Shown: one piece after another, positions 1-64,000 of the stretch
Numbering within the stretch: the stretch's first letter is position 1
How the letters are laid out: each line of letters starts with the position of its first letter
Assembly: GCA_037076615.1 (NCBI GenBank)
Contig: AP029158.1
Span: forward strand, 197,470 to 261,469
Reading direction: 5' to 3'
Length of the DNA stretch: 64,000 nt
Origin: Candidatus Parcubacteria bacterium
GTDB lineage: Bacteria; Patescibacteriota; Patescibacteriia; Patescibacteriales; UBA12465
Translations under genes and position numbers: made by a program
Notes under the pieces: model-generated
What the model saw: the letters and a program-made list of their open reading frames with translations, nothing else
Told to the model about the DNA's origin: nothing
Database searches by the model: none

Positions 1-3000
1 GTTCTTGTTGGCACACCGACAGCTGCTGGTCATGCCACTACTAAGAGTTATGTGGATTCTACTATTGGTGGCGGTTCTGGCTCCACAGTTGGTTATTGGA
101 CCATGAATGGAACCAATATCAGTAATTCAAATACGGGGAATGTGGGAATTGGGACAACAACCCCTTCTGAAAAATTAGATGTAGTTGGTAGTGGTAATTT
201 TAGTGGAACAATTACTTCAAAAAATGCATCAATAGATGGAAATTATTATGCTTTAACAAACACTTTTGCCACTTTTCATCATAAAAATTTAACAGGCGCA
301 GGGCAATATGCTCTTAGGCAAAGTGTAAATGGGGATACTTATTTAAATGCTGCTGCCAATAGAAGTGTTTGGTTTAATATAAATAACGCTACTAAGGTAA
401 TTATTGATACTAACGGTAACGTCGGCATAGGCACCACTACTCCCGCGGCGAAACTGGCTGTTTCTGGTGGCAATGTTTTAATTAACGATGCTGTCATTAC
501 TTCCGGCACGCCTAAGGCCGCGATTACCAAAGAATATTTAGATTCTTCTTTAAGTGCCGCCGTCAGCCCAATCACCCTCTGGGGGGGAACTGCCAGTGGC
601 AGTATTTGGAATTTGAATGAAGGTAATGTGGGGATTGGAATAGAAAACCCAACAGCACCTCTGCATATAATAAAAACTGGTGGATCTACGAGTGATTCGA
701 ATACAGCTCTTATTTTAGATTATGAATCAGACCTAACGACTACTATTGGGGGTGGTACCGCCATAGAATTTAGAGGTAAATCTTCAGGCGGGAATGTTGC
801 TAATTGGCAGCAAGCCAGAATTAGGACAGTTGGTTATACTGGCAATAATTCTCATGCTTTAGCTTTTGATGTACGTCCTTCAGCTGTTTATCCATTAACT
901 GAAGCGGTAAGAATAAGTTCTAGTGGCTCCGTCGGCATCGGCACCACCGCCCCTGCTTACAAATTAGACGTCTCTGGCACTGGTAGTTTTTCTCAACCAG
1001 TTATTGTTGGCACTCCGACTGCGACTAATCACGCCACTACTAAATCTTATGTGGATTCAACTGCAACGGCTGCCGCCGGTGGTGGCGTGGGGGCAGGTAC
1101 TTCTGGGCAAACCTTACGGCACAATGGCACCTCTTGGGTTGCTAATTCTAATTTATATAATAATGGTACGAATGTTGGGATTGGGACAACTAATCCGTCA
1201 GAGAAACTTTATGTTTCAGGAATTATTAAGGCGACGGAAGGTTTAGGTGTGGCGAATCAATTTCTTTCAGGTGGTGTATATTCTTATTCAAATGGAATTT
1301 TAGTAAATACTGATATTGCAGTTTCTGGTAATTCAATGATAGAGCTTTATATTGAGGGAAACTCTTACTCTGGCTGGGGCGCTATCGGGGGAAAAGTTAC
1401 AACCTATAACTATGGAAGTGGTGGTTATTTTTATAATAGTAGTTATGTGGCCCATGGGATAACTCCTGCCGAGGTTAGAGTTTTCCATCATGATGGATTT
1501 GTAAAATTTTGGATGCCTCAGACAAGCTCTTTCCAAACATATAGATTTAGATTGGGCACGCATAGCGGTTCAAACAAAATAACTAGTATTCAAAATTTGG
1601 CCATGCCCACGGAAGGCGTGACAAATGAGGTTGTTTTAACGCCTAAAACGGTTATTAATAATTCCGTCGGTATCGGCACCGCTGCCCCCGCCTACACTTT
1701 AGATATCTCTGGCACTAGTCGTTTTACTCAACCAGTTCTTGTTGGCACACCGACAGCTGCTGGTCATGCCACTACTAAGAGTTATGTGGATTCTACTATT
1801 GGTGGCGGTTCTGGCTCCACAGTTGGTTATTGGACCATGAATGGAACCAATATCAGTAATTCAAATACGGGGAATGTGGGAATTGGGACGACGGCGCCAT
1901 GGGGCAAACTTTCGGTTGTTGGCGGAGATGTAAGCTTAACAGGAAGCACCAATACAAGAATACTTGTTGGAGATTCTCTAAGTAATGATGATTATGGGCA
2001 ACTTCAATGGAATACAACAGGAAATTTTCTATCCTTAGAGTCAAGTGGAACATCGAGACCATTGGCTTTACAACAAGACGGCGGCAACGTCGGCATCGGT
2101 ACCACCACCCCTGGTTACAAACTAGACGTTTCTGGTACTGGTCGCTTTACCCAACCAGTTCTTGTTGGTACCCCAACCGCTGATGGTCATGCTACCACTA
2201 AATCTTATGTAGATTCTACTATTGGTGGCGGTTCTGGCTCCACAGTTGGTTATTGGACAATGAATGGCACTAATATCAGTAATTCAAATACAGGGAATGT
2301 GGGGGTGGGGACGACGAATCCGGCTACAACATTAGATATAGTTTCTGCAAACGCAAATCCATTAAGGATATATAGAAATTCGGGAAACTCAAGTGTACAA
2401 ATTCAAAATAATGCCACAAGTGGTTATGTTGGATTAAATAATTCTAATAATATTGCTTTAGGTTTTTCACTTGATCAAACAAGTGCTCCGTTTCAAGTTA
2501 CATCAACTGGCAACGTCGGTATCGGCACCGCTGCCCCCGCCTACACTTTAGATATCTCTGGCACTAGTCGTTTTACTCAACCAGTTCTTGTTGGCACACC
2601 GACAGCTGCTGGTCATGCGACTACTAAGAGTTATGTGGATTCTACTATTGGTGGCGGTTCTGGCTCCACAGTTGGTTATTGGACCATGAATGGAACCAAT
2701 ATCAGTAATTCAAATACGGGGAATGTGGGAATTGGGACAACAACCCCTTCTGAAAAATTAGATGTAGTTGGTAGTGGTAATTTTAGTGGAACAATTACTT
2801 CAAAAAATGCATCAATAGATGGAAATTATTATGCTTTAACAAACACTTTTGCCACTTTTCATCATAAAAATTTAACAGGCGCAGGGCAATATGCTCTTAG
2901 GCAAAGTGTAAATGGGGATACTTATTTAAATGCTGCTGCCAATAGAAGTGTTTGGTTTAATATAAATAACGCTACTAAGGTAATTATTGATACTAACGGT

Positions 3001-5166
3001 AACGTCGGCATAGGCACCACTACTCCCGCGGCGAAACTGGCTGTTTCTGGTGGCAATGTTTTAATTAACGATGCTGTCATTACTTCCGGCACGCCTAAGG
3101 CCGCGATTACCAAAGAATATTTAGATTCTTCTTTAAGTGCCGCCGTCAGCCCAATCACCCTCTGGGGGGGAACTGCCAGTGGCAGTATTTGGAATTTGAA
3201 TGAAGGTAATGTGGGGATTGGAATAGAAAACCCAACAGCACCTCTGCATATAATAAAAACTGGTGGATCTACGAGTGATTCGAATACAGCTCTTATTTTA
3301 GATTATGAATCAGACCTAACGACTACTATTGGGGGTGGTACCGCCATAGAATTTAGAGGTAAATCTTCAGGCGGGAATGTTGCTAATTGGCAGCAAGCCA
3401 GAATTAGGACAGTTGGTTATACTGGCAATAATTCTCATGCTTTAGCTTTTGATGTACGTCCTTCAGCTGTTTATCCATTAACTGAAGCGGTAAGAATAAG
3501 TTCTAGTGGCTCCGTCGGCATCGGCACCACCGCCCCTGCTTACAAATTAGACGTCTCTGGCACTGGTAGTTTTTCTCAACCAGTTATTGTTGGCACTCCG
3601 ACTGCGACTAATCACGCCACTACTAAATCTTATGTGGATTCAACTGCAACGGCTGCCGCCGGTGGTGGCGTGGGGGCAGGTACTTCTGGGCAAACCTTAC
3701 GGCACAATGGCACCTCTTGGGTTGCTAATTCTAATTTATATAATAATGGTACGAATGTTGGGATTGGGACAACTAATCCGTCAGAGAAACTTTATGTTTC
3801 AGGAATTATTAAGGCGACGGAAGGTTTAGGTGTGGCGAATCAATTTCTTTCAGGTGGTGTATATTCTTATTCAAATGGAATTTTAGTAAATACTGATATT
3901 GCAGTTTCTGGTAATTCAATGATAGAGCTTTATATTGAGGGAAACTCTTACTCTGGCTGGGGCGCTATCGGGGGAAAAGTTACAACCTATAACTATGGAA
4001 GTGGTGGTTATTTTTATAATAGTAGTTATGTGGCCCATGGGATAACTCCTGCCGAGGTTAGAGTTTTCCATCATGATGGATTTGTAAAATTTTGGATGCC
4101 TCAGACAAGCTCTTTCCAAACATATAGATTTAGATTGGGCACGCATAGCGGTTCAAACAAAATAACTAGTATTCAAAATTTGGCCATGCCCACGGAAGGC
4201 GTGACAAATGAGGTTGTTTTAACGCCTAAAACGGTTATTAATAATTCCGTCGGTATCGGCACCGCTGCCCCCGCCTACACTTTAGATATCTCTGGCACTA
4301 GTCGTTTTACTCAACCAGTTCTTGTTGGCACACCGACAGCTGCTGGTCATGCCACTACTAAGAGTTATGTGGATTCTACTATTGGTGGCGGTTCTGGCTC
4401 CACAGTTGGTTATTGGACCATGAATGGAACCAATATCAGTAATTCAAATACGGGGAATGTGGGAATTGGGACGACGGCGCCATGGGGCAAACTTTCGGTT
4501 GTTGGCGGAGATGTAAGCTTAACAGGAAGCACCAATACAAGAATACTTGTTGGAGATTCTCTAAGTAATGATGATTATGGGCAACTTCAATGGAATACAA
4601 CAGGAAATTTTCTATCCTTAGAGTCAAGTGGAACATCGAGACCATTGGCTTTACAACAAGACGGCGGCAACGTCGGCATCGGTACCACCACCCCTGGTTA
4701 CAAACTAGACGTTTCTGGTACTGGTCGCTTTACCCAACCAGTTCTTGTTGGTACCCCAACCGCTGATGGTCATGCTACCACTAAATCTTATGTAGATTCT
4801 ACTATTGGTGGCGGTTCTGGCTCCACAGTTGGTTATTGGACAATGAATGGCACTAATATCAGTAATTCAAATACAGGGAATGTGGGGGTGGGGACGACGA
4901 ATCCGGCTACAACATTAGATATAGTTTCTGCAAACGCAAATCCATTAAGGATATATAGAAATTCGGGAAACTCAAGTGTACAAATTCAAAATAATGCCAC
5001 AAGTGGTTATGTTGGATTAAATAATTCTAATAATATTGCTTTAGGTTTTTCACTTGATCAAACAAGTGCTCCGTTTCAAGTTACATCAACTGGCAACGTC
5101 GGTATCGGCACCGCTGCCCCCGCCTACACTTTAGATATCTCTGGCACTAGTCGTTTTACTCAACCA
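1..5166 (+). repeat. Two tandem copies of a 2583-bp (861-codon) unit inside the giant CDS
   Basis: Shadow ORFs recur at an exact +2583 offset (339->2922, 1004->3587, 1333->3916, 1853->4436). By-eye comparison of the lines found one difference (c at 35 vs g at 2618). Copy 1 starts at the window edge, so the array may continue upstream. Confidence 0.9.
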
Positions 5167-8100
5167 GTTCTTGTTGGCACCCCAACTGCTGCTGATCATG
5201 CGACTACCAAATCTTATGTTGATTCCGCCGCTGGAGGCGGAATTCCCGCGGCGGCTAACGGGAGCACTTTAAGAGCTAGTGGTACCTCTTGGGTGGCGAG
5301 TACCAATCTCTATAACGATGGTAGCCAAATTGGTATTGGCACTGACAAACCCGGTTCGCTTTTGACCTTGGCTAATGACGGCTGGCTATCAGCCCGCAGT
5401 GGTGGCGATATGTCGATAGTCAATATGTTCAAAGTTAACACCAACAATCAAATTGAAGTTGGCGCGCCGCTTTTAATTGGTCCTTTGGAGTTCGCTCCCG
5501 ACAGCGGCCTAGTCAGTCTAGTGGATATGCCCGTGACTTCCGCCTCCCCAGTTGGAACTCCTCAAGGCTATGTCATGAAAATTGATGGCAATAATTTACT
5601 TTCTCTTTACTCTGAGTCTAATGGCTCGGGCGGTGCTCAGAACATGCGCCTAGGGGTAAACACCGCGACTCCGGCTTATAGCTTAGATGTTGCTGGCACT
5701 GGTCGTTTCACTCAGCCTCTTATTGTTGGCACCCCAACCGCCGCTGATCATGCGACCACCAAATCTTATGTTGACTCGGCTATCGGGGGTGGCTCTGGAT
5801 CTACGGTCGGATACTGGACTCTAAACGGCACCAATCTTTACACATCTTCAACGGATTTTAAGGTGGGTATAGGCACTGCAACACCAAATACAAAATTATC
5901 TGTATTGGGCAATGATGATTCTGGCGGGCTAGGTGTTTTGGAGTTACTAACTACCGGTGGCACTAGCCTAAGAATGGGAGGTAATACTACTTATAGTTGG
6001 ATTCAAAGCCATAGTTCTAAACCTCTATACATTAATCAGCTTGGTAATAACACTATTATCAATCCAGGTGGTGGTAATGTGGGGATTGGTACGGCGGCAC
6101 CTGGAGCAAAATTACAGCTGGGTGATAGTTCCGGCACTAATATTAAATATAGTTTAGGGGCTGCAACAACTCAGTATTATTGGGGGTCTGCTGAAAGAAT
6201 TGGTATTTCCATTGATACAAACAATGCTTGGTCTTTAGGCGCGACCACTGCCGGTGCTGGCGGTATAAGATTAGGAAATGGTGCGAACTATTCATATTTA
6301 GCTGGCGCTGGGACAAATTTATTGCTTAATCCAACAGTTGGTTCTGTTGGTATCGGTACCGGTTCACCAGCCTACAAACTTGACGTTGCCGGCACCGGCC
6401 GCTTTACCCAGCCCGTTATTGTTGGCACTCCGACTGCAGCCGATCACGCAACAACCAAATCTTATGTGGATTCAACCGCTACCGCTGCCGCTGGTGGTGG
6501 CGTGGGGGCAGGTACTTCTGGGCAAACTTTGCGGCACAACGGCACCTCTTGGGTAGCTAATTCTGTTTTATATAATAATGGGACGAATGTGGGGATTGGG
6601 ACGGCTAGTCCGAGCCAGAAGCTATCTGTAGAATCGGCAGGTGCACAATTAAGAGTTAGAGCTGTTGGCAGTGTTGGAACTTCAACAGTTGAAACTGTGC
6701 GACTTGTAATTGGAACAAACATAGACGGTTCTTTTCCGAATACTGCAGGCAATCGATTATCATTTGCTACACGCTGGACAGATTCCACTGAGTTTACTAC
6801 GGCTGCTGTTGAGTCGCATCATGATAATTCATGGGGCGGGGGATTGTCTTTCTTAACTAAGCCAGACGATGGAAATCCTTCTGGCGAAATGTTAACTAGG
6901 ATGGTTATAAATCATTTAGGCAACGTTGGCATCGGCACCACCGCCCCTGCTTATAATTTAGACGTTGCCGGCACTAGCCGCTTCACTCAACCCGTTATTG
7001 TTGGTACTCCAACAGCCACTAATCACGCCACTACTAAATCTTATGTAGATTCAACTGCTACGGCCGCTGCCGGTGGTGGCGTGGGGGTAGGTACTTCTGG
7101 GCAAACCTTACGGCACAATGGCACCTCTTGGGTGGCTAATTCTAATCTTTATAATAATGGTACGAATGTGGGGGTTGGAACGACGGTACCCGGAGCGAAT
7201 CTGCACGTTGCCGATGCTGTTGTTTCCAATAAGCACATAGATACACAAGCTTCACAAATAGTGGAAGATACAGAGGGGAGATTTCAATTTATTGCTTCCA
7301 ACTCTGGTACCGGTGGCTCAGGATTTACTTTTACAAATGCTCCTGCATCTGGAAATAACACGCATTGGAATATAAACCATGTCGGGTCTAGCATAGGTGA
7401 CGGACTTTTGTTTAGATACTCTCAGACAACGGCGACGGGGCAGGATAGTTATGTTGCTTCGGGGTTTGTGAATAGTTTGTATCTTAAAGAGAATGGCAAC
7501 GTCGGCATCGGCACCACCGCCCCTGCTTACAAATTAGACGTCTCTGGCACTGGTAGTTTTTCTCAACCAGTTATTGTTGGCACTCCGACTGCGACTAATC
7601 ACGCCACTACTAAATCTTATGTGGATTCAACTGCAACGGCTGCCGCCGGTGGTGGCGTGGGGGCAGGTACTTCTGGGCAAACCTTACGGCACAATGGCAC
7701 CTCTTGGGTTGCTAATTCTAATTTATATAATAATGGTACGAATGTTGGGATTGGGACAACTAATCCGTCAGAGAAACTTTATGTTTCAGGAATTATTAAG
7801 GCGACGGAAGGTTTAGGTGTGGCGAATCAATTTCTTTCAGGTGGTGTATATTCTTATTCAAATGGAATTTTAGTAAATACTGATATTGCAGTTTCTGGTA
7901 ATTCAATGATAGAGCTTTATATTGAGGGAAACTCTTACTCTGGCTGGGGCGCTATCGGGGGAAAAGTTACAACCTATAACTATGGAAGTGGTGGTTATTT
8001 TTATAATAGTAGTTATGTGGCCCATGGGATAACTCCTGCCGAGGTTAGAGTTTTCCATCATGATGGATTTGTAAAATTTTGGATGCCTCAGACAAGCTCT

Positions 8101-8988
8101 TTCCAAACATATAGATTTAGATTGGGCACGCATAGCGGTTCAAACAAAATAACTAGTATTCAAAATTTGGCCATGCCCACGGAAGGCGTGACAAATGAGG
8201 TTGTTTTAACGCCTAAAACGGTTATTAATAATTCCGTCGGTATCGGCACCGCTGCCCCCGCCTACACTTTAGATATCTCTGGCACTAGTCGTTTCACCCA
8301 GCCAGTTATTGTCGGCACCCCAACTCTTGCTGGACACGCTACTACTAAATCTTATGTAGACTCTGCCGTTAGTGGTGGCTCCGGCTCCACTGTCGGTTAT
8401 TGGGCTCTAAACGGCACCAGTCTTTACGCTTCTTCAACCACTTTAAACGTCGGCATTGGTACCACCAACCCCGGCACCTATAAATTAAATGTTGCCGGTT
8501 CGGCGTATATTAGCGGCGGGCTATCCTTGGGTGCATCCAACCTGACAACGACTGGTACGGTCTCTGCCAACAAAATTACCGTTGGCACGATTGACCCGCT
8601 CTATAATTTAAAGGGAGTTAACTATTCAACCTTTGCCGCTTCCATTGTCGGTGGCGTTAAAGAAGAAACTACCGGCCGGGTCATGATTGATCAGGCGGCA
8701 GACGGCGAATACCAGAAAACCCTTGATTTTAAGCGGCAAACAGTTGGCAGCGATTTGTGGGTGTGGTATAATGTAGTTGATTTTAGTAAAGATAATTTAG
8801 AGGTCTTACTCACTCCTTACGGCAAGCCAGCCAATGTTTATTATACTGTTTCTGGAGAAAAGCTTACTCTCCATTCCAATGTTCCAGTTGAAGTTTCTTA
8901 TCGCTTAATCGCCAAGCGCTTTGATTGGAAAGACTGGCCGACTAAGGCTAAAGACCAAGCTGAGACACCAAATTTTATTTTAAAATAA
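1..8988 (+). CDS. Giant repetitive tail-fibre-like surface protein, 5' end cut by the window edge (>=2995 aa)
   Basis: Frame 1 is open from nt 1 (VLVGTPTAAGHATTKSYVDS...), so the ATG at 52 is internal. There are at least 14 copies of a ~45-aa module G[NS]VGIGTxxPxxxLD[VI]xGTxxF[TS]QPV[ILV]VGTPTAxxHATTKSYVDS, separated by variable 100-250 aa inserts. The same module occurs in the S74-chaperone fibre protein at 11226-13151. Stop TAA at 8986-8988. Confidence 0.85.
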   Translation, partial: VLVGTPTAAGHATTKSYVDSTIGGGSGSTVGYWTMNGTNISNSNTGNVGIGTTTPSEKLDVVGSGNFSGTITSKNASIDGNYYALTNTFATFHHKNLTGAGQYALRQSVNGDTYLNAAANRSVWFNINNATKVIIDTNGNVGIGTTTPAAKLAVSGGNVLINDAVITSGTPKAAITKEYLDSSLSAAVSPITLWGGTASGSIWNLNEGNVGIGIENPTAPLHIIKTGGSTSDSNTALILDYESDLTTTIGGGTAIEFRGKSSGGNVANWQQARIRTVGYTGNNSHALAFDVRPSAVYPLTEAVRISSSGSVGIGTTAPAYKLDVSGTGSFSQPVIVGTPTATNHATTKSYVDSTATAAAGGGVGAGTSGQTLRHNGTSWVANSNLYNNGTNVGIGTTNPSEKLYVSGIIKATEGLGVANQFLSGGVYSYSNGILVNTDIAVSGNSMIELYIEGNSYSGWGAIGGKVTTYNYGSGGYFYNSSYVAHGITPAEVRVFHHDGFVKFWMPQTSSFQTYRFRLGTHSGSNKITSIQNLAMPTEGVTNEVVLTPKTVINNSVGIGTAAPAYTLDISGTSRFTQPVLVGTPTAAGHATTKSYVDSTIGGGSGSTVGYWTMNGTNISNSNTGNVGIGTTAPWGKLSVVGGDVSLTGSTNTRILVGDSLSNDDYGQLQWNTTGNFLSLESSGTSRPLALQQDGGNVGIGTTTPGYKLDVSGTGRFTQPVLVGTPTADGHATTKSYVDSTIGGGSGSTVGYWTMNGTNISNSNTGNVGVGTTNPATTLDIVSANANPLRIYRNSGNSSVQIQNNATSGYVGLNNSNNIALGFSLDQTSAPFQVTSTGNVGIGTAAPAYTLDISGTSRFTQPVLVGTPTAAGHATTKSYVDSTIGGGSGSTVGYWTMNGTNISNSNTGNVGIGTTTPSEKLDVVGSGNFSGTITSKNASIDGNYYALTNTFATFHHKNLTGAGQYALRQSVNGDTYLNAAANRSVWFNINNATKVIIDTNGNVGIGTTTPAAKLAVSGGNVLINDAVITSGTPKAAITKEYLDSSLSAAVSPITLWGGTASGSIWNLNEGNVGIGIENPTAPLHIIKTGGSTSDSNTALILDYESDLTTTIGGGTAIEFRGKSSGGNVANWQQARIRTVGYTGNNSHALAFDVRPSAVYPLTEAVRISSSGSVGIGTTAPAYKLDVSGTGSFSQPVIVGTPTATNHATTKSYVDSTATAAAGGGVGAGTSGQTLRHNGTSWVANSNLYNNGTNVGIGTTNPSEKLYVSGIIKATEGLGVANQFLSGGVYSYSNGILVNTDIAVSGNSMIELYIEGNSYSGWGAIGGKVTTYNYGSGGYFYNSSYVAHGITPAEVRVFHHDGFVKFWMPQTSSFQTYRFRLGTHSGSNKITSIQNLAMPTEGVTNEVVLTPKTVINNSVGIGTAAPAYTLDISGTSRFTQPVLVGTPTAAGHATTKSYVDSTIGGGSGSTVGYWTMNGTNISNSNTGNVGIGTTAPWGKLSVVGGDVSLTGSTNTRILVGDSLSNDDYGQLQWNTTGNFLSLESSGTSRPLALQQDGGNVGIGTTTPGYKLDVSGTGRFTQPVLVGTPTADGHATTKSYVDSTIGGGSGSTVGYWTMNGTNISNSNTGNVGVGTTNPATTLDIVSANANPLRIYRNSGNSSVQIQNNATSGYVGLNNSNNIALGFSLDQTSAPFQVTSTGNVGIGTAAPAYTLDISGTSRFTQPVLVGTPTAADHATTKSYVDSAAGGGIPAAANGSTLRASGTSWVASTNLYNDGSQIGIGTDKPGSLLTLANDGWLSARSGGDMSIVNMFKVNTNNQIEVGAPLLIGPLEFAPDSGLVSLVDMPVTSASPVGTPQGYVMKIDGNNLLSLYSESNGSGGAQNMRLGVNTATPAYSLDVAGTGRFTQPLIVGTPTAADHATTKSYVDSAIGGGSGSTVGYWTLNGTNLYTSSTDFKVGIGTATPNTKLSVLGNDDSGGLGVLELLTTGGTSLRMGGNTTYSWIQSHSSKPLYINQLGNNTIINPGGGNVGIGTAAPGAKLQLGDSSGTNIKYSLGAATTQYYWGSAERIGISIDTNNAWSLGATTAGAGGIRLGNGANYSYLAGAGTNLLLNPTVGSVGIGTGSPAYKLDVAGTGRFTQPVIVGTPTAADHATTKSYVDSTATAAAGGGVGAGTSGQTLRHNGTSWVANSVLYNNGTNVGIGTASPSQKLSVESAGAQLRVRAVGSVGTSTVETVRLVIGTNIDGSFPNTAGNRLSFATRWTDSTEFTTAAVESHHDNSWGGGLSFLTKPDDGNPSGEMLTRMVINHLGNVGIGTTAPAYNLDVAGTSRFTQPVIVGTPTATNHATTKSYVDSTATAAAGGGVGVGTSGQTLRHNGTSWVANSNLYNNGTNVGVGTTVPGANLHVADAVVSNKHIDTQASQIVEDTEGRFQFIASNSGTGGSGFTFTNAPASGNNTHWNINHVGSSIGDGLLFRYSQTTATGQDSYVASGFVNSLYLKENGNVGIGTTAPAYKLDVSGTGSFSQPVIVGTPTATNHATTKSYVDSTATAAAGGGVGAGTSGQTLRHNGTSWVANSNLYNNGTNVGIGTTNPSEKLYVSGIIKATEGLGVANQFLSGGVYSYSNGILVNTDIAVSGNSMIELYIEGNSYSGWGAIGGKVTTYNYGSGGYFYNSSYVAHGITPAEVRVFHHDGFVKFWMPQTSSFQTYRFRLGTHSGSNKITSIQNLAMPTEGVTNEVVLTPKTVINNSVGIGTAAPAYTLDISGTSRFTQPVIVGTPTLAGHATTKSYVDSAVSGGSGSTVGYWALNGTSLYASSTTLNVGIGTTNPGTYKLNVAGSAYISGGLSLGASNLTTTGTVSANKITVGTIDPLYNLKGVNYSTFAASIVGGVKEETTGRVMIDQAADGEYQKTLDFKRQTVGSDLWVWYNVVDFSKDNLEVLLTPYGKPANVYYTVSGEKLTLHSNVPVEVSYRLIAKRFDWKDWPTKAKDQAETPNFILK
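7501..8293 (+). repeat. Third, partial copy (~793 bp) of the repeat unit segment 931-1723 / 3514-4306
   Basis: Offsets +6570 and +3987 (ORFs 1004->7574, 1333->7903). The lines I compared were identical. Identity begins at gtcggcatcggcaccaccgcccctgcttac and ends just after ggcactagtcgttt. Confidence 0.85.
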
Positions 8989-8999
8989 ATAATTAATTA

Positions 9000-9752
9000 A
9001 TGCGGTTCGTCACTTATCCTTTGATAAGGGCGGCTTGCGCAAAAAGTATGGACACAAATAACAATTCTGGCACTACCCAAAAGAGCCTTAATGCCAGGAC
9101 GATCGGCATTATTTTGGCGGTAGTCATCTTGGTTGTTTTAGCTGTTGTTCTTATAGTGAACAGTCAGAAAGACAAACAAGAAAACACTAATGTTCCTGGT
9201 GTTAACGAAACAGGAATGATCGAACCGGGCACAGAAGTAGAGCCGGGTATGGAAGGTGAAGATTTGCCTGAAAAAGTTGAACCAACAACCACGACTGAAA
9301 CTGGACAAGTTATTCCCGAAGGTTCTCGTGTAGAAGTCCCGGGAGCTAATCCGATTAAAGATGATGTCGTGGTTACGCCAACTGGAGAAGCGGTAAAAAA
9401 TGATGCGGAAGCGATGTCTCCTGAAGCCCCTCAACAAACAGCGGCGATTAGTAAGGACGCTTTAACTGACTCAACAATTAAATTAGGTGTCGCCGCTACC
9501 GGCTTCTCTCCTGATTCTTTTGAGGTAAAAGCGGGCGCTCCAGTGACTTTGGGTGTTAGCTCTACCGACGAATACACTCACGTGTTCATGTTTGACGACC
9601 CATCTTTATCGGCGGTGGCTGTAGGTCTTGGCCCGCAAGAAACCCGGGCGATTACTTTTAATGCTCCTTCTGAGCCTGGGGAGTATTTCTTCCATTGCGA
9701 TGTTCCTGGTCATGCTGCTCGCGGTGAGGTTGGCAAGATGATTGTAAAATAA
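9000..9752 (+). CDS. Membrane-anchored cupredoxin-domain protein (blue-copper-like)
   Basis: N-terminal TM helix (IGIILAVVILVVLAVVLIV), an E/P/T-rich linker, and a C-terminal ~100 aa domain ending YTHVFMF...FFHCDVPGHAARGEVGKMIVK with a His...Cys-x4-His...Met pattern. An alternative start ATG lies at 9048. Confidence 0.7.
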   Translation: MRFVTYPLIRAACAKSMDTNNNSGTTQKSLNARTIGIILAVVILVVLAVVLIVNSQKDKQENTNVPGVNETGMIEPGTEVEPGMEGEDLPEKVEPTTTTETGQVIPEGSRVEVPGANPIKDDVVVTPTGEAVKNDAEAMSPEAPQQTAAISKDALTDSTIKLGVAATGFSPDSFEVKAGAPVTLGVSSTDEYTHVFMFDDPSLSAVAVGLGPQETRAITFNAPSEPGEYFFHCDVPGHAARGEVGKMIVK

Positions 9753-9767
9753 AGATTTTTTTTAAAG

Positions 9768-9797
9768 AGGGGCGCAGTCTAAGCTGTGCCCCTTTTT
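9768..9797 (+). terminator. Rho-independent terminator
   Basis: ggggcgcag / ctgtgcccc stem (one G-U pair) followed by a T6 run. Confidence 0.6.
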
Positions 9798-9808
9798 TAA
9801 AGAGCATT

Positions 9809-11158
9809 ATGAAGCCAGGCGCCAAAAAAATTTATTTAGTTTTTATCTGGGTAGTGATATTAGTATTAACATTTTTTACGGTTAATAATTTTTTGGCGGT
9901 TTCTAAATTACAATCGCAAACAAAAACGATCATTGCCAATATCCCCGGAGGTTTAAAATCAGCCTCAGACTTACAGATAATTGAAAGTCAGGAAGATTTA
10001 CTATTGGCCTTTGAGGAGTGGGCCGCTGAAGCTCCTCAAGAATTGAGACCAACCCTAACGGACTCCGGACAGCTAATTACTTATTCTAATATTTTTTCCG
10101 AGGCTTTTTATAATCAATATTATCTAAACCAAGAAGAAACTAATTTACATTTTGATGACCAGGTTTCGGCCCTTACTTTTGAGCCGATTTATGAATTAGT
10201 TTTAAAAGAAGATTGTGCAACTGAAAATTGTAATCTTAAAAATGAGCAACCTGAAATATCTTTAGAAAAAAATGGCTGGCGATTTTTGGGGCGCTCACTC
10301 GCTTTGCCGGCGGAACTAAAAGGGAAGTCGGTGCAAGCGGTTTTTGCTAATAAATTAGATAAAAAATATTTAGTCAGTTTTATTGTCTCAGAAGATGAGC
10401 AAGAGGTTGTTTTTTCTTATTTTTCCGACAACCTTGGTCGACTAAATTATTTAGACACCGCCTCTAAAATGCGCACTACCATGGGTTATGGTAATGGCTA
10501 TGTCAGCGCGGGGGGAAGCGATGAACAATTTATAATTTTTTATTCCGGCTATGAATCTTTAGCCCTGCTTTATAATGAGGGGCAGCGGCAAGATCTCAAG
10601 TCATTTTTTGATTTACGAGTCACCGGCGGTGGCTTTGCTTCTAAAGTTTTTAAAATTGGTCGTGGGTCTAAAGCTATTTGGTATATTTGTTCAGTGGAGC
10701 CGTCTCGTCATTTTCTAAAATTATGGCAAAATGGCGGCGCCGAAGTTCAGGGGTTAATAAATTTAGGTGAGATTTTTGAGGGTCAGTTCTTTGTCTGCGC
10801 CCTTGAAAAAGATCAGCTTTATCTTGTCAGCGCCGGCAAAAAATATCGTTTTGATGACCGAGGTTTTGATAATAGTCATGAATATCAATATCAGAGTAAT
10901 AATATTAATAGCTATAAAGATAAAAAGGTTCAGCAATTACATATTTTGGGCAAATCAATTAAAGCTAATCCCGACGATTTTACTTTTTCGGCCTCTTTTG
11001 ATGGCCAGAATTGGCAGGAGACTACTAGTGATAGTTTAAATTTTACTAATCGAGATTCAGACCAATTATTTTTGCGCTTAAATTTTAAGGCTAAAGACAA
11101 TTATTATTCCCCCTGGTTTGGTGGATTGGAGAATGTTTTTTATATCGCTATTGATTAA
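9809..11158 (+). CDS. Hypothetical N-terminally anchored protein (449 aa)
   Basis: Long ORF with a signal/TM segment (KKIYLVFIWVVILVLTFFTV). I recognise no domain. Confidence 0.7.
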   Translation: MKPGAKKIYLVFIWVVILVLTFFTVNNFLAVSKLQSQTKTIIANIPGGLKSASDLQIIESQEDLLLAFEEWAAEAPQELRPTLTDSGQLITYSNIFSEAFYNQYYLNQEETNLHFDDQVSALTFEPIYELVLKEDCATENCNLKNEQPEISLEKNGWRFLGRSLALPAELKGKSVQAVFANKLDKKYLVSFIVSEDEQEVVFSYFSDNLGRLNYLDTASKMRTTMGYGNGYVSAGGSDEQFIIFYSGYESLALLYNEGQRQDLKSFFDLRVTGGGFASKVFKIGRGSKAIWYICSVEPSRHFLKLWQNGGAEVQGLINLGEIFEGQFFVCALEKDQLYLVSAGKKYRFDDRGFDNSHEYQYQSNNINSYKDKKVQQLHILGKSIKANPDDFTFSASFDGQNWQETTSDSLNFTNRDSDQLFLRLNFKAKDNYYSPWFGGLENVFYIAID

Positions 11159-11225
11159 TCTCTTCTACCCACTTTTATTGAAAAGTGGTATTATATAGGT
11201 GTGTTTAAAAAATAATTTTGACATT

Positions 11226-13151
11226 ATGAAACGGAAAAGATTTTTTAAAAAAGTCTGGCCTCTTGCGGCAGTGGCCATTTTTTTGGGTCTAATGGTTGTT
11301 TTTATAGAGCCATTATTTGCTAAAGATATTATTATTGCTCCCGGTTCCACTGATCGGGTTGGTATCGGGACAGCGGCTGCCCCCCAGTATATGCTTGATA
11401 TTGCCGGATCGGGACGTTTTACTGGCGATTTACTTATTCCTACTCCAACGGCTTCTGTTGGGATTGGGACAGCGGACCCAAGCGTTAATTTGCAGATTGG
11501 AAGTGATGCCATTAATCCAACAATTCTACTTGAAAGTACAAGTAGTGGAGATAACGCAACTGATCAATCTGCGGGAATAGAATTTGGTGAATCGCCTTCC
11601 GCTCGCGGTAGTATTTGGTATACCGGCGATGGCAATATGCATATCGGCATGAATAATAGAACAAGAGAGCATATGCGTTTTTCATACAGCGCTAATAGTG
11701 CTTGGCTCTATGGGAATTTATATTTAAATGGAGCGAGTAATAATACTTATTTCCCTGGTTCTGGTATTTGGAATTCTTCTGGCAGCGTTGGCATCGGCAC
11801 CACCGCTCCCGCCTACAAACTAGATGTTTCTGGCACTGGCCGATTTACAGGAGCTTTAATTGTTCCAACCCCCTCCGCTTCTAGCCATGCGGCTACTAAG
11901 GGTTATGTTGATTCAGTTGCCGGCACCGGCGGCATTTCCGGATCAGGAACAACTAATTACATTCCTAAATGGTCTAGTGCGTCCGGTCTAACAAATTCTC
12001 GAATTAGTGATACTGGAACTGGAAATGTAGTTGTTAGTGCCGTCTTACAAGCCACTTCTTTCTCAGGTAATGCTACTTCTGCTACTAACGCAGATTATGC
12101 TACCAACGCAGGTTATGCGGCTTCTGCTGGTACTGCCGGATCTCTTTCAAGTACTTCCTTATGCGGTGTCGGCTCTTACGCTCGTGGTATAACGACTTCA
12201 GGCGCAGCTAGTGGTTGCACCGCTGTCCCTACTGGCGGCCATGGTGATGGCACTAATTGTTCTACTGGCTATTTTGCCACCGGCGTTGATGCTTCCGGTA
12301 ATGCTCAAGGTTGTGCTAATTCCATCGCTAATTCTACTAACGCAGATTATGCTACCAACGCAGGTTATGCTACCAACGCAGGTTATGCAGCTTCTGCTGG
12401 TACTGCTGGAGCCCTTTCAAGCACCTCTTTGTGCAGTTCTGGCTACTATGCTCGTGGTATAACTACTTCGGGCACAGCCAGCGGCTGCACCGCCGTCCCT
12501 ACTGGTGGCCATGGCAATGGTACTAATTGTTCTGCCGGTTATTATGCTCGTGGTGTCGATGCTTCCGGTAATGCTGAAGATTGCACCGCGGTCCCTAGTG
12601 GTGGCCATGGCGATGGTACTAATTGTACTGCTGGTACTTATCCTCTGGGTGTTGACGCTTCCGGTAATGTTCAAAGTTGTACTGACACTGTTAATTATGC
12701 TAATTATGCGATCAGTTTAGCTGCTAACGGATCTAACTGCTCTGCCGGTTCTTTTCCCCTCGGTGTCGATGCTAATGGAGCCGCTGAGAGTTGTACCTCT
12801 TTAACTAACGGTGGTTTTAGTCCTGCCTTCGGCACAGTAACAGCAACTTCATATCTATATTCATCCGACGCTAAATTAAAAACCAACATCAAAACGATTA
12901 AAAAACCCTTAGAAAAAATCACCGCTCTTAGGGGCGTCACCTTTAAGTGGAAAGATTCAAAAGAACCGAGCATGGGGTTAATCGCCCAAGAAGTGGAAAA
13001 AGTTTTCCCCGAATTAGTGGAAACCAGTGGTCAATATAAAGCGGTTGAATATGGTAATTTAGTCGCCCCGTTAATTGAAGCCGTAAAGGCGCAACAGGTA
13101 CAAATTGAAGCGCTGGAGGCCCGAATTGCCGACTTGGAATCCAACCGCTAA
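11226..13151 (+). CDS. Tail-fibre-like protein with Cys-rich repeats and a C-terminal peptidase-S74 intramolecular chaperone domain
   Basis: Start taken at MKRKRFFKKVW followed by a TM/signal segment. It carries the GSVGIGTTAPAYKLDVSGTGRFTGALIVPTPSASSHAATKGYVDS module. There are about 8 repeats of C-x2-G-x-[YF]-x2-G-[IV]-x2-SG-x-A-x2-C. The C-terminus SSDAKLKTNIKTIKKPLEKITALRGVTFKWKD...GLIAQEVEKVFPELV...VEYGNLVAPLIEAVKAQQ matches the endosialidase/tail-fibre chaperone (Pfam Peptidase_S74) signature. Confidence 0.85.
   Translation: MKRKRFFKKVWPLAAVAIFLGLMVVFIEPLFAKDIIIAPGSTDRVGIGTAAAPQYMLDIAGSGRFTGDLLIPTPTASVGIGTADPSVNLQIGSDAINPTILLESTSSGDNATDQSAGIEFGESPSARGSIWYTGDGNMHIGMNNRTREHMRFSYSANSAWLYGNLYLNGASNNTYFPGSGIWNSSGSVGIGTTAPAYKLDVSGTGRFTGALIVPTPSASSHAATKGYVDSVAGTGGISGSGTTNYIPKWSSASGLTNSRISDTGTGNVVVSAVLQATSFSGNATSATNADYATNAGYAASAGTAGSLSSTSLCGVGSYARGITTSGAASGCTAVPTGGHGDGTNCSTGYFATGVDASGNAQGCANSIANSTNADYATNAGYATNAGYAASAGTAGALSSTSLCSSGYYARGITTSGTASGCTAVPTGGHGNGTNCSAGYYARGVDASGNAEDCTAVPSGGHGDGTNCTAGTYPLGVDASGNVQSCTDTVNYANYAISLAANGSNCSAGSFPLGVDANGAAESCTSLTNGGFSPAFGTVTATSYLYSSDAKLKTNIKTIKKPLEKITALRGVTFKWKDSKEPSMGLIAQEVEKVFPELVETSGQYKAVEYGNLVAPLIEAVKAQQVQIEALEARIADLESNR
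12084..12590 (+). repeat. Internal ~255-bp diverged tandem duplication encoding the NADYATNAGYA...Cys-repeat block
   Basis: actaacgcagattatgctaccaacgcaggttatgc recurs at ~12084 and ~12339. The following ~250 bp are clearly homologous but diverged. Confidence 0.7.
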
Positions 13152-13188
13152 AATGTTATAATATTTTTATTAATAATAATTTTTAATT

Positions 13189-13410
13189 ATGAGTATGCGT
13201 AAAAAACTGAATTACCAGGTTTGGCTTGGTATCGCTCTCGTTATCCTAATAGGAATATTTTCCTATTTTGGCTATCAGCTGTATCGCCAAGATAAGAAAT
13301 TGAATGAACTTCGTGTGACAGTGGTCGACAACAACACACAGATTAATTCCTTAGTGGGCTTTATCAACCAAAGCCTTGCTAATGCTCAGGCAAATGTTAG
13401 TCAAGAATAA
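13189..13410 (+). CDS. Small single-TM protein (73 aa)
   Basis: ORF with a TM helix (VWLGIALVILIGIFSYFGY). Its tail NNTQINSLVGFINQSLANAQA is paralogous to the next gene. Confidence 0.55.
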   Translation: MSMRKKLNYQVWLGIALVILIGIFSYFGYQLYRQDKKLNELRVTVVDNNTQINSLVGFINQSLANAQANVSQE

Positions 13411-13465
13411 AAGTTTGGGTATCCGCACCCCTAAAAGGCGATCTCAAGCTGTAACTAATAATATT

Positions 13466-13693
13466 ATGAAAAAAGAAAACATTATTAATTTCGTTATCGG
13501 GCTCTTAGTTGGAGCCATGTTCGTTGTTTTTTTCCAGTTCAACGCTCGTTTAAATAACAATGCGCTGATTATTTCCCAGTTAGACCAAGCGGTTGCTGCC
13601 AATACTCAGAATTTAAATGATGTTATTTCCTTCTTAAATTCCAGTGCTCAACAAGCAGCTGGAACTGAAACGCCGGCTACCCCAGCTCAATAA
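13466..13693 (+). CDS. Small single-TM protein (75 aa), paralogue of 13189-13410
   Basis: Start moved to ATG 13466 (MKKENIINFVIGLLVGAMFVVFF). The tail ANTQNLNDVISFLNSSAQQAAG parallels the upstream gene. Confidence 0.55.
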   Translation: MKKENIINFVIGLLVGAMFVVFFQFNARLNNNALIISQLDQAVAANTQNLNDVISFLNSSAQQAAGTETPATPAQ

Positions 13694-13707
13694 ATTTTCG
13701 ACAATAA

Positions 13708-15855
<2,148 letters not shown>

Positions 15856-15875
15856 TAAAAATTAAAAATAATTAT

Positions 15876-17162
15876 ATGACTCCCAAAATTAAAACCGTCA
15901 GTGCCCGAGAAATTCTAGATAGTGGCGGCTGGCCCACGGTTGAAGTAACAATTACTTTAAATACCGGTGAGCGGGCCAGAGCGAGTGCACCCACGAGCTC
16001 TTTACACAGCCATTTTGAGGCGGCCGAGAAGAGAGATGGCGATAGCCAGCGTTATTTTGGTCGCGGCGTTCTTTTGGCCGTCCAGGTGGTTAATGAGCAA
16101 ATCGCTCCGGCTTTAGCTGGACGGTCGCCCTTAGAGCAGGAAAAAATTGATCAAATTTTAATTGATTTAGATGGCACCTCACAAAAAGAAAAAATCGGCG
16201 CGCCCGCTCTGTTAGCAGTTTCACTGGCGGCAGCGAAAGTGGCGGCCTTAACTAAAAAACAAGAGCTTTACGAATATTTACACGAAATTTATTTTAAGGG
16301 CAGTGACATAAAATTGCCGACGCCGCTACTAACAATGTTTAACGGTGGTGGTTTTGCTGATACCAATTTAGATTTTCAGGAATACTTATTAACCTTTTCT
16401 CCTAGCGCTCCTCGCTTTCAGAAAAGCGGGCAGCCCGTAGCTGAGATGGTAAGAGCGGGTGCCGAAACTTATCACCGGCTCGGACAAATTTTAGATGCGG
16501 CCGGTTATGATGTTGATACCGGTTCACAAGGCGGCTACGCCCCGGATATGGATTCCAGTATCCAAGCTTTAGAGTTGATTAGCGCCGCCGCTTTAGCCGC
16601 TGGCTATGAAAATGAATTCCGGCTGGGAGTTGATATTGGTTCCGGCTCTCTTTTTGACGAAGCCGAGCAAAAATATATTTTCTCCTTAGGAGCTGATTAT
16701 TTAAGCAGTGCCAATTTAATTGGCCTCTACCACAGTTGGCTGAGCCGCTTTCCGATTGTTTATTTAGAAGACCCGGCCGCCGCCACCGATCTTGATGCTT
16801 GGCGTCAGGTGACCCAGGAGTTAGGTGGGAAAACTTTGTTAGCTGGTAATGATTTTTTTGCCACTAACACTAAGCGTTTACGGACCGCTCTCAAAGATCA
16901 TTTAGGAAATGCACTCGTGATCGTCCCTGCTCAAGCCGGAACCCTAACAGAAACAATGGAGTGTTTGCAGTTGGCTAAACGACATAATTATCGGATTATT
17001 TTTAGTCAACGCCGCGGCGAAACTAACGATGATTCTTTAGTGGATTTAGCAGTTGCCAGTGGTGCGGATTATTTAAAGGCTGGCGCTCCCACTCGTGGTG
17101 AACGTGTTAGTAAATGGAATCGCCTACTTCTTATTGAATCTAATTTAAGGACGAAATCCTAA
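15876..17162 (+). CDS. Enolase-family protein with substituted catalytic residues (probable non-canonical or inactive enolase)
   Basis: Full-length collinear similarity to enolase (REILDSGGWPTVEV..., YLEDP, GTLTET, GETND, KAGAPTRGERVSKWNRLL). Catalytic positions differ; see findings. Confidence 0.85.
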   Translation: MTPKIKTVSAREILDSGGWPTVEVTITLNTGERARASAPTSSLHSHFEAAEKRDGDSQRYFGRGVLLAVQVVNEQIAPALAGRSPLEQEKIDQILIDLDGTSQKEKIGAPALLAVSLAAAKVAALTKKQELYEYLHEIYFKGSDIKLPTPLLTMFNGGGFADTNLDFQEYLLTFSPSAPRFQKSGQPVAEMVRAGAETYHRLGQILDAAGYDVDTGSQGGYAPDMDSSIQALELISAAALAAGYENEFRLGVDIGSGSLFDEAEQKYIFSLGADYLSSANLIGLYHSWLSRFPIVYLEDPAAATDLDAWRQVTQELGGKTLLAGNDFFATNTKRLRTALKDHLGNALVIVPAQAGTLTETMECLQLAKRHNYRIIFSQRRGETNDDSLVDLAVASGADYLKAGAPTRGERVSKWNRLLLIESNLRTKS

Positions 17163-17169
17163 AATTTTT

Positions 17170-18036
17170 ATGCCTGATTTAAATTCACAAATAGCACCCG
17201 CCTCGGAGTCGAAAAAAAAGGAGACTAGCGGACCAGTAGTTTTATTGTTGCTGGATTCTTGGGGGGTCGCGCCTTTAAGTGAAGGGAACGCTTTTAACGG
17301 TCTAAATTTAAAAAATCTTAATAGGTTTTTAGAGAATTATCCGGTCGCTGTTTTATCGGCATCGGGTGAGCCGGGGCAGCGCTACCAGATTTTAGGAGCC
17401 GGGGGTCAATTAACAAAAATAATTTCTGAAGCTGGTCTAAAGCAAAGACGTTTAAGCGAAAGCGAAGCTGCGCCTTTTTTAGAAGGTTATTTTATCAATG
17501 GCCGTGCTGAATTATTGGCGGGCGAAAGTCGAGAGGTGATTTCTTCTCCCGGCGGCGACCGCCAAGAAAACCTGGAAGAGGCTAGTGCGGCCTTGGTAAA
17601 AAAATTAATTAGTCTTATTAAAAAAGGGGAAGAAGATTTTATCGTTCTTAGTTTAAGTTATTTAGATTTAGTGGCTCAGACGGGAGACTGGGAAAAAACT
17701 AGGAGTGCCTTAAAGACTTATGATCTGTGGGTGGGTAAAATTGGTGACGCCCTTCGTAAATACCGCGGCACCTTAATCCTTAGTTCAACTTACGGCCGCG
17801 TCGAGACTCTCCGGGATTCTTTTTCGGAGGTCGCGCAAACGGATATTACTGATAAGCCAATCCCTTTTTTAATTGTGGGGCAAAATTATACCGGCCAGAG
17901 TTTAGGCACGGATTTTTTTTCCGAAGATTTAAGCTTGCTGCCTTTGGCTGGTGATCTAAGCGTGGTCGCTCCGACAATTTTAGATATCTTAAAAATAAAA
18001 ATTCCGAAAAACTTCCCGAGTAAAAGTTTACTTTAA
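17170..18036 (+). CDS. Truncated, degenerate cofactor-independent phosphoglycerate mutase (iPGM)-like protein
   Basis: N-terminus PVVLLLLDSWGV...GNAF...YPVAVLSASGEPGQ and C-terminus LILSSTYGRVE...LSVVAPTILDILKIKIPKNFPSKSLL align to the GpmI ends. It is 288 aa against ~510 aa for GpmI. The transferase domain and the phosphoserine segment are missing. Confidence 0.65.
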   Translation: MPDLNSQIAPASESKKKETSGPVVLLLLDSWGVAPLSEGNAFNGLNLKNLNRFLENYPVAVLSASGEPGQRYQILGAGGQLTKIISEAGLKQRRLSESEAAPFLEGYFINGRAELLAGESREVISSPGGDRQENLEEASAALVKKLISLIKKGEEDFIVLSLSYLDLVAQTGDWEKTRSALKTYDLWVGKIGDALRKYRGTLILSSTYGRVETLRDSFSEVAQTDITDKPIPFLIVGQNYTGQSLGTDFFSEDLSLLPLAGDLSVVAPTILDILKIKIPKNFPSKSLL

Positions 18037-18040
18037 AAAA

Positions 18041-18064
18041 ACCGCCGCTCTTTCAAGCGGCGGT
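18041..18064. terminator. Bidirectional hairpin terminator between convergent genes
   Basis: accgccgc-tctttcaa-gcggcggt with an A-run upstream and T-rich sequence downstream. Confidence 0.65.
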
Positions 18065-18080
18065 CTTTGTGAGTAAGGTA

Positions 18081-18524
18081 TTAGAACCAGAAATAACCGG
18101 CCAGAGCGACTAAAACACCAATAATGGCTCCCATTAAAACTTGCAAGGGGGTGTGTCCGATGCGCTCTAGTTGTTTAGGGTAATGACTTTCTAAAATATC
18201 ATCATCATCTAAGTCGCCAACAATTTTATTGAGCGCTTGGCCATGCGCACCTAGATAATTACGTAAACCAATGGCATCGGTAATCACAATGGCGGCAAAA
18301 ATTAAGGCTAAGGCAAACTCCACGGAAGCAATACCCAGCTTTAAATAAACAATCGCTAATAGGGAAGTGACTGTGGCTGTATGTCCGGAGGGCATATCCG
18401 AATAGGCAAAAATATCACGCCAAGAAAGATGGCCGCGTCGGCGCGTCTTCAGAAAAAATTTTATTCCCTGGGCGATAGTAAAAGCAATAACTGGATAAAT
18501 GAAGTAAGGCAGAACGTAATTCAT
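18081..18524 (-). CDS. Divergent PAP2 family (YuiD/DUF212-like) membrane protein
   Basis: Collinear with B. subtilis YuiD-type proteins: DMPSGHTATVTSL, ITDAIGLRNYLGAHGQALNKIV, GHTPLQVLMGAIIG. Confidence 0.85.
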   Translation of the reverse strand: MNYVLPYFIYPVIAFTIAQGIKFFLKTRRRGHLSWRDIFAYSDMPSGHTATVTSLLAIVYLKLGIASVEFALALIFAAIVITDAIGLRNYLGAHGQALNKIVGDLDDDDILESHYPKQLERIGHTPLQVLMGAIIGVLVALAGYFWF

Positions 18525-18534
18525 AATTAAAAAA

Positions 18535-20547
18535 TTAAATATCTAGGTTGGCCACTTTTTTGGCATTAGTTTGGATGAAGTTTTTTCGCGGCGCGACATT
18601 GTCGCCCATCAGCATATCAAAGATTTGATCCGCCTTCGCCGCATCTTCAATTTTTACCTGTTTAGCAATTCTTTTTTCCGGGTCCATGGTCGTTTCCCAA
18701 AGCTGCTCGGCATTCATTTCTCCTAAACCTTTGTAGCGTTGAATATGAATCCGGGTGTTTTTCTTTTTGGTCGCTTTTCCCTCTTCCTCCGCTACGGCTT
18801 CCTCAGCTTCTTCTTCGCTGGGATCTTCGGTGGCTAAAGTTTCGCCGCCCAATTCGGCAACAATTTTATTTTTTTCCTCATCGCTGTAGGCGTAATGAGC
18901 CGCTGTTCCTTTTTTAATTTGATATAGTGGTGGTTGGGCAATATAAATATGGCCACCCTCAATTAAATAAGGGAAGTGGCGGAAAAATAGCGTTAGCAAG
19001 AGGGTGCGGATGTGAGCGCCATCAACATCAGCATCGGTCATGATAATAATGCGGTGATAGCGGAGTTTATTAATATCAAACTGATCATCAATGTTGGTTC
19101 CCATCGCAATTACCAAATTTTTAATTTCGGCATTAGCTAACATTTTATCCATTCGGGCACGTTCTACGTTGAGAATTTTTCCTCGTAAAGGTAAGATTGC
19201 TTGGAAGCGACGATTGCGGCCTTGTTTGGCACTGCCGCCAGCGGAGTCACCCTCAACGATATAGAGTTCGCAATCTTCCGCTTTTCGCGAAGAGCAGTCG
19301 GCTAATTTTCCCGGTAAGGTCATACCTTCGAGGGCACCTTTTCTCAGAATGGTAGCGCGCGCGCTCCGAGCGGCCAGACGAGCCTGAGAGGAGAGAATGC
19401 ATTTATTGATAATGGCTTCACCTTCTTTAGGATTTTCTTCTAAAAACATTAGGAGAGCTTCGCCAAAAATCTGTTCTACATACCCCTTCATTTCCGCGTT
19501 GCCTAGTTTACCTTTAGTTTGACCTTCAAATTGCGGGTCGGTTAACTTAACACTAATAATGGCGGTTAAGCCTTCACGAACATCTTCACCGGTGAGATTT
19601 TCTTGCTTATCTTTTAAGAGATTTTTGGAACGACCATAATTATTTAAAGTTCTGGTGAGCGCCGTTTTAAAACCAACTAAATGGGTCCCACCTTCCGGGT
19701 TATGAATGTTATTGGCAAAAGCAATAGTGGTTTCGTTAAACTCATCATTATATTGTAAAGCCACTTCCACCTTCCCATCATTAATTTCTTTTTCTACATA
19801 AAAAACGGTATCGTGTTTAACCGATTTATCACGATGCAGAGATTTAATATAAGATTTAATGCCGCCTTCAAAATGAAAGCGATATTTTTTCGGACGGTGG
19901 TCCGGACGCTCGTCAATAATATTAATAGTGACTCCTTTGGTGAGATAAGTTTGTTGACGTAAGCGGTCTAAAATTTTACCCCAATTAAATTCGGTTTCTG
20001 TAAAGATTGTTGGATCCGGTTTAAATGAAATAGTGGTACCGCTACCGTTATCTTTAGCGACCGCTTTAGCTGGCCCTTTTGGTTTGCCAATATTATATTC
20101 TTGTACCCAAAGTTGGCCATCGCGGCGGACTTCAGCACGCAAGTAGGAGCTTAAAGCATTAACGACGGAAACGCCGACGCCATGTAAGCCGCCGGAGACT
20201 TTGTAACCGCCGCCGCCGAATTTGCCGCCGGCGTGAAGCTTGGTGAGAACTGTTTCTAAAGCTGATATTCCTGTGGCTTTCATTTTTTCTACCGGGATAC
20301 CGCGACCATCATCAGCCACCGAAACCAAGCCGTCTTTAGTCAGGGTGACGGTAATCTGTTCGGCAAAGCCGGCCATCGCTTCATCAATACAGTTATCAAC
20401 TACTTCCCAAATTAAATGATGTAAACCGGTAGCGGAAGTGGAGCCGATATACATGCCCGGTCTTTTACGAACCGGGTCCAAACCCTCTAAAACAGTGATT
20501 GCGTCTGCGCCGTAATCCTGAGTTTTTTTGTTATCATTAGTGCTCAT
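18535..20547 (-). CDS. gyrB: DNA gyrase subunit B
   Basis: [96 protein letters not shown]. Start taken at MSTNDN (20547). Confidence 0.95.
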   Translation of the reverse strand: [670 protein letters not shown]

Positions 20548-20852
20548 AAAAACATAAAAACGTCCAGTCAAAGGACATTTTTGACTTAATTTTCGAATCT
20601 TAATCTAGGCTCATTATAACACGAAAAAATTGTCTTAGCAAGTAGAAAAAGCCCCGTTTTTATTGCTTAAAAATTAATAAATCCAGATTTTTTCTTTAAT
20701 TTATGATATTATATTACCAGTGGGGTTTTAAGCTTGGTTAGCGCCATTATCAGTCCCCCTCTTACCCTGGGATTTAGAAAGTGTTAAACTAAAAAACTCA
20801 GACTGTTTTGGGGGGATCTTATCTAATGTGGCATCTCTCGTAACCTAATTTT

Positions 20853-21584
20853 ATGAAAAAATTAATTTTAGCAAATTGGAAAATGCAGCTCTCTTTTAAA
20901 GAGAGTGAAAAGTTAGCTAAAGATTACCGGGTAAAAATTAAAAACTCTGTTGCCGAACTTGGCGTGTTGCCGGATTTTAGCGCCTTAGAAACAGTTTGCC
21001 GCCATTTGCCGTCTAAAGTTTTTAAATTGGGAGCGCAGGATGTCGCTCCTTATATAAAAGGTGCTTATACCGGCGAGGTTAGTGCTGCTTCACTTAAACA
21101 GCTAGGGGCCAAATATGTCTTAGTCGGTCACAGTGAGCGTCGCCAAGAGTTTAAAGAAAATTCTCCTCTACTACGTTTAAAAGTTCAAGCTGCTCTTGAG
21201 GCCGGTTTAGTTCCGATTTTATGTATTGGTGAAAACGCCACTCAGAAAAAAAATGGCCAAACAGTCGCAGTTTTAAGACGACAATTAGAGGAAGTATTAT
21301 TTGGTTTAGTGATAGAAAAAGATAATGCTTTAGTGGTTGCCTATGAGCCTTTATGGGCAATCGGCAGTGGTCAACCCCTAGAGGCTTCTCAGGCGGAAGC
21401 AATTCAGGTAATGATTAAGGGGGTTTTAGCTAATTTAATCGGTCGCTTTCCCCGCGTTATTTATGGCGGTAGCGTCAACGCCAAAAATGCTGCGGACTTT
21501 TTAGAATGGCCTAATATAGACGGGCTTTTAGTTGGCGGCGCTAGTCTAAGAGCTGATGAATTTAAAAAAATTATTGGTGCTTAA
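20853..21584 (+). CDS. tpiA: Triose-phosphate isomerase (catalytic residues intact)
   Basis: ANWKM (Asn/Lys), VGHSERR (His), YEPLWAIGSG (Glu), YGGSV. Confidence 0.93.
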   Translation: MKKLILANWKMQLSFKESEKLAKDYRVKIKNSVAELGVLPDFSALETVCRHLPSKVFKLGAQDVAPYIKGAYTGEVSAASLKQLGAKYVLVGHSERRQEFKENSPLLRLKVQAALEAGLVPILCIGENATQKKNGQTVAVLRRQLEEVLFGLVIEKDNALVVAYEPLWAIGSGQPLEASQAEAIQVMIKGVLANLIGRFPRVIYGGSVNAKNAADFLEWPNIDGLLVGGASLRADEFKKIIGA

Positions 21585-21594
21585 ATAAAAGTAT

Positions 21595-22551
21595 ATGAAT
21601 TGGCCTTTACTTATTTTAATTCTTATTCTCATCGCGTTGGCAATCATTATTGTAATTGTCGTGCGCAAGTTTCCGGCCTTAGCAATTTTAGATGTGGAGA
21701 ATATCCCCGGCGAAAAGGAATCGCGCTTTAAAAAAGACATGATTAAAAAACGTTTAGACCGAGATTTGTCGCAGTGGAGTGGTTTTTTTGGAAGATTCTT
21801 ATTGTTTTTAAAAAAGAATTTTTCCGATCCTCTCTATAAGGCCTATGATAATTTAAAGCAACAGCGCCGACGCAGCCGCCGGGGGAGAAAGTTAAGCTTA
21901 AGTCAGCGTCGGGAAAGAATTCAAGAATTATTCGTGGCCGCTAAGGAAAATTTAGAAAAGGAAGAGCTGGAGTGGGCTGAAGAAGCTTTAATTGAAATCA
22001 TTGGTCTGGAATCTAAAAATTTAGACGCCTTCTGGATGTTGGCTGATGTTTATAGTGAAGGAAAGCGTTGGGCTGAAGCCCATTCGACTTTAGAGCATGC
22101 TCTGAAGTTGTATCGCAGCTTGAAGTGGTCTTATCCTTCTAATTCCGAAATTAGCCGTCAAAAAATATATTTTGAGATGGCCTTAATCAGTAAAAGTTTG
22201 GGCGCTAATTTAAGATCCTTTGATGAAGTCCAGGAGGCCTTGGAGTTAGAACCGAATAACCCCCGCTATTTAGATTTAGCGGTGGAGTTAGCGATTGCCG
22301 TGGATAAAATAAATTTGGCTAAAGATTTTGTTTTGCGCCTTAAACAAGCTAACCCGGATAATGCTAAGGTGGCGGAATGGGAACAAATGTTTAGTCTAGC
22401 TGGGGAAATGCTGGCTGCCCAAAAAAGCGAGACGGGAAAGGTGGTAGAAGAGTTGGAATTACCTTTAACTGATAAAAATAGCGAACCTGAGGCCCCAGGG
22501 ACTCCCGATCCTGGGAAAGAGAATGAGCCGGGAATCCCTGACCCCTCTTAA
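21595..22551 (+). CDS. N-terminally anchored TPR-like repeat protein
   Basis: TM helix LLILILILIALAIIIVIVV, a basic linker, then helical repeats resembling TPR (AEEALIEIIGLESKNLDAFWMLADVY..., ALELEPNNPRYLDLA). Confidence 0.65.
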   Translation: MNWPLLILILILIALAIIIVIVVRKFPALAILDVENIPGEKESRFKKDMIKKRLDRDLSQWSGFFGRFLLFLKKNFSDPLYKAYDNLKQQRRRSRRGRKLSLSQRRERIQELFVAAKENLEKEELEWAEEALIEIIGLESKNLDAFWMLADVYSEGKRWAEAHSTLEHALKLYRSLKWSYPSNSEISRQKIYFEMALISKSLGANLRSFDEVQEALELEPNNPRYLDLAVELAIAVDKINLAKDFVLRLKQANPDNAKVAEWEQMFSLAGEMLAAQKSETGKVVEELELPLTDKNSEPEAPGTPDPGKENEPGIPDPS

Positions 22552-22625
22552 AAGACTTGAATAATTTAACTAAATAATTTATTATAGAACGCAGTTAGCG
22601 TTTCCTGGCTAATTTTTAATTTTCG

Positions 22626-22698
22626 GCCGTTTTAGCTCAGTTGGTAGAGCATCTCCATGGTAAGGAGAAGGTCTCGAGTTCGAATCTCGAAAACGGCT
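22626..22698 (+). tRNA. tRNA-Thr (anticodon GGU)
   Basis: Folded by hand: acceptor gccgttt/aaacggc, D arm gctc-agttggta-gagc, anticodon stem tctcc/ggaga with loop atGGTaa, T arm tcgag-ttcgaat-ctcga. CCA is not encoded. Confidence 0.9.
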
Positions 22699-22703
22699 CA
22701 TTT

Positions 22704-22732
22704 AACCGCCTCAATATCAGGGCGGTTTTTTC
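22704..22732 (+). terminator. Rho-independent terminator after tRNA-Thr
   Basis: aaccgcc ... ggcggtt hairpin followed by a T-run. Confidence 0.65.
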
Positions 22733-22738
22733 TTAATA

Positions 22739-22767
22739 TTGACAAAAATAGCAAAATATTATATAAT
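22739..22767 (+). promoter_or_regulatory. Consensus sigma70-type promoter (TTGACA-17-TATAAT)
   Basis: ttgaca at 22739-22744, a 17-nt spacer, tataat at 22762-22767. It lies ~65 nt upstream of the 22834 CDS. Confidence 0.6.
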
Positions 22768-22833
22768 GGTGGCATCTAAATGTGGAAAGCGTTTAGTCAA
22801 AAATTCGTAAATTAACAATAAGATAGATAAAAA

Positions 22834-23895
22834 ATGAAAACAAAACTTTTTTTTGGAACTGCGCCCGCTAGAGAAAGACCTGATTTTCGTGTAAAAAGGC
22901 ATGTATTTATCATGGTCTGGGGCATTGTCGCCGTTATTTTAACGGTCGCAATACTTCTCGTTGTTTGGAGTTTATTAGCTTTAGGGGTTCTTCCGTCAGG
23001 AGGATGGTACTTGACGTTATTGGTGCCCATTATTCTTTTTGCAACAATCTGGAATCGGCGCATCAAGGTGCCACCACGTTGGGAGTATGTTTGGGAGTGG
23101 GGCGGAGCCATTGGTGAGCCGTTAATTTCCGGTTGGTATTTTGTGCCGCGGATATTTGGTCTGTTTCGTTTAGTTGGCAAAGTGCCAATGTATGATCAGT
23201 TTATAAATATTATTAGTGGCGACCGGGAAGATATTGGCAAAGATTTAGTGGAGAGCCATCCCTATGGAACGAAGAGTGATATCGAGCCCAAAAGTGGGGC
23301 GGTGGTAAAGATGATTTATTCGCTGCGAGTAAAATGTGAAGATTCGGCTGCAGCGATTTACAAAATGGATGATCCATTTTCTTATATCGCTCTCAGTGTT
23401 GAAAAAAAAGTGGTGGAATTTGCCAAGACTATAGACAGTGAATCTTTAGGTGACCGGTTTAATAGCCATGATTGGCAGGCCAAAATTGATTCGCTAGCGT
23501 CCGACATTAAAGAGAGTACTGGATTTATGGTTTTGGAGTTAATCCCGCAAGACATTATTAACACTCCGGAAGTGCAGTCTTTACGTAATCAGGTTGGGGA
23601 GCAACAGTTACGTGGTGAGCTTCTAGAGGCTGAGCTTCTAAACAAAGAAAAAGAAGTAAAAATTGCCAGTAAGGATAACACTATTAAGGCTTCGCGCTTA
23701 AAAGTGTTGAGTGAAACTTTAGGTGATTCGGAACTGGCGGCTGATGTTTGGAAGGCTGAAGTCCGCGCTGACTCAATAAAAGAGGCGGCTAAAAATAAGA
23801 ATTTAATTCTGATGGATGCCGATGTGAATGAGTCTTTAACCAGGAGTGCCGCTAGAGCCTCTTTAAGAAAAAGATCAATAGAAGAAGATGAATAA
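22834..23895 (+). CDS. SPFH/band-7-like membrane protein with a C-terminal coiled coil
   Basis: Two N-terminal TM helices, then PRWEYVWEWGGAIGEPLISGWYFVPRIFGLFRLVGKVP... resembling the SPFH core, followed by a long E/K/L-rich helix. The family call is by eye only. Confidence 0.5.
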   Translation: MKTKLFFGTAPARERPDFRVKRHVFIMVWGIVAVILTVAILLVVWSLLALGVLPSGGWYLTLLVPIILFATIWNRRIKVPPRWEYVWEWGGAIGEPLISGWYFVPRIFGLFRLVGKVPMYDQFINIISGDREDIGKDLVESHPYGTKSDIEPKSGAVVKMIYSLRVKCEDSAAAIYKMDDPFSYIALSVEKKVVEFAKTIDSESLGDRFNSHDWQAKIDSLASDIKESTGFMVLELIPQDIINTPEVQSLRNQVGEQQLRGELLEAELLNKEKEVKIASKDNTIKASRLKVLSETLGDSELAADVWKAEVRADSIKEAAKNKNLILMDADVNESLTRSAARASLRKRSIEEDE

Positions 23896-24523
23896 GATGA
23901 GAACCGTAGTGCCGCAAGGGGCAAACTCTTCCGAAGAAGGGGCTACCCCAACAGTTTCAAGCAGTGGTGATAATAATGTGGGCATTAAAAAAGTTGCTTT
24001 TTATCTTTTGCCGTTGCTGGTTTTTTTGCTAGTGTGGATAATTTTATCTCACTATAATGTGCTTTTCTTTTGGAAGTTGCTGGCCGCCACTCTAATTTCT
24101 TCTTTTAGTCCTAATTTGTTTAAAAATATTTTAGGGGTAGGGAAGCAAGGGGACGGTAAAGGCAAAGCTGTTGTTTCTGCCAATATTCCGGTGGGAATAA
24201 TTTGGGGCTTATTTTTCCTAATTCTGGTTAGTCATTATGCCGTTCCGAAGGAAAATTTAAGTGCTGAGAAGCCAAGAGAAAAAAATGGCATTGTCAGGCA
24301 GGCTGGTGTTTTAGAAAATGTTGATGATGTTTGGATTATCGATAACATTTTTTACGACGGTGATGCCCTGGATATTGAAGTTACGGGAGGGGCCGTGGAA
24401 ATGATTAGTGGCCGAGTGTTTACTCCCGGGAAGCACCAGGAGACAATAACCGGCAATGGCAGCATTGGCTTTAAAGCCCTAACCAATACACCGACAAAAG
24501 TTCGGGTTTGGTTTAGAGAATAA
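23888..24523 (+). CDS. Hypothetical multi-TM protein with a C-terminal soluble beta-rich domain
   Basis: ATG overlaps the upstream stop by 8 nt (gaagATGaaTAAgatg), suggesting translational coupling. It has three hydrophobic segments. Confidence 0.6.
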   Translation: MNKMRTVVPQGANSSEEGATPTVSSSGDNNVGIKKVAFYLLPLLVFLLVWIILSHYNVLFFWKLLAATLISSFSPNLFKNILGVGKQGDGKGKAVVSANIPVGIIWGLFFLILVSHYAVPKENLSAEKPREKNGIVRQAGVLENVDDVWIIDNIFYDGDALDIEVTGGAVEMISGRVFTPGKHQETITGNGSIGFKALTNTPTKVRVWFRE

Positions 24524-24529
24524 TAATAA

Positions 24530-24557
24530 GGCGAGTAGTAATTACTCGCCTTTTTTT
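24530..24557 (+). terminator. Rho-independent terminator
   Basis: ggcgagta-gtaat-tactcgcc hairpin followed by T7. Confidence 0.75.
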
Positions 24558-24595
24558 ATTATTTATAGTAAAATATCAGTAACAATTAAAATTTT

Positions 24596-24991
24596 ATGAA
24601 GAAAATTTTTAGTGTAATTTTTTTATTTGTTTTTGGCCTTAATCTTTTGCTATTGCCAGCTTTAGGCAGCGCCACTACGCCTGCCAGCAGCACTCCCAGA
24701 AATAGTGGTGGTAGCACTGCTGCACCAAAAGAATTGCCCAATCCTCTCGGGACTGACAACCCTAATATTTTAGTAGGCAATATTATTAATTTCATCTTAG
24801 GTTTTGTTGGTACCATCGCCTTAGTTTTATTTATATACGGCGGCTTTACTTGGATGTTATCAGCGGGCTCTCCAGACAAGGTTAAGAAAGGGAAGAATAT
24901 TATTGTTTGGGCAGTTATTGGCTTATTCGTAGTCTTTACCGCCTATATTCTAGTCCGCTTTGTTATTCAGGGTGTGACCGGGATTGCCTAG
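24596..24991 (+). CDS. TrbC/VirB2-like type IV secretion system pilin (CPR-type 'T4SS pilin' family)
   Basis: Signal peptide, then NPLGTDNPNILVGNIINFILGFVGTIALVLFIYGGFTWMLSAGSPDKVKKGKNIIVWAVIGLFVVF. This is two TM helices around an SAG-P-x-K-x3-GK loop, the layout of Pfam T4SS_pilin (PF18895) as I recall it. Confidence 0.65.
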   Translation: MKKIFSVIFLFVFGLNLLLLPALGSATTPASSTPRNSGGSTAAPKELPNPLGTDNPNILVGNIINFILGFVGTIALVLFIYGGFTWMLSAGSPDKVKKGKNIIVWAVIGLFVVFTAYILVRFVIQGVTGIA

Positions 24992-25024
24992 TTAAAGATA
25001 TTTAACTTTCCTTGATATTAAATT

Positions 25025-25045
25025 AAGCCCCGACTAACGGGGCTT
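25025..25045. terminator. Hairpin after the pilin gene
   Basis: aagccccg-actaa-cggggctt, an 8-bp stem with a weak T tract. Confidence 0.45.
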
Positions 25046-25053
25046 AAAATTGT

Positions 25054-25082
25054 TTGACAGTTGGTGTATTTTTCTTTATATT
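25054..25082 (+). promoter_or_regulatory. Sigma70-type promoter for tRNA-Tyr (TTGACA-17-TATATT)
   Basis: ttgaca at 25054-25059 and tatatt at 25077-25082. The tRNA starts 17 nt downstream. Confidence 0.6.
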
Positions 25083-25098
25083 GGAAACAGTGTTTTGC

Positions 25099-25182
25099 GG
25101 GTCGATACCGAAGCGGTCAACCGGGACAGACTGTAAATCTGTTGGCCTTGCGCCTTCGTAGGTTCGAATCCTACTCGGCCCA
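25099..25182 (+). tRNA. tRNA-Tyr (anticodon GUA), long variable arm
   Basis: Acceptor gggtcga/tcggccc (one U-G pair), anticodon stem acaga/tctgt with loop ctGTAaa, variable arm tggccttgcgccttc, T arm gtagg-ttcgaat-cctac. Confidence 0.9.
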
Positions 25183-25360
25183 CCCTAAAAAAGCGTCATT
25201 TTGGCGCTTTTGTGTTATAATTAAGGCGATTAAAATATTTAAATTATCTTTATGAAGCTAATGGATCCGGACAACATGGGGTACAGCTTTATTAGAATCT
25301 TTGCGATTGAGTTTCTTATTTTAGGGTTAATTATTGGGGCCATTTTAAGTCTTTAAGCGC

Positions 25361-26230
25361 ATGCCTGAATTACCAGAAGTAGAAACAGTCAGGCGCGATT
25401 TGGTCAAGGTTTTGCTAGGAAAAAAAATTACGGCCCTGAAAGTTTTTGCGCCGACAACGGTTAAACCCAGCGCCGCTACTTTTATTAAAAAACTGAAAGG
25501 GCTGTCCTTTGCTGATCTTAATCGTCGCGGCAAGCTTTTAATTTTTGAGTTAAACCAACCCGATCTTTTTTTGTTGATTCATCTTAAAATGACGGGCCAG
25601 TTAATTTATCTGTCGCCTAAGACGGCAATTACTGGCGGACACAGCTTCTCCCAAGAAGAAAGAAGCCGGTCTTTCCCTAACCAACACACCCGCGTGAGCT
25701 TGACTTTTGAAGACGGCGGACGATTATTCTTCAATGACTTACGAAAATTTGGCTACCTGCGGCTAGTGGATACTAAAACGCTGGAGCAAATAATCGCCAA
25801 TAATTATGGGCCGGAGCCACTGGATAAAAGTTTTACTCAGAAGGGGCTGTCGTTAAATTTAAAGAAGAGCCAGCGGAGTGTTAAAGCGGTTTTATTAGAT
25901 CAAAAAATAATTGCCGGTTTGGGTAATATTTATGTAGATGAATCTTTATTTGCCGCCGGTATCAGGCCGATCCGGACTGCCAATTCTTTAAAACCGGTTG
26001 AAGTTTCCCAATTATTTAAAGCGATTCCCAGAATCTTGAAAAAATCTTTAAGATATCGAGGGACCACTTTCCGTAATTATTTAGATAGTAGCGGTCAAAA
26101 AGGGAACTTCTCTGAAAAATTGCAAGTTTATGGTCGCGGTGGTCAAAAATGCTATCAGTGTGGAAATACAATTGAAAAGATTCGGGTCGCGGGGCGAGGA
26201 ACTCACTATTGCCCCCAGTGCCAGAAATAA
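25361..26230 (+). CDS. mutM: Formamidopyrimidine-DNA glycosylase
   Basis: MPELPEVETVRR N-terminus (Pro2/Glu3), RRGKLL, H2TH region, C-terminal zinc finger CYQCGNTIEKIRVAGRGTHYCPQCQ. Confidence 0.93.
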   Translation: MPELPEVETVRRDLVKVLLGKKITALKVFAPTTVKPSAATFIKKLKGLSFADLNRRGKLLIFELNQPDLFLLIHLKMTGQLIYLSPKTAITGGHSFSQEERSRSFPNQHTRVSLTFEDGGRLFFNDLRKFGYLRLVDTKTLEQIIANNYGPEPLDKSFTQKGLSLNLKKSQRSVKAVLLDQKIIAGLGNIYVDESLFAAGIRPIRTANSLKPVEVSQLFKAIPRILKKSLRYRGTTFRNYLDSSGQKGNFSEKLQVYGRGGQKCYQCGNTIEKIRVAGRGTHYCPQCQK

Positions 26231-26343
26231 GTTTAATTCTTGACGGCAGCCTATTTTTTGGGTATCCTTGGGGTGTTAGAATAAATAATTAAGTGAACAG
26301 TGGCGCCTATTTTCGTTACCTTGATAGGGGCCGGACTACTTCT

Positions 26344-26499
26344 ATGGCTAATGACAATTTGATTAAGTTGGAATGCACGGAGTGCAAGAAAGTCAACTAT
26401 TTCTCCAAGAAAAATAAAAAGACTCTAAAAGGGCGCTTGGAAATGAAAAAGCATTGTCCGACTTGCGGGACGCATACACTCCACAAAGAAACCAAATAA
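26344..26499 (+). CDS. rpmG: 50S ribosomal protein L33
   Basis: [51 protein letters not shown], with a CxxC...CxxC zinc ribbon. Start moved to ATG 26344. Confidence 0.9.
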
Positions 26500-26549
26500 C
26501 AAAGATCAGTCATCCCGCTCTTTCGCGGGATGATTTTATTTTTAATTAT

Positions 26550-27791
26550 ATGACGGAAAAACAAACAAATGCCAACACGGTTAAATTTAATAATTTTTCA
26601 AGATGGTTTTTAATTTTTCTGGTCGTGGCCGCTCTGGCAGCAACCCTTTATGTTTTTAAGCCTTTTCTGATAGATATTGCCATTGCCGCAGTTTTGGTAA
26701 CAATTTTTTATAGGCCCTATTTAAAATTAACTAAATTTTTAAAAGGTCACCGACGGACCGCCTCCTTTTTGATGTGTTTGATTTTGTTAGTGATTATTAT
26801 TCTGCCGACTATTAATTTAATCATTTATACCGCTAACAAATCGGTATTGGGCTATAACGACGCAGTTCTTTATTTTGAAAATAATAGCTTTTCTCAAACT
26901 CTTAGCCATCCGGTGATTGAGCGCTTGAATTTAAGTTATCTCTTTTCTGACATTAAGGATAATAACTTGATAAACAATACCATGCTGGACTTTCTAAAAG
27001 GGTTTAGCAATACTTTAATCGCCGCCGCTAAAAGTTTAGTGGTCGGAACAACCAGTTTTATTGTTTCGCTGGTGGTAATTATTTTTACAATGTACTTTTT
27101 CTTTATTGACGGTGAGAAATTACTACGCTATCTAACCTATCTTTTACCTCTTAAAGAAAAATATACCAAAGAAATCTTCAAAAAATTCCACGAGATTAGC
27201 TCGACAACTATTGTGTCAACCTTTGTGGCGGCTTTAGTTCAGGGAACAGTCGGGGCGATCGGCTTTGGAATTGTTGGTTTTCCGGCTTTCTTGGCGGGGA
27301 TCATTATCGCTTTTTTGTCATTAATGCCGGTTTTAGGTTCAGCCCTTTTCTATGCCCCCGTTGGTCTCTATTATTTGCTGGTGGGGCAGATTTGGCAGGG
27401 GGTTTTTGTTCTGCTCTGGGGCTTCTTAATTATCGGCACGGTGGATAATGTCGTTCGGGCGCTGATGATTAAAGATAAGGCGCAGATTAATCCAATTTTC
27501 GTGATCCTCTCCATTTTGGGTGGTATTGCCGTTTTTGGTTTTTGGGGCGTTGTTCTCGGCCCCTTAATTGTTTCTTTGCTAGTAACGATTCTTCATATTT
27601 ATAGTTTAGAGTTTGCGACGGAGTTAAAAGCGGAGAATAAAAATCAGGATATTCCACCTCAAGAAAGTACGCGTTTAGATAATCCCCTATTAAGTGATCT
27701 CCTTGATTATTTAATAAAGACGCCCAAAAATGATCGTGATAATAAACGCTTAAAAAAAGTTGAAGAAAAGGAGTCAGTGGAAGATAAATAA
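26550..27791 (+). CDS. AI-2E family (PerM/YdiK-like) transporter
   Basis: About 8 TM segments with a conserved C-terminal half (LSLMPVLGSALFYAPVGLYYLL..., GTVDNVVRALMI). Start moved to ATG 26550, downstream of the rpmG stop and a hairpin (atcccgc/gcgggat). Confidence 0.8.
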   Translation: MTEKQTNANTVKFNNFSRWFLIFLVVAALAATLYVFKPFLIDIAIAAVLVTIFYRPYLKLTKFLKGHRRTASFLMCLILLVIIILPTINLIIYTANKSVLGYNDAVLYFENNSFSQTLSHPVIERLNLSYLFSDIKDNNLINNTMLDFLKGFSNTLIAAAKSLVVGTTSFIVSLVVIIFTMYFFFIDGEKLLRYLTYLLPLKEKYTKEIFKKFHEISSTTIVSTFVAALVQGTVGAIGFGIVGFPAFLAGIIIAFLSLMPVLGSALFYAPVGLYYLLVGQIWQGVFVLLWGFLIIGTVDNVVRALMIKDKAQINPIFVILSILGGIAVFGFWGVVLGPLIVSLLVTILHIYSLEFATELKAENKNQDIPPQESTRLDNPLLSDLLDYLIKTPKNDRDNKRLKKVEEKESVEDK

Positions 27792-27802
27792 AATTTTTAA
27801 TT

Positions 27803-28639
27803 ATGTACGGTTTAAAAATTTTAGGAAAAATTGAATTGCCGGAGAAGAAAATCCGCCCCGAGGAATATCGGCCATTTTTGGAAAAAAAGTTAGCGACGCG
27901 TAGTCAGGAAATAAATGAACATTGGGGGCTAGATTTTTTAGATAATGAAGGGGCGATAAAAATTCCGGAAGCGGAAGAGACGGCCAAGGACCGACAATTT
28001 GTTTCTGATCGGGAAGAGGAGTGGGCAATTTATAAACACCAAACGGTGTCAGAGTGGCAAGCGACTCGCGCGAAAAATCCCTCTTTAATTGCGGAAATGG
28101 CCGTGACTTTATCTTTGTCACGCCAGCTAGGCGATCGCTTTATTGTGGCGCGCGCCTCGAGCTATGACGATTATCGTTATGGCGTTGATAACTTATTGAT
28201 TGACAGGGAAAGTGGCGCCGCGGTTTGCGGTTTTGATGATGTTTTAGGTTTTACGGGTGACGATGGTGGCAGCAAGAAGCAGAAGAAAATGGAAAAATCT
28301 TTAGTAGCCGGCGGCAGTCGGGTTAAGTATGGGGCAACAGTTAGTGACGGGCGTCTGCGACGCCAAGCCTTAGAGCATTTGCCGACTTTTTATCTGTCGC
28401 TCTCTAAGCAAGAATTAGATGATCTCTTAAAAGATTTAAAAGCCGGCGAGGCCGTTACCGAGAAAGAGCGGGCGCTGGGAAATAAATTAATTACCTCATT
28501 GTCTGAGCAGAGGGAAGCGGCTCAAGATATTGCCACTAACCCCAAGCTTCAAGAAAATCTCAATCGTTTTCAGGAATCACTTTTGGCGATGGAGTCTTTA
28601 ATAAATAAAACTGAGCCGGAGTCAGGGGTGGCGGAATAA
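27803..28639 (+). CDS. Hypothetical protein (278 aa)
   Basis: Long ORF with host-like composition. No recognisable domain. Confidence 0.65.
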   Translation: MYGLKILGKIELPEKKIRPEEYRPFLEKKLATRSQEINEHWGLDFLDNEGAIKIPEAEETAKDRQFVSDREEEWAIYKHQTVSEWQATRAKNPSLIAEMAVTLSLSRQLGDRFIVARASSYDDYRYGVDNLLIDRESGAAVCGFDDVLGFTGDDGGSKKQKKMEKSLVAGGSRVKYGATVSDGRLRRQALEHLPTFYLSLSKQELDDLLKDLKAGEAVTEKERALGNKLITSLSEQREAAQDIATNPKLQENLNRFQESLLAMESLINKTEPESGVAE

Positions 28640-28694
28640 TTTCTTGCCAACTGAGAAAAGAATTAGTAGAATACAGAGAGTTTAAAAAAACAAT

Positions 28695-28765
28695 GCGGGC
28701 GTCGTATAGTGGTAGTACAGGGGTCTCCAAAACCTCTAGCGTGGGTTCGATTCCTACCGCCCGTG
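28695..28765 (+). tRNA. tRNA-Trp (anticodon CCA)
   Basis: Acceptor gcgggcg/cgcccgt (G1-U72), anticodon stem ggggt/acctc with loop ctCCAaa, T arm gtggg-ttcgatt-cctac, discriminator G. Confidence 0.85.
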
Positions 28766-28915
28766 CGTTGATTAAATCGTGTAAAGTGACCCAGAAGCCG
28801 AGCTTTTTGAGGTTCATTCCCAAAGAGGTAAAATACCTCGCGGGGAATAGAAAAAGGGAAGCTTTTAATAAGGCGGCTGGTTGCTTAAGACCAGCTGTTT
28901 TATTTAGCTAAAAGT

Positions 28916-31913
28916 ATGAGTCAAATAATAAAAATTTTTATTGACAAGGTAAATGGTCAGTTTGAAACTGGTCATGCCCGTGAGCACTCTTATCGCCCGG
29001 CTTTAGAAGAACTATTTAAAGAGATTACTGGCCTGAAAGTTATTAATGAGCCTAAAAGAAGTGAGTATGGTGCACCAGACTTTGTTTTTTTAAATAAAAA
29101 CATTGTAACTGCCCATGCTGAAGCTAAGGATTTACAGGTGTCGTTAAAAGAAATTGAAAAAAGTGATCAAATGATTAGGTATTATGGATACTCAAATTTG
29201 ATTTTAACTAATTGCTTGGAATTTAGATTTTATAAAAGCGGGCAAGCTTATGGCAATCCGATTATTATTGCTGAATTAAAAAATAATGCAATTTCGGTTG
29301 ATGAAACAAAATTTCAACTTCTTGAAGATACGATAAAAGATTTTATTAAGGACTCTAAAGAGCCTATTAGATCTGGTATTCATTTAGCTAGAGTTATGGC
29401 CGGTAAAGCCCGTCGTATTAGGGATAGCATTAAAAATTATTTGACCCTGGGAGATGATAGTACAAATCAGGAATTATTGGCTGTTTATGAAGTTATAAAA
29501 AAATTATTATTAGCCGATTTAGATAGAGAAAAGTTTGCTGACATGTATGCCCAGACTTTAGTGTATGGTCTTTTTGTTGCGCGTTATTACGACAAAACTT
29601 CAGAAACTTTTTCTAGACATGAGGCTCGTGATTTAGTTCCTGCCTCTAACCCTTTTCTTCGCCATTTTTTTGACCATATCGCCGGATCATCTTTTGACCC
29701 AAGAATTGAAATGATTGTTGATGAGTTATGTGAAGAATTTGCTCACGCTGATGTTCAAGCGATTGTTCATAATTATTATAAAGTTGATAAAGATGATAGC
29801 CGTGATCCTATCATTCATTTTTATGAAGACTTTTTGCAGGAGTATGACTCCAATGAACGAAAAAAGATGGGAGTTTTTTATACACCACTGCCAGTCGTTC
29901 GTTTTATCGTCCGTTCTATTGATGATATTTTAAAAAAAGAATTTGGTTTATTACGAGGTTTGGCAGATACTTCTAAAATTGAAGTTAAGCGAGAAAGTCA
30001 GGGTAAAAAATATAAAGATCAAATACATAAAGTACAAGTGCTTGACCCTGCCACTGGAACGGGTACATTCTTAAATGAAGTTATTTTACAAGTTAAGAAG
30101 TCTTTTTCTGGTCAAGAGGGAAGATGGAACAATTATGTTAATGAAGATTTATTACCACGGCTCCACGGCTTTGAATTAATGATGGCTTCTTATACTATTG
30201 CTCACTTAAAACTTTCTACTACAATTAAAGAATCTGGAGCAGAAATAAAAAATCAACGCCTCGGTGTTTATTTAACTAATTCTTTGGAAAAAGGATTGGT
30301 AGAGGAGAGAAATCTCTTTTCTGGTTTAGGGTTTGGCAAGGCTATTACCGATGAATCTATAGAAGCTAGTAGAATAAAAAATGATTTACCGATTATGGTC
30401 GTGCTTGGCAACCCGCCATATTCTGGGGAGTCAAATAATTCACATTATATTGCAAATGATGTTTATAAAATTGAGCCTAATGGAGGTAAGCTGCAAGAAC
30501 GCAATTCCAAATGGTTAAATGACGATTATGTAAAATTCATTCATTTTGCAGAAAGTATGATTGAAAAATCTGGCGAAGGAATTGTTGCCATGATTACCGC
30601 TCATGGTTATCTTGATAACCCAACTTTTAGAGGGATGCGATTTCATTTAACCAAAACATTTGATCAAATATATATTATTGATTTGCATGGGAATTCAAAA
30701 AAGAAAGAGGTCTCTCCAGATGGCGGTAAGGACGAGAATGTATTTAATATTATGCAGGGAGTGTCTATTATTTTGGCGATAAAAAAGAAAGGAAATAAAA
30801 ATCGTGTTGCTGATGTTTTTTATTCCGAGTTATGGGGGAAAAGAATTAAAAAGTTTGAGTCTCTTTCTGGCGAAATAAAGTATCAAAAAATTTCTCTAGA
30901 TCAAAAATATTATTTTTTTGTACCAAAAAATATTGAAGGGAAAATTGAATATGAAAAGGGATTTTCTATCGGAGATTTGTTTGTTCAAAATAGTGTTGGC
31001 GTTGTTACCGCAAAAGACTCTGTGTTTATTGCGGACAGCGAAAAAAGATTAAAGGATCAAATAAATAAGTATTTTGAAGATAACAAAATTAATGAAATAT
31101 TTAACGAGGATAAAATAAAAAAAATTTCTTATAGACCATTGGATAACAAAATAATATATTGGGATACAAAATTACTTGAACGTTCGAGAGAAAGGTTGAT
31201 GAAACATTTTTTTAAGGAAAATGTTGGTTTAGTTTTAGTTAGACAATTCAAATCTGGGGGAAAATTATTGTCATGTCTTAATCTCTAAATTAATAGTTGA
31301 GTCTACTTTTATATCAAATAAGACAAGTGAGATTGGATATCTATTTCCTGTCTACTTGTATAATGATATTGGCATAAAAATTTCTAACCTAAAAAAAGAA
31401 ATTGTTGATGATATAGAAAAAATAGTTGGCAAAACAACTCCAGAGAATATTTTAGATTATATTTATGCTGTTTTATATTCACCAACTTATCGTGAAAAAT
31501 ATAAAGAATTTTTAAAAATTGATTTTCCGAGAGCACCTTATCCAGAAAGTAAAGAGCAATTTGAATCATTAGTTTCTTTTGGTAAAGAGCTTCGTGGACT
31601 TCATCTTTTAGAATCATCAAAGTTAAATAGTTTTATTACCACTTACCCTGAGGTTGGCGACGATATTATTGAAAAGAAATTTCCAGTATATAAAGATGAA
31701 AAAGTTTATATTAATGACATCCAGTATTTTGGAAACGTGCCACTAATTGCTTGGAATTTTTATATTGGCGGTTATCAGCCGGCTCAAAAATGGTTAAAAG
31801 ATAGGCGTGAGAGAAAATTATTCAATGAAGATATTGAACACTATCAAAAAATGATTACTGTACTTATGGAGACTGATAGAATAATGAAGGAGATTGATAA
31901 ATTTTTTAAGTAA
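28916..31913 (+). pseudogene. Type IIG (MmeI/type-ISP-C-terminal-like) fused endonuclease / N6-adenine methyltransferase, split by a frameshift at a G5 tract
   Basis: N-terminal PD...EAK nuclease-like motif (GAPDFVF at 29075, AHAEAKD at 29120). MTase motif I VLDPATGTGTFL and motif IV NPPY at 30410-30421. The downstream ORF carries YAVLYSPTYREKYKEFLKIDFPRAPYP. The +1 frame is open from 31239 and reads ...ENYCHVLISKLIVESTFISNKTSEIGYLFPVYLYNDIG straight into ORF 31356-31913. The shift maps to tctGGGGGaaaa at 31256-31260. Confidence 0.8.
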
Positions 31914-33258
31914 TAGATAGTTGTTTATTGTTTAGTATTAGCTTACTACTCAAATTCCCCAGTACCTCTCTTTTCTCGCCAATTTTTCCGTGCTCTAAAA
32001 CATATCTAATATAGGCTTTGATATCGGCACCCTTTTCTTTGATTTTGGATTTGATATTAAGATCTCCGCCTGATATCGCCGAAGCCATCATGCTGAATCT
32101 TTTTATTTCCTCATTTATCTTATCTTGTATTACCTTATCTTTGAATTCCAGTTTATCAGCCATCGCTACAATTTGATTGATTAATTCTTCCTCTCTAATA
32201 AATGGCTCTCGGCAATCGGTATTGATGTGTCTGGTACAGCGGTAATATACATATTTTTTAAGGCTCCCGTCAGAGAGCCTTTTGATTTTTTCTTCTGCTG
32301 TAATTCCGCCACCGCAATTTCCGCATTTAATTAATTTGGTAAATTGAAATTCTTTTAAGCCATATTTTTCTTTTGGTGCTGACAGTAGATTGGCTCTCGC
32401 TTTTTCAAAAAGCTCTTTATCTATTAGTGGCTCATGGCTTCCTTTATACCAATTACCTGATCCAGTAGGGAATTCAAATTCCCCATAATAGAAAGTCATG
32501 CCTAGTAGTCTATATAATCCGCTGAGCGTTAATATTTTGCCGGTTCTAGTTGTGAATTTAATATCATCTCTTAGCCAGCGATATACTTCTCGTCCAGAAA
32601 TAGCATCGTTACCAACTCTCTCAAAGACTTGTTTGATGATTGGTGCTCTTTCGGGGTCAAGTAGTATTCGGCTTTTACCTCTGACGGCGAGCTTCTCGTT
32701 CAAATAACCAAGAGGACAGTGTCCTGGTCTAATTCCTAAATCACATTTAGCCCTCAAACCTCTTTTTACATTTATTCCTTTATTATCATTTTCCAGCTTC
32801 GCCTGCGAACAGAGAATCATGAGCAAGAATTTTTCGTTCGGCGAATTTTTAAAGACCTGGCCGTTAGTTCGTATTTCTTTGAGCAGCCCTTGATCCATTA
32901 AATCAACCACCGTGCCTAAATCTCCGGCGTTACGACTAACTCTATCCGGTGCCCAAGTAAGGATGGCGTTAAATTTACCCAGTCTAATGTCGGTGAGTAA
33001 TTCATTAAAGACAGGTCGTCCGCCCGAGCTTTTGGCGGAGTGAGATTCCTTTTTTATGTCTATAATGGTCAGGTTGTCTCTTTGAGCTAGCTGGATCATT
33101 TCATTGATCTGAGAATCAATGGAAAGGGCTTGTCTTTCATCTTCTTCGGTCGATTTTCGAGCGTAGAGGCAGTACTGTAAGGGTACCGCTTGGAGCTCTA
33201 AATTTGCCCTAATTTGCCCGTAGGCGACGTTGGTGGCTAGTTGTTCTTGTTGTTGCAT
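31906..33258 (-). CDS. Large serine recombinase (resolvase domain, recombinase domain and zinc ribbon)
   Basis: YCLYARKSTEEDERQALSIDSQ catalytic Ser region, ILTWAPDRVSRN, a recombinase domain, and a Cys cluster CGNCGGGI...YYRCTRH...C. Confidence 0.88.
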   Translation of the reverse strand: MQQQEQLATNVAYGQIRANLELQAVPLQYCLYARKSTEEDERQALSIDSQINEMIQLAQRDNLTIIDIKKESHSAKSSGGRPVFNELLTDIRLGKFNAILTWAPDRVSRNAGDLGTVVDLMDQGLLKEIRTNGQVFKNSPNEKFLLMILCSQAKLENDNKGINVKRGLRAKCDLGIRPGHCPLGYLNEKLAVRGKSRILLDPERAPIIKQVFERVGNDAISGREVYRWLRDDIKFTTRTGKILTLSGLYRLLGMTFYYGEFEFPTGSGNWYKGSHEPLIDKELFEKARANLLSAPKEKYGLKEFQFTKLIKCGNCGGGITAEEKIKRLSDGSLKKYVYYRCTRHINTDCREPFIREEELINQIVAMADKLEFKDKVIQDKINEEIKRFSMMASAISGGDLNIKSKIKEKGADIKAYIRYVLEHGKIGEKREVLGNLSSKLILNNKQLSIT

Positions 33259-33450
33259 AATCCTTAAATTTACGTATTACAAGCACATTAATGACGCAAC
33301 TCACGAAGGAAGTCCAGGTCCCAGCTGTTGGTAACTATACTTTACTCTTGACCTTATTTATATTATTATATATAATATTATTAACGTTAAGGGTTAATAA
33401 AAATATTATGAAATCCCCTCGTTTTACAAATTTAATATCTTATGTAAAAA

Positions 33451-33786
33451 ATGGAAGTTCAGTATACCAAAAAAGCGTTAAAAAAAATGTGTCCGGATTG
33501 GCAATGCATCCGCTCTTTTGGTGATAATATTGGACGGAAAATATTATTGCGTATAACGCAGTTTAAGGCAGCAAGTTGCTTGGATGATTTAAGAAACGCC
33601 CCAGGATTACATGAAGAATTAAAAGAAAATCGTAAGACACAGCTAAGTTGCCGTTTAACTGCTAATTGGAGATTAATATATCGTCCATTTGGTAATTGGG
33701 AAGAATATCTTGAAAACGGAAGTTTATCTTGGAAGAAGGTGGATAAAATAGAAATAATTGAGGCAGAGGATTATCATAATAATTAA
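33451..33786 (+). CDS. higB: HigB-like (RelE/ParE superfamily) toxin
   Basis: The layout MEVQYTKKALKKM...IGRKILLRITQFKAASCLDDLRNAPGLHEELKENRKTQLSCRLTANWRLIYRPF matches the HigB 'plasmid maintenance system killer' family. It sits directly upstream of a HigA-type HTH. Confidence 0.7.
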   Translation: MEVQYTKKALKKMCPDWQCIRSFGDNIGRKILLRITQFKAASCLDDLRNAPGLHEELKENRKTQLSCRLTANWRLIYRPFGNWEEYLENGSLSWKKVDKIEIIEAEDYHNN

Positions 33787-33812
33787 TATATAAATTTTTT
33801 AATTTTAAATAT

Positions 33813-34901
33813 ATGTCTAGTATCAAAAGCAATACTCCAATTTTGATTTTACCAGGAGAAACGCTTATTGATTTATTGGAAGAAAAGGGAATGACTCAGG
33901 CTGAGTTAGCAGAAAGAATGGGGCGACCACTAAAGACAATAAATGAAATAATCAAAGGTAAGACTAGTATTACACCAGAGACAGCAATTCAACTTGAAGG
34001 TGTTTTTTCTGTTCCTGCTAGTTTTTGGATGAATTTAGAGAGCAACTATCAAGTTGCTCTAGTTCGTTTTAATTTTGGAGAAAAATTAAAAGAAGAGTAT
34101 AAAATTGCTGAAAAATATCCTTATAAAGAAATGATAAAATTGAATTGGATACCTGGTGTTAAAGACGCAAAAGAAATTGTCCAATCTTTGCTTAGTTTTT
34201 TTGGTGTTATTTCTTTGAAAAATGTGATTGAGAAGAACATCTTTGTTGGGGCGCAGTATAGAATTTCTACTAAAAAAGAATATTCAAAAGAGGCGATTAC
34301 CGCTTGGCTTAGAAAAGGTGTTCTAGAAGCTCAAAAGATAAATACAAGCGATTTTGATGAAAAAAAACTACGAGATTCTATTTTAACAATAAAAAGTTTA
34401 ATGTTTAGTCATCCTAATGAATTTATGCCACAGTTAACAAAAATATTGGCTGATTGTGGAGTGGCTTTAGTTATCTTAAAGAGCTTAAAAAATGCGCCTA
34501 TTAATGGAGTAACTAGATGGATATCGCCTAAAAAGGCTTTAATCCAGATGAGTATTCGGGGCAAATATGCTGATATTTTTTGGTTTTCTTTATTTCATGA
34601 ATTAGGTCATTTGCTTCTGCATCGGAAAAAAGATATTTATATTGATTCTGAAGATGAAAAAGTTAATAAAGAACAAGAAGATCAGGCTAATAAATTTGCT
34701 TCTGAGTGTTTGATTCCGGAATCAGAATATAATTCTTTTGTAAATAAATTTAAGATGTTTGCAAATATTGAATCATTAAAATTATTTGCAAGGGAAAATG
34801 GCGTAACTAATGGAATTCTAGTCGGCAGATTACAAAATGATCAAATTATAGGTCGTAATCAGCTAAATGGTTTGAGGGATAAATATGAGTGGATTGATTA
34901 A
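33813..34901 (+). CDS. HigA-type XRE HTH antitoxin fused to an ImmA/IrrE (COG2856) zinc metallopeptidase domain
   Basis: N-terminus LPGETLIDLLEEKGMTQAELAERMGRPLKTINEIIKGKTSITPETAIQLEGVFSVPASFWMNLESNY is a HigA-family HTH. The C-terminal half holds an HEXXH motif (FHELGHLLLH, nt 34596-34610). Confidence 0.8.
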   Translation: MSSIKSNTPILILPGETLIDLLEEKGMTQAELAERMGRPLKTINEIIKGKTSITPETAIQLEGVFSVPASFWMNLESNYQVALVRFNFGEKLKEEYKIAEKYPYKEMIKLNWIPGVKDAKEIVQSLLSFFGVISLKNVIEKNIFVGAQYRISTKKEYSKEAITAWLRKGVLEAQKINTSDFDEKKLRDSILTIKSLMFSHPNEFMPQLTKILADCGVALVILKSLKNAPINGVTRWISPKKALIQMSIRGKYADIFWFSLFHELGHLLLHRKKDIYIDSEDEKVNKEQEDQANKFASECLIPESEYNSFVNKFKMFANIESLKLFARENGVTNGILVGRLQNDQIIGRNQLNGLRDKYEWID

Positions 34902-34903
34902 TT

Positions 34904-35506
34904 ATGTCTAATAATTATTCAAATTCTTTTGTCATTTTTGCTTCCTCAATTGGATTCTTTTATAATACTGCAGAAAAGTTTAAAGATGATACTATTTTTT
35001 TAAAGAAGGAGTCTGATAATTGTACACCCTCGTTTCATTTACTATCTTCTTTGGTTGTTGAGTTATTGCCAAAAGTATTAATAGCTTTGGATGTTTGCTT
35101 AAAATATAAAAATAAACAAAATCAGGAGATATCACAAGATGATTTAATTAAAGAGATATCTAAGGAGATGAATAAATTTGGTCATAACTTGGAGAAACTT
35201 TATAAGAATTTTCCGGACCTGATGAGTTATTTGAATATAAAGGATATTGAAGAATATCCGCCGAAGGCAGTTATTAGTAGAAGAGATTATTTTGTGTGGC
35301 AATATAATTTTACTTTTATTGATTATATTAATCCAGTTATGATTAAAAATATAGAGGCTATTAGATATGGATCATTTGCCAATAAGCCAGATGTGGCGAC
35401 TATCTGTATTGATGATGATAAAATTATTGATTTTCTTGAAAAATTAGACAATTACGTCATTCAAAAGAAGGCGGAAACAAGAGAAATATTATTAAGTAGT
35501 TTATAG
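34904..35506 (+). CDS. Hypothetical 200-aa protein, third gene of the HigB / HTH-ImmA operon
   Basis: The ATG is 2 nt after the upstream stop (taattATG). AT-rich island composition. Predicted helical, with no domain recognised. Confidence 0.6.
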   Translation: MSNNYSNSFVIFASSIGFFYNTAEKFKDDTIFLKKESDNCTPSFHLLSSLVVELLPKVLIALDVCLKYKNKQNQEISQDDLIKEISKEMNKFGHNLEKLYKNFPDLMSYLNIKDIEEYPPKAVISRRDYFVWQYNFTFIDYINPVMIKNIEAIRYGSFANKPDVATICIDDDKIIDFLEKLDNYVIQKKAETREILLSSL

Positions 35507-35581
35507 TGTCTCATTTGTCTCATTTTCCATTAAATGGAACACCGTAAAACCCCTTTTATAGTGTCTCATTTGTCCCATTTC
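35502..35581 (+). repeat. Two 25-bp direct repeats (tatagtgtctcatttgtcYcattt) 55 bp apart
   Basis: Copies at 35502-35526 and 35557-35581 differ at one base. The first overlaps the stop codon of the 200-aa gene. A ccattaaatgg palindrome lies between them. Confidence 0.75.
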
Positions 35582-35682
35582 TGATAGAATATAGTCATAC
35601 CCACAAGCCGTTGGAAAGTACTCAGAAACCATCGGAAATCCCTTGAAATTTATGTTCTAAACCCGAACGGGGTGCGGTAAAT

Positions 35683-35710
35683 AAAAACATCCCAAACTTG
35701 GGATGTTTTT
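35683..35710. terminator. Strong bidirectional hairpin terminator
   Basis: aaaacatccca-aact-tgggatgtttt, flanked by A-rich and T-rich runs. Confidence 0.65.
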
Positions 35711-35989
35711 GTTTACTTTCGCGAAGCGACAGAGGAAGCGGACAAGCGGCGAGCGAGTCTTGAGCGAGAGCGGAAGCTTGAGCGAAAAGGGGAGCGACGA
35801 TGAGCCCGAGCTGGCGCAGGGCTCAGCGGCCGGTCTGGAATTGTACAAATAATGACATTCAATTAACAAGCTAATCTCAGAACAAAAAGTTTTGGGATTT
35901 TTTATTTGTTTTATTTTTGCTCTCAGTCTCAAAAAGTGCTATATTTTTAGATAGCGGACGCTAGTTCGCTCTAGTAATTAGATAAAAAT

Positions 35990-36394
35990 ATGAAAGGTTA
36001 TAACGACAACATTGAAGAATTAACATTAGCTAACACTAACTTTCGCGAGGTTCTCTATACCGGTAAACACGCGCAATTAGTTTTAATGTCTTTGAAGCCG
36101 GGCGAGGAAATCGGCTCCGAAGTCCACGGGGAGATTGATCAGTTTTTCCGCTTTGAGGGCGGTGAAGGTAAGGTATTAGTCGACGACAATGAGTACGTTG
36201 TCAGTGATGGAAGTGCGGTGATTGTGCCTGCGGGTGCGGAGCATAATGTTATTAATACTTCCACCTCTGAGGATTTAAAGCTTTACACTCTTTATTCTCC
36301 AGCGGAGCATAAAGAGGGGATTATCCAGGCCACCAAAGAAGAGGCCGAGGCCCGGCACGAACAAGAACAGTTTGATGGTCAAACCACTGAATAA
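35990..36394 (+). CDS. Cupin-domain protein
   Basis: GEEIGSEVHGEIDQFFRFEGGEG...VIVPAGAEHNVIN shows the two cupin motifs with a His/Glu metal-site pattern. Confidence 0.8.
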   Translation: MKGYNDNIEELTLANTNFREVLYTGKHAQLVLMSLKPGEEIGSEVHGEIDQFFRFEGGEGKVLVDDNEYVVSDGSAVIVPAGAEHNVINTSTSEDLKLYTLYSPAEHKEGIIQATKEEAEARHEQEQFDGQTTE

Positions 36395-36410
36395 AAATAA
36401 AATAAAAAAA

Positions 36411-36441
36411 AGACTTCGCCTTAACAGTGAAGTCTTTTTTT
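36411..36441. terminator. Bidirectional terminator between convergent genes
   Basis: agacttcgc-cttaaca-gtgaagtct hairpin, with A8 upstream and T7 downstream. Confidence 0.7.
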
Positions 36442-36451
36442 GTGAGTAAAT

Positions 36452-37648
36452 TTATTCTTTTTCCGCGCGGCTAAATTTTAACTGTAAACCTTCGGCGCTA
36501 ATTAAGGTTAGGGCATCACCTTCTAGTTTATACTCTGGATTCGATTGTAGGGTTTGGCTGATAGTGCGCTCAGCATCCATTAAATCTTCGTTCTCGCAAT
36601 ACATTAAGGTGGAAATTATGCTCTCAGTGATAATAATTTGCTGGTCTTTGATAATGTAGTTGCCGCCAAAACTATTGCAAGCGCGACCGTAAACCCGATC
36701 ATCCTCAAAAGTAATTTTTACATTAGCTTTACTAAGATCAGTCCAGACCGCCCCGTTGCCTTTAGTATTTAGTAGCCAGGTAGTCTCGCTTAGAGGATTG
36801 GTTCCCGGTGCCGGGCGAAATTTAAATTGTCGTTCTTCATTATCTTTAATAATTAAATTATTTTCGTAATCAAATTCGTAAGTGGCCGTACCGCTTAAAG
36901 TTTTAGTTAAGCTTTGTTCAATGACCATTAACTCCTCATCAGCACAAAGCATCTCGGTTAAGAGAATATTGGCAGCGAACAACTTGCCATCTTTGGCTTG
37001 GTAATCACCACCATAACTATTACAAATTCTTCCTCCTAAAGTTTCGGTCTCAAAATTTAAGGTGATGTCTTTGGCGCTAGCATCATGCCAGGCACCGTCA
37101 GCACGGTAGTGGTTTAAAATCCAGTGGGTACCGGACAATTCGGCCTCCTGGGCCGCTTGTTTGACGAGGATAACTTTCCCGCCGCCGTCATCACTAATAA
37201 TTAAATCACCTTGATTATTGATTTCTAGGAGCTGGTTATTTTCTAAAGAATTTATAAAAATATTCTCAATTACCATTAAGCTGCCGGCGCAGGCCATGCG
37301 CGTACTAATTAGTCCGGGGGTAGTGATAAGATTATTTTTTAATTCGTAATCACCACTGATGTTATTACAAATGCGGGCGTTAATTCGATCAGCACTGAAT
37401 TCAACGGTTGGGGCTTGGCTGCCACTCGAAGCTAAAAAGATACCACTTTGATTATGAGCTTCTTTAATCGTCCAATTGCTATCCTCAAGATTTATTATCG
37501 AAGTGGAATCGGCATTATTTTTTCCGATTTTCTTTGGATCATTTTGCCTGTTACCAGCGATTAAAAAATCGGTTAGGAACCAAATCACGGCAATCAAACA
37601 AAACGCGCCTAAAAGTAAAAGAATTAAATTGTTGGATTTTTTGTTCAT
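36452..37648 (-). CDS. Membrane-anchored protein with three META (HslJ-like) domains
   Basis: N-terminal TM helix. Three repeats follow of W-x-L...F...R-[IV]-x-[AG]-x-[IA]CN-x-[IFY]-x-G-x-Y...T-x-M-x-C...E...L. Confidence 0.75.
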   Translation of the reverse strand: MNKKSNNLILLLLGAFCLIAVIWFLTDFLIAGNRQNDPKKIGKNNADSTSIINLEDSNWTIKEAHNQSGIFLASSGSQAPTVEFSADRINARICNNISGDYELKNNLITTPGLISTRMACAGSLMVIENIFINSLENNQLLEINNQGDLIISDDGGGKVILVKQAAQEAELSGTHWILNHYRADGAWHDASAKDITLNFETETLGGRICNSYGGDYQAKDGKLFAANILLTEMLCADEELMVIEQSLTKTLSGTATYEFDYENNLIIKDNEERQFKFRPAPGTNPLSETTWLLNTKGNGAVWTDLSKANVKITFEDDRVYGRACNSFGGNYIIKDQQIIITESIISTLMYCENEDLMDAERTISQTLQSNPEYKLEGDALTLISAEGLQLKFSRAEKE

Positions 37649-37750
37649 AAAATTGTTTTTATGTTTATATTATATAAGAAAACAGCCAAAAATCATAATC
37701 AGAAAAAAATTGCTAAAAAAAATAAAAGGTGATTTAATAAAGGTGCTTCG

Positions 37751-37822
37751 GCCTCCATAGTTTAATGGATAGAACGCGAGCTTCCGGAGCTCGTAGTAGG
37801 GGTTCGATTCCCTTTGGGGGCA
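37751..37822 (+). tRNA. tRNA-Arg (anticodon CCG)
   Basis: Acceptor gcctcca/tgggggc (one U-G pair), D arm gtttaatggatagaac, anticodon stem cgagc/gctcg with loop ttCCGga, T arm agggg-ttcgatt-ccctt. Confidence 0.88.
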
Positions 37823-37832
37823 CTATTTTTTT

Positions 37833-38696
37833 ATGTTCGGAAAAAAAATATTATTATTATTTATTTTTTTAGGACTGGTGGTCTTTTTTTTGTGGTATCA
37901 AAATAATCACTTAACAGTTAGCACTTACGAATTTTCGGTGGGGCCGGAAGGCGGACAAGGGGTAAGAAAAGAAACAATTAAGATTAAAACCGCTAAAGAT
38001 GATTCTTTTTCCATTGTTCATCTAAGCGACTTACATAATAAAAGTTTTGGCGACAATAATGAAAAACTGTTGGAAAAAATAAAAAGTGCTAATCCCGATC
38101 TAATTTTCATTACTGGTGACATTATCGATTCGCACCGGGCTGGGTCGGACCAGGCACTTAATTTAGTTCGGGGCTTAAAGGAGCAGGGGCCGGTTTATTT
38201 TGTTTCGGGGAATCATGAAAAATGGTGCGGCACTTATCCTGCTCTTCAAGCCGAGTTAAGAATGGCGGGGGTGGTAATTTTAAATAATGAAACTGTGCTT
38301 TTAGAGAACCAAACCGGGCGAAAAATACTTTTGGCGGGAATTAATGATCCTGATTTTTCTTCTTTGGAAGAATGGCAAGAAGATTTGCAACTTTTAGGCG
38401 CAGAGGCCGAGAATTATTTTTCTGTTTTACTCTCACACCGACCAGAGCGATTTAGTGATTATGTTGCCGCCGGGTTTGATTTATCTTTAGTGGGCCATGC
38501 TCATGGTGGTCAATGGCGCCTACCGGGGGTGGGTGGACTCGTGGCTCCCAATCAGGGCCTATTCCCTAAATATGACAGCGGCCAGTATCAAAAAGTAACA
38601 TCAACGATGCTCGTTTCCCGGGGGTTGGGTAATAGTATTATGCCTTTACGCCTCTTTAATCTTCCAGAAATAATTTCTGTACAAATTAATTTCTAA
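37833..38696 (+). CDS. Calcineurin-like metallophosphoesterase (YkuE-like), N-terminally anchored
   Basis: HLSDLHN, ITGDIID, GNHE, LSHRP and GHAHGGQ motifs in canonical order. Confidence 0.88.
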   Translation: MFGKKILLLFIFLGLVVFFLWYQNNHLTVSTYEFSVGPEGGQGVRKETIKIKTAKDDSFSIVHLSDLHNKSFGDNNEKLLEKIKSANPDLIFITGDIIDSHRAGSDQALNLVRGLKEQGPVYFVSGNHEKWCGTYPALQAELRMAGVVILNNETVLLENQTGRKILLAGINDPDFSSLEEWQEDLQLLGAEAENYFSVLLSHRPERFSDYVAAGFDLSLVGHAHGGQWRLPGVGGLVAPNQGLFPKYDSGQYQKVTSTMLVSRGLGNSIMPLRLFNLPEIISVQINF

Positions 38697-38702
38697 AAAA
38701 AA

Positions 38703-38730
38703 TCTCCCGACTCTCGGGAGATTTTTTTTT
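38703..38730. terminator. Bidirectional terminator
   Basis: tctcccga-ctc-tcgggaga hairpin flanked by A8 and T9. Confidence 0.7.
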
Positions 38731-39142
38731 AAAGCCGTTGCGCCAATTCTTGGAGGGTTGGCGTGAGGGCAATTAATTTTTTTTGCTGAGGGGCGGGGAA
38801 GTTATCTTCGGCAAAGTCTTTCAAGCGCTCCAGACCTTCGGCTAATTTTTCGCGTCCAGCCCGGCTTAATTCGATCAAGCTGCTTCTGGCATCATGGGGA
38901 TCCGGTTGCCGTTTTACTAAACCAATTTTAATCATCGGTAATAATAAGCGGGTCACCCCCGAAGGAGTGAGGCCCATCAGATCTGCTAGCTGAGCAGCAC
39001 GTAATTTTTCGGGAGCGGCCGCTAAGTGCTCCATGATTAAAAGCTCATGAAGACTGAGACCATTTAAAGCGGCGTCTAGACGGCGCGCCAATTTGGCCTG
39101 AAAACGGGCGTTAGCACTTAAATAATTTAACATAGTAGTCAT
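38729..39142 (-). CDS. MarR-family transcriptional regulator
   Basis: Winged-HTH layout: LSLHELLIMEHLAAAPEKLRAAQLADLMGLTPSGVTRLLLPMIKIGLVKRQPDPHDARSSLIELSRAGRE. Confidence 0.85.
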   Translation of the reverse strand: MTTMLNYLSANARFQAKLARRLDAALNGLSLHELLIMEHLAAAPEKLRAAQLADLMGLTPSGVTRLLLPMIKIGLVKRQPDPHDARSSLIELSRAGREKLAEGLERLKDFAEDNFPAPQQKKLIALTPTLQELAQRL

Positions 39143-39214
39143 TGATTAGTAATTGATTACTCAAGTATATCGATTTTAAAAAAAATGTCAAGAAGGCCAG
39201 GAGGCGGCCCCTTT

Positions 39215-39712
39215 TTAAGCAATCTTTTTAATTGTCCAGGTCTGGTCGCCTTTAGGTTGTGACCAAATAAAGTCATCGCCAACTTTTTTCCCAAGCAGGG
39301 CGGCGCCGAGCCGAGATTGATAAGAGATAATGCCGGCACCAGGATTGGTTTCCGTGCCGCCAAGAATTAGAAAGACTTTTTCTTGCTCGCCATTAGTGAT
39401 CGTTACCCGGTGACCGATATCTACTTCAGTATTATTCTGAGGAGCAATTATTTGTGCCCGATTTAAAAGATTTTCTAAATCAATAATTCTTTGGTTGAGC
39501 CCGCGCAAGCGCCCCTTGGCTAATTGATAGCCAGCGTTTTCTGAAAAATCCCCCATTAATGCTAAGCGTTGGACTTCGGCTGCCTCGCGTGGTCGTTTAA
39601 TTTTAACAAAATAATCCAAGCGCTTCTTAAGCTCGTCGTAGCGTTCCGGAGTTAGATAATAATCAGTTTCCCGGAAAGTATATTTACTGCCTTTACGAAT
39701 TGGTTGGCGCAT
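39215..39712 (-). CDS. greA: Transcription elongation factor GreA
   Basis: Coiled-coil tip motif GDFSENAGYQLAK and a C-terminal domain ISYQSRLGAALLGKKVGD. Confidence 0.88.
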   Translation of the reverse strand: MRQPIRKGSKYTFRETDYYLTPERYDELKKRLDYFVKIKRPREAAEVQRLALMGDFSENAGYQLAKGRLRGLNQRIIDLENLLNRAQIIAPQNNTEVDIGHRVTITNGEQEKVFLILGGTETNPGAGIISYQSRLGAALLGKKVGDDFIWSQPKGDQTWTIKKIA

Positions 39713-39859
39713 GATTATAAGATAATTTTAATCACTAGGCTGATATTATATCGTAAATTAATTTTTTTGTTAAAAAACCAGTTCCCCGGGGGCTGAAAAA
39801 ATGATAAACTGAAAGAATAATAAAATCTTAAGAGCGCCTCCAGACTCTTAAAATAAAAT

Positions 39860-41950
39860 ATGAAAAATCTTGATTTAATCTTTAATCCTCGCAGCGTTGC
39901 TGTTGTCGGTGCTTCTCGGCGCGCCGGCAGCGTGGGCAACGAAATCGCGAAAAATTTAGTTAAAAATTTTCCGGGTTCAGTTTTTTTAGTTAACCCCAAA
40001 GCGAAAAGACTTTTAGGGCAAACCTGTTACGCTGATTTAGCGGCAATCAAAAAACCGGTGGATTTATTAGTGATTGCTGTGCCGGCTGCTTTGGTGCCAA
40101 GTGTTTTAGAGGTTGGCGGCCAATTGGGTATCAAAGGGGCGGTGGTCATTTCTGCCGGCTTTAAAGAAGCGGGGGGTGCCAATCTGGAGGCGGAACTGGT
40201 CGCGATCAGTAAAAAATATAAGATTAATTTAATTGGCCCTAACTGTTTGGGGGTGATTAATCCGGAGAAAAAATTGAATGCTTCTTTTGCCGGTCTCATG
40301 CCGCCGCGCGGAGAACTCGCCTTTATCTCTCAGAGCGGCGCTCTCGGTACCGCCATTTTAGATGTGGCCGCCGGTCTGGGTTTAGGCTTTTCTAAATTTA
40401 TCAGTATTGGCAATAAAGCCGTAATTGATGAGGCGAAGATGTTAGCTTATTTAAAAAAAGATAAAGCTACTAAAGTCGTCGGTCTTTATGCCGAACAATT
40501 AACTAATCCCGATGAATTATTAAAGCAATTTCGCTCTTTGACGCTCGGCTCCGCGCCTAAGCCGGTGGTAGTTTTAAAGTCTGGGCGTACTCCTGCCGGG
40601 GCGGGAGCAAGTGCTTCTCACACTGGCTCTTTAGCCGGTAATGACGCCGCCTATCAAGCCTTATTTAATCAGAGTGGGGTGATTCGGGCGCGCACTGTTA
40701 AAGAGCTTTTTGATTATCTGCGTATCTTTTACAGCAACCCCTTAGGGGCGGCGAAAAAGGTAGCGCTGGTCACTAATGCCGGTGGCCCGGGGGTTTTAGC
40801 GGTCGACGTTTTAACGGCGCGCGGTTTGTCGTTGGCCTCATTATCAACAAAAACTCAAGCCGCTTTAAAGAAAGTATTACCGGCAGCGGCCAGTGTTAGT
40901 AACCCGGTTGATCTTTTAGGCGATGCGCCCGCGCGCCGCTATCAAGAATCTTTAGAAATCTTAAATAAAGATAAAAATGTTGATGCCTTTTTAGCGATTC
41001 TGACACCACAATCAATGACCGAAATTGATGCTACCGCGCAAGCTTTAATGGCGTTTAAGAAAAAAACTAAACGCCCCCTAGCGGTTGTCTTTATGGGGCA
41101 AGAATTAAGCGCCCGAGGACGGGAATTATTATGCGCCAATAAAGTGGCGGTTTATGCTTGGCCGGAAGCGGCGGCACACGCTCTGGCAACCTTGAATGAT
41201 TTTTGTGAGCACCGAAAAATTAAGCGCGGGGCGGTTCCAGTTTTTAAAGATTTGAAAAAAGAGCGAGTTGCGAAAATCTTAAGTGCTGCCAAGGCCCACG
41301 GGGTTAAAGCTTTACCAGAGCCGGAGGTTCAGGAAATATTTAAAGCTTACGGCTTGCCCGTGCTCCGGAGTTATCGAGTTAAGAGCGCGGCTGGCGCGCA
41401 AGAAGTGGGCAAAAAAATAAAAACGACTCTAGTTTTAAAAATTATTTCGCCGGATATTTTACATAAAAGTGACGCCGGCGGAGTGTTGTTGAATGTGCCC
41501 GCTAACCAGGCGGGACGAGCCTATCGAGAATTAATCAAGCGCGTCAAAGCTAAAAATCCTCGCACTAAAATTGAGGGAGTACTAATTAGTGAAATGATTA
41601 GTGGTGGGCAAGAGTTGATTATTGGCAGCGTTCGGGAACCTTCTTTAGGGGCTACGATCATGGTTGGTTTGGGAGGAATTTATACAGAAATTTTGCAAGA
41701 TGTCGCCTTCGGCCTGAACCCGCTGACCAAAACCGATGTTAAATTAATGCTAAAGCAACTTAAAGGGGCAAGGATTTTAGCGGGCGCGCGCGGCCAAGGG
41801 GCACTTGATCAGGAAGCGCTGATTAATTGTATTTTACGCTTAGCCCAACTCGTTAAAGATTGGCCGCAAATAAAAGAAGTTGATATTAATCCTCTCGTTA
41901 TTAAAGAGCAGGGTGCCATTGCTTTAGATGGCCGAATGATTATTGATTAA
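39860..41950 (+). CDS. ADP-forming acetyl-CoA synthetase (fused CoA-binding/ligase-CoA and ATP-grasp domains)
   Basis: PRSVAVVGASRRAGSVGNEI, GPNCLGV, FISQSGALG, a phospho-His loop SASHTGSLAG, and a C-terminal ATP-grasp (VLKIISPDILHKSDAGGVLLNV). Confidence 0.85.
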   Translation: MKNLDLIFNPRSVAVVGASRRAGSVGNEIAKNLVKNFPGSVFLVNPKAKRLLGQTCYADLAAIKKPVDLLVIAVPAALVPSVLEVGGQLGIKGAVVISAGFKEAGGANLEAELVAISKKYKINLIGPNCLGVINPEKKLNASFAGLMPPRGELAFISQSGALGTAILDVAAGLGLGFSKFISIGNKAVIDEAKMLAYLKKDKATKVVGLYAEQLTNPDELLKQFRSLTLGSAPKPVVVLKSGRTPAGAGASASHTGSLAGNDAAYQALFNQSGVIRARTVKELFDYLRIFYSNPLGAAKKVALVTNAGGPGVLAVDVLTARGLSLASLSTKTQAALKKVLPAAASVSNPVDLLGDAPARRYQESLEILNKDKNVDAFLAILTPQSMTEIDATAQALMAFKKKTKRPLAVVFMGQELSARGRELLCANKVAVYAWPEAAAHALATLNDFCEHRKIKRGAVPVFKDLKKERVAKILSAAKAHGVKALPEPEVQEIFKAYGLPVLRSYRVKSAAGAQEVGKKIKTTLVLKIISPDILHKSDAGGVLLNVPANQAGRAYRELIKRVKAKNPRTKIEGVLISEMISGGQELIIGSVREPSLGATIMVGLGGIYTEILQDVAFGLNPLTKTDVKLMLKQLKGARILAGARGQGALDQEALINCILRLAQLVKDWPQIKEVDINPLVIKEQGAIALDGRMIID

Positions 41951-41953
41951 AAA

Positions 41954-41982
41954 AGCCGCGGTTAACCGCGGCTTTTTTTTTA
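41954..41982. terminator. Bidirectional terminator
   Basis: agccgcgg-ttaa-ccgcggct hairpin flanked by A-runs and T-runs. Confidence 0.7.
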
Positions 41983-41996
41983 GAGAGTAATTTTTT

Positions 41997-42569
41997 TTAG
42001 AGCGCTTCAACAATTTTACAAATCTCGGTAAAGATTTTTTCAATACTTTTTTCGCCATCAAGACGATGAAGTTTGCCCTGGGATTCATAGTGAGCACAAA
42101 GTGGGACAGATTCTTCGCGAAAAACATTAATTCGGTTTTGGACGACGGCGCTATCTTGGTCATCTTTGCGGACCTCGACCGTCAGGCGGCTACTGATCCG
42201 CTCATGAACGGTTTCATCACTGACCTCTAATAAAATACAGGCATCAACTTTTGCTCCTGTCGCTGTTAGAAGCTCATCGAGCATGACGGCTTGTTCTTGT
42301 TTGCGCGGGAAACCGTCAAAAACCAGACCGACAGTTTTAGCTTGCTCGGCCACTGATCCGAGGGCGGCTAAAATAATATCATCGGGAACTAAAAGCCCAT
42401 TTTCAACAATATCCTTCGCTTTAGCGCCAACTTCTGAGCCCGATTCTATCAAGGCTCTTAATTTTTCACCCATAGAAAAATGGTGCCAACCATATTTTTC
42501 TTCCAATAATTTGGCTTGGGTGCTTTTGCCCGAGGCAGGCAGGCCGTACATGACAATTACTTTTTTCAT
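41997..42569 (-). CDS. adk: Adenylate kinase (short-LID type)
   Basis: P-loop GLPASGKSTQA, GLLVPDDI, VFDGFPRKQEQA, RKDDQDSAVVQNRINVF. Confidence 0.8.
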   Translation of the reverse strand: MKKVIVMYGLPASGKSTQAKLLEEKYGWHHFSMGEKLRALIESGSEVGAKAKDIVENGLLVPDDIILAALGSVAEQAKTVGLVFDGFPRKQEQAVMLDELLTATGAKVDACILLEVSDETVHERISSRLTVEVRKDDQDSAVVQNRINVFREESVPLCAHYESQGKLHRLDGEKSIEKIFTEICKIVEAL

Positions 42570-42662
42570 AATTTTTATTTAATCAAAGTTTATCATAGCC
42601 TAAGCTTCTTAACTTGGCAACGCTGGCTTGGGCCGGATTTCAAAAGGTGTTAAAATGGAGAT

Positions 42663-43886
42663 ATGGAAAATTATGCCCCTTTAGCGGCCTCTTTTCGCCC
42701 CCAAAATTTAAGTGAATTTGTCGGCCAAGAACGAGTCATTGGACCGGATTCTTGGTTGCGCCAAGCAATTAAGGATGACAAAGTTTCCTCTTTGCTCTTT
42801 TGGGGGCCGCCGGGATCGGGAAAAACAACTCTGGCTTTAATTATTGCTAAAGTAACTAAGTCGGAGTTTGTCGAAATATCGGCTACCAGTAGCGGCAAAA
42901 AAGATCTGCAGTTAATTATTGAACGGGCTCAGCAAGCGCGCCGCTTGGGCAAGAAAACTTTATTATTTATTGACGAAATCCACCGCTGGAATAAAGCACA
43001 GCAAGATTCCTTGTTGCCACAGGTGGAACGCGGGGTTATTACTTTAATTGGGGCAACCACGGAAAATCCCAGTTTTGCCGTTAACGGTGCTTTACTCTCC
43101 CGCGTTAAAGTGGTGGTGTTAGAGGCTTTATCGGAGCAAGATTTGGAGAAAATTGTTACTCAAGCCGCTAAACGTTCGGGGTTTAAAGGCAAAAAAGACG
43201 CTTGGCGCCTGATTGCGCGCCTGGCTAATGGTGATGCCAGAAAAGCGCTTAATCTTTTAGAGAGCGCCGGTGATAGCGGGGAGCTTATTGATACTGCTTT
43301 GGTAAAAAAAATAATTGATAAGCCTAGTTTACTTTACGACAAGAGCGGCGAAGAGCACTACAATTTAATTTCCGCTTTGCATAAATCGATGCGCGGTGGT
43401 GACGCCGACGCTGCTATTTATTGGTTGGGGCGGATGCTGGCCGGCGGGGAAGATCCGCTCTATATTGCCCGTCGCTTAATTCGTTTTGCTTCAGAAGATA
43501 TTGGTTTGGCTAATAACAGTGCCTTACTTTTAGCCAACGCTGTTTATGATGCTTGTCATAAAACCGGTCTGCCGGAATGCGGCGTTAATTTAGCTCACGC
43601 CGTGGCCTACTTGACGAAATCGCCTAAGAGTATTGCTGTTTATCAGGCTTATAACGAGGTCCAAGCGGAAATAAATGAAAGTGGTAACCTGCCAGTGCCG
43701 CTTCACATTAGAAATGCGCCGACGAAATTAATGAAGGATTTGGGCTACAGTAAAAACTATAAATATACGCCTTTAGTTGATTCCTCCGGGCAAACTTATT
43801 TACCGGAAAAGTTAGTGGGTCGAAAATTTATGCCTACTGCTTCACTGAATAAAGTTAAAGAAAAAGCCAAGAAAGATAAAAGTTAA
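42663..43886 (+). CDS. rarA: Replication-associated recombination protein A (AAA+ ATPase)
   Basis: RPQNLSEFVGQE, Walker A GPPGSGKTT, Walker B LFIDEIHRWNKAQQD, GATTENPSF, MRGGDADAAIYWLGRML. Confidence 0.92.
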   Translation: MENYAPLAASFRPQNLSEFVGQERVIGPDSWLRQAIKDDKVSSLLFWGPPGSGKTTLALIIAKVTKSEFVEISATSSGKKDLQLIIERAQQARRLGKKTLLFIDEIHRWNKAQQDSLLPQVERGVITLIGATTENPSFAVNGALLSRVKVVVLEALSEQDLEKIVTQAAKRSGFKGKKDAWRLIARLANGDARKALNLLESAGDSGELIDTALVKKIIDKPSLLYDKSGEEHYNLISALHKSMRGGDADAAIYWLGRMLAGGEDPLYIARRLIRFASEDIGLANNSALLLANAVYDACHKTGLPECGVNLAHAVAYLTKSPKSIAVYQAYNEVQAEINESGNLPVPLHIRNAPTKLMKDLGYSKNYKYTPLVDSSGQTYLPEKLVGRKFMPTASLNKVKEKAKKDKS

Positions 43887-43887
43887 T

Positions 43888-44562
43888 TTAAAGTTTTTTA
43901 GACGCTAATTTATAACCGCGGCCCGGAAAAGTGTGAATCAGGTCTTTCCCGCCCGCGTTTTTTAATTTCCGCCGCAGGTTTAAAATATGCGTGTCTAAAG
44001 TGTTGGAAAAGGGGTCCATGTTCATATCCCAAACATTTTCCATAATAATTTCTCGCGAATTAATGACGTTCGGATGGCGCATCAGGTATTCTAAAATACA
44101 GTATTCTTTGCGGGTTAAATTGAGTGTGCGGCCGTGTCTTTGTGCCAGGTGTTGAACTAAATCTAAAGACAGGTCATTGATCTTTAAAACTTCTGCTTGC
44201 CAGGTGGGCGGTCGTCTTAGTAGGGCATGGACTCGCCAAAGGAGCTCGTCTAGTAAAAAGGGTTTGGTTAGAAAATCATCCGCCCCCAGTTTGAAGGCCT
44301 CAATTTTTCGATCATGGTCGCCGCAGACGGTGAGCATCAAGATGGGGGTATTTTTTTCGCGGCGCACTTCTTCAATGACCGCTAACCCGTTTTGTTTGGG
44401 GAGGTGGTAGTCAACGATCAGGAGGTCGTAGCTGTTGGTGCGAGCCAAAAATGAACCTTGCTGACCATCAAGAGCTAAATCGACAGTGTAGGCGCGGCTC
44501 TCAAGCCCGGATTTCAGAAAGCGCCCAATCGCGTTCTCGTCTTCAATGATGAGAATTTTCAT
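43888..44562 (-). CDS. OmpR-family response regulator (no cognate kinase in the window)
   Basis: Receiver domain MKILIIEDE...LLIVDYHLP...KPF, with a winged-helix output LTRKEYCILEYLMRH...GRGYKL. Start taken at ATG 44562. Confidence 0.9.
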   Translation of the reverse strand: MKILIIEDENAIGRFLKSGLESRAYTVDLALDGQQGSFLARTNSYDLLIVDYHLPKQNGLAVIEEVRREKNTPILMLTVCGDHDRKIEAFKLGADDFLTKPFLLDELLWRVHALLRRPPTWQAEVLKINDLSLDLVQHLAQRHGRTLNLTRKEYCILEYLMRHPNVINSREIIMENVWDMNMDPFSNTLDTHILNLRRKLKNAGGKDLIHTFPGRGYKLASKKL

Positions 44563-44700
44563 AAGCAAAAAATTAGTTTATAAATTTTTGATAATTATAG
44601 AAAAACAGCCTTAATTTTTCTTAAAGTTAGCAAGTTTAAATTGAGTTTTTCTTTAAACTAGTAAAGAGCCATCGCTCGCGCGGTCATTCTCTTTATTCTC

Positions 44701-44729
44701 TTGACTAAAAGACATTTTATTGTTAATTT
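44701..44729 (+). promoter_or_regulatory. Candidate promoter of the efflux operon (TTGACT-17-TAATTT)
   Basis: ttgact at 44701-44706 and taattt at 44724-44729. An 8-bp inverted repeat agtttaaa/tttaaact lies upstream at 44633-44659. Confidence 0.4.
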
Positions 44730-44785
44730 GAGGGGTGCTTTTAGAAATAAAATCGACGGGTTTAAGAATAAAAAATGGTAAACAT

Positions 44786-46684
44786 ATGAAAAAGTTTTTT
44801 CTGATAGTTTTTTTAATTGGCTTGTCTTTAACTTTAAGTGCTTGCGGTCCGGCCGCTGAGGAGCAGGCTGAAGAGATAAGGCCGGCAGTGGTTTCTGGGC
44901 GAACCGTTTTAGAGACTTTAACTTGGGAGCAAGAATTATCTTATCCGGGAATAGTCTCCTCGGAGAGTGAAGCCAAAATTATCGCGAAAACCGGCGGCAC
45001 CATCTCCGGCTTTGATGTCGCCATTGGTACTAAAGTTGCTCCTGGTCAGGAGTTAGGACGCATTGATGATCAAGCTGGAGTAAATGGTAATAATTTTAAT
45101 GCGGGGCAGGTTAAGCAGGCGCAAATTGGCGTGGAGCAAGCGCAAACTGCTTATCAATTGGCCCGAACTAGTTATGAAAATTTATTGCTCTCTTCCACTA
45201 AAGATTTAAAGAGCGCCGAATTATCTTTGACGCAGGCGACTACCAATGAAAAAAATTTAACGATCACTGCTGGCGAAGGTTTTAAGAGCGCCGAATTAGC
45301 TTATGAAACCGCCAAAATCGCCACCGAGCAAGCGCAAACCAATTTAACTTCCGGCCGAAAGCAATTAGCGCAAGCGGAGGCGGACGCCCTAGAAAATGCT
45401 ACTTTAGCCGCTGATTCCGCCATTGCTACCGCCGGCACTCTTTTAGGTGGTCTCAATAATATGGCGGCTTTTGATGATAATGGGGTCGTTAATATCGATT
45501 ATTCTTTAAGTTTGGGCGCCTTAGAAGCCGGTTCTTACGGCCAGGCGGAGTGGGCTTATGAGCAAGCTAAAGATCTTTATGATAATAGTTTAAAGGGTGA
45601 TTATCCGGATGTCCCGGCGCGGCTAAAAGCAGCGACAACGGTTTTAAAAGAAACAAAAGCGGCGGTTGATGCCACTAAACATTTATTGGAAAAAAGTATT
45701 CCTTCCGCCGCTCTGCCACAAGCAGCGGCGATGGGTGTGTCTTTATCAGGCTTACAGCAACAGGTAGCGGCTTATCAAACTCAAGCCAATGGTGCCTTAG
45801 CGCAAGCGCAAGCCGCCGAACAGGGGTTAAATAATTTAGATCTCAGTCGCCAAACGACGATTCAGAATTTAGAAAAATCTTATCAGCTGGCGCAACAGCA
45901 GGAAGCGGCGGCGGCGCAGAATTTAAATAATTTGCGAGCCGGCAACACTTCACAACAAGATCAAGCTGGTTTAGCGGCCGACTTGGCGCAAAATCAGTTT
46001 GAGAATTTGAAGGTTAAAATGTCATCGCAATTAGCCGCGGCCCGATCCCAAATGGATAGTGCCCGGCTGCAATATGAGAATGCGCAAATTGCTTTGCAAA
46101 ATTTATTTGATGTTCATTCGATTATCGCCCCGATTAGCGGCACGTTAACTGGCCGGACGGTCAATAATGGTGATACGGTTGGGGCGGGACAAGTGGTCGC
46201 CACCGTTAGTCAGGTCGAAAAATTGAAAGTGCGTTTTTATTTGGAGGCTGATCGTCTTTCTGATATTCAAGCGGGGATGGCGGCCGTGGTTAAAGATAAT
46301 TCCGGCCGCGAATATTCCGGCGTCATTAGTTCCGTATCCCAGCAACCGGATGAGTGGTCGCGGCGCTTTTTAGCCGAGTTATCTTTGGAACAAGACGAGG
46401 GTTTGGTGATCGGTTCGGTTGTGGATGTTAAGATTAAGATTACCCAAACTTTGAAAGCGGACGCTGGTGTATCCTGGTTGCCTTTATCAGCCTTAACTAT
46501 CGGTCAAAGCGAAACTAAGATTTTAGTTTTTGCTAATGGCTACGCTCGTGAACAGATTGTTACCGTTGCCGAAGTTCAAGGAGAAATGGCTAAAGTTGAA
46601 ACAGGCTTAGGCTTAGAAGAAATAATTATTACCGCGGGCAATAAATTAGTGGGGCCGGGGCAGGCAATTACACTTAGCGAATAA
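44786..46684 (+). CDS. RND/MFP periplasmic adaptor subunit (HlyD-like) lipoprotein with an unusually long coiled coil
   Basis: Lipobox LTLSAC after MKKFFLIVFLIG. Barrel-sandwich/lipoyl motifs (IIAKTGGTISGFDV..., IIAPISGTLTG). The intervening A/Q-rich helical region is ~330 aa. Confidence 0.8.
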   Translation: MKKFFLIVFLIGLSLTLSACGPAAEEQAEEIRPAVVSGRTVLETLTWEQELSYPGIVSSESEAKIIAKTGGTISGFDVAIGTKVAPGQELGRIDDQAGVNGNNFNAGQVKQAQIGVEQAQTAYQLARTSYENLLLSSTKDLKSAELSLTQATTNEKNLTITAGEGFKSAELAYETAKIATEQAQTNLTSGRKQLAQAEADALENATLAADSAIATAGTLLGGLNNMAAFDDNGVVNIDYSLSLGALEAGSYGQAEWAYEQAKDLYDNSLKGDYPDVPARLKAATTVLKETKAAVDATKHLLEKSIPSAALPQAAAMGVSLSGLQQQVAAYQTQANGALAQAQAAEQGLNNLDLSRQTTIQNLEKSYQLAQQQEAAAAQNLNNLRAGNTSQQDQAGLAADLAQNQFENLKVKMSSQLAAARSQMDSARLQYENAQIALQNLFDVHSIIAPISGTLTGRTVNNGDTVGAGQVVATVSQVEKLKVRFYLEADRLSDIQAGMAAVVKDNSGREYSGVISSVSQQPDEWSRRFLAELSLEQDEGLVIGSVVDVKIKITQTLKADAGVSWLPLSALTIGQSETKILVFANGYAREQIVTVAEVQGEMAKVETGLGLEEIIITAGNKLVGPGQAITLSE

Positions 46685-46688
46685 TTTT

Positions 46689-49600
46689 ATGGAGGTCGAT
46701 TTAAAAAATTTAGAAGAGGAGCCGAAAAATATTAAGGCGACGGCAGAAGCTGCGGACACCTCAGGTGCTTCAACGGCCGATCAGCTTTATTTAAGACGAG
46801 TAAAATTTAAACCCCGGCTGCGGCGAGGCTGGTTGAATTTTTTTGTCAGTCGGCCGCGAGTGATCTTTTTATTAATTGCTTTTCTGACTGCCATCGGTAT
46901 CTATGCTTACCAATCGTTACCGCGAGAATCTAGTCCGGAGGTAAAAATTCCTTACGCTGCCGTCTTTACTACTTATCCCGGCGCATCCCCGGCGGATGTT
47001 GAAGAGTTAGTTACTAAACCACTGGAAGGCGGAATTAGTGGGCTCAAAGGGGTCAAACAAATCACGTCCGAATCCAGTAATTCTTTATCAATGATTACGG
47101 TGGAGTTTGATGCGAAGGAAGATTTAGCTGATGCTCTGCGCCGTTTGCGTGATGAGGTTAATAGTTTGTCTAATCGTTTTCCTGCTGAGGTCTCAACGCC
47201 ACTCGTTCAAGAAATTTCGGCCGATGATTCACCAATCTGGGTTTTTACTTTATCGGGGGACTACGATGGTTTTGTTTTGCGTGACGCCGCGACAGAAATT
47301 AAAAATGAATTAGAAAAAGTTCCCGGGGTGCGTGAGGTGATTATCTCCGGCGGCGATGAACGTCAATTTAGTATTGATTACGATTCTTCAAAATTATCTT
47401 TTTATAACCTATCCCCAGCTCTTGCCAATCAGGCGGTGGTGGCTCGTAACAGCGCGATTCCCGTGGGCACTTTTGACGGTGAAAAATATTCTTATGCCCT
47501 TCGCACTGACGCTCAGCCCAAAAGCCTAGACGATTTACGCAATACACCCTTGAGTCACACATCGGAAGGAGCCATTATTTATTTAAAAGATGTGGCCGCC
47601 GTGGAAGAGGCGGCGATTAAAAAAAGCAGCTTGTCGCGGTTATCGCAACAGGGTTCCGAACCTCAAGAAAGTATTGGTTTCCAAGTTCTTAAAAAAACGG
47701 GCGGCAATATTATTGAGGTGGTCGCTGCGGGGAAGGAGCGCTTAGACACTAAACTTGAAACTTTACCGCCCGGGCTTACGTACGCCACTACCTTAGATAT
47801 GTCGGCGATGGTTGAGGCCGATTTTAATCAGTTGACCGGTGACTTTGTGATGACAATCATTCTGGTTTTTACGATTCTCTTTTTGATTGTCGGCTTTAAG
47901 GAGGCGCTCGTGGCCGGGTTGGCCGTTCCTTTAGTTTTCTTTGGTACTTTTGCCGTCATGTTGTTTTCTGGTATTAGTTTAAATTTTCTCTCGCTCTATG
48001 CTTTGATTTTGTCGCTTGGCCTTTTGGTCGACGATGCGATTGTGGTGGTCTCAGCGACTAAACAATATTTAAAAAGCGGAAAATTTACTCCGGAAGAAGC
48101 CGTCCTTTTAGTTTTAAATGATTTTAAGTTAGTCCTAACGGCCAGCACCTTAACGACAGTTTGGGCCTTTTTGCCGCTGTTATTAGTTTCCGGAATTATG
48201 GGCGAGTACTTGAAGTCGATTCCGATTACGATTTCCACAACCTTAATTTTATCTTTAATTATTGCGCTCATTATTAACCACCCCTTAGCGGCAGTGCTCG
48301 AAAGAGTTCGTTTTGGTAAGGGTTTATTTTTTACGGCTCTCGCCCTCGTTTTCGGGGCGGCCGTTTGGGCCGCAACCTCAGGCACTATTGTCGGTGGGGT
48401 GGTCGCTGCTTTACTGTTAGCTTTAGCGGCAGTCGCCGGAGTTTGGTATTTTCGAGGCGGGCGGGTGAAGCTCCAAAAAAATAGTGATCTAATGGCGGCG
48501 GAAACGGCTGATGATGAGAAGATCAAAAGAAAATTAATTTCCCAATCAGCGCCAGTTGGGAATAATTTTTTCGCGCGCCTATTTCACGGCGTTATCCACT
48601 TTGATAAGGTGCTGCCGCTTTATGAAAAATACTTGCGCCCGATTATTGAAAAGCGCTTGGCGCGGCGCCGCTTTTTCGGAGGGGTTATGCTGTTATTTGT
48701 TATCGCCTTAGCCTTGCCGGCCGTAGGTATTCTTAAATATGAATTTTTTCCAAAAACCGATTTGGAATATATTACTATTGATATTAAAGCGCCGCACGGT
48801 CTGAAGCTATCGGAAACCGATAAAATTGTTCAAGCGGTAGAAAGTCATTTATTGGCATATCCAGAGATTGATAATTTTTCCACGGTCGTTGGTGGCGGCG
48901 GAGCCTTGGCTTATCTTTCGGGGGATTCATCTTCTAAGGCCAGTATTACTATTCGCCTCAAACCTTTAGCAGCGCGGGCGTTTAAATCTTATGAGTTGGC
49001 CGATGCTTGGGGGCAAGATTTAAAAACGATTACGGGCGCGGAAATTACCGTTAGTGCCTTAGCGGCTGGGCCACCGACAGGAGCTGATTTTGAGGTTCAA
49101 ATTCATGGTGACGATTTACAAGAATTAGAGCGAATTACTTTTGAATTAGAAGAAATTCTAAACAATATTGAGGGGGTAGCGACGACTAAAGATTCTCTTG
49201 AAGAAGCTCAGGCAGATTACACTTTTATCCTTAATCCGGATCGTCTTGAACTTTATGACTTAAATGCCGCTTATGTTGGGGGTACTTTACGCTTAGCAAT
49301 TTCGGGCACGGAAGTAACGACGGTTTTAAATGACGGTGAAGAAATAAAAGTGATAGCGAAGGTGGCCGAGGATAAACTAGAAAATCTCGCCGCTTTACAA
49401 AATTTACAGCTGAGTAATTTAAAAGGGCAGACGGTGTTTCTAAAAGATGTGGCCACAGTCAAATTAGAGCCCGCGGCTGCCAGCATTGCCCGCGTTGATG
49501 AAACGCGCAGTGTTACCTTGTCGGCCCAGCTCACCGCGACCGGAAATTCGGCGACCGTCTTGGAGGATTTTCAAGCGCAAACCAAAGATTATCAGTTGCC

Positions 49601-50150
49601 GGCCGGTTATCAAATTGTTTACGGTGGGGCCAGTCAAGAAATTACCGACTCGACAAATTCCATGGTTCAGGCCATGGTGGTGGCACTCCTACTCATTATT
49701 ATTACCTTGGTCATCCAATTTAATTCCTTTAGGCAAGCCTTGATTATTTTAGTAACTATTCCGTTGGCTTTAATTGGTGTTAGTTTCGGTTTGTCTCTAA
49801 TTCGGGTGCCGATGTCCTTACCGGCTTTAATCGGCGTCCTCGGCCTCTTTGGTATCGTGGTGAAAAATGCCATTATTTTGGTTGATAAAATTAACCTCAA
49901 TTTACGCACCGGCATCCCTTTTAACGAAGCCATTATTGATGCCGGCAAATCTCGCCTGGAGGCGATCTTTATTACTTCGGTATCCACCATTTTTGGTCTT
50001 TTGCCGATTACTATTTCCAGTGAGATGTGGCGCGGATTGGGAACCGCGATTATTTCTGGATTGATGTTATCTTCCTTTTTTACTCTTTTCGCTGTCCCCG
50101 CGCTCTATGTTTCGCTCGTTAAGCCGCCGAAAAAAAAGTTTACTGTTTAA
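46689..50150 (+). CDS. RND-superfamily efflux permease (AcrB/HAE-like)
   Basis: 1153 aa with a 12-TM, two-large-loop architecture. Conserved LGLLVDDAIVVV and LFGIVVKNAIILVD motifs. Confidence 0.9.
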   Translation: MEVDLKNLEEEPKNIKATAEAADTSGASTADQLYLRRVKFKPRLRRGWLNFFVSRPRVIFLLIAFLTAIGIYAYQSLPRESSPEVKIPYAAVFTTYPGASPADVEELVTKPLEGGISGLKGVKQITSESSNSLSMITVEFDAKEDLADALRRLRDEVNSLSNRFPAEVSTPLVQEISADDSPIWVFTLSGDYDGFVLRDAATEIKNELEKVPGVREVIISGGDERQFSIDYDSSKLSFYNLSPALANQAVVARNSAIPVGTFDGEKYSYALRTDAQPKSLDDLRNTPLSHTSEGAIIYLKDVAAVEEAAIKKSSLSRLSQQGSEPQESIGFQVLKKTGGNIIEVVAAGKERLDTKLETLPPGLTYATTLDMSAMVEADFNQLTGDFVMTIILVFTILFLIVGFKEALVAGLAVPLVFFGTFAVMLFSGISLNFLSLYALILSLGLLVDDAIVVVSATKQYLKSGKFTPEEAVLLVLNDFKLVLTASTLTTVWAFLPLLLVSGIMGEYLKSIPITISTTLILSLIIALIINHPLAAVLERVRFGKGLFFTALALVFGAAVWAATSGTIVGGVVAALLLALAAVAGVWYFRGGRVKLQKNSDLMAAETADDEKIKRKLISQSAPVGNNFFARLFHGVIHFDKVLPLYEKYLRPIIEKRLARRRFFGGVMLLFVIALALPAVGILKYEFFPKTDLEYITIDIKAPHGLKLSETDKIVQAVESHLLAYPEIDNFSTVVGGGGALAYLSGDSSSKASITIRLKPLAARAFKSYELADAWGQDLKTITGAEITVSALAAGPPTGADFEVQIHGDDLQELERITFELEEILNNIEGVATTKDSLEEAQADYTFILNPDRLELYDLNAAYVGGTLRLAISGTEVTTVLNDGEEIKVIAKVAEDKLENLAALQNLQLSNLKGQTVFLKDVATVKLEPAAASIARVDETRSVTLSAQLTATGNSATVLEDFQAQTKDYQLPAGYQIVYGGASQEITDSTNSMVQAMVVALLLIIITLVIQFNSFRQALIILVTIPLALIGVSFGLSLIRVPMSLPALIGVLGLFGIVVKNAIILVDKINLNLRTGIPFNEAIIDAGKSRLEAIFITSVSTIFGLLPITISSEMWRGLGTAIISGLMLSSFFTLFAVPALYVSLVKPPKKKFTV

Positions 50151-50165
50151 TGGTTGGTTTACAAG

Positions 50166-50190
50166 AAAACCGCTTTTAGGCGGTTTTTTT
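50166..50190 (+). terminator. Rho-independent terminator
   Basis: aaaaccgc-ttttag-gcggtttt hairpin followed by a T-run. Confidence 0.6.
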
Positions 50191-50195
50191 GAGTC

Positions 50196-50224
50196 TTGAC
50201 ATAAAGATGTATATTTAGTATATT
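50196..50224 (+). promoter_or_regulatory. Sigma70-type promoter for typA (TTGACA-17-TATATT)
   Basis: ttgaca at 50196-50201 and tatatt at 50219-50224. Confidence 0.6.
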
Positions 50225-50281
50225 GGACCAGGCACTTTTGGCGCCGAAACAATCATTTTAGATTAGCTAATAATTACTTTC

Positions 50282-52069
50282 ATGGAAATTAGAAATATTG
50301 CTATTATTGCTCACGTTGATCACGGCAAAACTACTTTAACCGATGCTTTTTTACGTCAGAGTGGTTTACTTGAGGCTCAGAGTATGGACAGCGACCGCCT
50401 GGAACAGGAGCGGGGGATTACTATTTATTCCAAAAATTGCAGTCTTCTTTATAAAGATACCAAAATTAATATTGTTGATACCCCCGGACACGCCGACTTT
50501 AGCTCGGAGGTGGAGCGAATTTTGCGTTCCATTGACTGTGTATTATTGGTTGTTGATGCTCAGGAAGGGCCGATGCCGCAGACTAAATTTGTCTTGAAGA
50601 AATCTTTAGAATTGGGGCTCAAGCCGATTGTGGTGATTAACAAGATTGATAAGCCCGCCGCCCAGCCCGCCGCGGTGCAAGAAATGGTTTACGAATTATT
50701 TTTAGATTTAGGTGCGAGTGATGAGCAGTTATATTTTCCGGTTATTTTTGCTAATGGTCGCGCTGGTATTGCTTGGAAGGACTTAGCTGTCCCCAGTGAT
50801 AATCTTGAGCCTTTACTGGACACAATTTTAGAACATGTTGCACCGGCGGCTACTAAAGAGTTATCCGATCAGGCACTTAGCGCGCAAGTTTTTAATTTGT
50901 CCTATGATAATTTTTTAGGGCGCTGTGGTGTTTGTCGCGTTTATTCCGGCCGCTTAAAATCCGGTCAAACGGTTTATGTTCGCGGGGCCGAAGGCAAGGC
51001 TAACGCCGGTAAAATTTCTAAATTATTCACTTTTTCAGGCGTGAGTCGCCAAGAAGCGACTGAAGTGGAAGCGGGTGACATCGCTTTGATTGCTGGACTA
51101 CCTAATCTTTATATTGGTGAAACAATTGGTGATACTCCGGAAGTGGAGCCATTGCCGGCCATTTTAGTTGATGAGCCCACCATTTCTTTAAATTTTTTGG
51201 TTAACAATTCGCCTCTTGCCGGTCGTGAAGGGAAGTTTGTGACCAATAGCCAAATTCGGGAGCGTTTAAGTAAAGAGCTAGAAGTTAATGTGGGTTTGAA
51301 AATTGATTTTTCCGATGCTAATTTAGCGCGCGTTTATGGTCGGGGCGAATTACATATCGCCATCCTTTTAGAAAATATGCGGCGCGAAGGTTATGAGCTG
51401 CAAGTTTCTCAACCCGAAGTTATTGTTAAAGATACTCCGGAGGGCAAACTTGAACCTTTTGAGGAGGTGACGATTGATATTCCGGAAAAATGCTCGGGGG
51501 CGGTAATTGAAAAAATGTCTCGCCGGAAAGGGCAGCTCTTAGATTTAAAAAATAAGAATGGTCAGAGTCGCCTCTTATTTGAAATCCCGACTCGGGGCTT
51601 ACTTGGTTATCGAACCGAATTTGTCATTGATACGCGCGGGGAAGGAATTTTATATTCGCACTTAATTGGCTTTAAGCCGCAGATCGGCGCGATTGAATAT
51701 AGTGAGACCGGCTCCATGGTTTCCATGATCTCCGGTAAAGTTTCGGCTTTTGCTCTCTGGAATTTACAAGAACGCGGGGTGATCTATATCCAGCCTAACG
51801 TCATTGTTTATGAAGGGCAAGTGATTGGCAACGTCTCAAAAGGCAATGATTTAGCGGTTAATCCGGTTAAAGGGAAGAAATTGAGTAATGTGAGAGCCTC
51901 GGGATCAGACGAAGCAATTAACTTAACTCCGCCCTGGGAGCTTGATTTAGAGCGGGGGTTGAGTATAATAAAGAATGATGAATTTTTGGAAATAACGCCA
52001 ACCAACATCCGCTTACGCAAGCAATTGTTAACAGAAGTAGAACGAGTTCGGGCAGCGAGAAAAGCTTAA
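50282..52069 (+). CDS. typA: Translational GTPase TypA/BipA
   Basis: IRNIAIIAHVDHGKTTL, DTPGHADF, NKID, EF-G-like domains, and a C-terminal BipA-specific region. Confidence 0.95.
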   Translation: MEIRNIAIIAHVDHGKTTLTDAFLRQSGLLEAQSMDSDRLEQERGITIYSKNCSLLYKDTKINIVDTPGHADFSSEVERILRSIDCVLLVVDAQEGPMPQTKFVLKKSLELGLKPIVVINKIDKPAAQPAAVQEMVYELFLDLGASDEQLYFPVIFANGRAGIAWKDLAVPSDNLEPLLDTILEHVAPAATKELSDQALSAQVFNLSYDNFLGRCGVCRVYSGRLKSGQTVYVRGAEGKANAGKISKLFTFSGVSRQEATEVEAGDIALIAGLPNLYIGETIGDTPEVEPLPAILVDEPTISLNFLVNNSPLAGREGKFVTNSQIRERLSKELEVNVGLKIDFSDANLARVYGRGELHIAILLENMRREGYELQVSQPEVIVKDTPEGKLEPFEEVTIDIPEKCSGAVIEKMSRRKGQLLDLKNKNGQSRLLFEIPTRGLLGYRTEFVIDTRGEGILYSHLIGFKPQIGAIEYSETGSMVSMISGKVSAFALWNLQERGVIYIQPNVIVYEGQVIGNVSKGNDLAVNPVKGKKLSNVRASGSDEAINLTPPWELDLERGLSIIKNDEFLEITPTNIRLRKQLLTEVERVRAARKA

Positions 52070-52105
52070 AATTTATCCAGTACCTTAATAATTAAATAAT
52101 AGATA

Positions 52106-52768
52106 ATGGCAAAGGAAGAAAAAAAACAAAAGATTGTGATTTTTAATCTTTCCGGGGCATTATTATTGCCCTTTGATAAAAAGATTACCCTGTGGTGTGA
52201 CGCGATTAGAGCCTGTAGCGCCCCTTTAGAAGAGAGTCTTATTTATCAGAATTACCAAAAAAGTTTTCACAAAGAAATTATTCCTTTATTGGCAGAAGCC
52301 GGGAATTGGTCTCAGCAGCAACGAAATGAAGTTATCGTCACCGCTCGCGGTTCCTTTGATAACGACAAGTTTGTCAGTCTGGCTGGCCTAGCGGAAAGCA
52401 TGAACTCCCTAAAAAAAGTTTACGATTTGGGCGTAGTTACGAACCGGTCTAATCGGGAGCTGGAGGAATCGCTTCTGAGTCTCGGTTTGAGAAAAAGTTG
52501 TTTCCGAATTATTCATACCGCCGATGAGGGGGTGTATAAACCGGATCCCCGAGTTTTTAAAACTGTCTTGAAGGATTACCGAAAGGAGGACATTCTTTAC
52601 GTTGGTGCCGCCAAAAATGATTTACTGGTTGCTCAAAAAGCCGGTGTTAAATTTTGGGGCCTAACCAGCTCAACTTGTCCACAAGGTCTTTTTTGGGCTT
52701 ATGGGTTAACGCCAGAGCAAACTTTTTCGTCAATTACGGATGCGATGAAAAATTTATTGGAGGAGTAA
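52106..52768 (+). CDS. HAD-superfamily homologue lacking the nucleophilic Asp
   Basis: Motif I reads IVIFNLSGAL instead of hhhhDxDGT. Motif II is VVTNRS, motif III YKPDPRVF, and motif IV VGAAKND instead of GDxxxD. Confidence 0.7.
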   Translation: MAKEEKKQKIVIFNLSGALLLPFDKKITLWCDAIRACSAPLEESLIYQNYQKSFHKEIIPLLAEAGNWSQQQRNEVIVTARGSFDNDKFVSLAGLAESMNSLKKVYDLGVVTNRSNRELEESLLSLGLRKSCFRIIHTADEGVYKPDPRVFKTVLKDYRKEDILYVGAAKNDLLVAQKAGVKFWGLTSSTCPQGLFWAYGLTPEQTFSSITDAMKNLLEE

Positions 52769-52796
52769 TTAAAACTCACGCCCGTAGTCATAAAGA

Positions 52797-53450
52797 CTAG
52801 GGGCGTTTTTTTAAATAAGCAGACTTATTTTTCTTGGCCGGCGCGAACGGAGCGAAGGTTAGGCGATGAATCGGGCAGGGGCCTAATTCGCCAATAGCGG
52901 CTAAGTGCTGCTTAGTGCCATAGCCTTTATGTTGTTTAAACCCATACTGCGGATATTTTTTGTCATATTCGCTGAGTAAATAATCCCGGCTCACCTTCGC
53001 GATGATTGAGGCCGCGGCAATGGCAAAAACGGTGGCGTCACCATTAATGATTGTTTCTTGGGGGATGTCTAGCTGAGGAATTTTTTGCTGACCATCAACA
53101 AGAATGTAGTCGGGTTTTACTGAGCAGGCAGCAACCGCGCGGCGCATGGCGAGCAGACTGGCTTGTAAAATATTAATCCGGTCAATCATTTCGTGACTCA
53201 CAACACTAATCTCCACCGCCAAAACATGATCCTTAATTAAGGGGAATAAAGCTTCGCGCGCCTTAGCACTTAATTTTTTAGAATCATTAACTTTCGCGAG
53301 CTCGGGGTGGTGGGAAATGAAATTAGTATCTAGAACTACGCAAGCGGCGACTACTGGTCCGGCTAAAGGACCGCGCCCGGCTTCATCAACACCAGCCACA
53401 TATTTATAGCCAGCGTTCCAGAGTTTTTGTTCTTGATTGAGATTTATCAT
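52797..53450 (-). CDS. rnhB: Ribonuclease HII
   Basis: GVDEAGRGPLAGPVV, DSKKLS, ASIIAKV, GYGT. Confidence 0.93.
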   Translation of the reverse strand: MINLNQEQKLWNAGYKYVAGVDEAGRGPLAGPVVAACVVLDTNFISHHPELAKVNDSKKLSAKAREALFPLIKDHVLAVEISVVSHEMIDRINILQASLLAMRRAVAACSVKPDYILVDGQQKIPQLDIPQETIINGDATVFAIAAASIIAKVSRDYLLSEYDKKYPQYGFKQHKGYGTKQHLAAIGELGPCPIHRLTFAPFAPAKKNKSAYLKKRP

Positions 53451-53608
53451 CTTACTAAAAATAGCTTTTCGGGCTACTTAACGAAACCGTTAAAGACTGA
53501 AAAAGTAGCACTCTCTAAAAAATTTAGCACAGGGCGCGGTTAAAAGCGAGTCAAGAAGCTCACTTAATCATAATCGCTTTTTTAGTCGGCACCGGTTATA
53601 ATTAGTTC

Positions 53609-54178
53609 ATGAATGAGAAAAAAACAATTATTGACGGTCAGAGTTGGTCTTATTTTTTAGAAAATCGGCCGGGCCGCTCGCTCCGTTTAGAAATCAAAGA
53701 CGGTAAAATATATTTGTTTAAGCCACGCTGGGTAGCAGAGAAAAGTGCTCAGGAGTTTTTGGTATCTCGGCGCGCCTGGCTCGAGCGGACGCTTAAAAAG
53801 GAACGCGAGCAAATTCCACTGTTGCCGCTAAGTCCTCAGGAATGTTTAGTTTTTAAAGAGAAGTTAGAAGCGCGCTTGGAGTATTTTAATCGCTTTTATA
53901 ATTTTAGTTGGCGTCAAATTAGCGTTCGTCACCAAACTGCTCGTTGGGGTAGTTGCTCAGCTGGGGGGATTTTGAGTTTTAATAGCCGTATCCAAAGGTT
54001 GCCGGAAAATCTACAAGACTATATTATTGTTCATGAGCTTTGTCATTTAGGGGAGGCAAATCACTCCAGCTCTTTTTGGGCTTTAGTGGCGCGGGTGGTT
54101 CCTGATTATAAAGAGCGTCGGCAACAATTAAAGCAATATCGCTTGGCTAACCTTATTGACAATAACAATATTTTATGA
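53609..54178 (+). CDS. YgjP-like (DUF45/M48-related) metal-dependent hydrolase
   Basis: Family pattern RWGSCS...ILSFNSRI...YIIVHELCHLGEANHSSSFWALV with an HExxH motif. Confidence 0.8.
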   Translation: MNEKKTIIDGQSWSYFLENRPGRSLRLEIKDGKIYLFKPRWVAEKSAQEFLVSRRAWLERTLKKEREQIPLLPLSPQECLVFKEKLEARLEYFNRFYNFSWRQISVRHQTARWGSCSAGGILSFNSRIQRLPENLQDYIIVHELCHLGEANHSSSFWALVARVVPDYKERRQQLKQYRLANLIDNNNIL

Positions 54179-54193
54179 TAGCTTAAAAACAGA

Positions 54194-54280
54194 GCCCGGA
54201 TGGTGAAATTGGTAGACACGCAGCGTTCAGGTCGCTGTGGGAGTAATCCCATGAGGGTTCGAGTCCCTCTTCGGGCACCA
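54194..54280 (+). tRNA. tRNA-Leu (anticodon CAG), CCA encoded
   Basis: Acceptor gcccgga/ttcgggc, anticodon stem cagcg/cgctg with loop ttCAGgt, long variable arm, T arm gaggg-ttcgagt-ccctc, then ACCA. Confidence 0.9.
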
Positions 54281-54448
54281 AGAGAAAGTTTTCTTGGATT
54301 TAAAATTAAAAAGTGTTAAACTCTTATTGAAGTTTAAGGAAGCCGAGGGGAAGTGTTTTCAAATAAGAAAGTTGTTTACTTTAAATAACCTGTGGCCGCT
54401 GTGGAGGCCATTCTTGCTCATTAATAATATTAAATAAAAAACGGAGGT

Positions 54449-54886
54449 ATGGAAAAAAATGGAGGTAATGGAGGCGGTTACTGGAGCGCTTTAAATGAAG
54501 CGGCTAGTTTGACCGATAAGGAAAGAGACGATCTATTTCTAGTAAATAATTTGTTAAGGGCAATTTTGCCTAAACGCAATTTGTTTGAAGAAATTCAAAA
54601 GATGGCGCATTCGGATCGTTATACCGAGTGTGAAGTAAAATCCCTTCTTCGTGAAGCTTTGTATGGACGCTTCCAAAAAGATGAAGAGTCAAAAAAAACT
54701 CTTTGCTATATTGTTTGCTTGTACCTGAAGGCCTTTAGGGAGATGGAGTTGTTGTCTGAATCAGTTCAGATATTTACAAATGGAGGGTCGGAGGACTGCT
54801 TACTCGCCGAAGAGAGTAAATCTTTTCGTTCCAAGCAAACCCTTTTTAAGGGTGATTGTGTCGGCGGTTTCTTCCCGCATATTTAA
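54449..54886 (+). CDS. Hypothetical protein (145 aa)
   Basis: ORF preceded by aaaacGGAGGt (SD-like) 1 nt before the ATG. No recognised domain. Confidence 0.55.
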   Translation: MEKNGGNGGGYWSALNEAASLTDKERDDLFLVNNLLRAILPKRNLFEEIQKMAHSDRYTECEVKSLLREALYGRFQKDEESKKTLCYIVCLYLKAFREMELLSESVQIFTNGGSEDCLLAEESKSFRSKQTLFKGDCVGGFFPHI

Positions 54887-55016
54887 TTTTAAAGTCAAAC
54901 CACAGTTTGATCTTTAGTGTTAACCCAGGACTGAGCATTTGCTTGGTCCTTTTTTTGTTTAAAAAATAGCGGTTAAAAGTACGGTTTTTAGGGGGCTTAA
55001 AAAATGCTTTTAAGGG

Positions 55017-55045
55017 TTGAAAAAAATCTAAAAATCCGTTATACT
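55017..55045 (+). promoter_or_regulatory. Sigma70-type promoter for tRNA-Val (TTGAAA-17-TATACT)
   Basis: ttgaaa at 55017-55022 and tatact at 55040-55045. Confidence 0.55.
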
Positions 55046-55072
55046 GGCAGAAGTTTTTTGATTTTTAATTTT

Positions 55073-55149
55073 GGTTATTTAGCTCAGCTGGTTAGAGCGC
55101 TGCGTTCACATCGCAGAGGTCAGTGGTTCAAGTCCACTAATAACCACCA
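55073..55149 (+). tRNA. tRNA-Val (anticodon CAC), CCA encoded
   Basis: Acceptor ggttatt/aataacc, D arm gctc-agctggtta-gagc, anticodon stem ctgcg/cgcag with loop ttCACat, T arm agtgg-ttcaagt-ccact, then ACCA. Confidence 0.9.
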
Positions 55150-55228
55150 ATCGTTTATTGCCGATTGGAGACTCTTAAAAAATAAGAGCTTCAATAATTA
55201 TTAAGCGGTAACGATTATAAAAAAATTT

Positions 55229-55570
55229 ATGAAATTAATTTTTCGCCTCCTTTTTAACGCCGCCTGGATTTTACTCGGGTCTTTTATCATTGGCGGCTTA
55301 GAGGTTAGTAGCTTTTATATTGCGCTAATTGTTGCTATTATTTTAGGGCTGATTAACGCTTTAGTTCGACCGCTGTTAATTATTTTAACTTTACCAATTA
55401 ACATTCTTTCTTTAGGTTTATTTACTTTTGTGATTAACGCTCTTTTAGTCTGGTTTGTTTCCAGCTTTATCCAGGGCTTTGCTTTAAGCGGTTTCTGGCC
55501 AGCGCTACTACTAGCTCTGTGGCTAGCACTAGGGGCAGCTGTTACTAATTTATTATTGACCGACGACTAA
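55229..55570 (+). CDS. 4-TM 'phage holin family 4'-like small membrane protein
   Basis: 113 aa and four hydrophobic helices. GLINALVRPLLIILTLPINILSLGLFTFVINALLVW resembles Pfam Phage_holin_4_2. No phage context. Confidence 0.65.
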   Translation: MKLIFRLLFNAAWILLGSFIIGGLEVSSFYIALIVAIILGLINALVRPLLIILTLPINILSLGLFTFVINALLVWFVSSFIQGFALSGFWPALLLALWLALGAAVTNLLLTDD

Positions 55571-55610
55571 GCGTCGGTTAGCGATAGTATCTATCCATCA
55601 AAAATATTGT

Positions 55611-56957
55611 ATGACTTATCAAGAGGCTTACGAGTATTTAGATTCGCTCCATAATTTGCCGCGCGTTTATCGTGGTAAAAATAATTGGCAAAATACCCCG
55701 ACGATTCTAAAAGGCATGCACGCCATGCTTAAGCTGGACGGTGATCCCCATTTAAAAATCCCCCACTATATCCATGTGACCGGTACTAGCGGTAAGGGTT
55801 CGGTTTCTCTGATGATTAGCCAGATGCTAATTGCTCAGGGTTTTAAGGTGGGAACAATCACTTCGCCGCACCCGACAAAAATTACCGAGCGCTGGCAGGT
55901 TAATGGCCGGTCAATGTCGGATAAAGATTTTGTTAAAACCATTGAGGAGCTCAAGCCCGTTTGGGACGTTTATGCTAATGAAGTAAAGTTTACTTTCCCA
56001 GGAATGGCCAGTCTCAATACAGTTATTGCTTTACATTACTTTGCTGAACAAAAAGTAGACTTCGCGGTGATGGAAGTTGTGTGTGGCGGGAAAAATGACA
56101 GCACCAACATTATTCCTCATAAAGAGGTGGCGATTATCACCAATATTGGTTTAGATCATTTAGGAGTTTTGGGAACTAATAAAGAAGTGATTGCGCTTAA
56201 TAAGTCGGGAATTATTAAAAAGGGTTGTGATGTTATTACTGCCGAAGGCAATCCGAAAATTATCCATATTTTAAAATTAGCCGCTCTTAAAAAGAAGGCA
56301 CGGTCTTTTGAGGAGGTGGATGCCAGTCGTTACAACTTTTTAATTAATGGTGAGGTCTTAAAGCACGGTTGGGACGGTTTAGATTTTCGCCTTGATGGCG
56401 AAGAGTACCATCTTAATAATCTCGGCTATCACCAAGTCGCTAATGCTCGGGTGGCCATTACTGCCGCCAAGAAATTGGGTTTAAGTCAGAAGGCCATTAA
56501 AACTGGTTTAGAAAAAACCACTTTTCCTATTCGTTTTGAAGTTGTTTCTCAGAAACCTTATATTATTTTAGATGGCGCTCATAATCCTGATAAAGTACGG
56601 GCGACGGTGGCGAGCTTAAAAAGCTTAAAGGGGAAGTATAAAAATTTACACCTCTTGGTTGGTTTTTCTGATAATAAAGATCACAGTTCTTTTTTAGAGG
56701 AGTTAATTGCTCTAAAGCCTAAGAGCTTGGCCTGCACTCGCTTTACCCAAAATATTTTCCGGCGCACGGCCGATCCGAAAAAATTAAAAAGTGCGGCCTT
56801 AAAAATCAAACCAGGTTTAAAGGCCAATAGCTTTTTAGATCCGCGGGCGGCTTTAGCTTGGAGTCAGGCGCAGCTAGGTCCGGAAGACTTATTATTAGTA
56901 ACGGGGTCAATGTTTTTATCCGGAGAGCTACGACCAATTTTTAAGGAAATTAAATAA
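55611..56957 (+). CDS. folC: Folylpolyglutamate synthase / dihydrofolate synthase-like Mur-ligase family protein
   Basis: P-loop HVTGTSGKGS, ITSPH, ITNIGLDHLGVLG, DGAHNPD. Confidence 0.82.
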   Translation: MTYQEAYEYLDSLHNLPRVYRGKNNWQNTPTILKGMHAMLKLDGDPHLKIPHYIHVTGTSGKGSVSLMISQMLIAQGFKVGTITSPHPTKITERWQVNGRSMSDKDFVKTIEELKPVWDVYANEVKFTFPGMASLNTVIALHYFAEQKVDFAVMEVVCGGKNDSTNIIPHKEVAIITNIGLDHLGVLGTNKEVIALNKSGIIKKGCDVITAEGNPKIIHILKLAALKKKARSFEEVDASRYNFLINGEVLKHGWDGLDFRLDGEEYHLNNLGYHQVANARVAITAAKKLGLSQKAIKTGLEKTTFPIRFEVVSQKPYIILDGAHNPDKVRATVASLKSLKGKYKNLHLLVGFSDNKDHSSFLEELIALKPKSLACTRFTQNIFRRTADPKKLKSAALKIKPGLKANSFLDPRAALAWSQAQLGPEDLLLVTGSMFLSGELRPIFKEIK

Positions 56958-57045
56958 GCAGTTACTTTTAAAAAAAGCCGGTTCTGCCGGCTTTTTTTGT
57001 TTTTATCCCTTATTTATTTTATAATTGAGAGATAGTGATTAGTTT

Positions 57046-57660
57046 ATGGTCATCAATAAAAACTCTAATAAAAATTGGCGATGGTTTCTTCTGGCCCTGA
57101 TTCCGGTGGCGGCAATTTTTGTCAGAGTTTTATCGCCGACCGGTACTTGGGAGTGTTATAACGGTGAGTGGGTAAAAAGAGGCCGCCCCGGAACTGCGCA
57201 ACCAATAACGCCGTGCCGGCCAATTGATAACTCTTTCGGAGAGTTAATCGCGAGTGCCGAATCGGTTTTAGAAAGTTTTAATTCGGGAACAGCGACTGCT
57301 GAGGCGAGCAAATTTACCACTTCCGAAAAAGAGGCCCCGGCGATTATTTTACAGGCACCAAAGGCGGGCGATTTTATTTCTAGCCCTTTGGCGGTGACCG
57401 GCCTCGCTCCGGCCGATTGGTTCTATCGGGGTGAACTGTTTATTACCTTAGAGGATTCCGAGCGGCAAGTTATTGCCAGGCACTTTGGCTCTAGGCAGCC
57501 GGGGAGCACGACGGTGCCTAACTATTATTCTTTTTCGGCTTGGATAGACTTTGAAACGGACGCTAGCACTGGCTATCTGGTTGTTCATAAAAATAATTTA
57601 AGCGCCACGGTGGCCGCGACCGAAACTCGGAGTCAGCGCTGGCCGGTAATTTTTGAATAA
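57046..57660 (+). CDS. Anchored hypothetical protein with a Gmad2-like Ig domain
   Basis: N-terminal TM helix. C-terminal ISSPLAVTGLAPADWFYRGELFITLEDSERQVIA... resembles the Gmad2 immunoglobulin-like fold family (by eye). Confidence 0.55.
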   Translation: MVINKNSNKNWRWFLLALIPVAAIFVRVLSPTGTWECYNGEWVKRGRPGTAQPITPCRPIDNSFGELIASAESVLESFNSGTATAEASKFTTSEKEAPAIILQAPKAGDFISSPLAVTGLAPADWFYRGELFITLEDSERQVIARHFGSRQPGSTTVPNYYSFSAWIDFETDASTGYLVVHKNNLSATVAATETRSQRWPVIFE

Positions 57661-57677
57661 AAAAGATTTAGAAGAAT

Positions 57678-59087
57678 ATGAAAACCTTAAAATTTTACAA
57701 CACCCGCTCACGATCAGTGGAAGAATTTAAAGCCGTGGCGGCGCCTCGAGTTGGTCTCTACACTTGCGGGCCGACTGTATATAATTATGCTCATTTAGGT
57801 AATTTGCGCACTTACTTATTTGAAGATTGGCTAAAACGAGTTTTGGTTTATGCTGGTTATGAAGTTAAACATGTGATGAATGTCACCGATGTCGGCCATT
57901 TAGTTGGTGATGGCGACTTAGGGGAAGATAAAATGGAGTTAGGTGCGTCGCGGGAGGGGCGGAGTGCCTGGGAAATTGCTGATTATTATTGGCAGTCTTT
58001 TCGTGACGATTTAAAAGTTTTAAATATTATTGAACCTACGCACTGGGTTAAAGCGACCGACCATATCCCTGAACAAATTTCTTTAATTGAGCTTTTAGAA
58101 AAGAAAGGTTTTACTTATAAAACTTCTGATGGAATTTATTTTGATACCGAAAAATTTCCTCACTACAATCAGCTTTCGCATTTGCGACTTGAAGATTTAA
58201 AGGAGGGCGCCCGGGTGGAAAAAAATGCGGCCAAAAAAAATCCCACTGATTTTGCGCTTTGGAAATTTTCACCGGCGGGATCTGAAAGACAAATGGAGTG
58301 GAAATCGCCTTGGGGACTTGGTTTTCCGGGTTGGCACATTGAGTGCTCAGCGATGGCTCTTAAATATTTAGAGGACAATCGTGATATCCATTGCGGCGGC
58401 ATTGATCATATCAATGTTCATCACACCAATGAAATTGCCCAAAGCGAAGCGGCGACCGGCGAGAAGTTTTTTAATTATTGGCTTCACGGTGCTTTTCTAA
58501 ATGTGGCTGGCGGGAAAAAAATGGCTAAAAGCGCGGATAATTTTTTAACCGTCAAGAAGGCTTTAATAGATAAGAAGATTAATCCGCTCGCTTTTCGTCT
58601 GGCGGCCGCCTCGGTTCATTATCGTAAGCCGATGGAATATTCAGAAGCCTCTTTGCGACAAGCCGAAAACACCTGGCGAAATTTAGTGCGTCAAGTGGCG
58701 GCGTTACCGGAAGTTCCGGGAAAAATTAATGTCGCTTGGCAGCAAAGTTTTTGGGAAGCCGTGGCTGATGATTTAAACTTGCCGCAAGCGCTGGCTGTTA
58801 CTCAAGATTTATTAAAAGCTAATTTAGACGAAGCTGATAAATTGGCAACCGTGTTAGATTTTGATCGGGTTCTCGGTTTAAATTTAGATCAGGCTAAAGA
58901 GTTGGCGGACCGAGAAGTGCCGTTAGAAGAATTAGCGCCGGAAATAAAAGCTTTAGTTTTAGCGCGTGAAGCGGCGCGGGCAGAACATGATTTTGCTGCT
59001 GCCGATAGGTTACGCACCGAGTTACGTGAGCGCGGTTACGCGATTGAAGATTCTAAACAAGGAATGAAAGTAATTTTATTAGATTAA
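57678..59087 (+). CDS. cysS: Cysteine--tRNA ligase
   Basis: YTCGPTVYNYAHLGN (HIGH variant), WHIECS, GGIDHINVHHTNEIAQSEA, KMAKS. Confidence 0.95.
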   Translation: MKTLKFYNTRSRSVEEFKAVAAPRVGLYTCGPTVYNYAHLGNLRTYLFEDWLKRVLVYAGYEVKHVMNVTDVGHLVGDGDLGEDKMELGASREGRSAWEIADYYWQSFRDDLKVLNIIEPTHWVKATDHIPEQISLIELLEKKGFTYKTSDGIYFDTEKFPHYNQLSHLRLEDLKEGARVEKNAAKKNPTDFALWKFSPAGSERQMEWKSPWGLGFPGWHIECSAMALKYLEDNRDIHCGGIDHINVHHTNEIAQSEAATGEKFFNYWLHGAFLNVAGGKKMAKSADNFLTVKKALIDKKINPLAFRLAAASVHYRKPMEYSEASLRQAENTWRNLVRQVAALPEVPGKINVAWQQSFWEAVADDLNLPQALAVTQDLLKANLDEADKLATVLDFDRVLGLNLDQAKELADREVPLEELAPEIKALVLAREAARAEHDFAAADRLRTELRERGYAIEDSKQGMKVILLD

Positions 59088-59090
59088 ACC

Positions 59091-60083
59091 ATGATTAAAA
59101 ATAAGAAAGATAAAGCCACCCGCCTGGCGGCCGCTAATAATTTTTGGGCGCACTTACCCCGTCCTATTTTAGCGCAGGCGCCGTTAGCCGGTTTTACTGA
59201 TTCTCCTTTTCGTCAGCTCGTGACTAGTTTTGGTGCGGCGGTTACTTATAGCGAGATGATTTCGGCGGCCGCTCTTTTTTATGATTCGGACGAAACTTAT
59301 CGGCTTTTAAAATTTGATCCTAAAACAGAGGGGCATTATGTGGTGCAATTATTTGGGGCCGAGCCGGAACATTTTGCGGTCGCGGCGCGTCTAGTCACTG
59401 AAAAAATAAAACCGGCGGGGATTGATATTAATTTTGGTTGCCCGGTTCCGAAAGTTACTAGGCAGGGCGCCGGGGCGGCTTTAATGGCGAATCTTAAGCG
59501 TTCGCGGGCGGTGGTAGAGGCGGTGCTAGCCAATACCGATTTGCCGGTTTCGATTAAAATTAGAAGTGCTTCCGGTTTGGTCAGCGCCCAAGAATTTTTA
59601 AAAAATCTTCAAGATTTGCCGATTGCGGCGCTCATGGTTCATGGTCGCACTTACAAACAAGGCTTTAGTGGGCCAGTCTCAGCGGAAGTCATTAAAGAGG
59701 CGCACGCGGTTTTTAAAGGCGTCATTCTCGCTAATGGGGGCGTCAATTCCTTAAGTGATGCCCAGGAACTTTTAACTGCTAGTGGTGCTGACGGTCTTGG
59801 TTTAGGTCGCGGCTCTTTGGGGCGCCCGTGGTTATTTAGAGAAATTATTAAACAACAAGAAGAGTCTTGGTCGTGGCCGGAGATTGCTGCTTTAATGTTA
59901 AAGCAAGGGCAGTTAACCGCCACGCTAAAAGGGGAGGGCGCTTTTCCTGAGTTGCGTAAGCAGCTGTGCTATTATGTCCAGGGTCTGCCAGGGGCGAGTA
60001 CGGTACGGGCGGCGATAGTCAAAATAAATAATTATTCCGACTTAGAAAAAATTCTTAAGCCGATTATTAAAACTAAAGCTTAA
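59091..60083 (+). CDS. dus: tRNA-dihydrouridine synthase
   Basis: LAPLAGFTDSPFR, VQLFG, DINFGCPVPKV (catalytic Cys), MVHGRT, GRGSLGRPW. Confidence 0.9.
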   Translation: MIKNKKDKATRLAAANNFWAHLPRPILAQAPLAGFTDSPFRQLVTSFGAAVTYSEMISAAALFYDSDETYRLLKFDPKTEGHYVVQLFGAEPEHFAVAARLVTEKIKPAGIDINFGCPVPKVTRQGAGAALMANLKRSRAVVEAVLANTDLPVSIKIRSASGLVSAQEFLKNLQDLPIAALMVHGRTYKQGFSGPVSAEVIKEAHAVFKGVILANGGVNSLSDAQELLTASGADGLGLGRGSLGRPWLFREIIKQQEESWSWPEIAALMLKQGQLTATLKGEGAFPELRKQLCYYVQGLPGASTVRAAIVKINNYSDLEKILKPIIKTKA

Positions 60084-60084
60084 T

Positions 60085-60495
60085 ATGATTTTAAAGATTG
60101 ATACAACCATCAGCGAGACGATCAAAATAACACTTTTAAAAAAAGAAGAAATTTTTTTGACGAAAGAAGTTTTAGCGCCGCGCGCTCAATCAGAAAAATT
60201 ATTACCGACAATTTTTCGCGTTTTAGAAGACGCCAAAATCACCTGGTCGGATTTAAGTGGTCTTGAAGTGGTAGTTACCGGCGGGTCTTTTACTAGTTTA
60301 AGAATTGGGGTTTTAACCGCCAATGCTTTAGCTTATGCGCTCAAGTTACCACTACAAGCCATCTCCGCCGAGGGCGAAAATGTTTCTAAAAATAATTTAA
60401 AAAAATTTTTAAACTATAAAATTGCCGTTCCCGAATATAACGGCGAGCCTAATATCGGCCGGACCAAAAAGAGAAGTAAAGAGATTCTTTCTTGA
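60085..60495 (+). CDS. tsaB: Short TsaB-like protein (t6A complex dimerisation subunit, N-terminal domain only)
   Basis: ILKIDTT..., VVVTGGSFTSLRIGVLTANALAYALKLPL. It is 136 aa against ~230 aa for typical TsaB. Confidence 0.7.
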   Translation: MILKIDTTISETIKITLLKKEEIFLTKEVLAPRAQSEKLLPTIFRVLEDAKITWSDLSGLEVVVTGGSFTSLRIGVLTANALAYALKLPLQAISAEGENVSKNNLKKFLNYKIAVPEYNGEPNIGRTKKRSKEILS

Positions 60496-60601
60496 GTTAT
60501 CCCCAGATAAAAAATAGTAATTTTTCGAATCACTTATCCACAGTGATTTTTTTTGTTCTAAAGTTAGGTAAAAAATAATGAAAATGTTTTTTTATTTTTG
60601 T

Positions 60602-60630
60602 GTTGACCCGGGTAGTCGACTGGTGTATAA
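60602..60630 (+). promoter_or_regulatory. Sigma70-type promoter of the mraZ/dcw operon (TTGACC-17-TATAAT)
   Basis: ttgacc at 60602-60607 and tataat at 60625-60630. Confidence 0.6.
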
Positions 60631-60698
60631 TTGGGGTATAAAGTCAAAAAGTGGGGAAGTGAGGTGAATTTTATTAGCTCCGCAAAAAAGAAAACTTT

Positions 60699-61130
60699 AT
60701 GTTTATCGGTGAGTACCAACACAATTTAGATGATAAAGGGCGCTTAGCAATTCCGGCAAAATTTAGAGGTGCCTTTAAAAAGGGGGCAGTGGTCACTAAA
60801 GGTTTAGACAACTGCCTGGTTTTGTATTCCCAAGAACAGTTTGCCGTGATTGCGAAAAAATTTGCGGCGCTACCTTTAAGTCAAGCGCGAGCGCGAGCCT
60901 TCTCTCGTCATATGTTAGCCGGTGCTATGGATGTCGACTTTGATGTTCAGGGGAGAATTACTTTGCCGGAGTATTTACGTCAGTTTGCTGGAGTCAAAAA
61001 AAATGTCATCATTGCTGGTTTATATAATCATTTAGAAATTTGGGATGAAGCCGCCTGGCAGAAATATAAAGCGGAGGCGGATGAGCACAGCAGTGAGATT
61101 GCTGAGCAGTTAGGGGATTTAGGTATTTAA
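60699..61130 (+). CDS. mraZ: Transcriptional regulator MraZ
   Basis: MFIGEYQHNLDDKGRLAIPAKFR and a second SpoVT-AbrB repeat DVQGRITLPEYLR. Confidence 0.93.
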   Translation: MFIGEYQHNLDDKGRLAIPAKFRGAFKKGAVVTKGLDNCLVLYSQEQFAVIAKKFAALPLSQARARAFSRHMLAGAMDVDFDVQGRITLPEYLRQFAGVKKNVIIAGLYNHLEIWDEAAWQKYKAEADEHSSEIAEQLGDLGI

Positions 61131-61134
61131 AAAC

Positions 61135-62076
61135 ATGAGTTATTCGCACCAAGCAGTTTTATTGGAGGCGGCCCTGTCTTTTCTCAATCCGCAAGCTGGT
61201 GAGTCCTTCATTGACGGAACTTTAGGTGGCGCCGGTTACACTTTGGCCTTAGCCCAAGCGGTTGGCCCGACTGGCCAAGTTTTAGCCGTTGATCTAGATG
61301 ACTTAGCTTTAGAAAATGCTCGTCAAAAAATTGCCGCCGCCGGCCTCAGTAACATTTCTTTAGTTAAAGATAATTTTCGTAACTTACTAAATATTGTTCA
61401 GGCAGAATTTGGTGTCGAGAAAAAGTGGTCCGGTCTGGTTTTGGACTTAGGTTTATCTTCAGCGCAATTAGACGATAAGAACCGAAGCTTTTCCTTTAAA
61501 GATGATCACCCTTTGGATATGGCCTTTGGCGGGGCGGAGACCGCGGCCGTTAAGACGACAACAATTGTTAATCGCTATCCGCTCGCTAAGTTAGCCGCCG
61601 TGATTTCTAAATATGGCGATGAACCCCAGGCTTTCACGATTGCGCAAAAAATTGTGCGGGCGCGGAAGAATAATAAAATCAAAACCACTGGCCAACTTTT
61701 AGAAATTACCGGCTTAAATCAGCCCACGAGGACACGACTTCATCCGGCCACTAAATTGTTTCAAGCACTCCGAATGGAAACGAATCAGGAACTGGCCGCC
61801 TTGGAAGAAGTTTTGGCCGCCAGTTTAGAACTGTTGGCCCCAGGAGGAAGATTGGTAGTTGTTTCTTTTCATAGCGGTGAAGATCGAATCGTTAAAGAAT
61901 TTATCAAAAGAGAAAGTCAAGATTGTATTTGCCCTTACGCCGCCCCCGTTTGTGTCTGTAATCACCGGCAGCAGTTTCTGCCTTTAACCAAAAAACCAGT
62001 TATTGCTGATGAGGTAGAAAATAGTCGTAACCCCCGCGCCCGCAGTGCCAAGCTCCGAGCGGCACTAAAGATTTAA
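61135..62076 (+). CDS. rsmH: 16S rRNA (cytosine1402-N4)-methyltransferase
   Basis: HQAVLLEAALSFL, DGTLGGAGY, DLGLSSAQLD, SFHSGEDRIVK, NPRARSAKLR. Confidence 0.93.
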   Translation: MSYSHQAVLLEAALSFLNPQAGESFIDGTLGGAGYTLALAQAVGPTGQVLAVDLDDLALENARQKIAAAGLSNISLVKDNFRNLLNIVQAEFGVEKKWSGLVLDLGLSSAQLDDKNRSFSFKDDHPLDMAFGGAETAAVKTTTIVNRYPLAKLAAVISKYGDEPQAFTIAQKIVRARKNNKIKTTGQLLEITGLNQPTRTRLHPATKLFQALRMETNQELAALEEVLAASLELLAPGGRLVVVSFHSGEDRIVKEFIKRESQDCICPYAAPVCVCNHRQQFLPLTKKPVIADEVENSRNPRARSAKLRAALKI

Positions 62077-62108
62077 TAATTTTTAAATTTCAATAGGCTA
62101 AAAAATGT

Positions 62109-62459
62109 ATGACGGCTTTTATCATCACCAAAAAATCAAATTATCTGACTGGGCAAGTTAAGACCGAGCGTCACCTCAATTTACGCTTCGTTAATGCCAT
62201 TCTGTTTTCGCTAATTTTAGTGGTCGTGACGATTCAGCTGGTGACGGTTAATGACCTGGCAGTTAAGGGGTTTGCTATTAAGGAGTTAAAAACTGAGGGC
62301 GCCAAGCTAGAGAGTCAACTTTTAGACAGCGAGGCCCAGGCGATGAAACTGCAAGCTCATCAAGAGTTAAATAATCAAGTTAGTCATTTAAATATGGTGG
62401 CGGTCGGCGAGGTGGAATATCTGACGGTTAACGATAACAACACTTTAGCCAAAAAATAA
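62109..62459 (+). CDS. ftsL: FtsL-like cell-division protein (single TM plus coiled coil)
   Basis: It occupies the position between rsmH and ftsI. TM helix AILFSLILVVVTIQLV followed by a heptad-like region. Confidence 0.6.
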   Translation: MTAFIITKKSNYLTGQVKTERHLNLRFVNAILFSLILVVVTIQLVTVNDLAVKGFAIKELKTEGAKLESQLLDSEAQAMKLQAHQELNNQVSHLNMVAVGEVEYLTVNDNNTLAKK

Positions 62460-62507
62460 AAGAGAAAAAGTAGACGAGCGGCAGTTTTTGGCGGAGACAA
62501 GCTTAAC

Positions 62508-64000
62508 ATGTGGCGCAAAGAGGACAAAAAAAAGAAAAAAAAGCAGGAATTAAAAGACAATAATCGCTTAAATTTCGTGGTTGCGATTATTTTTTTATTG
62601 GCCGCTTCTTTGATTGGCCGACTCTTTTATTTACAAGTTATTAAGTATGATAGTTATTTGGCTTTAGCGGCTAATCAGCATGAAGCTTCGGGGGAGCTAG
62701 CGGCCGAGCGCGGCAAAATTTTAATTAGTGATTCTCTTCATCGAGCCGAGGGCGCTTATGCTTTGGCGACTAACAAAGATTTTTATTTAATTTTTGGCAT
62801 CCCCAAAGATGTTAGTGATCCAGGTCTAGCAGCTGAATACCTTTATGAATTTTTTGACGCCGCCACGGTTTTAGAAGAAGTGGAGACCGCTTTAGGCACA
62901 AGTACAGTCGCCGTTGAAGCTGAAAGTTTAACTGATAAGATTCAACGTTTAAATGATGACGATAGTTTGGATACTGAAACGCGACGTTTAGAAATTGATG
63001 AAGCGATTCGTTATGAGCGCCATCGTCAGGAAACGGCCGAGCGCTTAGGTGAGGCAGCGACAGTTAAAGAGCAGTTAATCGCCACCAAAAAAGCGGCGAT
63101 TATTGAAAAGTATCAGACTAAACTCAGTCGCCCGGGTGGTCAGTATACGGTTATTCGCAATAAGGTCAGTAACGAAACTTTGCTTGATTTTTATGCCTTC
63201 ATGAATAATCGCCAGGCCTCCTCAACTGCGTCTTCAGCGGTGCTGGTTAAGGCTGAAGATTTGATGATTTCGGTCGGGCAGGTTATCAAGCGAGAAACCA
63301 AGGAGACCCTAAAAATAAAAGGCTTTAGTTTTGAAACCAAAAAATTTCGTTATTATCCTGAAGACAACCTTGCTTCACAAGTGCTTGGTTTTGTTAGTTA
63401 TGCTGACAGCAATGCCTCCGGCCGTTACGGCTTAGAGCAATATTTTAATAAAGAGCTAGCGGGCACGCCGGGCTATTACAAGGGGGAATACGGTAATAAT
63501 AATTCCGTGATTGTTAATAATCGTGAATACGTAGACTCCGTTTCCGGCGCCGACATCGTTTTAACCCTTGATCGCAGTGTTCAATTTTTTGCTTGTGAAG
63601 AATTAGATAAGACGGTGAAAAAATTTAATGCCAAAGGCGGAACGGTTTTAGCTATGGATGTAAAAACTGGGGCCATCTTGGCGATGTGCTCCGCTCCCAA
63701 TTTTAATCCCAATAATTATGGGGAAGTAAAGGATTTGTCAATTTTTAAGAACCCAGCCATTACTGATCAATATGAACCCGGCTCGGTTTTTAAAGCCGTG
63801 ACCATGGCGATCGCTTTAGATCAAGGCAAGGTGACGCCTAATACTATCTATCATGATACCGGAGAAATTTATATTAAGGGTTGGCCCAAGCCGATTCGTA
63901 ATTCCGATTTTTCCACTAAAGGTGCTCACGGTGATGTCGATATGAATTATGTTTTGGAAAACTCTTTAAACACTGGGGCGATTTATGCGATGCGCCAAGC
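62508..64000 (+). CDS. ftsI: Penicillin-binding protein 2 / FtsI-type transpeptidase (3' end beyond the window)
   Basis: ATG 62508 gives MWRKEDKKKKKKQ..., then TM helix FVVAIIFLLAASLIG and ERGKILISD. In-frame SxxK (EPGSVFKAV, Ser codon at 63783) and SxN (ENSLNTGA). It is missing from the ORF track because no stop falls inside the window. Confidence 0.85.
   Translation, partial: MWRKEDKKKKKKQELKDNNRLNFVVAIIFLLAASLIGRLFYLQVIKYDSYLALAANQHEASGELAAERGKILISDSLHRAEGAYALATNKDFYLIFGIPKDVSDPGLAAEYLYEFFDAATVLEEVETALGTSTVAVEAESLTDKIQRLNDDDSLDTETRRLEIDEAIRYERHRQETAERLGEAATVKEQLIATKKAAIIEKYQTKLSRPGGQYTVIRNKVSNETLLDFYAFMNNRQASSTASSAVLVKAEDLMISVGQVIKRETKETLKIKGFSFETKKFRYYPEDNLASQVLGFVSYADSNASGRYGLEQYFNKELAGTPGYYKGEYGNNNSVIVNNREYVDSVSGADIVLTLDRSVQFFACEELDKTVKKFNAKGGTVLAMDVKTGAILAMCSAPNFNPNNYGEVKDLSIFKNPAITDQYEPGSVFKAVTMAIALDQGKVTPNTIYHDTGEIYIKGWPKPIRNSDFSTKGAHGDVDMNYVLENSLNTGAIYAMRQ

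Follow-up and report, generated by a model that had tools for sequence, protein, structure and literature searches.

How can an enolase gene stay full length after most of the residues needed for catalysis have been replaced, and what is its product kept for? These questions are raised by a gene in the window that we analysed, a stretch of 64 kb of Parcubacteria DNA. The gene (15876..17162, + strand; all coordinates are those of the window) starts with ATG and encodes a protein of 428 aa, here called Eno*, which is labelled phosphopyruvate hydratase in public MAGs. A sequence-only reading of this DNA had described a full-length enolase homologue with a largely replaced active site, in which the canonical chemistry should be lost or altered and which would be retained for another function.

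Fold and active-site residues of Eno*

The family assignment was borne out by profile searches. Eno* matches both the Enolase_N domain (PF03952, 6e-43, profile positions 1-131 of 131) and the Enolase_C TIM-barrel (PF00113, 1.1e-64, profile positions 3-283 of 296) over its full length. Its best solved relative is the enolase of B. subtilis (4a3r; 6.4e-95, aligned 3-424), and identity to solved enolases is 38-42%. The AF2 model (pLDDT 82.9, pTM 0.87) matches solved enolases in Foldseek with TM scores of 0.88-0.90, i.e., the enolase fold is preserved in the predicted structure. The protein scores 401 bits with TIGR01060 (cut-off 300), vs 555 bits for a canonical neighbour enolase. A sequencing or assembly artefact is excluded because the identical protein occurs on 18 contigs, in at least 8 independent sequencing runs, and is deposited under BFD24892.1 (locus tag JST_000201). 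Samples with the exact gene include DRR520373/4, SRR11702762, and SRR36594268.

We considered several further peculiarities of the protein and rejected them. Low AF2 confidence at residues 41-60, 159-164, and 214-222 could have been read as disordered active-site loops, a reading that we dropped because a canonical control, P0108, modelled with the same 20-sequence alignment, shows low values at its L2 and acid loops as well (158-162 and 205-210); the L1 region alone is clearly worse in Eno* (pLDDT 53-58 vs 71-89). There is no shift in pI or charge toward nucleic-acid binding (median pI 5.0-5.1 in the variants vs 5.3 in canonical relatives). The dimer interface does not appear altered, R8 and E20 being conserved. 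Yeast R414 is uninformative for this interface because it is not conserved in canonical CPR enolases either.

We mapped the active site (yeast numbering) with HMMER pairwise alignments and with a MAFFT alignment of 122 sequences including yeast Eno1, and the two agree. At the end of barrel strand 6, Val350 (codon 16923-16925) takes the place of the general base Lys345; it opens the segment V350-P351-A352 (16923..16931, +), equivalent to K345-V346-N347, in which N347 is also replaced by Ala. The general acid Glu211 is Gln218, within S217-Q218 (16524..16529, +; yeast D210-E211, now GSQGG), and this Gln is invariant across the sub-clade of the window. At metal site I, Asp246 and Glu295 stay (D253 and E298) and the third ligand, Asp320, is N325 (16848..16850, +; GDD to GND), which leaves two of three ligands. 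Loop L1 is rewritten throughout (PSGASTG to PTSSLHS), with L43 (16002..16004, +) in the place of Ser39, the second Mg2+ ligand. The phosphate-binding His159 of loop L2 is F160 (16353..16355, +). In Q378-R379-R380 (17007..17015, +; yeast H373-R374-S375), His373 is lost to Gln (codon 17007-17009), the phosphate-binding Arg is kept, and an Arg is gained at position 375. Outside these segments, H43 is F47. The substrate-anchoring residues Gln167, Glu168, Arg374, and Lys396 are all present (Q168, E169, R379, and K401), as are D296 (D299) and D321 (D326). Finally, an insertion of about 9 residues, R180-V188 (RFQKSGQPV; 16413..16439, +), lies in the beta-to-alpha loop that follows the E168 strand and is specific to the clade described below; its F181 is invariant in 47/47 variant sequences, and the position is gapped in 67/74 canonical relatives.

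The changes S39L, H159F, E211Q, K345V, H373Q, and D320N, and the retention of Glu168, Asp246, Glu295, and Lys396, had all been proposed by the sequence-only reading and survive formal alignment, which did not put Lys, Glu, or His back at the replaced catalytic positions. That reading did not include S375R, N347A, H43F, the complete rewriting of L1, or the insertion.

The yeast enolase variants K345A, E168Q, and E211Q reportedly keep a residual activity of about 1e-5 (Poyner et al. 1996). In the M. tuberculosis enzyme, Ala at the equivalents of K345, E211, E168, or D246 yields a non-functional enolase, the S39A equivalent leaves about 5% of the activity, and PEP binding persists in E163A and E204A (PMC10619443). 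These published mutants of equivalent positions support the suggestion that canonical 2-PG/PEP chemistry would be lost or altered in Eno*. Dehydration of 2-PG by the protein would be very unlikely because five such essential or important changes are combined in a single sequence.

Gene order and the partner Met'

The ancestral order in related genomes is PGK, enolase, and a short iPGM-like gene. Neighbourhoods of +/-10 kb around each gene show that the flanks Met'-DUF212-GyrB...TIM-TPR are common to Eno* and to canonical enolase loci. Eno* is the enolase at the ancestral position, a positional orthologue of the canonical enzyme. The difference lies upstream. PGK directly precedes the enolase in every locus that has K345 and a short Met', where the upstream sequence suffices, vs 0/12 distinct variant loci, all of which have LigA before the gene. 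In the window, this NAD-dependent DNA ligase (13756..15855, +) stands directly upstream of Eno*, at the place of PGK in genomes with a canonical enolase. When contigs were compared by length, those of the best 120 PGK relatives (to about 59% identity) matched 0/46 variant contigs (eight of them over 200 kb) vs 10/74 canonical ones, a weak comparison given this identity limit and given that PGK adjoins the enolase only in canonical genomes.

A consensus scan revealed a terminator-like hairpin just before LigA (13712..13737, +; an 11-bp stem followed by a T run) and reported none comparably strong between LigA, Eno*, and Met'. This lack of a comparable hairpin between the three genes suggests a single LigA-Eno*-Met' transcript, in which case LigA probably belongs to the transcription unit of the Eno*-Met' pair. 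Farther downstream, the triosephosphate isomerase TIM (20853..21584, +) has intact catalytic motifs (ANWKMQ, GHSERR, and AYEPLWAIGSG) and provides a control for the genomic context: not every glycolytic gene at the locus is degenerate.

The conserved position bears on whether Eno* could be a moonlighting paralogue, i.e., a copy specialised for the RNA degradosome or for surface or host binding, with a canonical enolase encoded elsewhere in the genome. Moonlighting enolases are well documented, e.g., in complexes with RNase E (the Foldseek hits include 5ohg and 2fym) and in the degradosome-like network of B. subtilis (PMC8152036). Lepidoptera have divergent paralogues of enolase in which key residues are altered (PMC5237310). 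However, a gene at the ancestral position with conserved flanks is the original copy and not a duplicate. No second enolase is present in the window, which covers 64 kb of the 717-kb genome, or in any of the +/-10-kb loci. The best 80 of the 314 related loci include no second enolase locus from any of the 7 variant GTDB assemblies, which is weak evidence because the search patterns are specific to the clade. Moreover, duplicates are rarely retained in genomes this small (about 0.7-1 Mb). We thus regard a moonlighting paralogue as improbable.

Met' (17170..18036, +; 288 aa) starts 7 nt past the stop codon of Eno* and is the remnant of a cofactor-independent phosphoglycerate mutase (iPGM) reduced to its phosphatase domain. 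It matches PF01676 alone; the transferase domain (PF06415), residues ~77-310 of 1ejj, has been excised. Among the nucleophile and Mn ligands (D12, D403, H407, D444, H445, H462, and Ser62), it keeps only D12 and D403, since S62, H407, D444, H445, and H462 are P, Q, T, Y, and I. The iPGM model TIGR01307 gives 102 bits for a cut-off of 331. On all these counts, Met' departs from a genuine iPGM. Yet this degenerate protein is under selection (dN/dS 0.07-0.24), and every Falkowbacteria-type locus examined has it as the conserved partner of the enolase. A fully canonical enolase persists in many genomes whose iPGM is a dead remnant, and therefore the death of iPGM alone does not force the loss of enolase. 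Once the GyrB distance is removed, the rates of Eno and Met' co-vary in canonical genomes (partial r 0.44, Mantel P 0.0005), where the adjacent control DUF212 gives a partial r of 0.017. DUF212 also co-varies with Eno in the small set of variants (r 0.64), and the source of the covariation between Eno and Met' could be shared expression or shared local history. It is from adjacency and rate covariation that we infer an association between Eno* and Met'.

Distribution of the variants and selection on them

K345 is present in 74/74 canonical relatives and absent from 46/46 of the closest database clusters (56-94% identity), which have I, V, T, or S instead. The K345-less sequences are monophyletic (bootstrap 100/100), comprise at least 47 clusters, and are nested within Falkowbacteria-type CPR enolases. 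K345 is lost across the clade; S39, H373, H159, D320, and E211 are lost in subsets of it, and the sub-clade of the window shows the heaviest loss. Several positions vary widely in the clade: 159 (H/Y/F/S), 320 (D/N/S/G), 345 (I/V/T/S), 373 (S/H/Q/A/G), and 375 (R/S/G/A/P). Loop L1 is hypervariable and deleted in some members. E168, D246, E295, D296, R374, and K396 are kept throughout. Genomes with a short Met' include separate cases of K345E (L023, L027, L037, and L048) and of E211L (L024, L036, L039, and L082), which are independent catalytic-site losses in sister lineages; the complete chromosome CP066698.1 carries the K345E variant. Among 50%-identity representatives, a search that did not separate out the K345-less clade, about one-fifth of the 150 nearest carry two or more changes at 12 core sites. 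Our literature searches yielded neither an account of CPR enolases that lack K345 nor a paper on the source genome.

This distribution also informs the idea that Eno* is still an enolase, in which substitute residues, e.g., R375 or K396 as base, would sustain useful catalysis. Q167, E168, R374, and K396 remain in the protein with two of three metal ligands, most members of the clade combine the K345 loss with S375R, and the basal-looking P0020 group departs from the canonical state at the mapped sites essentially only at 345 and 347. On the other hand, the window protein combines changes at five positions that are each independently essential or important, a single Ala at the equivalent of K345 or of E211 already makes the enzyme non-functional (PMC10619443), and the catalytic positions show drift throughout the clade. 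The cluster has lost PGK, and the adjoining iPGM is a remnant. Judging from the residues, continued enolase activity would have a very small probability.

The rates of substitution show that Eno* is under strong purifying selection, like housekeeping genes, and is not decaying. Between the window and L008, its omega is 0.079 at a dS of 0.43, and the controls give 0.059 (LigA), 0.050 (GyrB), and 0.10 (TIM); between L001 and L010, the omega of Eno* is 0.031. At matched GyrB divergence, the identity of Eno* is 0.61-0.82 vs 0.67-0.83 for the canonical enolase, and outside the catalytic positions Eno* evolves about 20% faster than active enolases. Averaged over columns, the entropy is 0.888 for the variant clade and 0.890 for canonical relatives, with 103 and 96 invariant columns, respectively. 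One could imagine a functionless relic on its way to a pseudogene after the loss of lower glycolysis, and the stepwise erosion of the catalytic residues and the missing PGK would agree with this. But the dN/dS of 0.03-0.08, the same as in LigA, GyrB, and TIM, contradicts gene decay, overall conservation is on par with active relatives, and the reading frame is full length and intact in all 47 clusters and 12 loci at identities down to 56%. We give this explanation next to no weight. These dN/dS values, the loss across a whole clade, and the near-normal overall rate support the suggestion of the sequence-only reading that the protein has some other function for which it is kept.

The catalytic positions behave differently from the rest. 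In canonical relatives, the 12 core catalytic positions have a mean entropy of 0.168, below that of random columns (P=0.0003); in the variant clade, the mean is 0.713, not distinguishable from random columns (P=0.38). The core positions of the wider clade are thus as variable as an average column, which means that catalysis is no longer under constraint. Within the sub-clade of the window, all 12 are invariant (P=0.0016) despite an overall divergence of 31%.

This invariance is among the arguments for a neofunctionalised enzyme. Eno* might turn over another carboxylate or phospho-compound, using a metal site of D246, E295, and N320 together with E168, K396, and the R374/R375 pair, and with the hydrophobic pocket (L43, F160, and V350) and the loop insertion as a new specificity cap. 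The many fixed clade-specific residues, the insertion with its invariant Phe on the catalytic face, the strong purifying selection, and the near-isosteric character of E211Q, D320N, and H373Q are in line with such an enzyme. The enolase superfamily has a precedent for Asn as third metal ligand in glucarate dehydratase. However, a conserved new active site should not vary freely across the wider K345-less clade as these pocket positions do. A column comparison of the variant clade revealed no Lys, His, Cys, or Tyr that has become conserved at a known active-site position or is placed to act as base; two residues specific to the clade, K at position 48 and Y at position 169 (yeast numbering), lie at sites that are not known to belong to the active site of enolase structures. 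The neighbouring genes point to no new pathway. The match to MR_MLE_C (PF13378) has 20.1 bits, under the cut-off of 29.4, and no NCBIfam model of the other enolase-superfamily subgroups (MR, MLE, and acid-sugar dehydratases) reaches its cut-off on Eno*. A new enzyme of this kind seems unlikely on these sequence grounds, if less so than a moonlighting paralogue.

Proposed role and comparison with known systems

On balance, we consider it more likely than not that Eno* is the in-place descendant of the glycolytic enolase of a Falkowbacteria-type CPR bacterium, that it has lost its dehydratase activity and is selected for a role without that chemistry. Its close homology to active enzymes with essential residues replaced, the selection acting on it, and its persistence across a clade are the marks of a putative pseudoenzyme. 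The loss of K345 coincides with the removal of PGK from the ancestral PGK-enolase-iPGM' cluster, and it took place in a lineage that already carried the truncated, ligand-less iPGM remnant. The supply of 3-PG and 2-PG through this cluster would then have stopped, making catalysis dispensable, and the body of the enolase would have been kept for another task that it already had. Most likely, Eno* would serve, without catalysis, as a structural or binding partner in concert with Met', which would be co-transcribed and co-evolves with it, the pair being perhaps the fossil of a PGM-enolase assembly. In the sub-clade of the window, the pocket would have been neutralised, with K396, R374, and the newly gained R375 offsetting the acids E168, D246, and E295, and it would have become more hydrophobic (L43, F160, and V350); it is now invariant. 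Such a pocket may be self-stabilised or bind a small ligand, rather than being an active site. A new function in catalysis or ligand binding would equally agree with the acids, R374, and K396 kept across the clade and with the invariant remodelled pocket of the sub-clade. More speculatively, it is possible that Eno* and Met' are a co-evolving dead pair exapted into an essential non-glycolytic module of CPR episymbionts (a structural or regulatory complex, or a scaffold for metabolite or RNA turnover), or that the pocket of Eno* has acquired a new reaction or senses a ligand.

These results matter for annotation. Eno* passes the enolase equivalog model, and therefore metabolic reconstructions would credit these CPR/Patescibacteria with an enolase step that is very probably absent; checking the residues at K345 and E211 would remedy this. 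The locus also offers a natural series in which a glycolytic gene cluster sheds catalysis step by step, its proteins remaining under strong purifying selection throughout. The series starts with the full iPGM of related Parcubacteria, continues with the truncated, ligand-less remnant in Falkowbacteria-type genomes, and ends with the variant clade, also without the cluster PGK and K345, and the sub-clade of the window, without most of the active site. Eno* would be a rare prokaryotic case of a dead enolase that is orthologous, not paralogous, and it makes testable which non-catalytic job constrains the enolase sequence so tightly in minimal genomes.

Eno* has the two-domain fold of the canonical bacterial enolase (EC 4.2.1.11; TIGR01060; 4a3r and the E. 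coli 1e9i), but it lacks K345, E211, D320, S39, H159, and H373 and gains R375 and the 9-residue insertion. It occupies the genomic position of the canonical enolase of related CPR genomes, but without PGK upstream. The closest comparison is with Falkowbacteria-type enolases that retain K345 (e.g., P0108 in GCA_005795825.1, L005), which are 53-56% identical to Eno*, have the same flanks including the downstream iPGM remnant, and share its lineage motifs (DTNLDFQE, GETNDD, and DLAVA.GADY). Unlike Eno*, they have the full catalytic set SHEEDEDKHRSK and PGK directly upstream, and their core positions are conserved far above average (the entropy of 0.168 given above).

The M. tuberculosis mutants K335A, E204A, E163A, D241A, and S42A hit the same positions as in Eno* and fold normally (PMC10619443). 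By analogy, such engineered inactive enolases may be a model for a folded, possibly ligand-binding Eno* without turnover; they are single laboratory mutants, whereas Eno* combines several natural changes selected across a clade. The Bombyx mori proteins BmEno2 and BmEnoC resemble Eno* in having altered metal- or substrate-binding residues and a lineage-restricted distribution, and they are expressed despite the altered key residues (PMC5237310). However, they are extra paralogues beside a canonical enzyme, and Eno* is a positional orthologue in a reduced bacterial genome where no second copy was seen. In Arabidopsis, PGAM and enolase (with pyruvate kinase in some assemblies) associate physically, and an inactive PGAM complemented a structural phenotype, the co-localisation of organelles (PMC7481185). 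This eukaryotic assembly consists of active enzymes, whereas Eno* and Met' would both be natural dead versions, whose association is suggested by their genes.

Identity and relatives of the enolase homologue

Eno*, the 428-residue protein encoded at 15876-17162 (+), belongs by homology and fold to the enolase family. The Pfam domains Enolase_N (6e-43) and Enolase_C (1.1e-64) span its whole length, its top solved relative is the B. subtilis enolase 4a3r (6.4e-95), ahead of about 60 further enolases, and its AlphaFold2 model (mean pLDDT 82.9, pTM 0.87) matches solved enolases (TM 0.88-0.90). A canonical control model showed that loop confidence is not informative about the active-site loops of Eno*, and we found no shift in its pI. 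The protein passes TIGR01060 (401 bits, cut-off 300) and is therefore labelled enolase in public genomes, where, depending on the source, it appears as "hypothetical protein JST_000201", "enolase", or "phosphopyruvate hydratase". Its database entry is BFD24892.1, on a 717,294-bp contig of "Candidatus Parcubacteria bacterium". In total, 18 contigs, which come from at least 8 independent sequencing runs, encode exactly this protein.

We mapped its residues with HMMER pairwise alignments and with a 122-sequence MAFFT alignment including yeast Eno1. The two mappings agree, and they give the same residues as the by-eye alignment of the sequence-only reading, whose substitutions and retentions are thus all upheld. 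The changed sites (yeast numbering, with the Eno* codon in brackets) are S39 (L43), H159 (F160), D210/E211 (S217/Q218), D320 (N325), K345 (V350), N347 (A352), H373 (Q378), and S375 (R380); Q167, E168, D246, E295, D296, D321, R374, and K396 are unchanged. The by-eye list lacked S375R, H43F, the rewriting of the L1 loop, and an insertion of about nine residues (R180-V188) after the E168 strand, which is specific to the K345-less clade that includes Eno* (the variant clade).

A search of 5.8 billion proteins showed that the closest 46 clusters (56-94% identity) all lack K345, with I, V, T, or S in its place, and that canonical Falkowbacteria-type CPR enolases, their catalytic set complete, make up the list from hit 47 on. 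The sequence-only reading had proposed a phylogeny and a dN/dS analysis of such variants. In our neighbour-joining tree, Eno* belongs to a single K345-less CPR clade (100/100 bootstrap), within which its own sub-clade (P0001-P0005) is nested on a longer branch (100/100). The erosion of the active site across this clade is a mosaic. One group (P0020-type) differs from canonical enolase at essentially only 345 and 347 among the mapped sites, most members have additional changes at S39, H373, and S375, and H159 (Y/F) and D320 (N/S/G) were lost independently in several sub-lineages; E211 is missing only from the window's sub-clade and from a few isolated sequences. Among the nearest 150 enolase representatives (50%-identity clusters, P0121-P0270), about one-fifth differ at two or more of the 12 core catalytic positions, with a recurrent E168D and H373A combination (P0179, P0193, P0206, P0212, P0242, P0270). 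Metagenomic lineages may commonly harbour degenerate or re-tooled enolases.

Selective constraint and catalysis

Between the window and the related locus L008 (dS 0.43, unsaturated), the Nei-Gojobori dN/dS of Eno* is 0.079, and those of the controls are 0.059 (the DNA ligase LigA), 0.050 (GyrB), 0.077 (DUF212), and 0.10 (triosephosphate isomerase, TIM). Between L001 and L010, that of Eno* is 0.031. The range of 0.031-0.079 indicates purifying selection. At matched GyrB divergence, identities are 0.61, 0.61, 0.70, and 0.82 for Eno* versus 0.67, 0.69, 0.73, and 0.83 for canonical enolase; Eno* therefore evolves about 20% faster. Mean column entropy is 0.888 in the variant clade versus 0.890 in canonical relatives, with 103 versus 96 invariant columns. 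At the 12 core catalytic positions, entropy is 0.168 in canonical relatives, far under random column sets (P=0.0003), and 0.713 in the variant clade, like random columns (P=0.38). Constraint has been lost in the variant clade specifically at the active site.

Poyner et al. in 1996 reportedly found about 1e-5 residual activity in yeast enolase K345A, E168Q, and E211Q. In M. tuberculosis enolase, alanine at the equivalent of K345, E211, E168, or D246 gives a non-functional enzyme, the equivalent of S39A retains about 5% activity, and E163A and E204A still bind PEP in crystals (PMC10619443). Eno* falls short of a working phosphopyruvate hydratase on five residue-level criteria. It is very unlikely, judging from its residues, to dehydrate 2-PG, because changes are combined at five such positions. 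The combined changes and the mycobacterial mutants argue for the earlier claim that canonical chemistry would be lost or heavily altered. Eno* shows the sequence-level marks of a pseudoenzyme: dead catalytic residues, purifying selection, and clade-wide persistence.

In the window's sub-clade, all 12 core positions are invariant, in new identities (P=0.0016), which leaves room for a pocket-dependent role there. This is compatible with the main rival to a joint role with the neighbouring protein Met', namely that Eno* has a new enzymatic or ligand-sensing function. Its pocket keeps three acids (E168, D246, E295) and has three bases (K396, R374, and the new R375), with L, F, and V added. Since the acids are matched by the bases, the pocket could be charge-neutral with neither Mg2+ nor substrate present.

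Erosion of a glycolytic gene cluster

We compared 90 enolase loci within +/-10 kb of each gene, including 80 (the best 80 of 314) on one-genome-per-species GTDB contigs. The canonical order is PDZ protein, phosphoglycerate kinase (PGK), enolase, short "Metalloenzyme" protein, DUF212 (-), GyrB (-), epimerase, TIM, and TPR protein. Variant loci keep all the downstream genes and have LigA in place of PGK, which is absent upstream in 12 of 12 distinct variant loci and present in every K345 locus with the short Metalloenzyme gene and sufficient upstream sequence. We saw neither a second enolase nor a relocated PGK in variant genomes, a weak negative given the +/-10 kb and the best 80 of 314 GTDB loci. 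TIM is intact in the window (motifs NWK, GHSERR, YEPLWAIGSG). By its flanking genes, Eno* is the positional orthologue of canonical enolase.

The Metalloenzyme protein of the window, Met' (17170-18036 (+), 288 aa), is a remnant of the cofactor-independent phosphoglycerate mutase (iPGM) consisting of its phosphatase domain. A clean excision has removed the transferase domain (about residues 77-310 of 1ejj), and replacements at S62, H407, D444, H445, and H462 leave only D12 and D403; against the iPGM equivalog model the protein scores 102 bits, below the cut-off of 331. The family is nevertheless under purifying selection (dN/dS 0.07-0.24). One member is named "hypothetical protein" at NCBI. In the Falkowbacteria-type genomes that we examined, remnants of about 285-315 aa directly follow enolase, canonical enolases included (L005:11256-12158, L006:11268-12185, L007:11254-12174, and most of L018-L090). 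In the loci of more distant Parcubacteria, the iPGM is full-length (about 535 aa) and retains all its catalytic residues. Because remnants already adjoin canonical enolases while distant Parcubacteria carry the full enzyme, the series we propose runs from full iPGM to remnant, then to the exit of PGK from the cluster with the loss of K345, and finally, in the window's sub-clade, to an active site that is mostly gone.

Other genomes with short Met' changed independently: K345E (L023, on the complete 977-kb Falkowbacteria chromosome CP066698.1, L027, L037, L048), with S39A and, in 3/4 of the loci, H373Q; and E211L (L024, L036, L039, L082), with E shifted to position 210. A third group (L031, L033, L053, L063, L064) has a rewritten L1 loop (S39K/Q, E44G) and S375G, keeps K345, and neighbours the variant clade in the tree with no bootstrap support. 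PGK is upstream in all three. Many public CPR MAGs with these loci (L012, L014, L016, L019, and others; binchicken and SRP co-assemblies) are titled "uncultured Gammaproteobacteria bacterium", which is misleading because gene content and synteny show Patescibacteria.

Elsewhere in the window, a low-GC island at about 28900-36400 (0.31-0.37, versus about 0.43) is probably an integrated mobile element; it holds a Type ISP restriction-modification gene split in two ORFs (28916-31288 and 31356-31913), a large serine recombinase (31906-33258 (-)), and an HTH and IrrE/M78 peptidase gene (33813-34901). A giant ORF (52-8988, 2978 aa) and a 650-aa ORF ending in a Peptidase_S74 (endosialidase intramolecular chaperone) domain (11199-13151) probably encode episymbiont surface or fibre proteins; L003 and L010 have similar large S74-bearing proteins upstream of LigA. 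An ADP-forming acetyl-CoA synthetase (39860-41950; CoA_binding, Succ_CoA_lig, and ATP-grasp_5 domains), a fermentative enzyme that yields ATP, is also present. A dead enolase would raise the question of where this organism obtains its pyruvate or acetyl-CoA.

A possible joint role and known divergent enolases

The best reading is that Eno* is a non-catalytic enolase body, which would have lost catalysis and would act jointly with Met'. The two genes are neighbours in every Falkowbacteria-type locus that we examined; 7 nt separate them in the window, and in L001, L003, and L010 they share a 14-nt overlap. Just ahead of LigA, at 13712-13737, lies a strong terminator-like hairpin (11-bp GC-rich stem, then a T run). 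A LigA-Eno*-Met' transcription unit probably begins at this point; no hairpin of comparable strength was found between these genes. With GyrB distance regressed out, enolase and Met' distances correlate overall (partial r 0.62) and in canonical genomes only (0.44, Mantel P 0.0005; 0.017 for the equally adjacent DUF212). This covariation is suggestive only, because DUF212 distances also co-vary with enolase in the 10 variant genomes.

A eukaryotic PGAM-enolase assembly has a catalysis-independent role (PMC7481185), and animals have divergent enolases with altered key residues (PMC5237310). In the searchable literature we found no earlier description of a bacterial clade of dead enolases that are orthologues and stand beside a dead iPGM remnant; such a clade appears to be undescribed. 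The animal proteins are paralogues (PMC5237310), whereas the clade of Eno* is orthologous, bacterial, and paired with a dead iPGM remnant.

Follow-up and report, generated by a model that had tools for sequence, protein, structure and literature searches.

The window (the whole 64-kb stretch of DNA analysed here) carries an enolase homologue directly followed by a short gene related to cofactor-independent phosphoglycerate mutase (iPGM), with two genes on the opposite strand and tpiA beyond them:

15876..17162, plus strand: enolase homologue (eno), 428 aa, with S39L, H159F, E211Q, D320N, K345V and H373Q in yeast numbering; dN/dS 0.06-0.08
17163..17169, plus strand: 7-nt spacer between the eno stop codon, which ends at 17162, and the ATG of the short gene at 17170
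17170..18036, plus strand: short DLS-type iPGM-like protein, 288 aa, with an apparently dead active site; putative orthologue of copy 2 of a tandem iPGM pair
18081..18524, minus strand: DUF212 (divergent PAP2) gene, a synteny anchor marking the slot of iPGM copy 2
18535..20571, minus strand: gyrB, the second synteny anchor
20853..21584, plus strand: tpiA, whose catalytic motifs (Lys, His and Glu) are all intact; taken as internal control

Inspection of the open reading frames recovered the short gene at these positions, and both the coordinates and the residue map agree with the earlier note on this DNA, which had placed it 7 nt downstream of a degenerate enolase homologue. Across 52 related loci the gap between eno and the short gene is mostly -38 to +10 nt, and it is tight in 50 of them; gaps were measured to the start of the longest ORF, so that negative values are upper bounds on the overlap. 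A scan of the 64-kb window revealed no dPGM, pgk, gapdh or pyk gene, while tpiA, as the internal control, indicates that the upstream glycolytic steps are still constrained.

Profile searches matched the 288-aa product to Pfam Metalloenzyme (PF01676, E = 7e-23) and, in two stretches, to the iPGM equivalog TIGR01307, for which the score of 101.8 bits does not reach the cut-off of 330.65; the score against NF003897 (85.3 bits, cut-off 862) likewise falls short. When aligned to iPGM of G. stearothermophilus (1EJJ), residues 21-68 of the query correspond to residues 4-51 and residues 81-287 to residues 317-508, with the ~240-aa transferase domain in between (1EJJ residues ~74-316) reduced to two residues. 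Consistently, the profile search gave no match in the 288-aa protein to PF06415, the iPGM_N phosphotransferase domain that covers residues ~77 to ~310 in iPGM. The AF2 model has a pLDDT of 81 and a pTM of 0.84, and its best Foldseek matches are iPGM phosphatase domains (E ~1e-14), with weaker matches to phosphopentomutase structures (E ~1e-8). The 288-aa protein is thus confirmed as an iPGM-derived phosphatase core without the transferase domain: the view of the earlier note, that the product aligns to both ends of iPGM and has no phosphotransferase domain, is borne out by the TIGR01307 and 1EJJ alignments, and the PF01676 match and the model point the same way. That note had also named the one assignment that would overturn its view, namely a different branch of the alkaline phosphatase superfamily with an intact site of its own. 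This assignment, for which apgM, phosphopentomutase, NPP and sulfatase were considered, was rejected, as iPGM matches far better (the apgM profile TIGR00306 scores only 12 bits, E = 0.077) and there is no conserved nucleophile. In the databases, members of the short family are named 'bisphosphoglycerate-independent phosphoglycerate mutase' by JGI and hypothetical by NCBI.

Alignment to iPGM locates the following features within the short gene:

17242..17265, plus strand: LLLLDSWG, the first beta-strand with D29 (= metal ligand D12), kept in 53 of 53 loci
17365..17421, plus strand: double deletion scar GEPGQRYQILGAGGQLTKI, where the Ser62 loop (11 aa) is gone between P68 and Y72 and the ~240-aa transferase domain is reduced to G79-Q80
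17458..17478, plus strand: ESEAAPF = iPGM motif ETEKYPH, with the phosphate-binding K336 aligned to A100
17662..17679, plus strand: LDLVAQ = PDMVGH, with D403 kept as D166 and H407 replaced by Q170
17782..17805, plus strand: SSTYGRVE = TADHGNAE, with D444 replaced by T207 and H445 by Y208
17836..17868, plus strand: QTDITDKPIPF = QTAHTTNPVPV, with H462 replaced by I226
17878..17940, plus strand: copy-2-specific insertion of ~14 aa, ending in the near-invariant D253-L254-S255, at the site of 'TKKGI' in G. stearothermophilus

The binuclear Mn site (D12/D403/H407/D444/H445/H462) therefore reads D, D, Q, T, Y, I in the 288-aa protein, with two of the six ligands left, S62 deleted and H66 replaced by Y72. 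Similar losses extend across the short forms: the Ser62 loop is missing from all 53 loci, H407, D444 and H462 are retained in none and H445 in 11, whereas D12 is retained in all 53 and D403 in 44. Position 336 is basic (R or K) in 45 of the 53, R336 being gone in the clade of the window. Among 117 unique family sequences, no Ser, Thr or Cys nucleophile is conserved within the 8 residues upstream of Y72. By this ligand map, all 53 short forms would be catalytically dead; it shows that the 288-aa protein should be unable to act as a metal-dependent phosphotransferase, and no 3PG<->2PG mutase activity is predicted for it. The motif pairs PDMVGH/LDLVAQ and TADHGN/SSTYGR given by the earlier note are exact, and it was right that the phosphoserine and most metal ligands are missing. 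Its statement that GQMGNSEVGH is reduced to GQRYQILG holds approximately; more precisely, the loop is deleted and H66 has become Y.

The insertion, which spans residues 237-257 in the window protein (GQNYTGQSLGTDFFSEDLSLL), proved to be a diagnostic marker of descent. We defined as DLS-type those proteins in which ~14 aa with D-[LMPI]-[ST] at their end are inserted and the H462 position is separated from the APT motif by 38-40 residues; the DLS-type copy 2 iPGM subfamily of CPR is a grouping defined in this analysis. The motif is present in 90 of the 94 short forms with measurable spacing (D253 and S255 are ~95% conserved over the 117 unique sequences) and never in any copy 1, and it is carried by copy 2 proteins, including those with a fully canonical site. 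At loci L062, L063 and L064 the gene order is pgk-eno-copy 1-copy 2, with DUF212 next on the minus strand in L062 and L063, and gyrB, also on the minus strand, in L062. The window, with eno followed by the short gene, DUF212(-) and gyrB(-), shares this flank with L062, L063 and L057. In a curated tree of 27 sequences, copy 1 and copy 2 proteins fall into two distinct clades, and the dead short forms lie inside that of copy 2. A larger tree of 196 sequences, rooted at the midpoint, is ladder-like and not cleanly bipartite; both are neighbour-joining trees of saturated data, and the copy assignment rests on the insertion as a synapomorphy and on the 27-sequence tree in place of the larger one. 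Because L025-type short forms lie apart from the main cluster in the latter, the domain may have been lost more than once. Judged by the insertion and the curated tree, the 288-aa protein is an orthologue of copy 2, not the wreck of a working gpmI. The earlier note had taken it for a simple remnant of the glycolytic gene; however, copy 2 was already dead beside an intact copy 1 in L058, where it is still full-length. Full-length dead copies 2 also directly follow eno in L055 and L057 (with DUF212(-) next in L057), and such intermediates have lost the transferase-domain arginines as well, whereas L059 combines copy 1 with a short copy 2. Copy 1 is missing from all 52 related loci. The DLS motif predates the loss of the active site and persists after it. 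Some short relatives of copy 2 still have a complete site, with Ser or Cys as the nucleophile, and may be real phosphatases. These relatives sit in other contexts, next to envelope sugar genes or efp/tsaE.

Decay of the neighbouring enolases follows a different pattern. The window enolase was judged by the catalytic K345 and E211, the metal ligands D246/E295/D320, and S39, H159 and H373. With six catalytic residues lost, it still scores 401 bits on the TIGR01060 eno equivalog (cut-off 300) and passes though apparently dead. The adjacent enolases are degenerate in 23 of 52 species, in ~10 separate lineages that lost different residues; the remaining 29 retain the full set of 11 catalytic residues although their overall identity is only ~50%. 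Losses occur only in genomes without copy 1 at the locus, and all five enolases beside an intact copy 1 are intact. The catalytic residues of PGK, aligned to T. maritima PGK, are invariant (46 of 46). The lineage of the window would be the most advanced case of enolase decay. The earlier note held that two consecutive steps of lower glycolysis had apparently degenerated together. Both proteins indeed appear dead in the window, but not jointly among the relatives, where the short form is dead throughout (53 of 53) and the enolase in only 23 of 52.

That 29 enolases keep their catalytic residues argues that many lineages still select for enolase catalysis. This would require a source or sink of 2-PG, which could be a PGM encoded at another place in the genome or else some unexpected activity. 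Under the first option, glycolysis is kept intact by another PGM, be it copy 1 at a new position, a histidine-phosphatase dPGM or apgM, while the short protein has an unrelated role and its adjacency to eno is historical. The intact majority of enolases would fit this, as would the unrelated contexts of the short relatives with complete sites and the lack of rate covariation between short protein and enolase (partial r 0.30 in a mirror-tree comparison, below unrelated neighbours, albeit a weak test). Moreover, the loci were examined over +-10 kb per genome, and absence of a PGM holds for the locus only. However, the ~10 independent enolase losses fall solely where the locus has no copy 1, the spacing of the two genes is tight, and PGM absences in Parcubacteria clades have been flagged, unexplained, in a previous survey (Jaffe et al. 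2020). Furthermore, among the best 120 of at least 8,000 matches listed, no copy-1-type protein was traced to a short-PGM contig, these contigs including a 977-kb closed genome and others of 678-809 kb; this is weak evidence. On balance, we consider this reading as a whole unlikely while giving it real weight.

The second option is that the short protein is still an enzyme, with a site remodelled from D29, D166 and R/K336 plus the inserted D253 and S255, acting as a phosphatase or as a mutase that feeds 2-PG to the intact enolases. The selective retention of D12, D403 and a basic residue 336, compared with 0-20% for the other ligands, speaks for such a site, together with the conservation of D253 and S255, the 29 intact enolases and the existence of complete-site short relatives. 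A new nucleophile in the DLS loop is nevertheless hard to maintain: since DLS is already present in copy 2 proteins with a fully canonical site, it is not a replacement nucleophile, the motif being older than the loss. In addition, R336 has been lost as well in the clade of the window, and without the transferase domain glycerate would be neither bound nor re-oriented. We know of no alkaline-phosphatase-superfamily enzyme that works with two of six metal ligands and no nucleophile. We therefore regard a remodelled enzyme of this kind as improbable.

Neither is the gene likely to be a functionless relic, a pseudogene in progress whose reading frame is intact by chance or because decay is recent, even though every catalytic feature is gone and the protein has diverged more rapidly than its neighbours (across the clade, identity is 30-40% versus 75-80% for gyrB). 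The short family comprises at least 117 unique sequences. Its ORFs, 282-312 aa long, are intact in 52 species-level genomes, and the best 150 matches of a deep search fall into ~70 clusters at 50% identity. The dN/dS ratio is 0.04-0.23 (ten pairs), ~30 positions are at least 85% conserved over the 117 sequences, and the AF2 fold is confident; for the enolases, dead ones included, dN/dS is 0.035-0.09. Such purifying selection on the short protein and on the dead enolases implies pseudoenzymes rather than pseudogenes. The relic reading is largely refuted and, in our judgement, very improbable: the earlier note was correct that both genes remain intact ORFs, but its term 'remnant', with the decay that this implies, is contradicted by the breadth of the family and by selection. 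Scarcely credible, finally, is a split enzyme with a separately encoded transferase domain and reassembling halves: the excision is clean and, in iPGM, the transferase domain interrupts the phosphatase domain as an insert, but the phosphatase half would have neither nucleophile nor metal ligands anyway, and tblastn with two transferase domains against the 53 loci and the window found only the full-length L051 gene. Neither the 64-kb window nor the +-10 kb around each locus has a transferase-domain ORF, which rules out a stand-alone domain for the sequence available.

Taken as a whole, the explanation that we consider probable is that the short protein is a pseudoenzyme, with catalytic residues lost, fold retained and sequence under purifying selection, that it descends from copy 2 by a stepwise history, and that its role is probably one of binding. 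The extant intermediates suggest the order of events. A duplication of gpmI downstream of eno would have been followed by gain of the ~14-aa insertion ending in D-L-S in copy 2, which would then have lost its nucleophile, metal ligands and transferase-domain arginines while copy 1 was still working. Copy 1 would next have disappeared from the locus, and the useless transferase domain of copy 2 would have been deleted, leaving an alkaline-phosphatase-like core of 280-310 aa. Once the locus had no PGM left, catalytic residues of enolase would have been lost repeatedly. In its present form, the protein would work by binding, not catalysis, most likely as a subunit or regulator translated together with enolase and, in lineages other than the subclade of the window, also with PGK. 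The mirror-tree comparison, weak as it is, counts against this, since it gave no specific signal of co-evolution with enolase. Our best guess is a non-catalytic role in which the invariant DLS loop forms the contact surface; the regulatory loop of cyanobacterial iPGAM occupies the same site. The vestigial acidic/basic pocket (D12, D403 and usually R336) may remain as a residual ligand site. More tentatively, and in our view rather unlikely in this full form, lower-glycolysis enzymes may have been converted into structural or regulatory proteins in a large clade of Patescibacteria (NCBI 'Falkowbacteria', including genus UBA1359, GTDB class ABY1). The short protein and an often dead enolase would then belong to a complex with no metabolic task, such as an assembly resembling an RNA degradosome or one for host contact, and the 3PG->2PG->PEP route would be lost. 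If true, the substrate-level gain of ATP would end at PGK.

These observations bear on metabolic reconstruction. The dead enolase passes the eno cut-off and the short form is named a PGM, so that reconstructions from gene presence or absence can report chemistry that is missing, and annotation pipelines that call glycolysis complete in Patescibacteria may be wrong. The type genus Patescibacterium provides an example: its only PGM call is K15633 (PMC11809585), and locus L045, which comes from a sister genus within its family, has a dead short form. As far as sequences allow one to judge, a dead, half-size iPGM paralogue is conserved in dozens of ultrasmall Patescibacteria. Nearly every step in the making of a pseudoenzyme appears to be preserved, from duplication through catalytic death next to a working paralogue, disappearance of that paralogue and deletion of a domain to decay of the next enzyme, and a series this complete is rare. 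Genomes below 1 Mb keep little without reason, and that a half-enzyme stripped of its ligands and dead enolases are under strong purifying selection speaks for a non-catalytic function.

Among known systems, the periplasmic domain of YejM/PbgA (6VC7, 5I5D) offers a case of the same fold without canonical phosphotransfer chemistry (Foldseek TM ~0.58), although it belongs to a distant LtaS/sulfatase-like branch, is membrane-anchored and serves other biology, so that the likeness is at the level of the fold only. Enolase is a non-catalytic scaffold of RNA degradosomes, with RNase E in E. coli and in the RNase Y network of B. subtilis (PMC8152036). This is a precedent for a glycolytic enzyme kept for structural reasons and would explain dead enolases under purifying selection; those enolases are catalytically active, however, and a tie to degradosomes would be one of analogy. 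Degradosomes are not known to include iPGM as an established member. Cyanobacterial iPGAM has a unique loop and a C-terminal extension, the loop affecting Mn affinity and regulation by PirC (PMC12077085). Like the DLS loop, it is a lineage-specific insertion, placed at the end of the NPVPxxx strand next after the H462 ligand, but that enzyme is active and full-length, and the loop sequences are unrelated. We know of no PirC-like partner in CPR.

GpmI/iPGM itself (1EJJ/1O98; TIGR01307; EC 5.4.2.12) shares with the window protein the alkaline-phosphatase-like core detected by PF01676 and Foldseek, the motifs DGWG, GNA, (A)ETE, LD(L/M)V, GxxE, NPVP and APTIL, and the place in the operon after eno. 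The window protein differs in having neither PF06415 nor the Ser62 loop, two of six ligands, Ala for K336 and the added DLS insertion. It would be unable to follow the phospho-Ser mutase mechanism. Copy 2 of the CPR tandem pairs (P0205, P0223 and P0218 in L062-L064) is canonical at all nine phosphatase-site positions examined and at all transferase-domain residues. Those proteins are 524-531 aa long and coexist with copy 1, whereas the window protein is short and apparently dead, with copy 1 gone; yet it occupies the same slot, falls in the same clade and carries the same insertion, the H462 position and the APT motif being spaced 39 residues apart in both.

A 7-nt spacer separates the enolase stop codon from the short iPGM-like gene:

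17170-18036, + strand: short iPGM-like ORF, 288 aa

Its product matches Pfam Metalloenzyme (PF01676, E = 7e-23) and, in two stretches, the iPGM equivalog TIGR01307 (101.8 bits; cut-off, 330.65 bits). Alignment with G. stearothermophilus iPGM (1EJJ) pairs residues 21-68 with 4-51 and residues 81-287 with 317-508, so that two residues stand for the ~240-aa transferase domain, and a separate 11-aa deletion removes the Ser62 loop. The AlphaFold2 model is confident (pLDDT 81, pTM 0.84), its closest structures being iPGM phosphatase domains (E ~ 1e-14), with phosphopentomutase behind at 1e-8.

Active-site positions (1EJJ numbering) in the window protein and in 53 short proteins

D12: D29, kept; kept in 53/53
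S62: deleted; loop absent from 53/53
H66: Y72
K336: A100; Arg or Lys in 45/53
D403: D166, kept; kept in 44/53
H407: Q170; kept in 0/53
D444: T207; kept in 0/53
H445: Y208; kept in 11/53
H462: I226; kept in 0/53

Across 117 unique short sequences, no conserved Ser, Thr or Cys lies within 8 residues upstream of the conserved Tyr72. These losses show a protein that should be incapable of the iPGM phospho-Ser mechanism or of any binuclear-metal phosphotransfer. The observation of the earlier note, an iPGM-derived protein stripped of its active site beside a degenerate enolase, is borne out by the profile matches, the alignment and the predicted structure; its further claim, that a gpmI remnant appears to have decayed together with the enolase, is supported as to iPGM descent and site loss and not as to gpmI and decay.

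The short form is widespread and constrained. The protein database contains 13 close homologues (95-34% identity), an exhaustive profile search yielded ~70 short-form clusters (50% identity) among the best 150 matches listed, and a scan of species-representative genomes gave 52 loci, assigned, where named, to Falkowbacteria, Patescibacteria or Parcubacteria. In about 45 of these the gene order is pgk-eno-short gene-(x)-DUF212(-)-gyrB(-)...tpiA-TPR; in the window subclade (window, L002-L004), ligA (window 13756-15855, +) occupies the pgk slot. Nei-Gojobori dN/dS over ten pairs was 0.04-0.23 for the short protein and 0.035-0.09 for enolase, degenerate ones included, on par with ligA, tpiA and pgk; these are maintained proteins, kept by selection, rather than pseudogenes. 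Between the window (15876-18036) and its 95%-identical relative L002 (6062-8222), dS is 0.28 for eno and 0.15 for the short gene, far below the 0.57-0.85 of the flanking ligA, gyrB, DUF212 and tpiA, possibly reflecting recent recombination or RNA constraint.

The outgroup locus L051 (pgk-eno-full-length gpmI) at first suggested that the short gene is the positional orthologue of gpmI, a reading overturned by the gene contexts of tandem pairs. Loci L062, L063 and L064 carry pgk-eno-iPGM copy 1-iPGM copy 2, both copies being full-length with both domains canonical, followed by DUF212(-) in L062 and L063 and gyrB(-) in L062. Copy 2 is marked by a ~14-aa insertion, G[KRQ]xxGxxD...DLS, which sets a fixed 39-residue spacing from the H462 position to the APT motif and is missing from copy 1, L051 and ordinary iPGMs. 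This spacing is 38-40 residues in all 94 measurable short forms, 90 of which have the DLS motif, and in a curated tree copies 1 and 2 form two distinct clades, with the dead short forms within copy 2. Synteny, insertion and tree together make the window protein an orthologue of copy 2. None of the 52 short-form loci has a copy 1; tblastn with transferase domains, run over the 64-kb window and ±10 kb around each locus, gave no match, and of the best 120 copy-1-type proteins listed from a saturated search, none sits on a contig that matches a short-form contig in length. Such pairs directly 3' of eno recur across several CPR lineages, in three of which both copies look catalytically competent:

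L062 5421-8596: tandem iPGM pair
L063 5442-8596: tandem iPGM pair
L064 5424-8575: tandem iPGM pair
L058 1001-4160: tandem pair, copy 1 intact, copy 2 dead but full-length (P0109)
L059 4287-6912: tandem pair, copy 1 intact, copy 2 short, metal site complete, Cys in place of the nucleophile

Dead full-length copies 2 also stand straight after enolase in L055 and L057 (P0124, P0138), followed in L057 by DUF212(-). The dead full-length forms share H66 -> Tyr with the dead short forms and have also lost the substrate arginines of the transferase domain. In the most economical order, the iPGM gene would have been duplicated, copy 2 would have died while copy 1 was still live, copy 1 would then have disappeared, and the copy 2 transferase domain would have been deleted last. 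All trees are neighbour-joining trees of divergent sequences, and in the larger one the L025-type short forms branch apart from the main cluster, so the domain may have been lost more than once. Short forms with intact sites occur in unrelated gene contexts in L054 and L060. Cys replaces Ser62, with all metal ligands intact, in P0055 and P0097 (full-length) and P0056, P0068, P0091, P0112 and L059 6001-6912 (short), possibly a Cys-nucleophile phosphatase branch. A full-length DLS-type subgroup (P0083, P0084, P0102, P0114, P0125, P0127, P0135, P0151, P0155, P0156) has consistently altered ligands (D12 -> E, K336 -> G/S/A, D444 -> S/T, histidines kept), which suggests changed specificity rather than decay.

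With 401 bits, the window enolase clears the eno equivalog cut-off of 300, yet it carries S39L, H159F, E211Q, D320N, K345V and H373Q (yeast numbering). Co-degeneration with the short form extends to only part of the relatives: all 11 catalytic and metal-binding residues are kept in 29 of 52 adjoining enolases and not in 23. Losses comprise these six residues in the window clade, D246N and D320S (L001, L007), K345E (L022, L024, L027), E211L (L038, L041, L048) and H159Y with H373A or H373Q (L008, L010, L014); on a tree of the enolases made without catalytic columns, the losses arose separately about ten times. Enolase is intact in 5/5 loci with an adjoining intact copy 1 (Fisher p = 0.07, small sample); the C-terminal enolase fragments of L055 and L057 are intact. 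PGK and TIM serve as controls within these loci: PGK shows no change at ten catalytic or binding residues in 46/46 loci, and TIM keeps its catalytic motifs, so catalytic constraint ends after PGK and is relaxed, not abolished, at enolase. That 29 enolases stay intact at only ~50% overall identity implies continuing use of enolase chemistry in many lineages. This is the main tension in a broken-pathway view and requires either a PGM gene at another place in the genome or some other source or sink of 2-PG or PEP. The dPGM or bypass gene raised by the earlier note was sought within the 64-kb window, which holds no dPGM, pgk, gapdh or pyk. The PGM step may be lacking from these genomes altogether. 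Yeast PGK R65, which binds the 3-PG phosphate, corresponds to Glu or Asp in 36/46 of the short-PGM clade (for example, L001 5550-6728) and to Arg in L051; the other catalytic residues checked vary only at R38 (Lys in 33/46) and at N25 (Asp in 2/46), leaving aside the D372 column as a probable misalignment.

Further features of the window are:

52-8988, +: giant ORF, 2978 aa, upstream of the next
11199-13151, +: 650-aa protein, repeated GxxCSxGxYxxGVDASGNAxxC units, C-terminal Peptidase_S74
28916-31288: Type ISP/MmeI-like restriction-methylase
31906-33258, -: serine recombinase
33813-34901: HTH + IrrE/M78 peptidase gene
39860-41950, +: ADP-forming acetyl-CoA synthetase (CoA_binding + Succ_CoA_lig + ATP-grasp_5)
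41997-42569, -: adenylate kinase (adk), adjoining the synthetase

Peptidase_S74 is an endosialidase/tail-fibre intramolecular chaperone domain, and the 650-aa protein looks like a phage-tail-fibre-like surface fibre. The restriction-methylase, recombinase and peptidase genes lie in a low-GC stretch (~28900-35500; GC 0.31-0.37 vs ~0.43), probably a mobile or defence island. The synthetase is a substrate-level ATP step, whose acetyl-CoA must come from elsewhere than the apparently blocked lower glycolysis.

In the literature we found neither tandem CPR iPGM pairs nor an iPGM paralogue described as truncated or inactive. Jaffe et al. (2020) had already pointed to PGM gaps, left unexplained, in clades of Parcubacteria. 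In its published description, Patescibacterium danicum is credited with glycolysis as far as pyruvate, on a single PGM call, K15633 (gpmI) (PMC11809585); a dead 306-aa short form (L045) is carried by genus UBA1359, which the tree of that paper places in the same family. The short proteins are best read as a family of pseudoenzymes, descended from an iPGM through duplication followed by loss of the active site and deletion of a domain, an identity and history that are well supported. We infer a non-catalytic mechanism, in which the protein would work through binding, a role older than the loss of the pathway step, since copy 2 is dead beside a live copy 1 in L058. The eno-short gene junction is tight, often overlapping, which suggests co-translation with enolase, and RNA degradosomes are a documented case of enolase acting as a scaffold (PMC8152036); rate covariation between the two proteins is not elevated, which counts against a dedicated enolase partnership. 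A residual ligand pocket may be made up of the retained D12, D403 and R336, the last of which is lost in the window's clade. The DLS loop, which also speaks for binding, is the most conserved family-specific element, found in copy-2 proteins whether live or dead, long or short, and because it outlasts the H462 ligand, metal affinity is unlikely to be its job. At exactly this site cyanobacterial iPGAM has a lineage-specific loop, swapped by the authors for the G. stearothermophilus residues TKKGI, that has an effect on Mn affinity and on control by the PirC protein (PMC12077085), making the DLS site a documented place of regulatory or protein-contact insertions.
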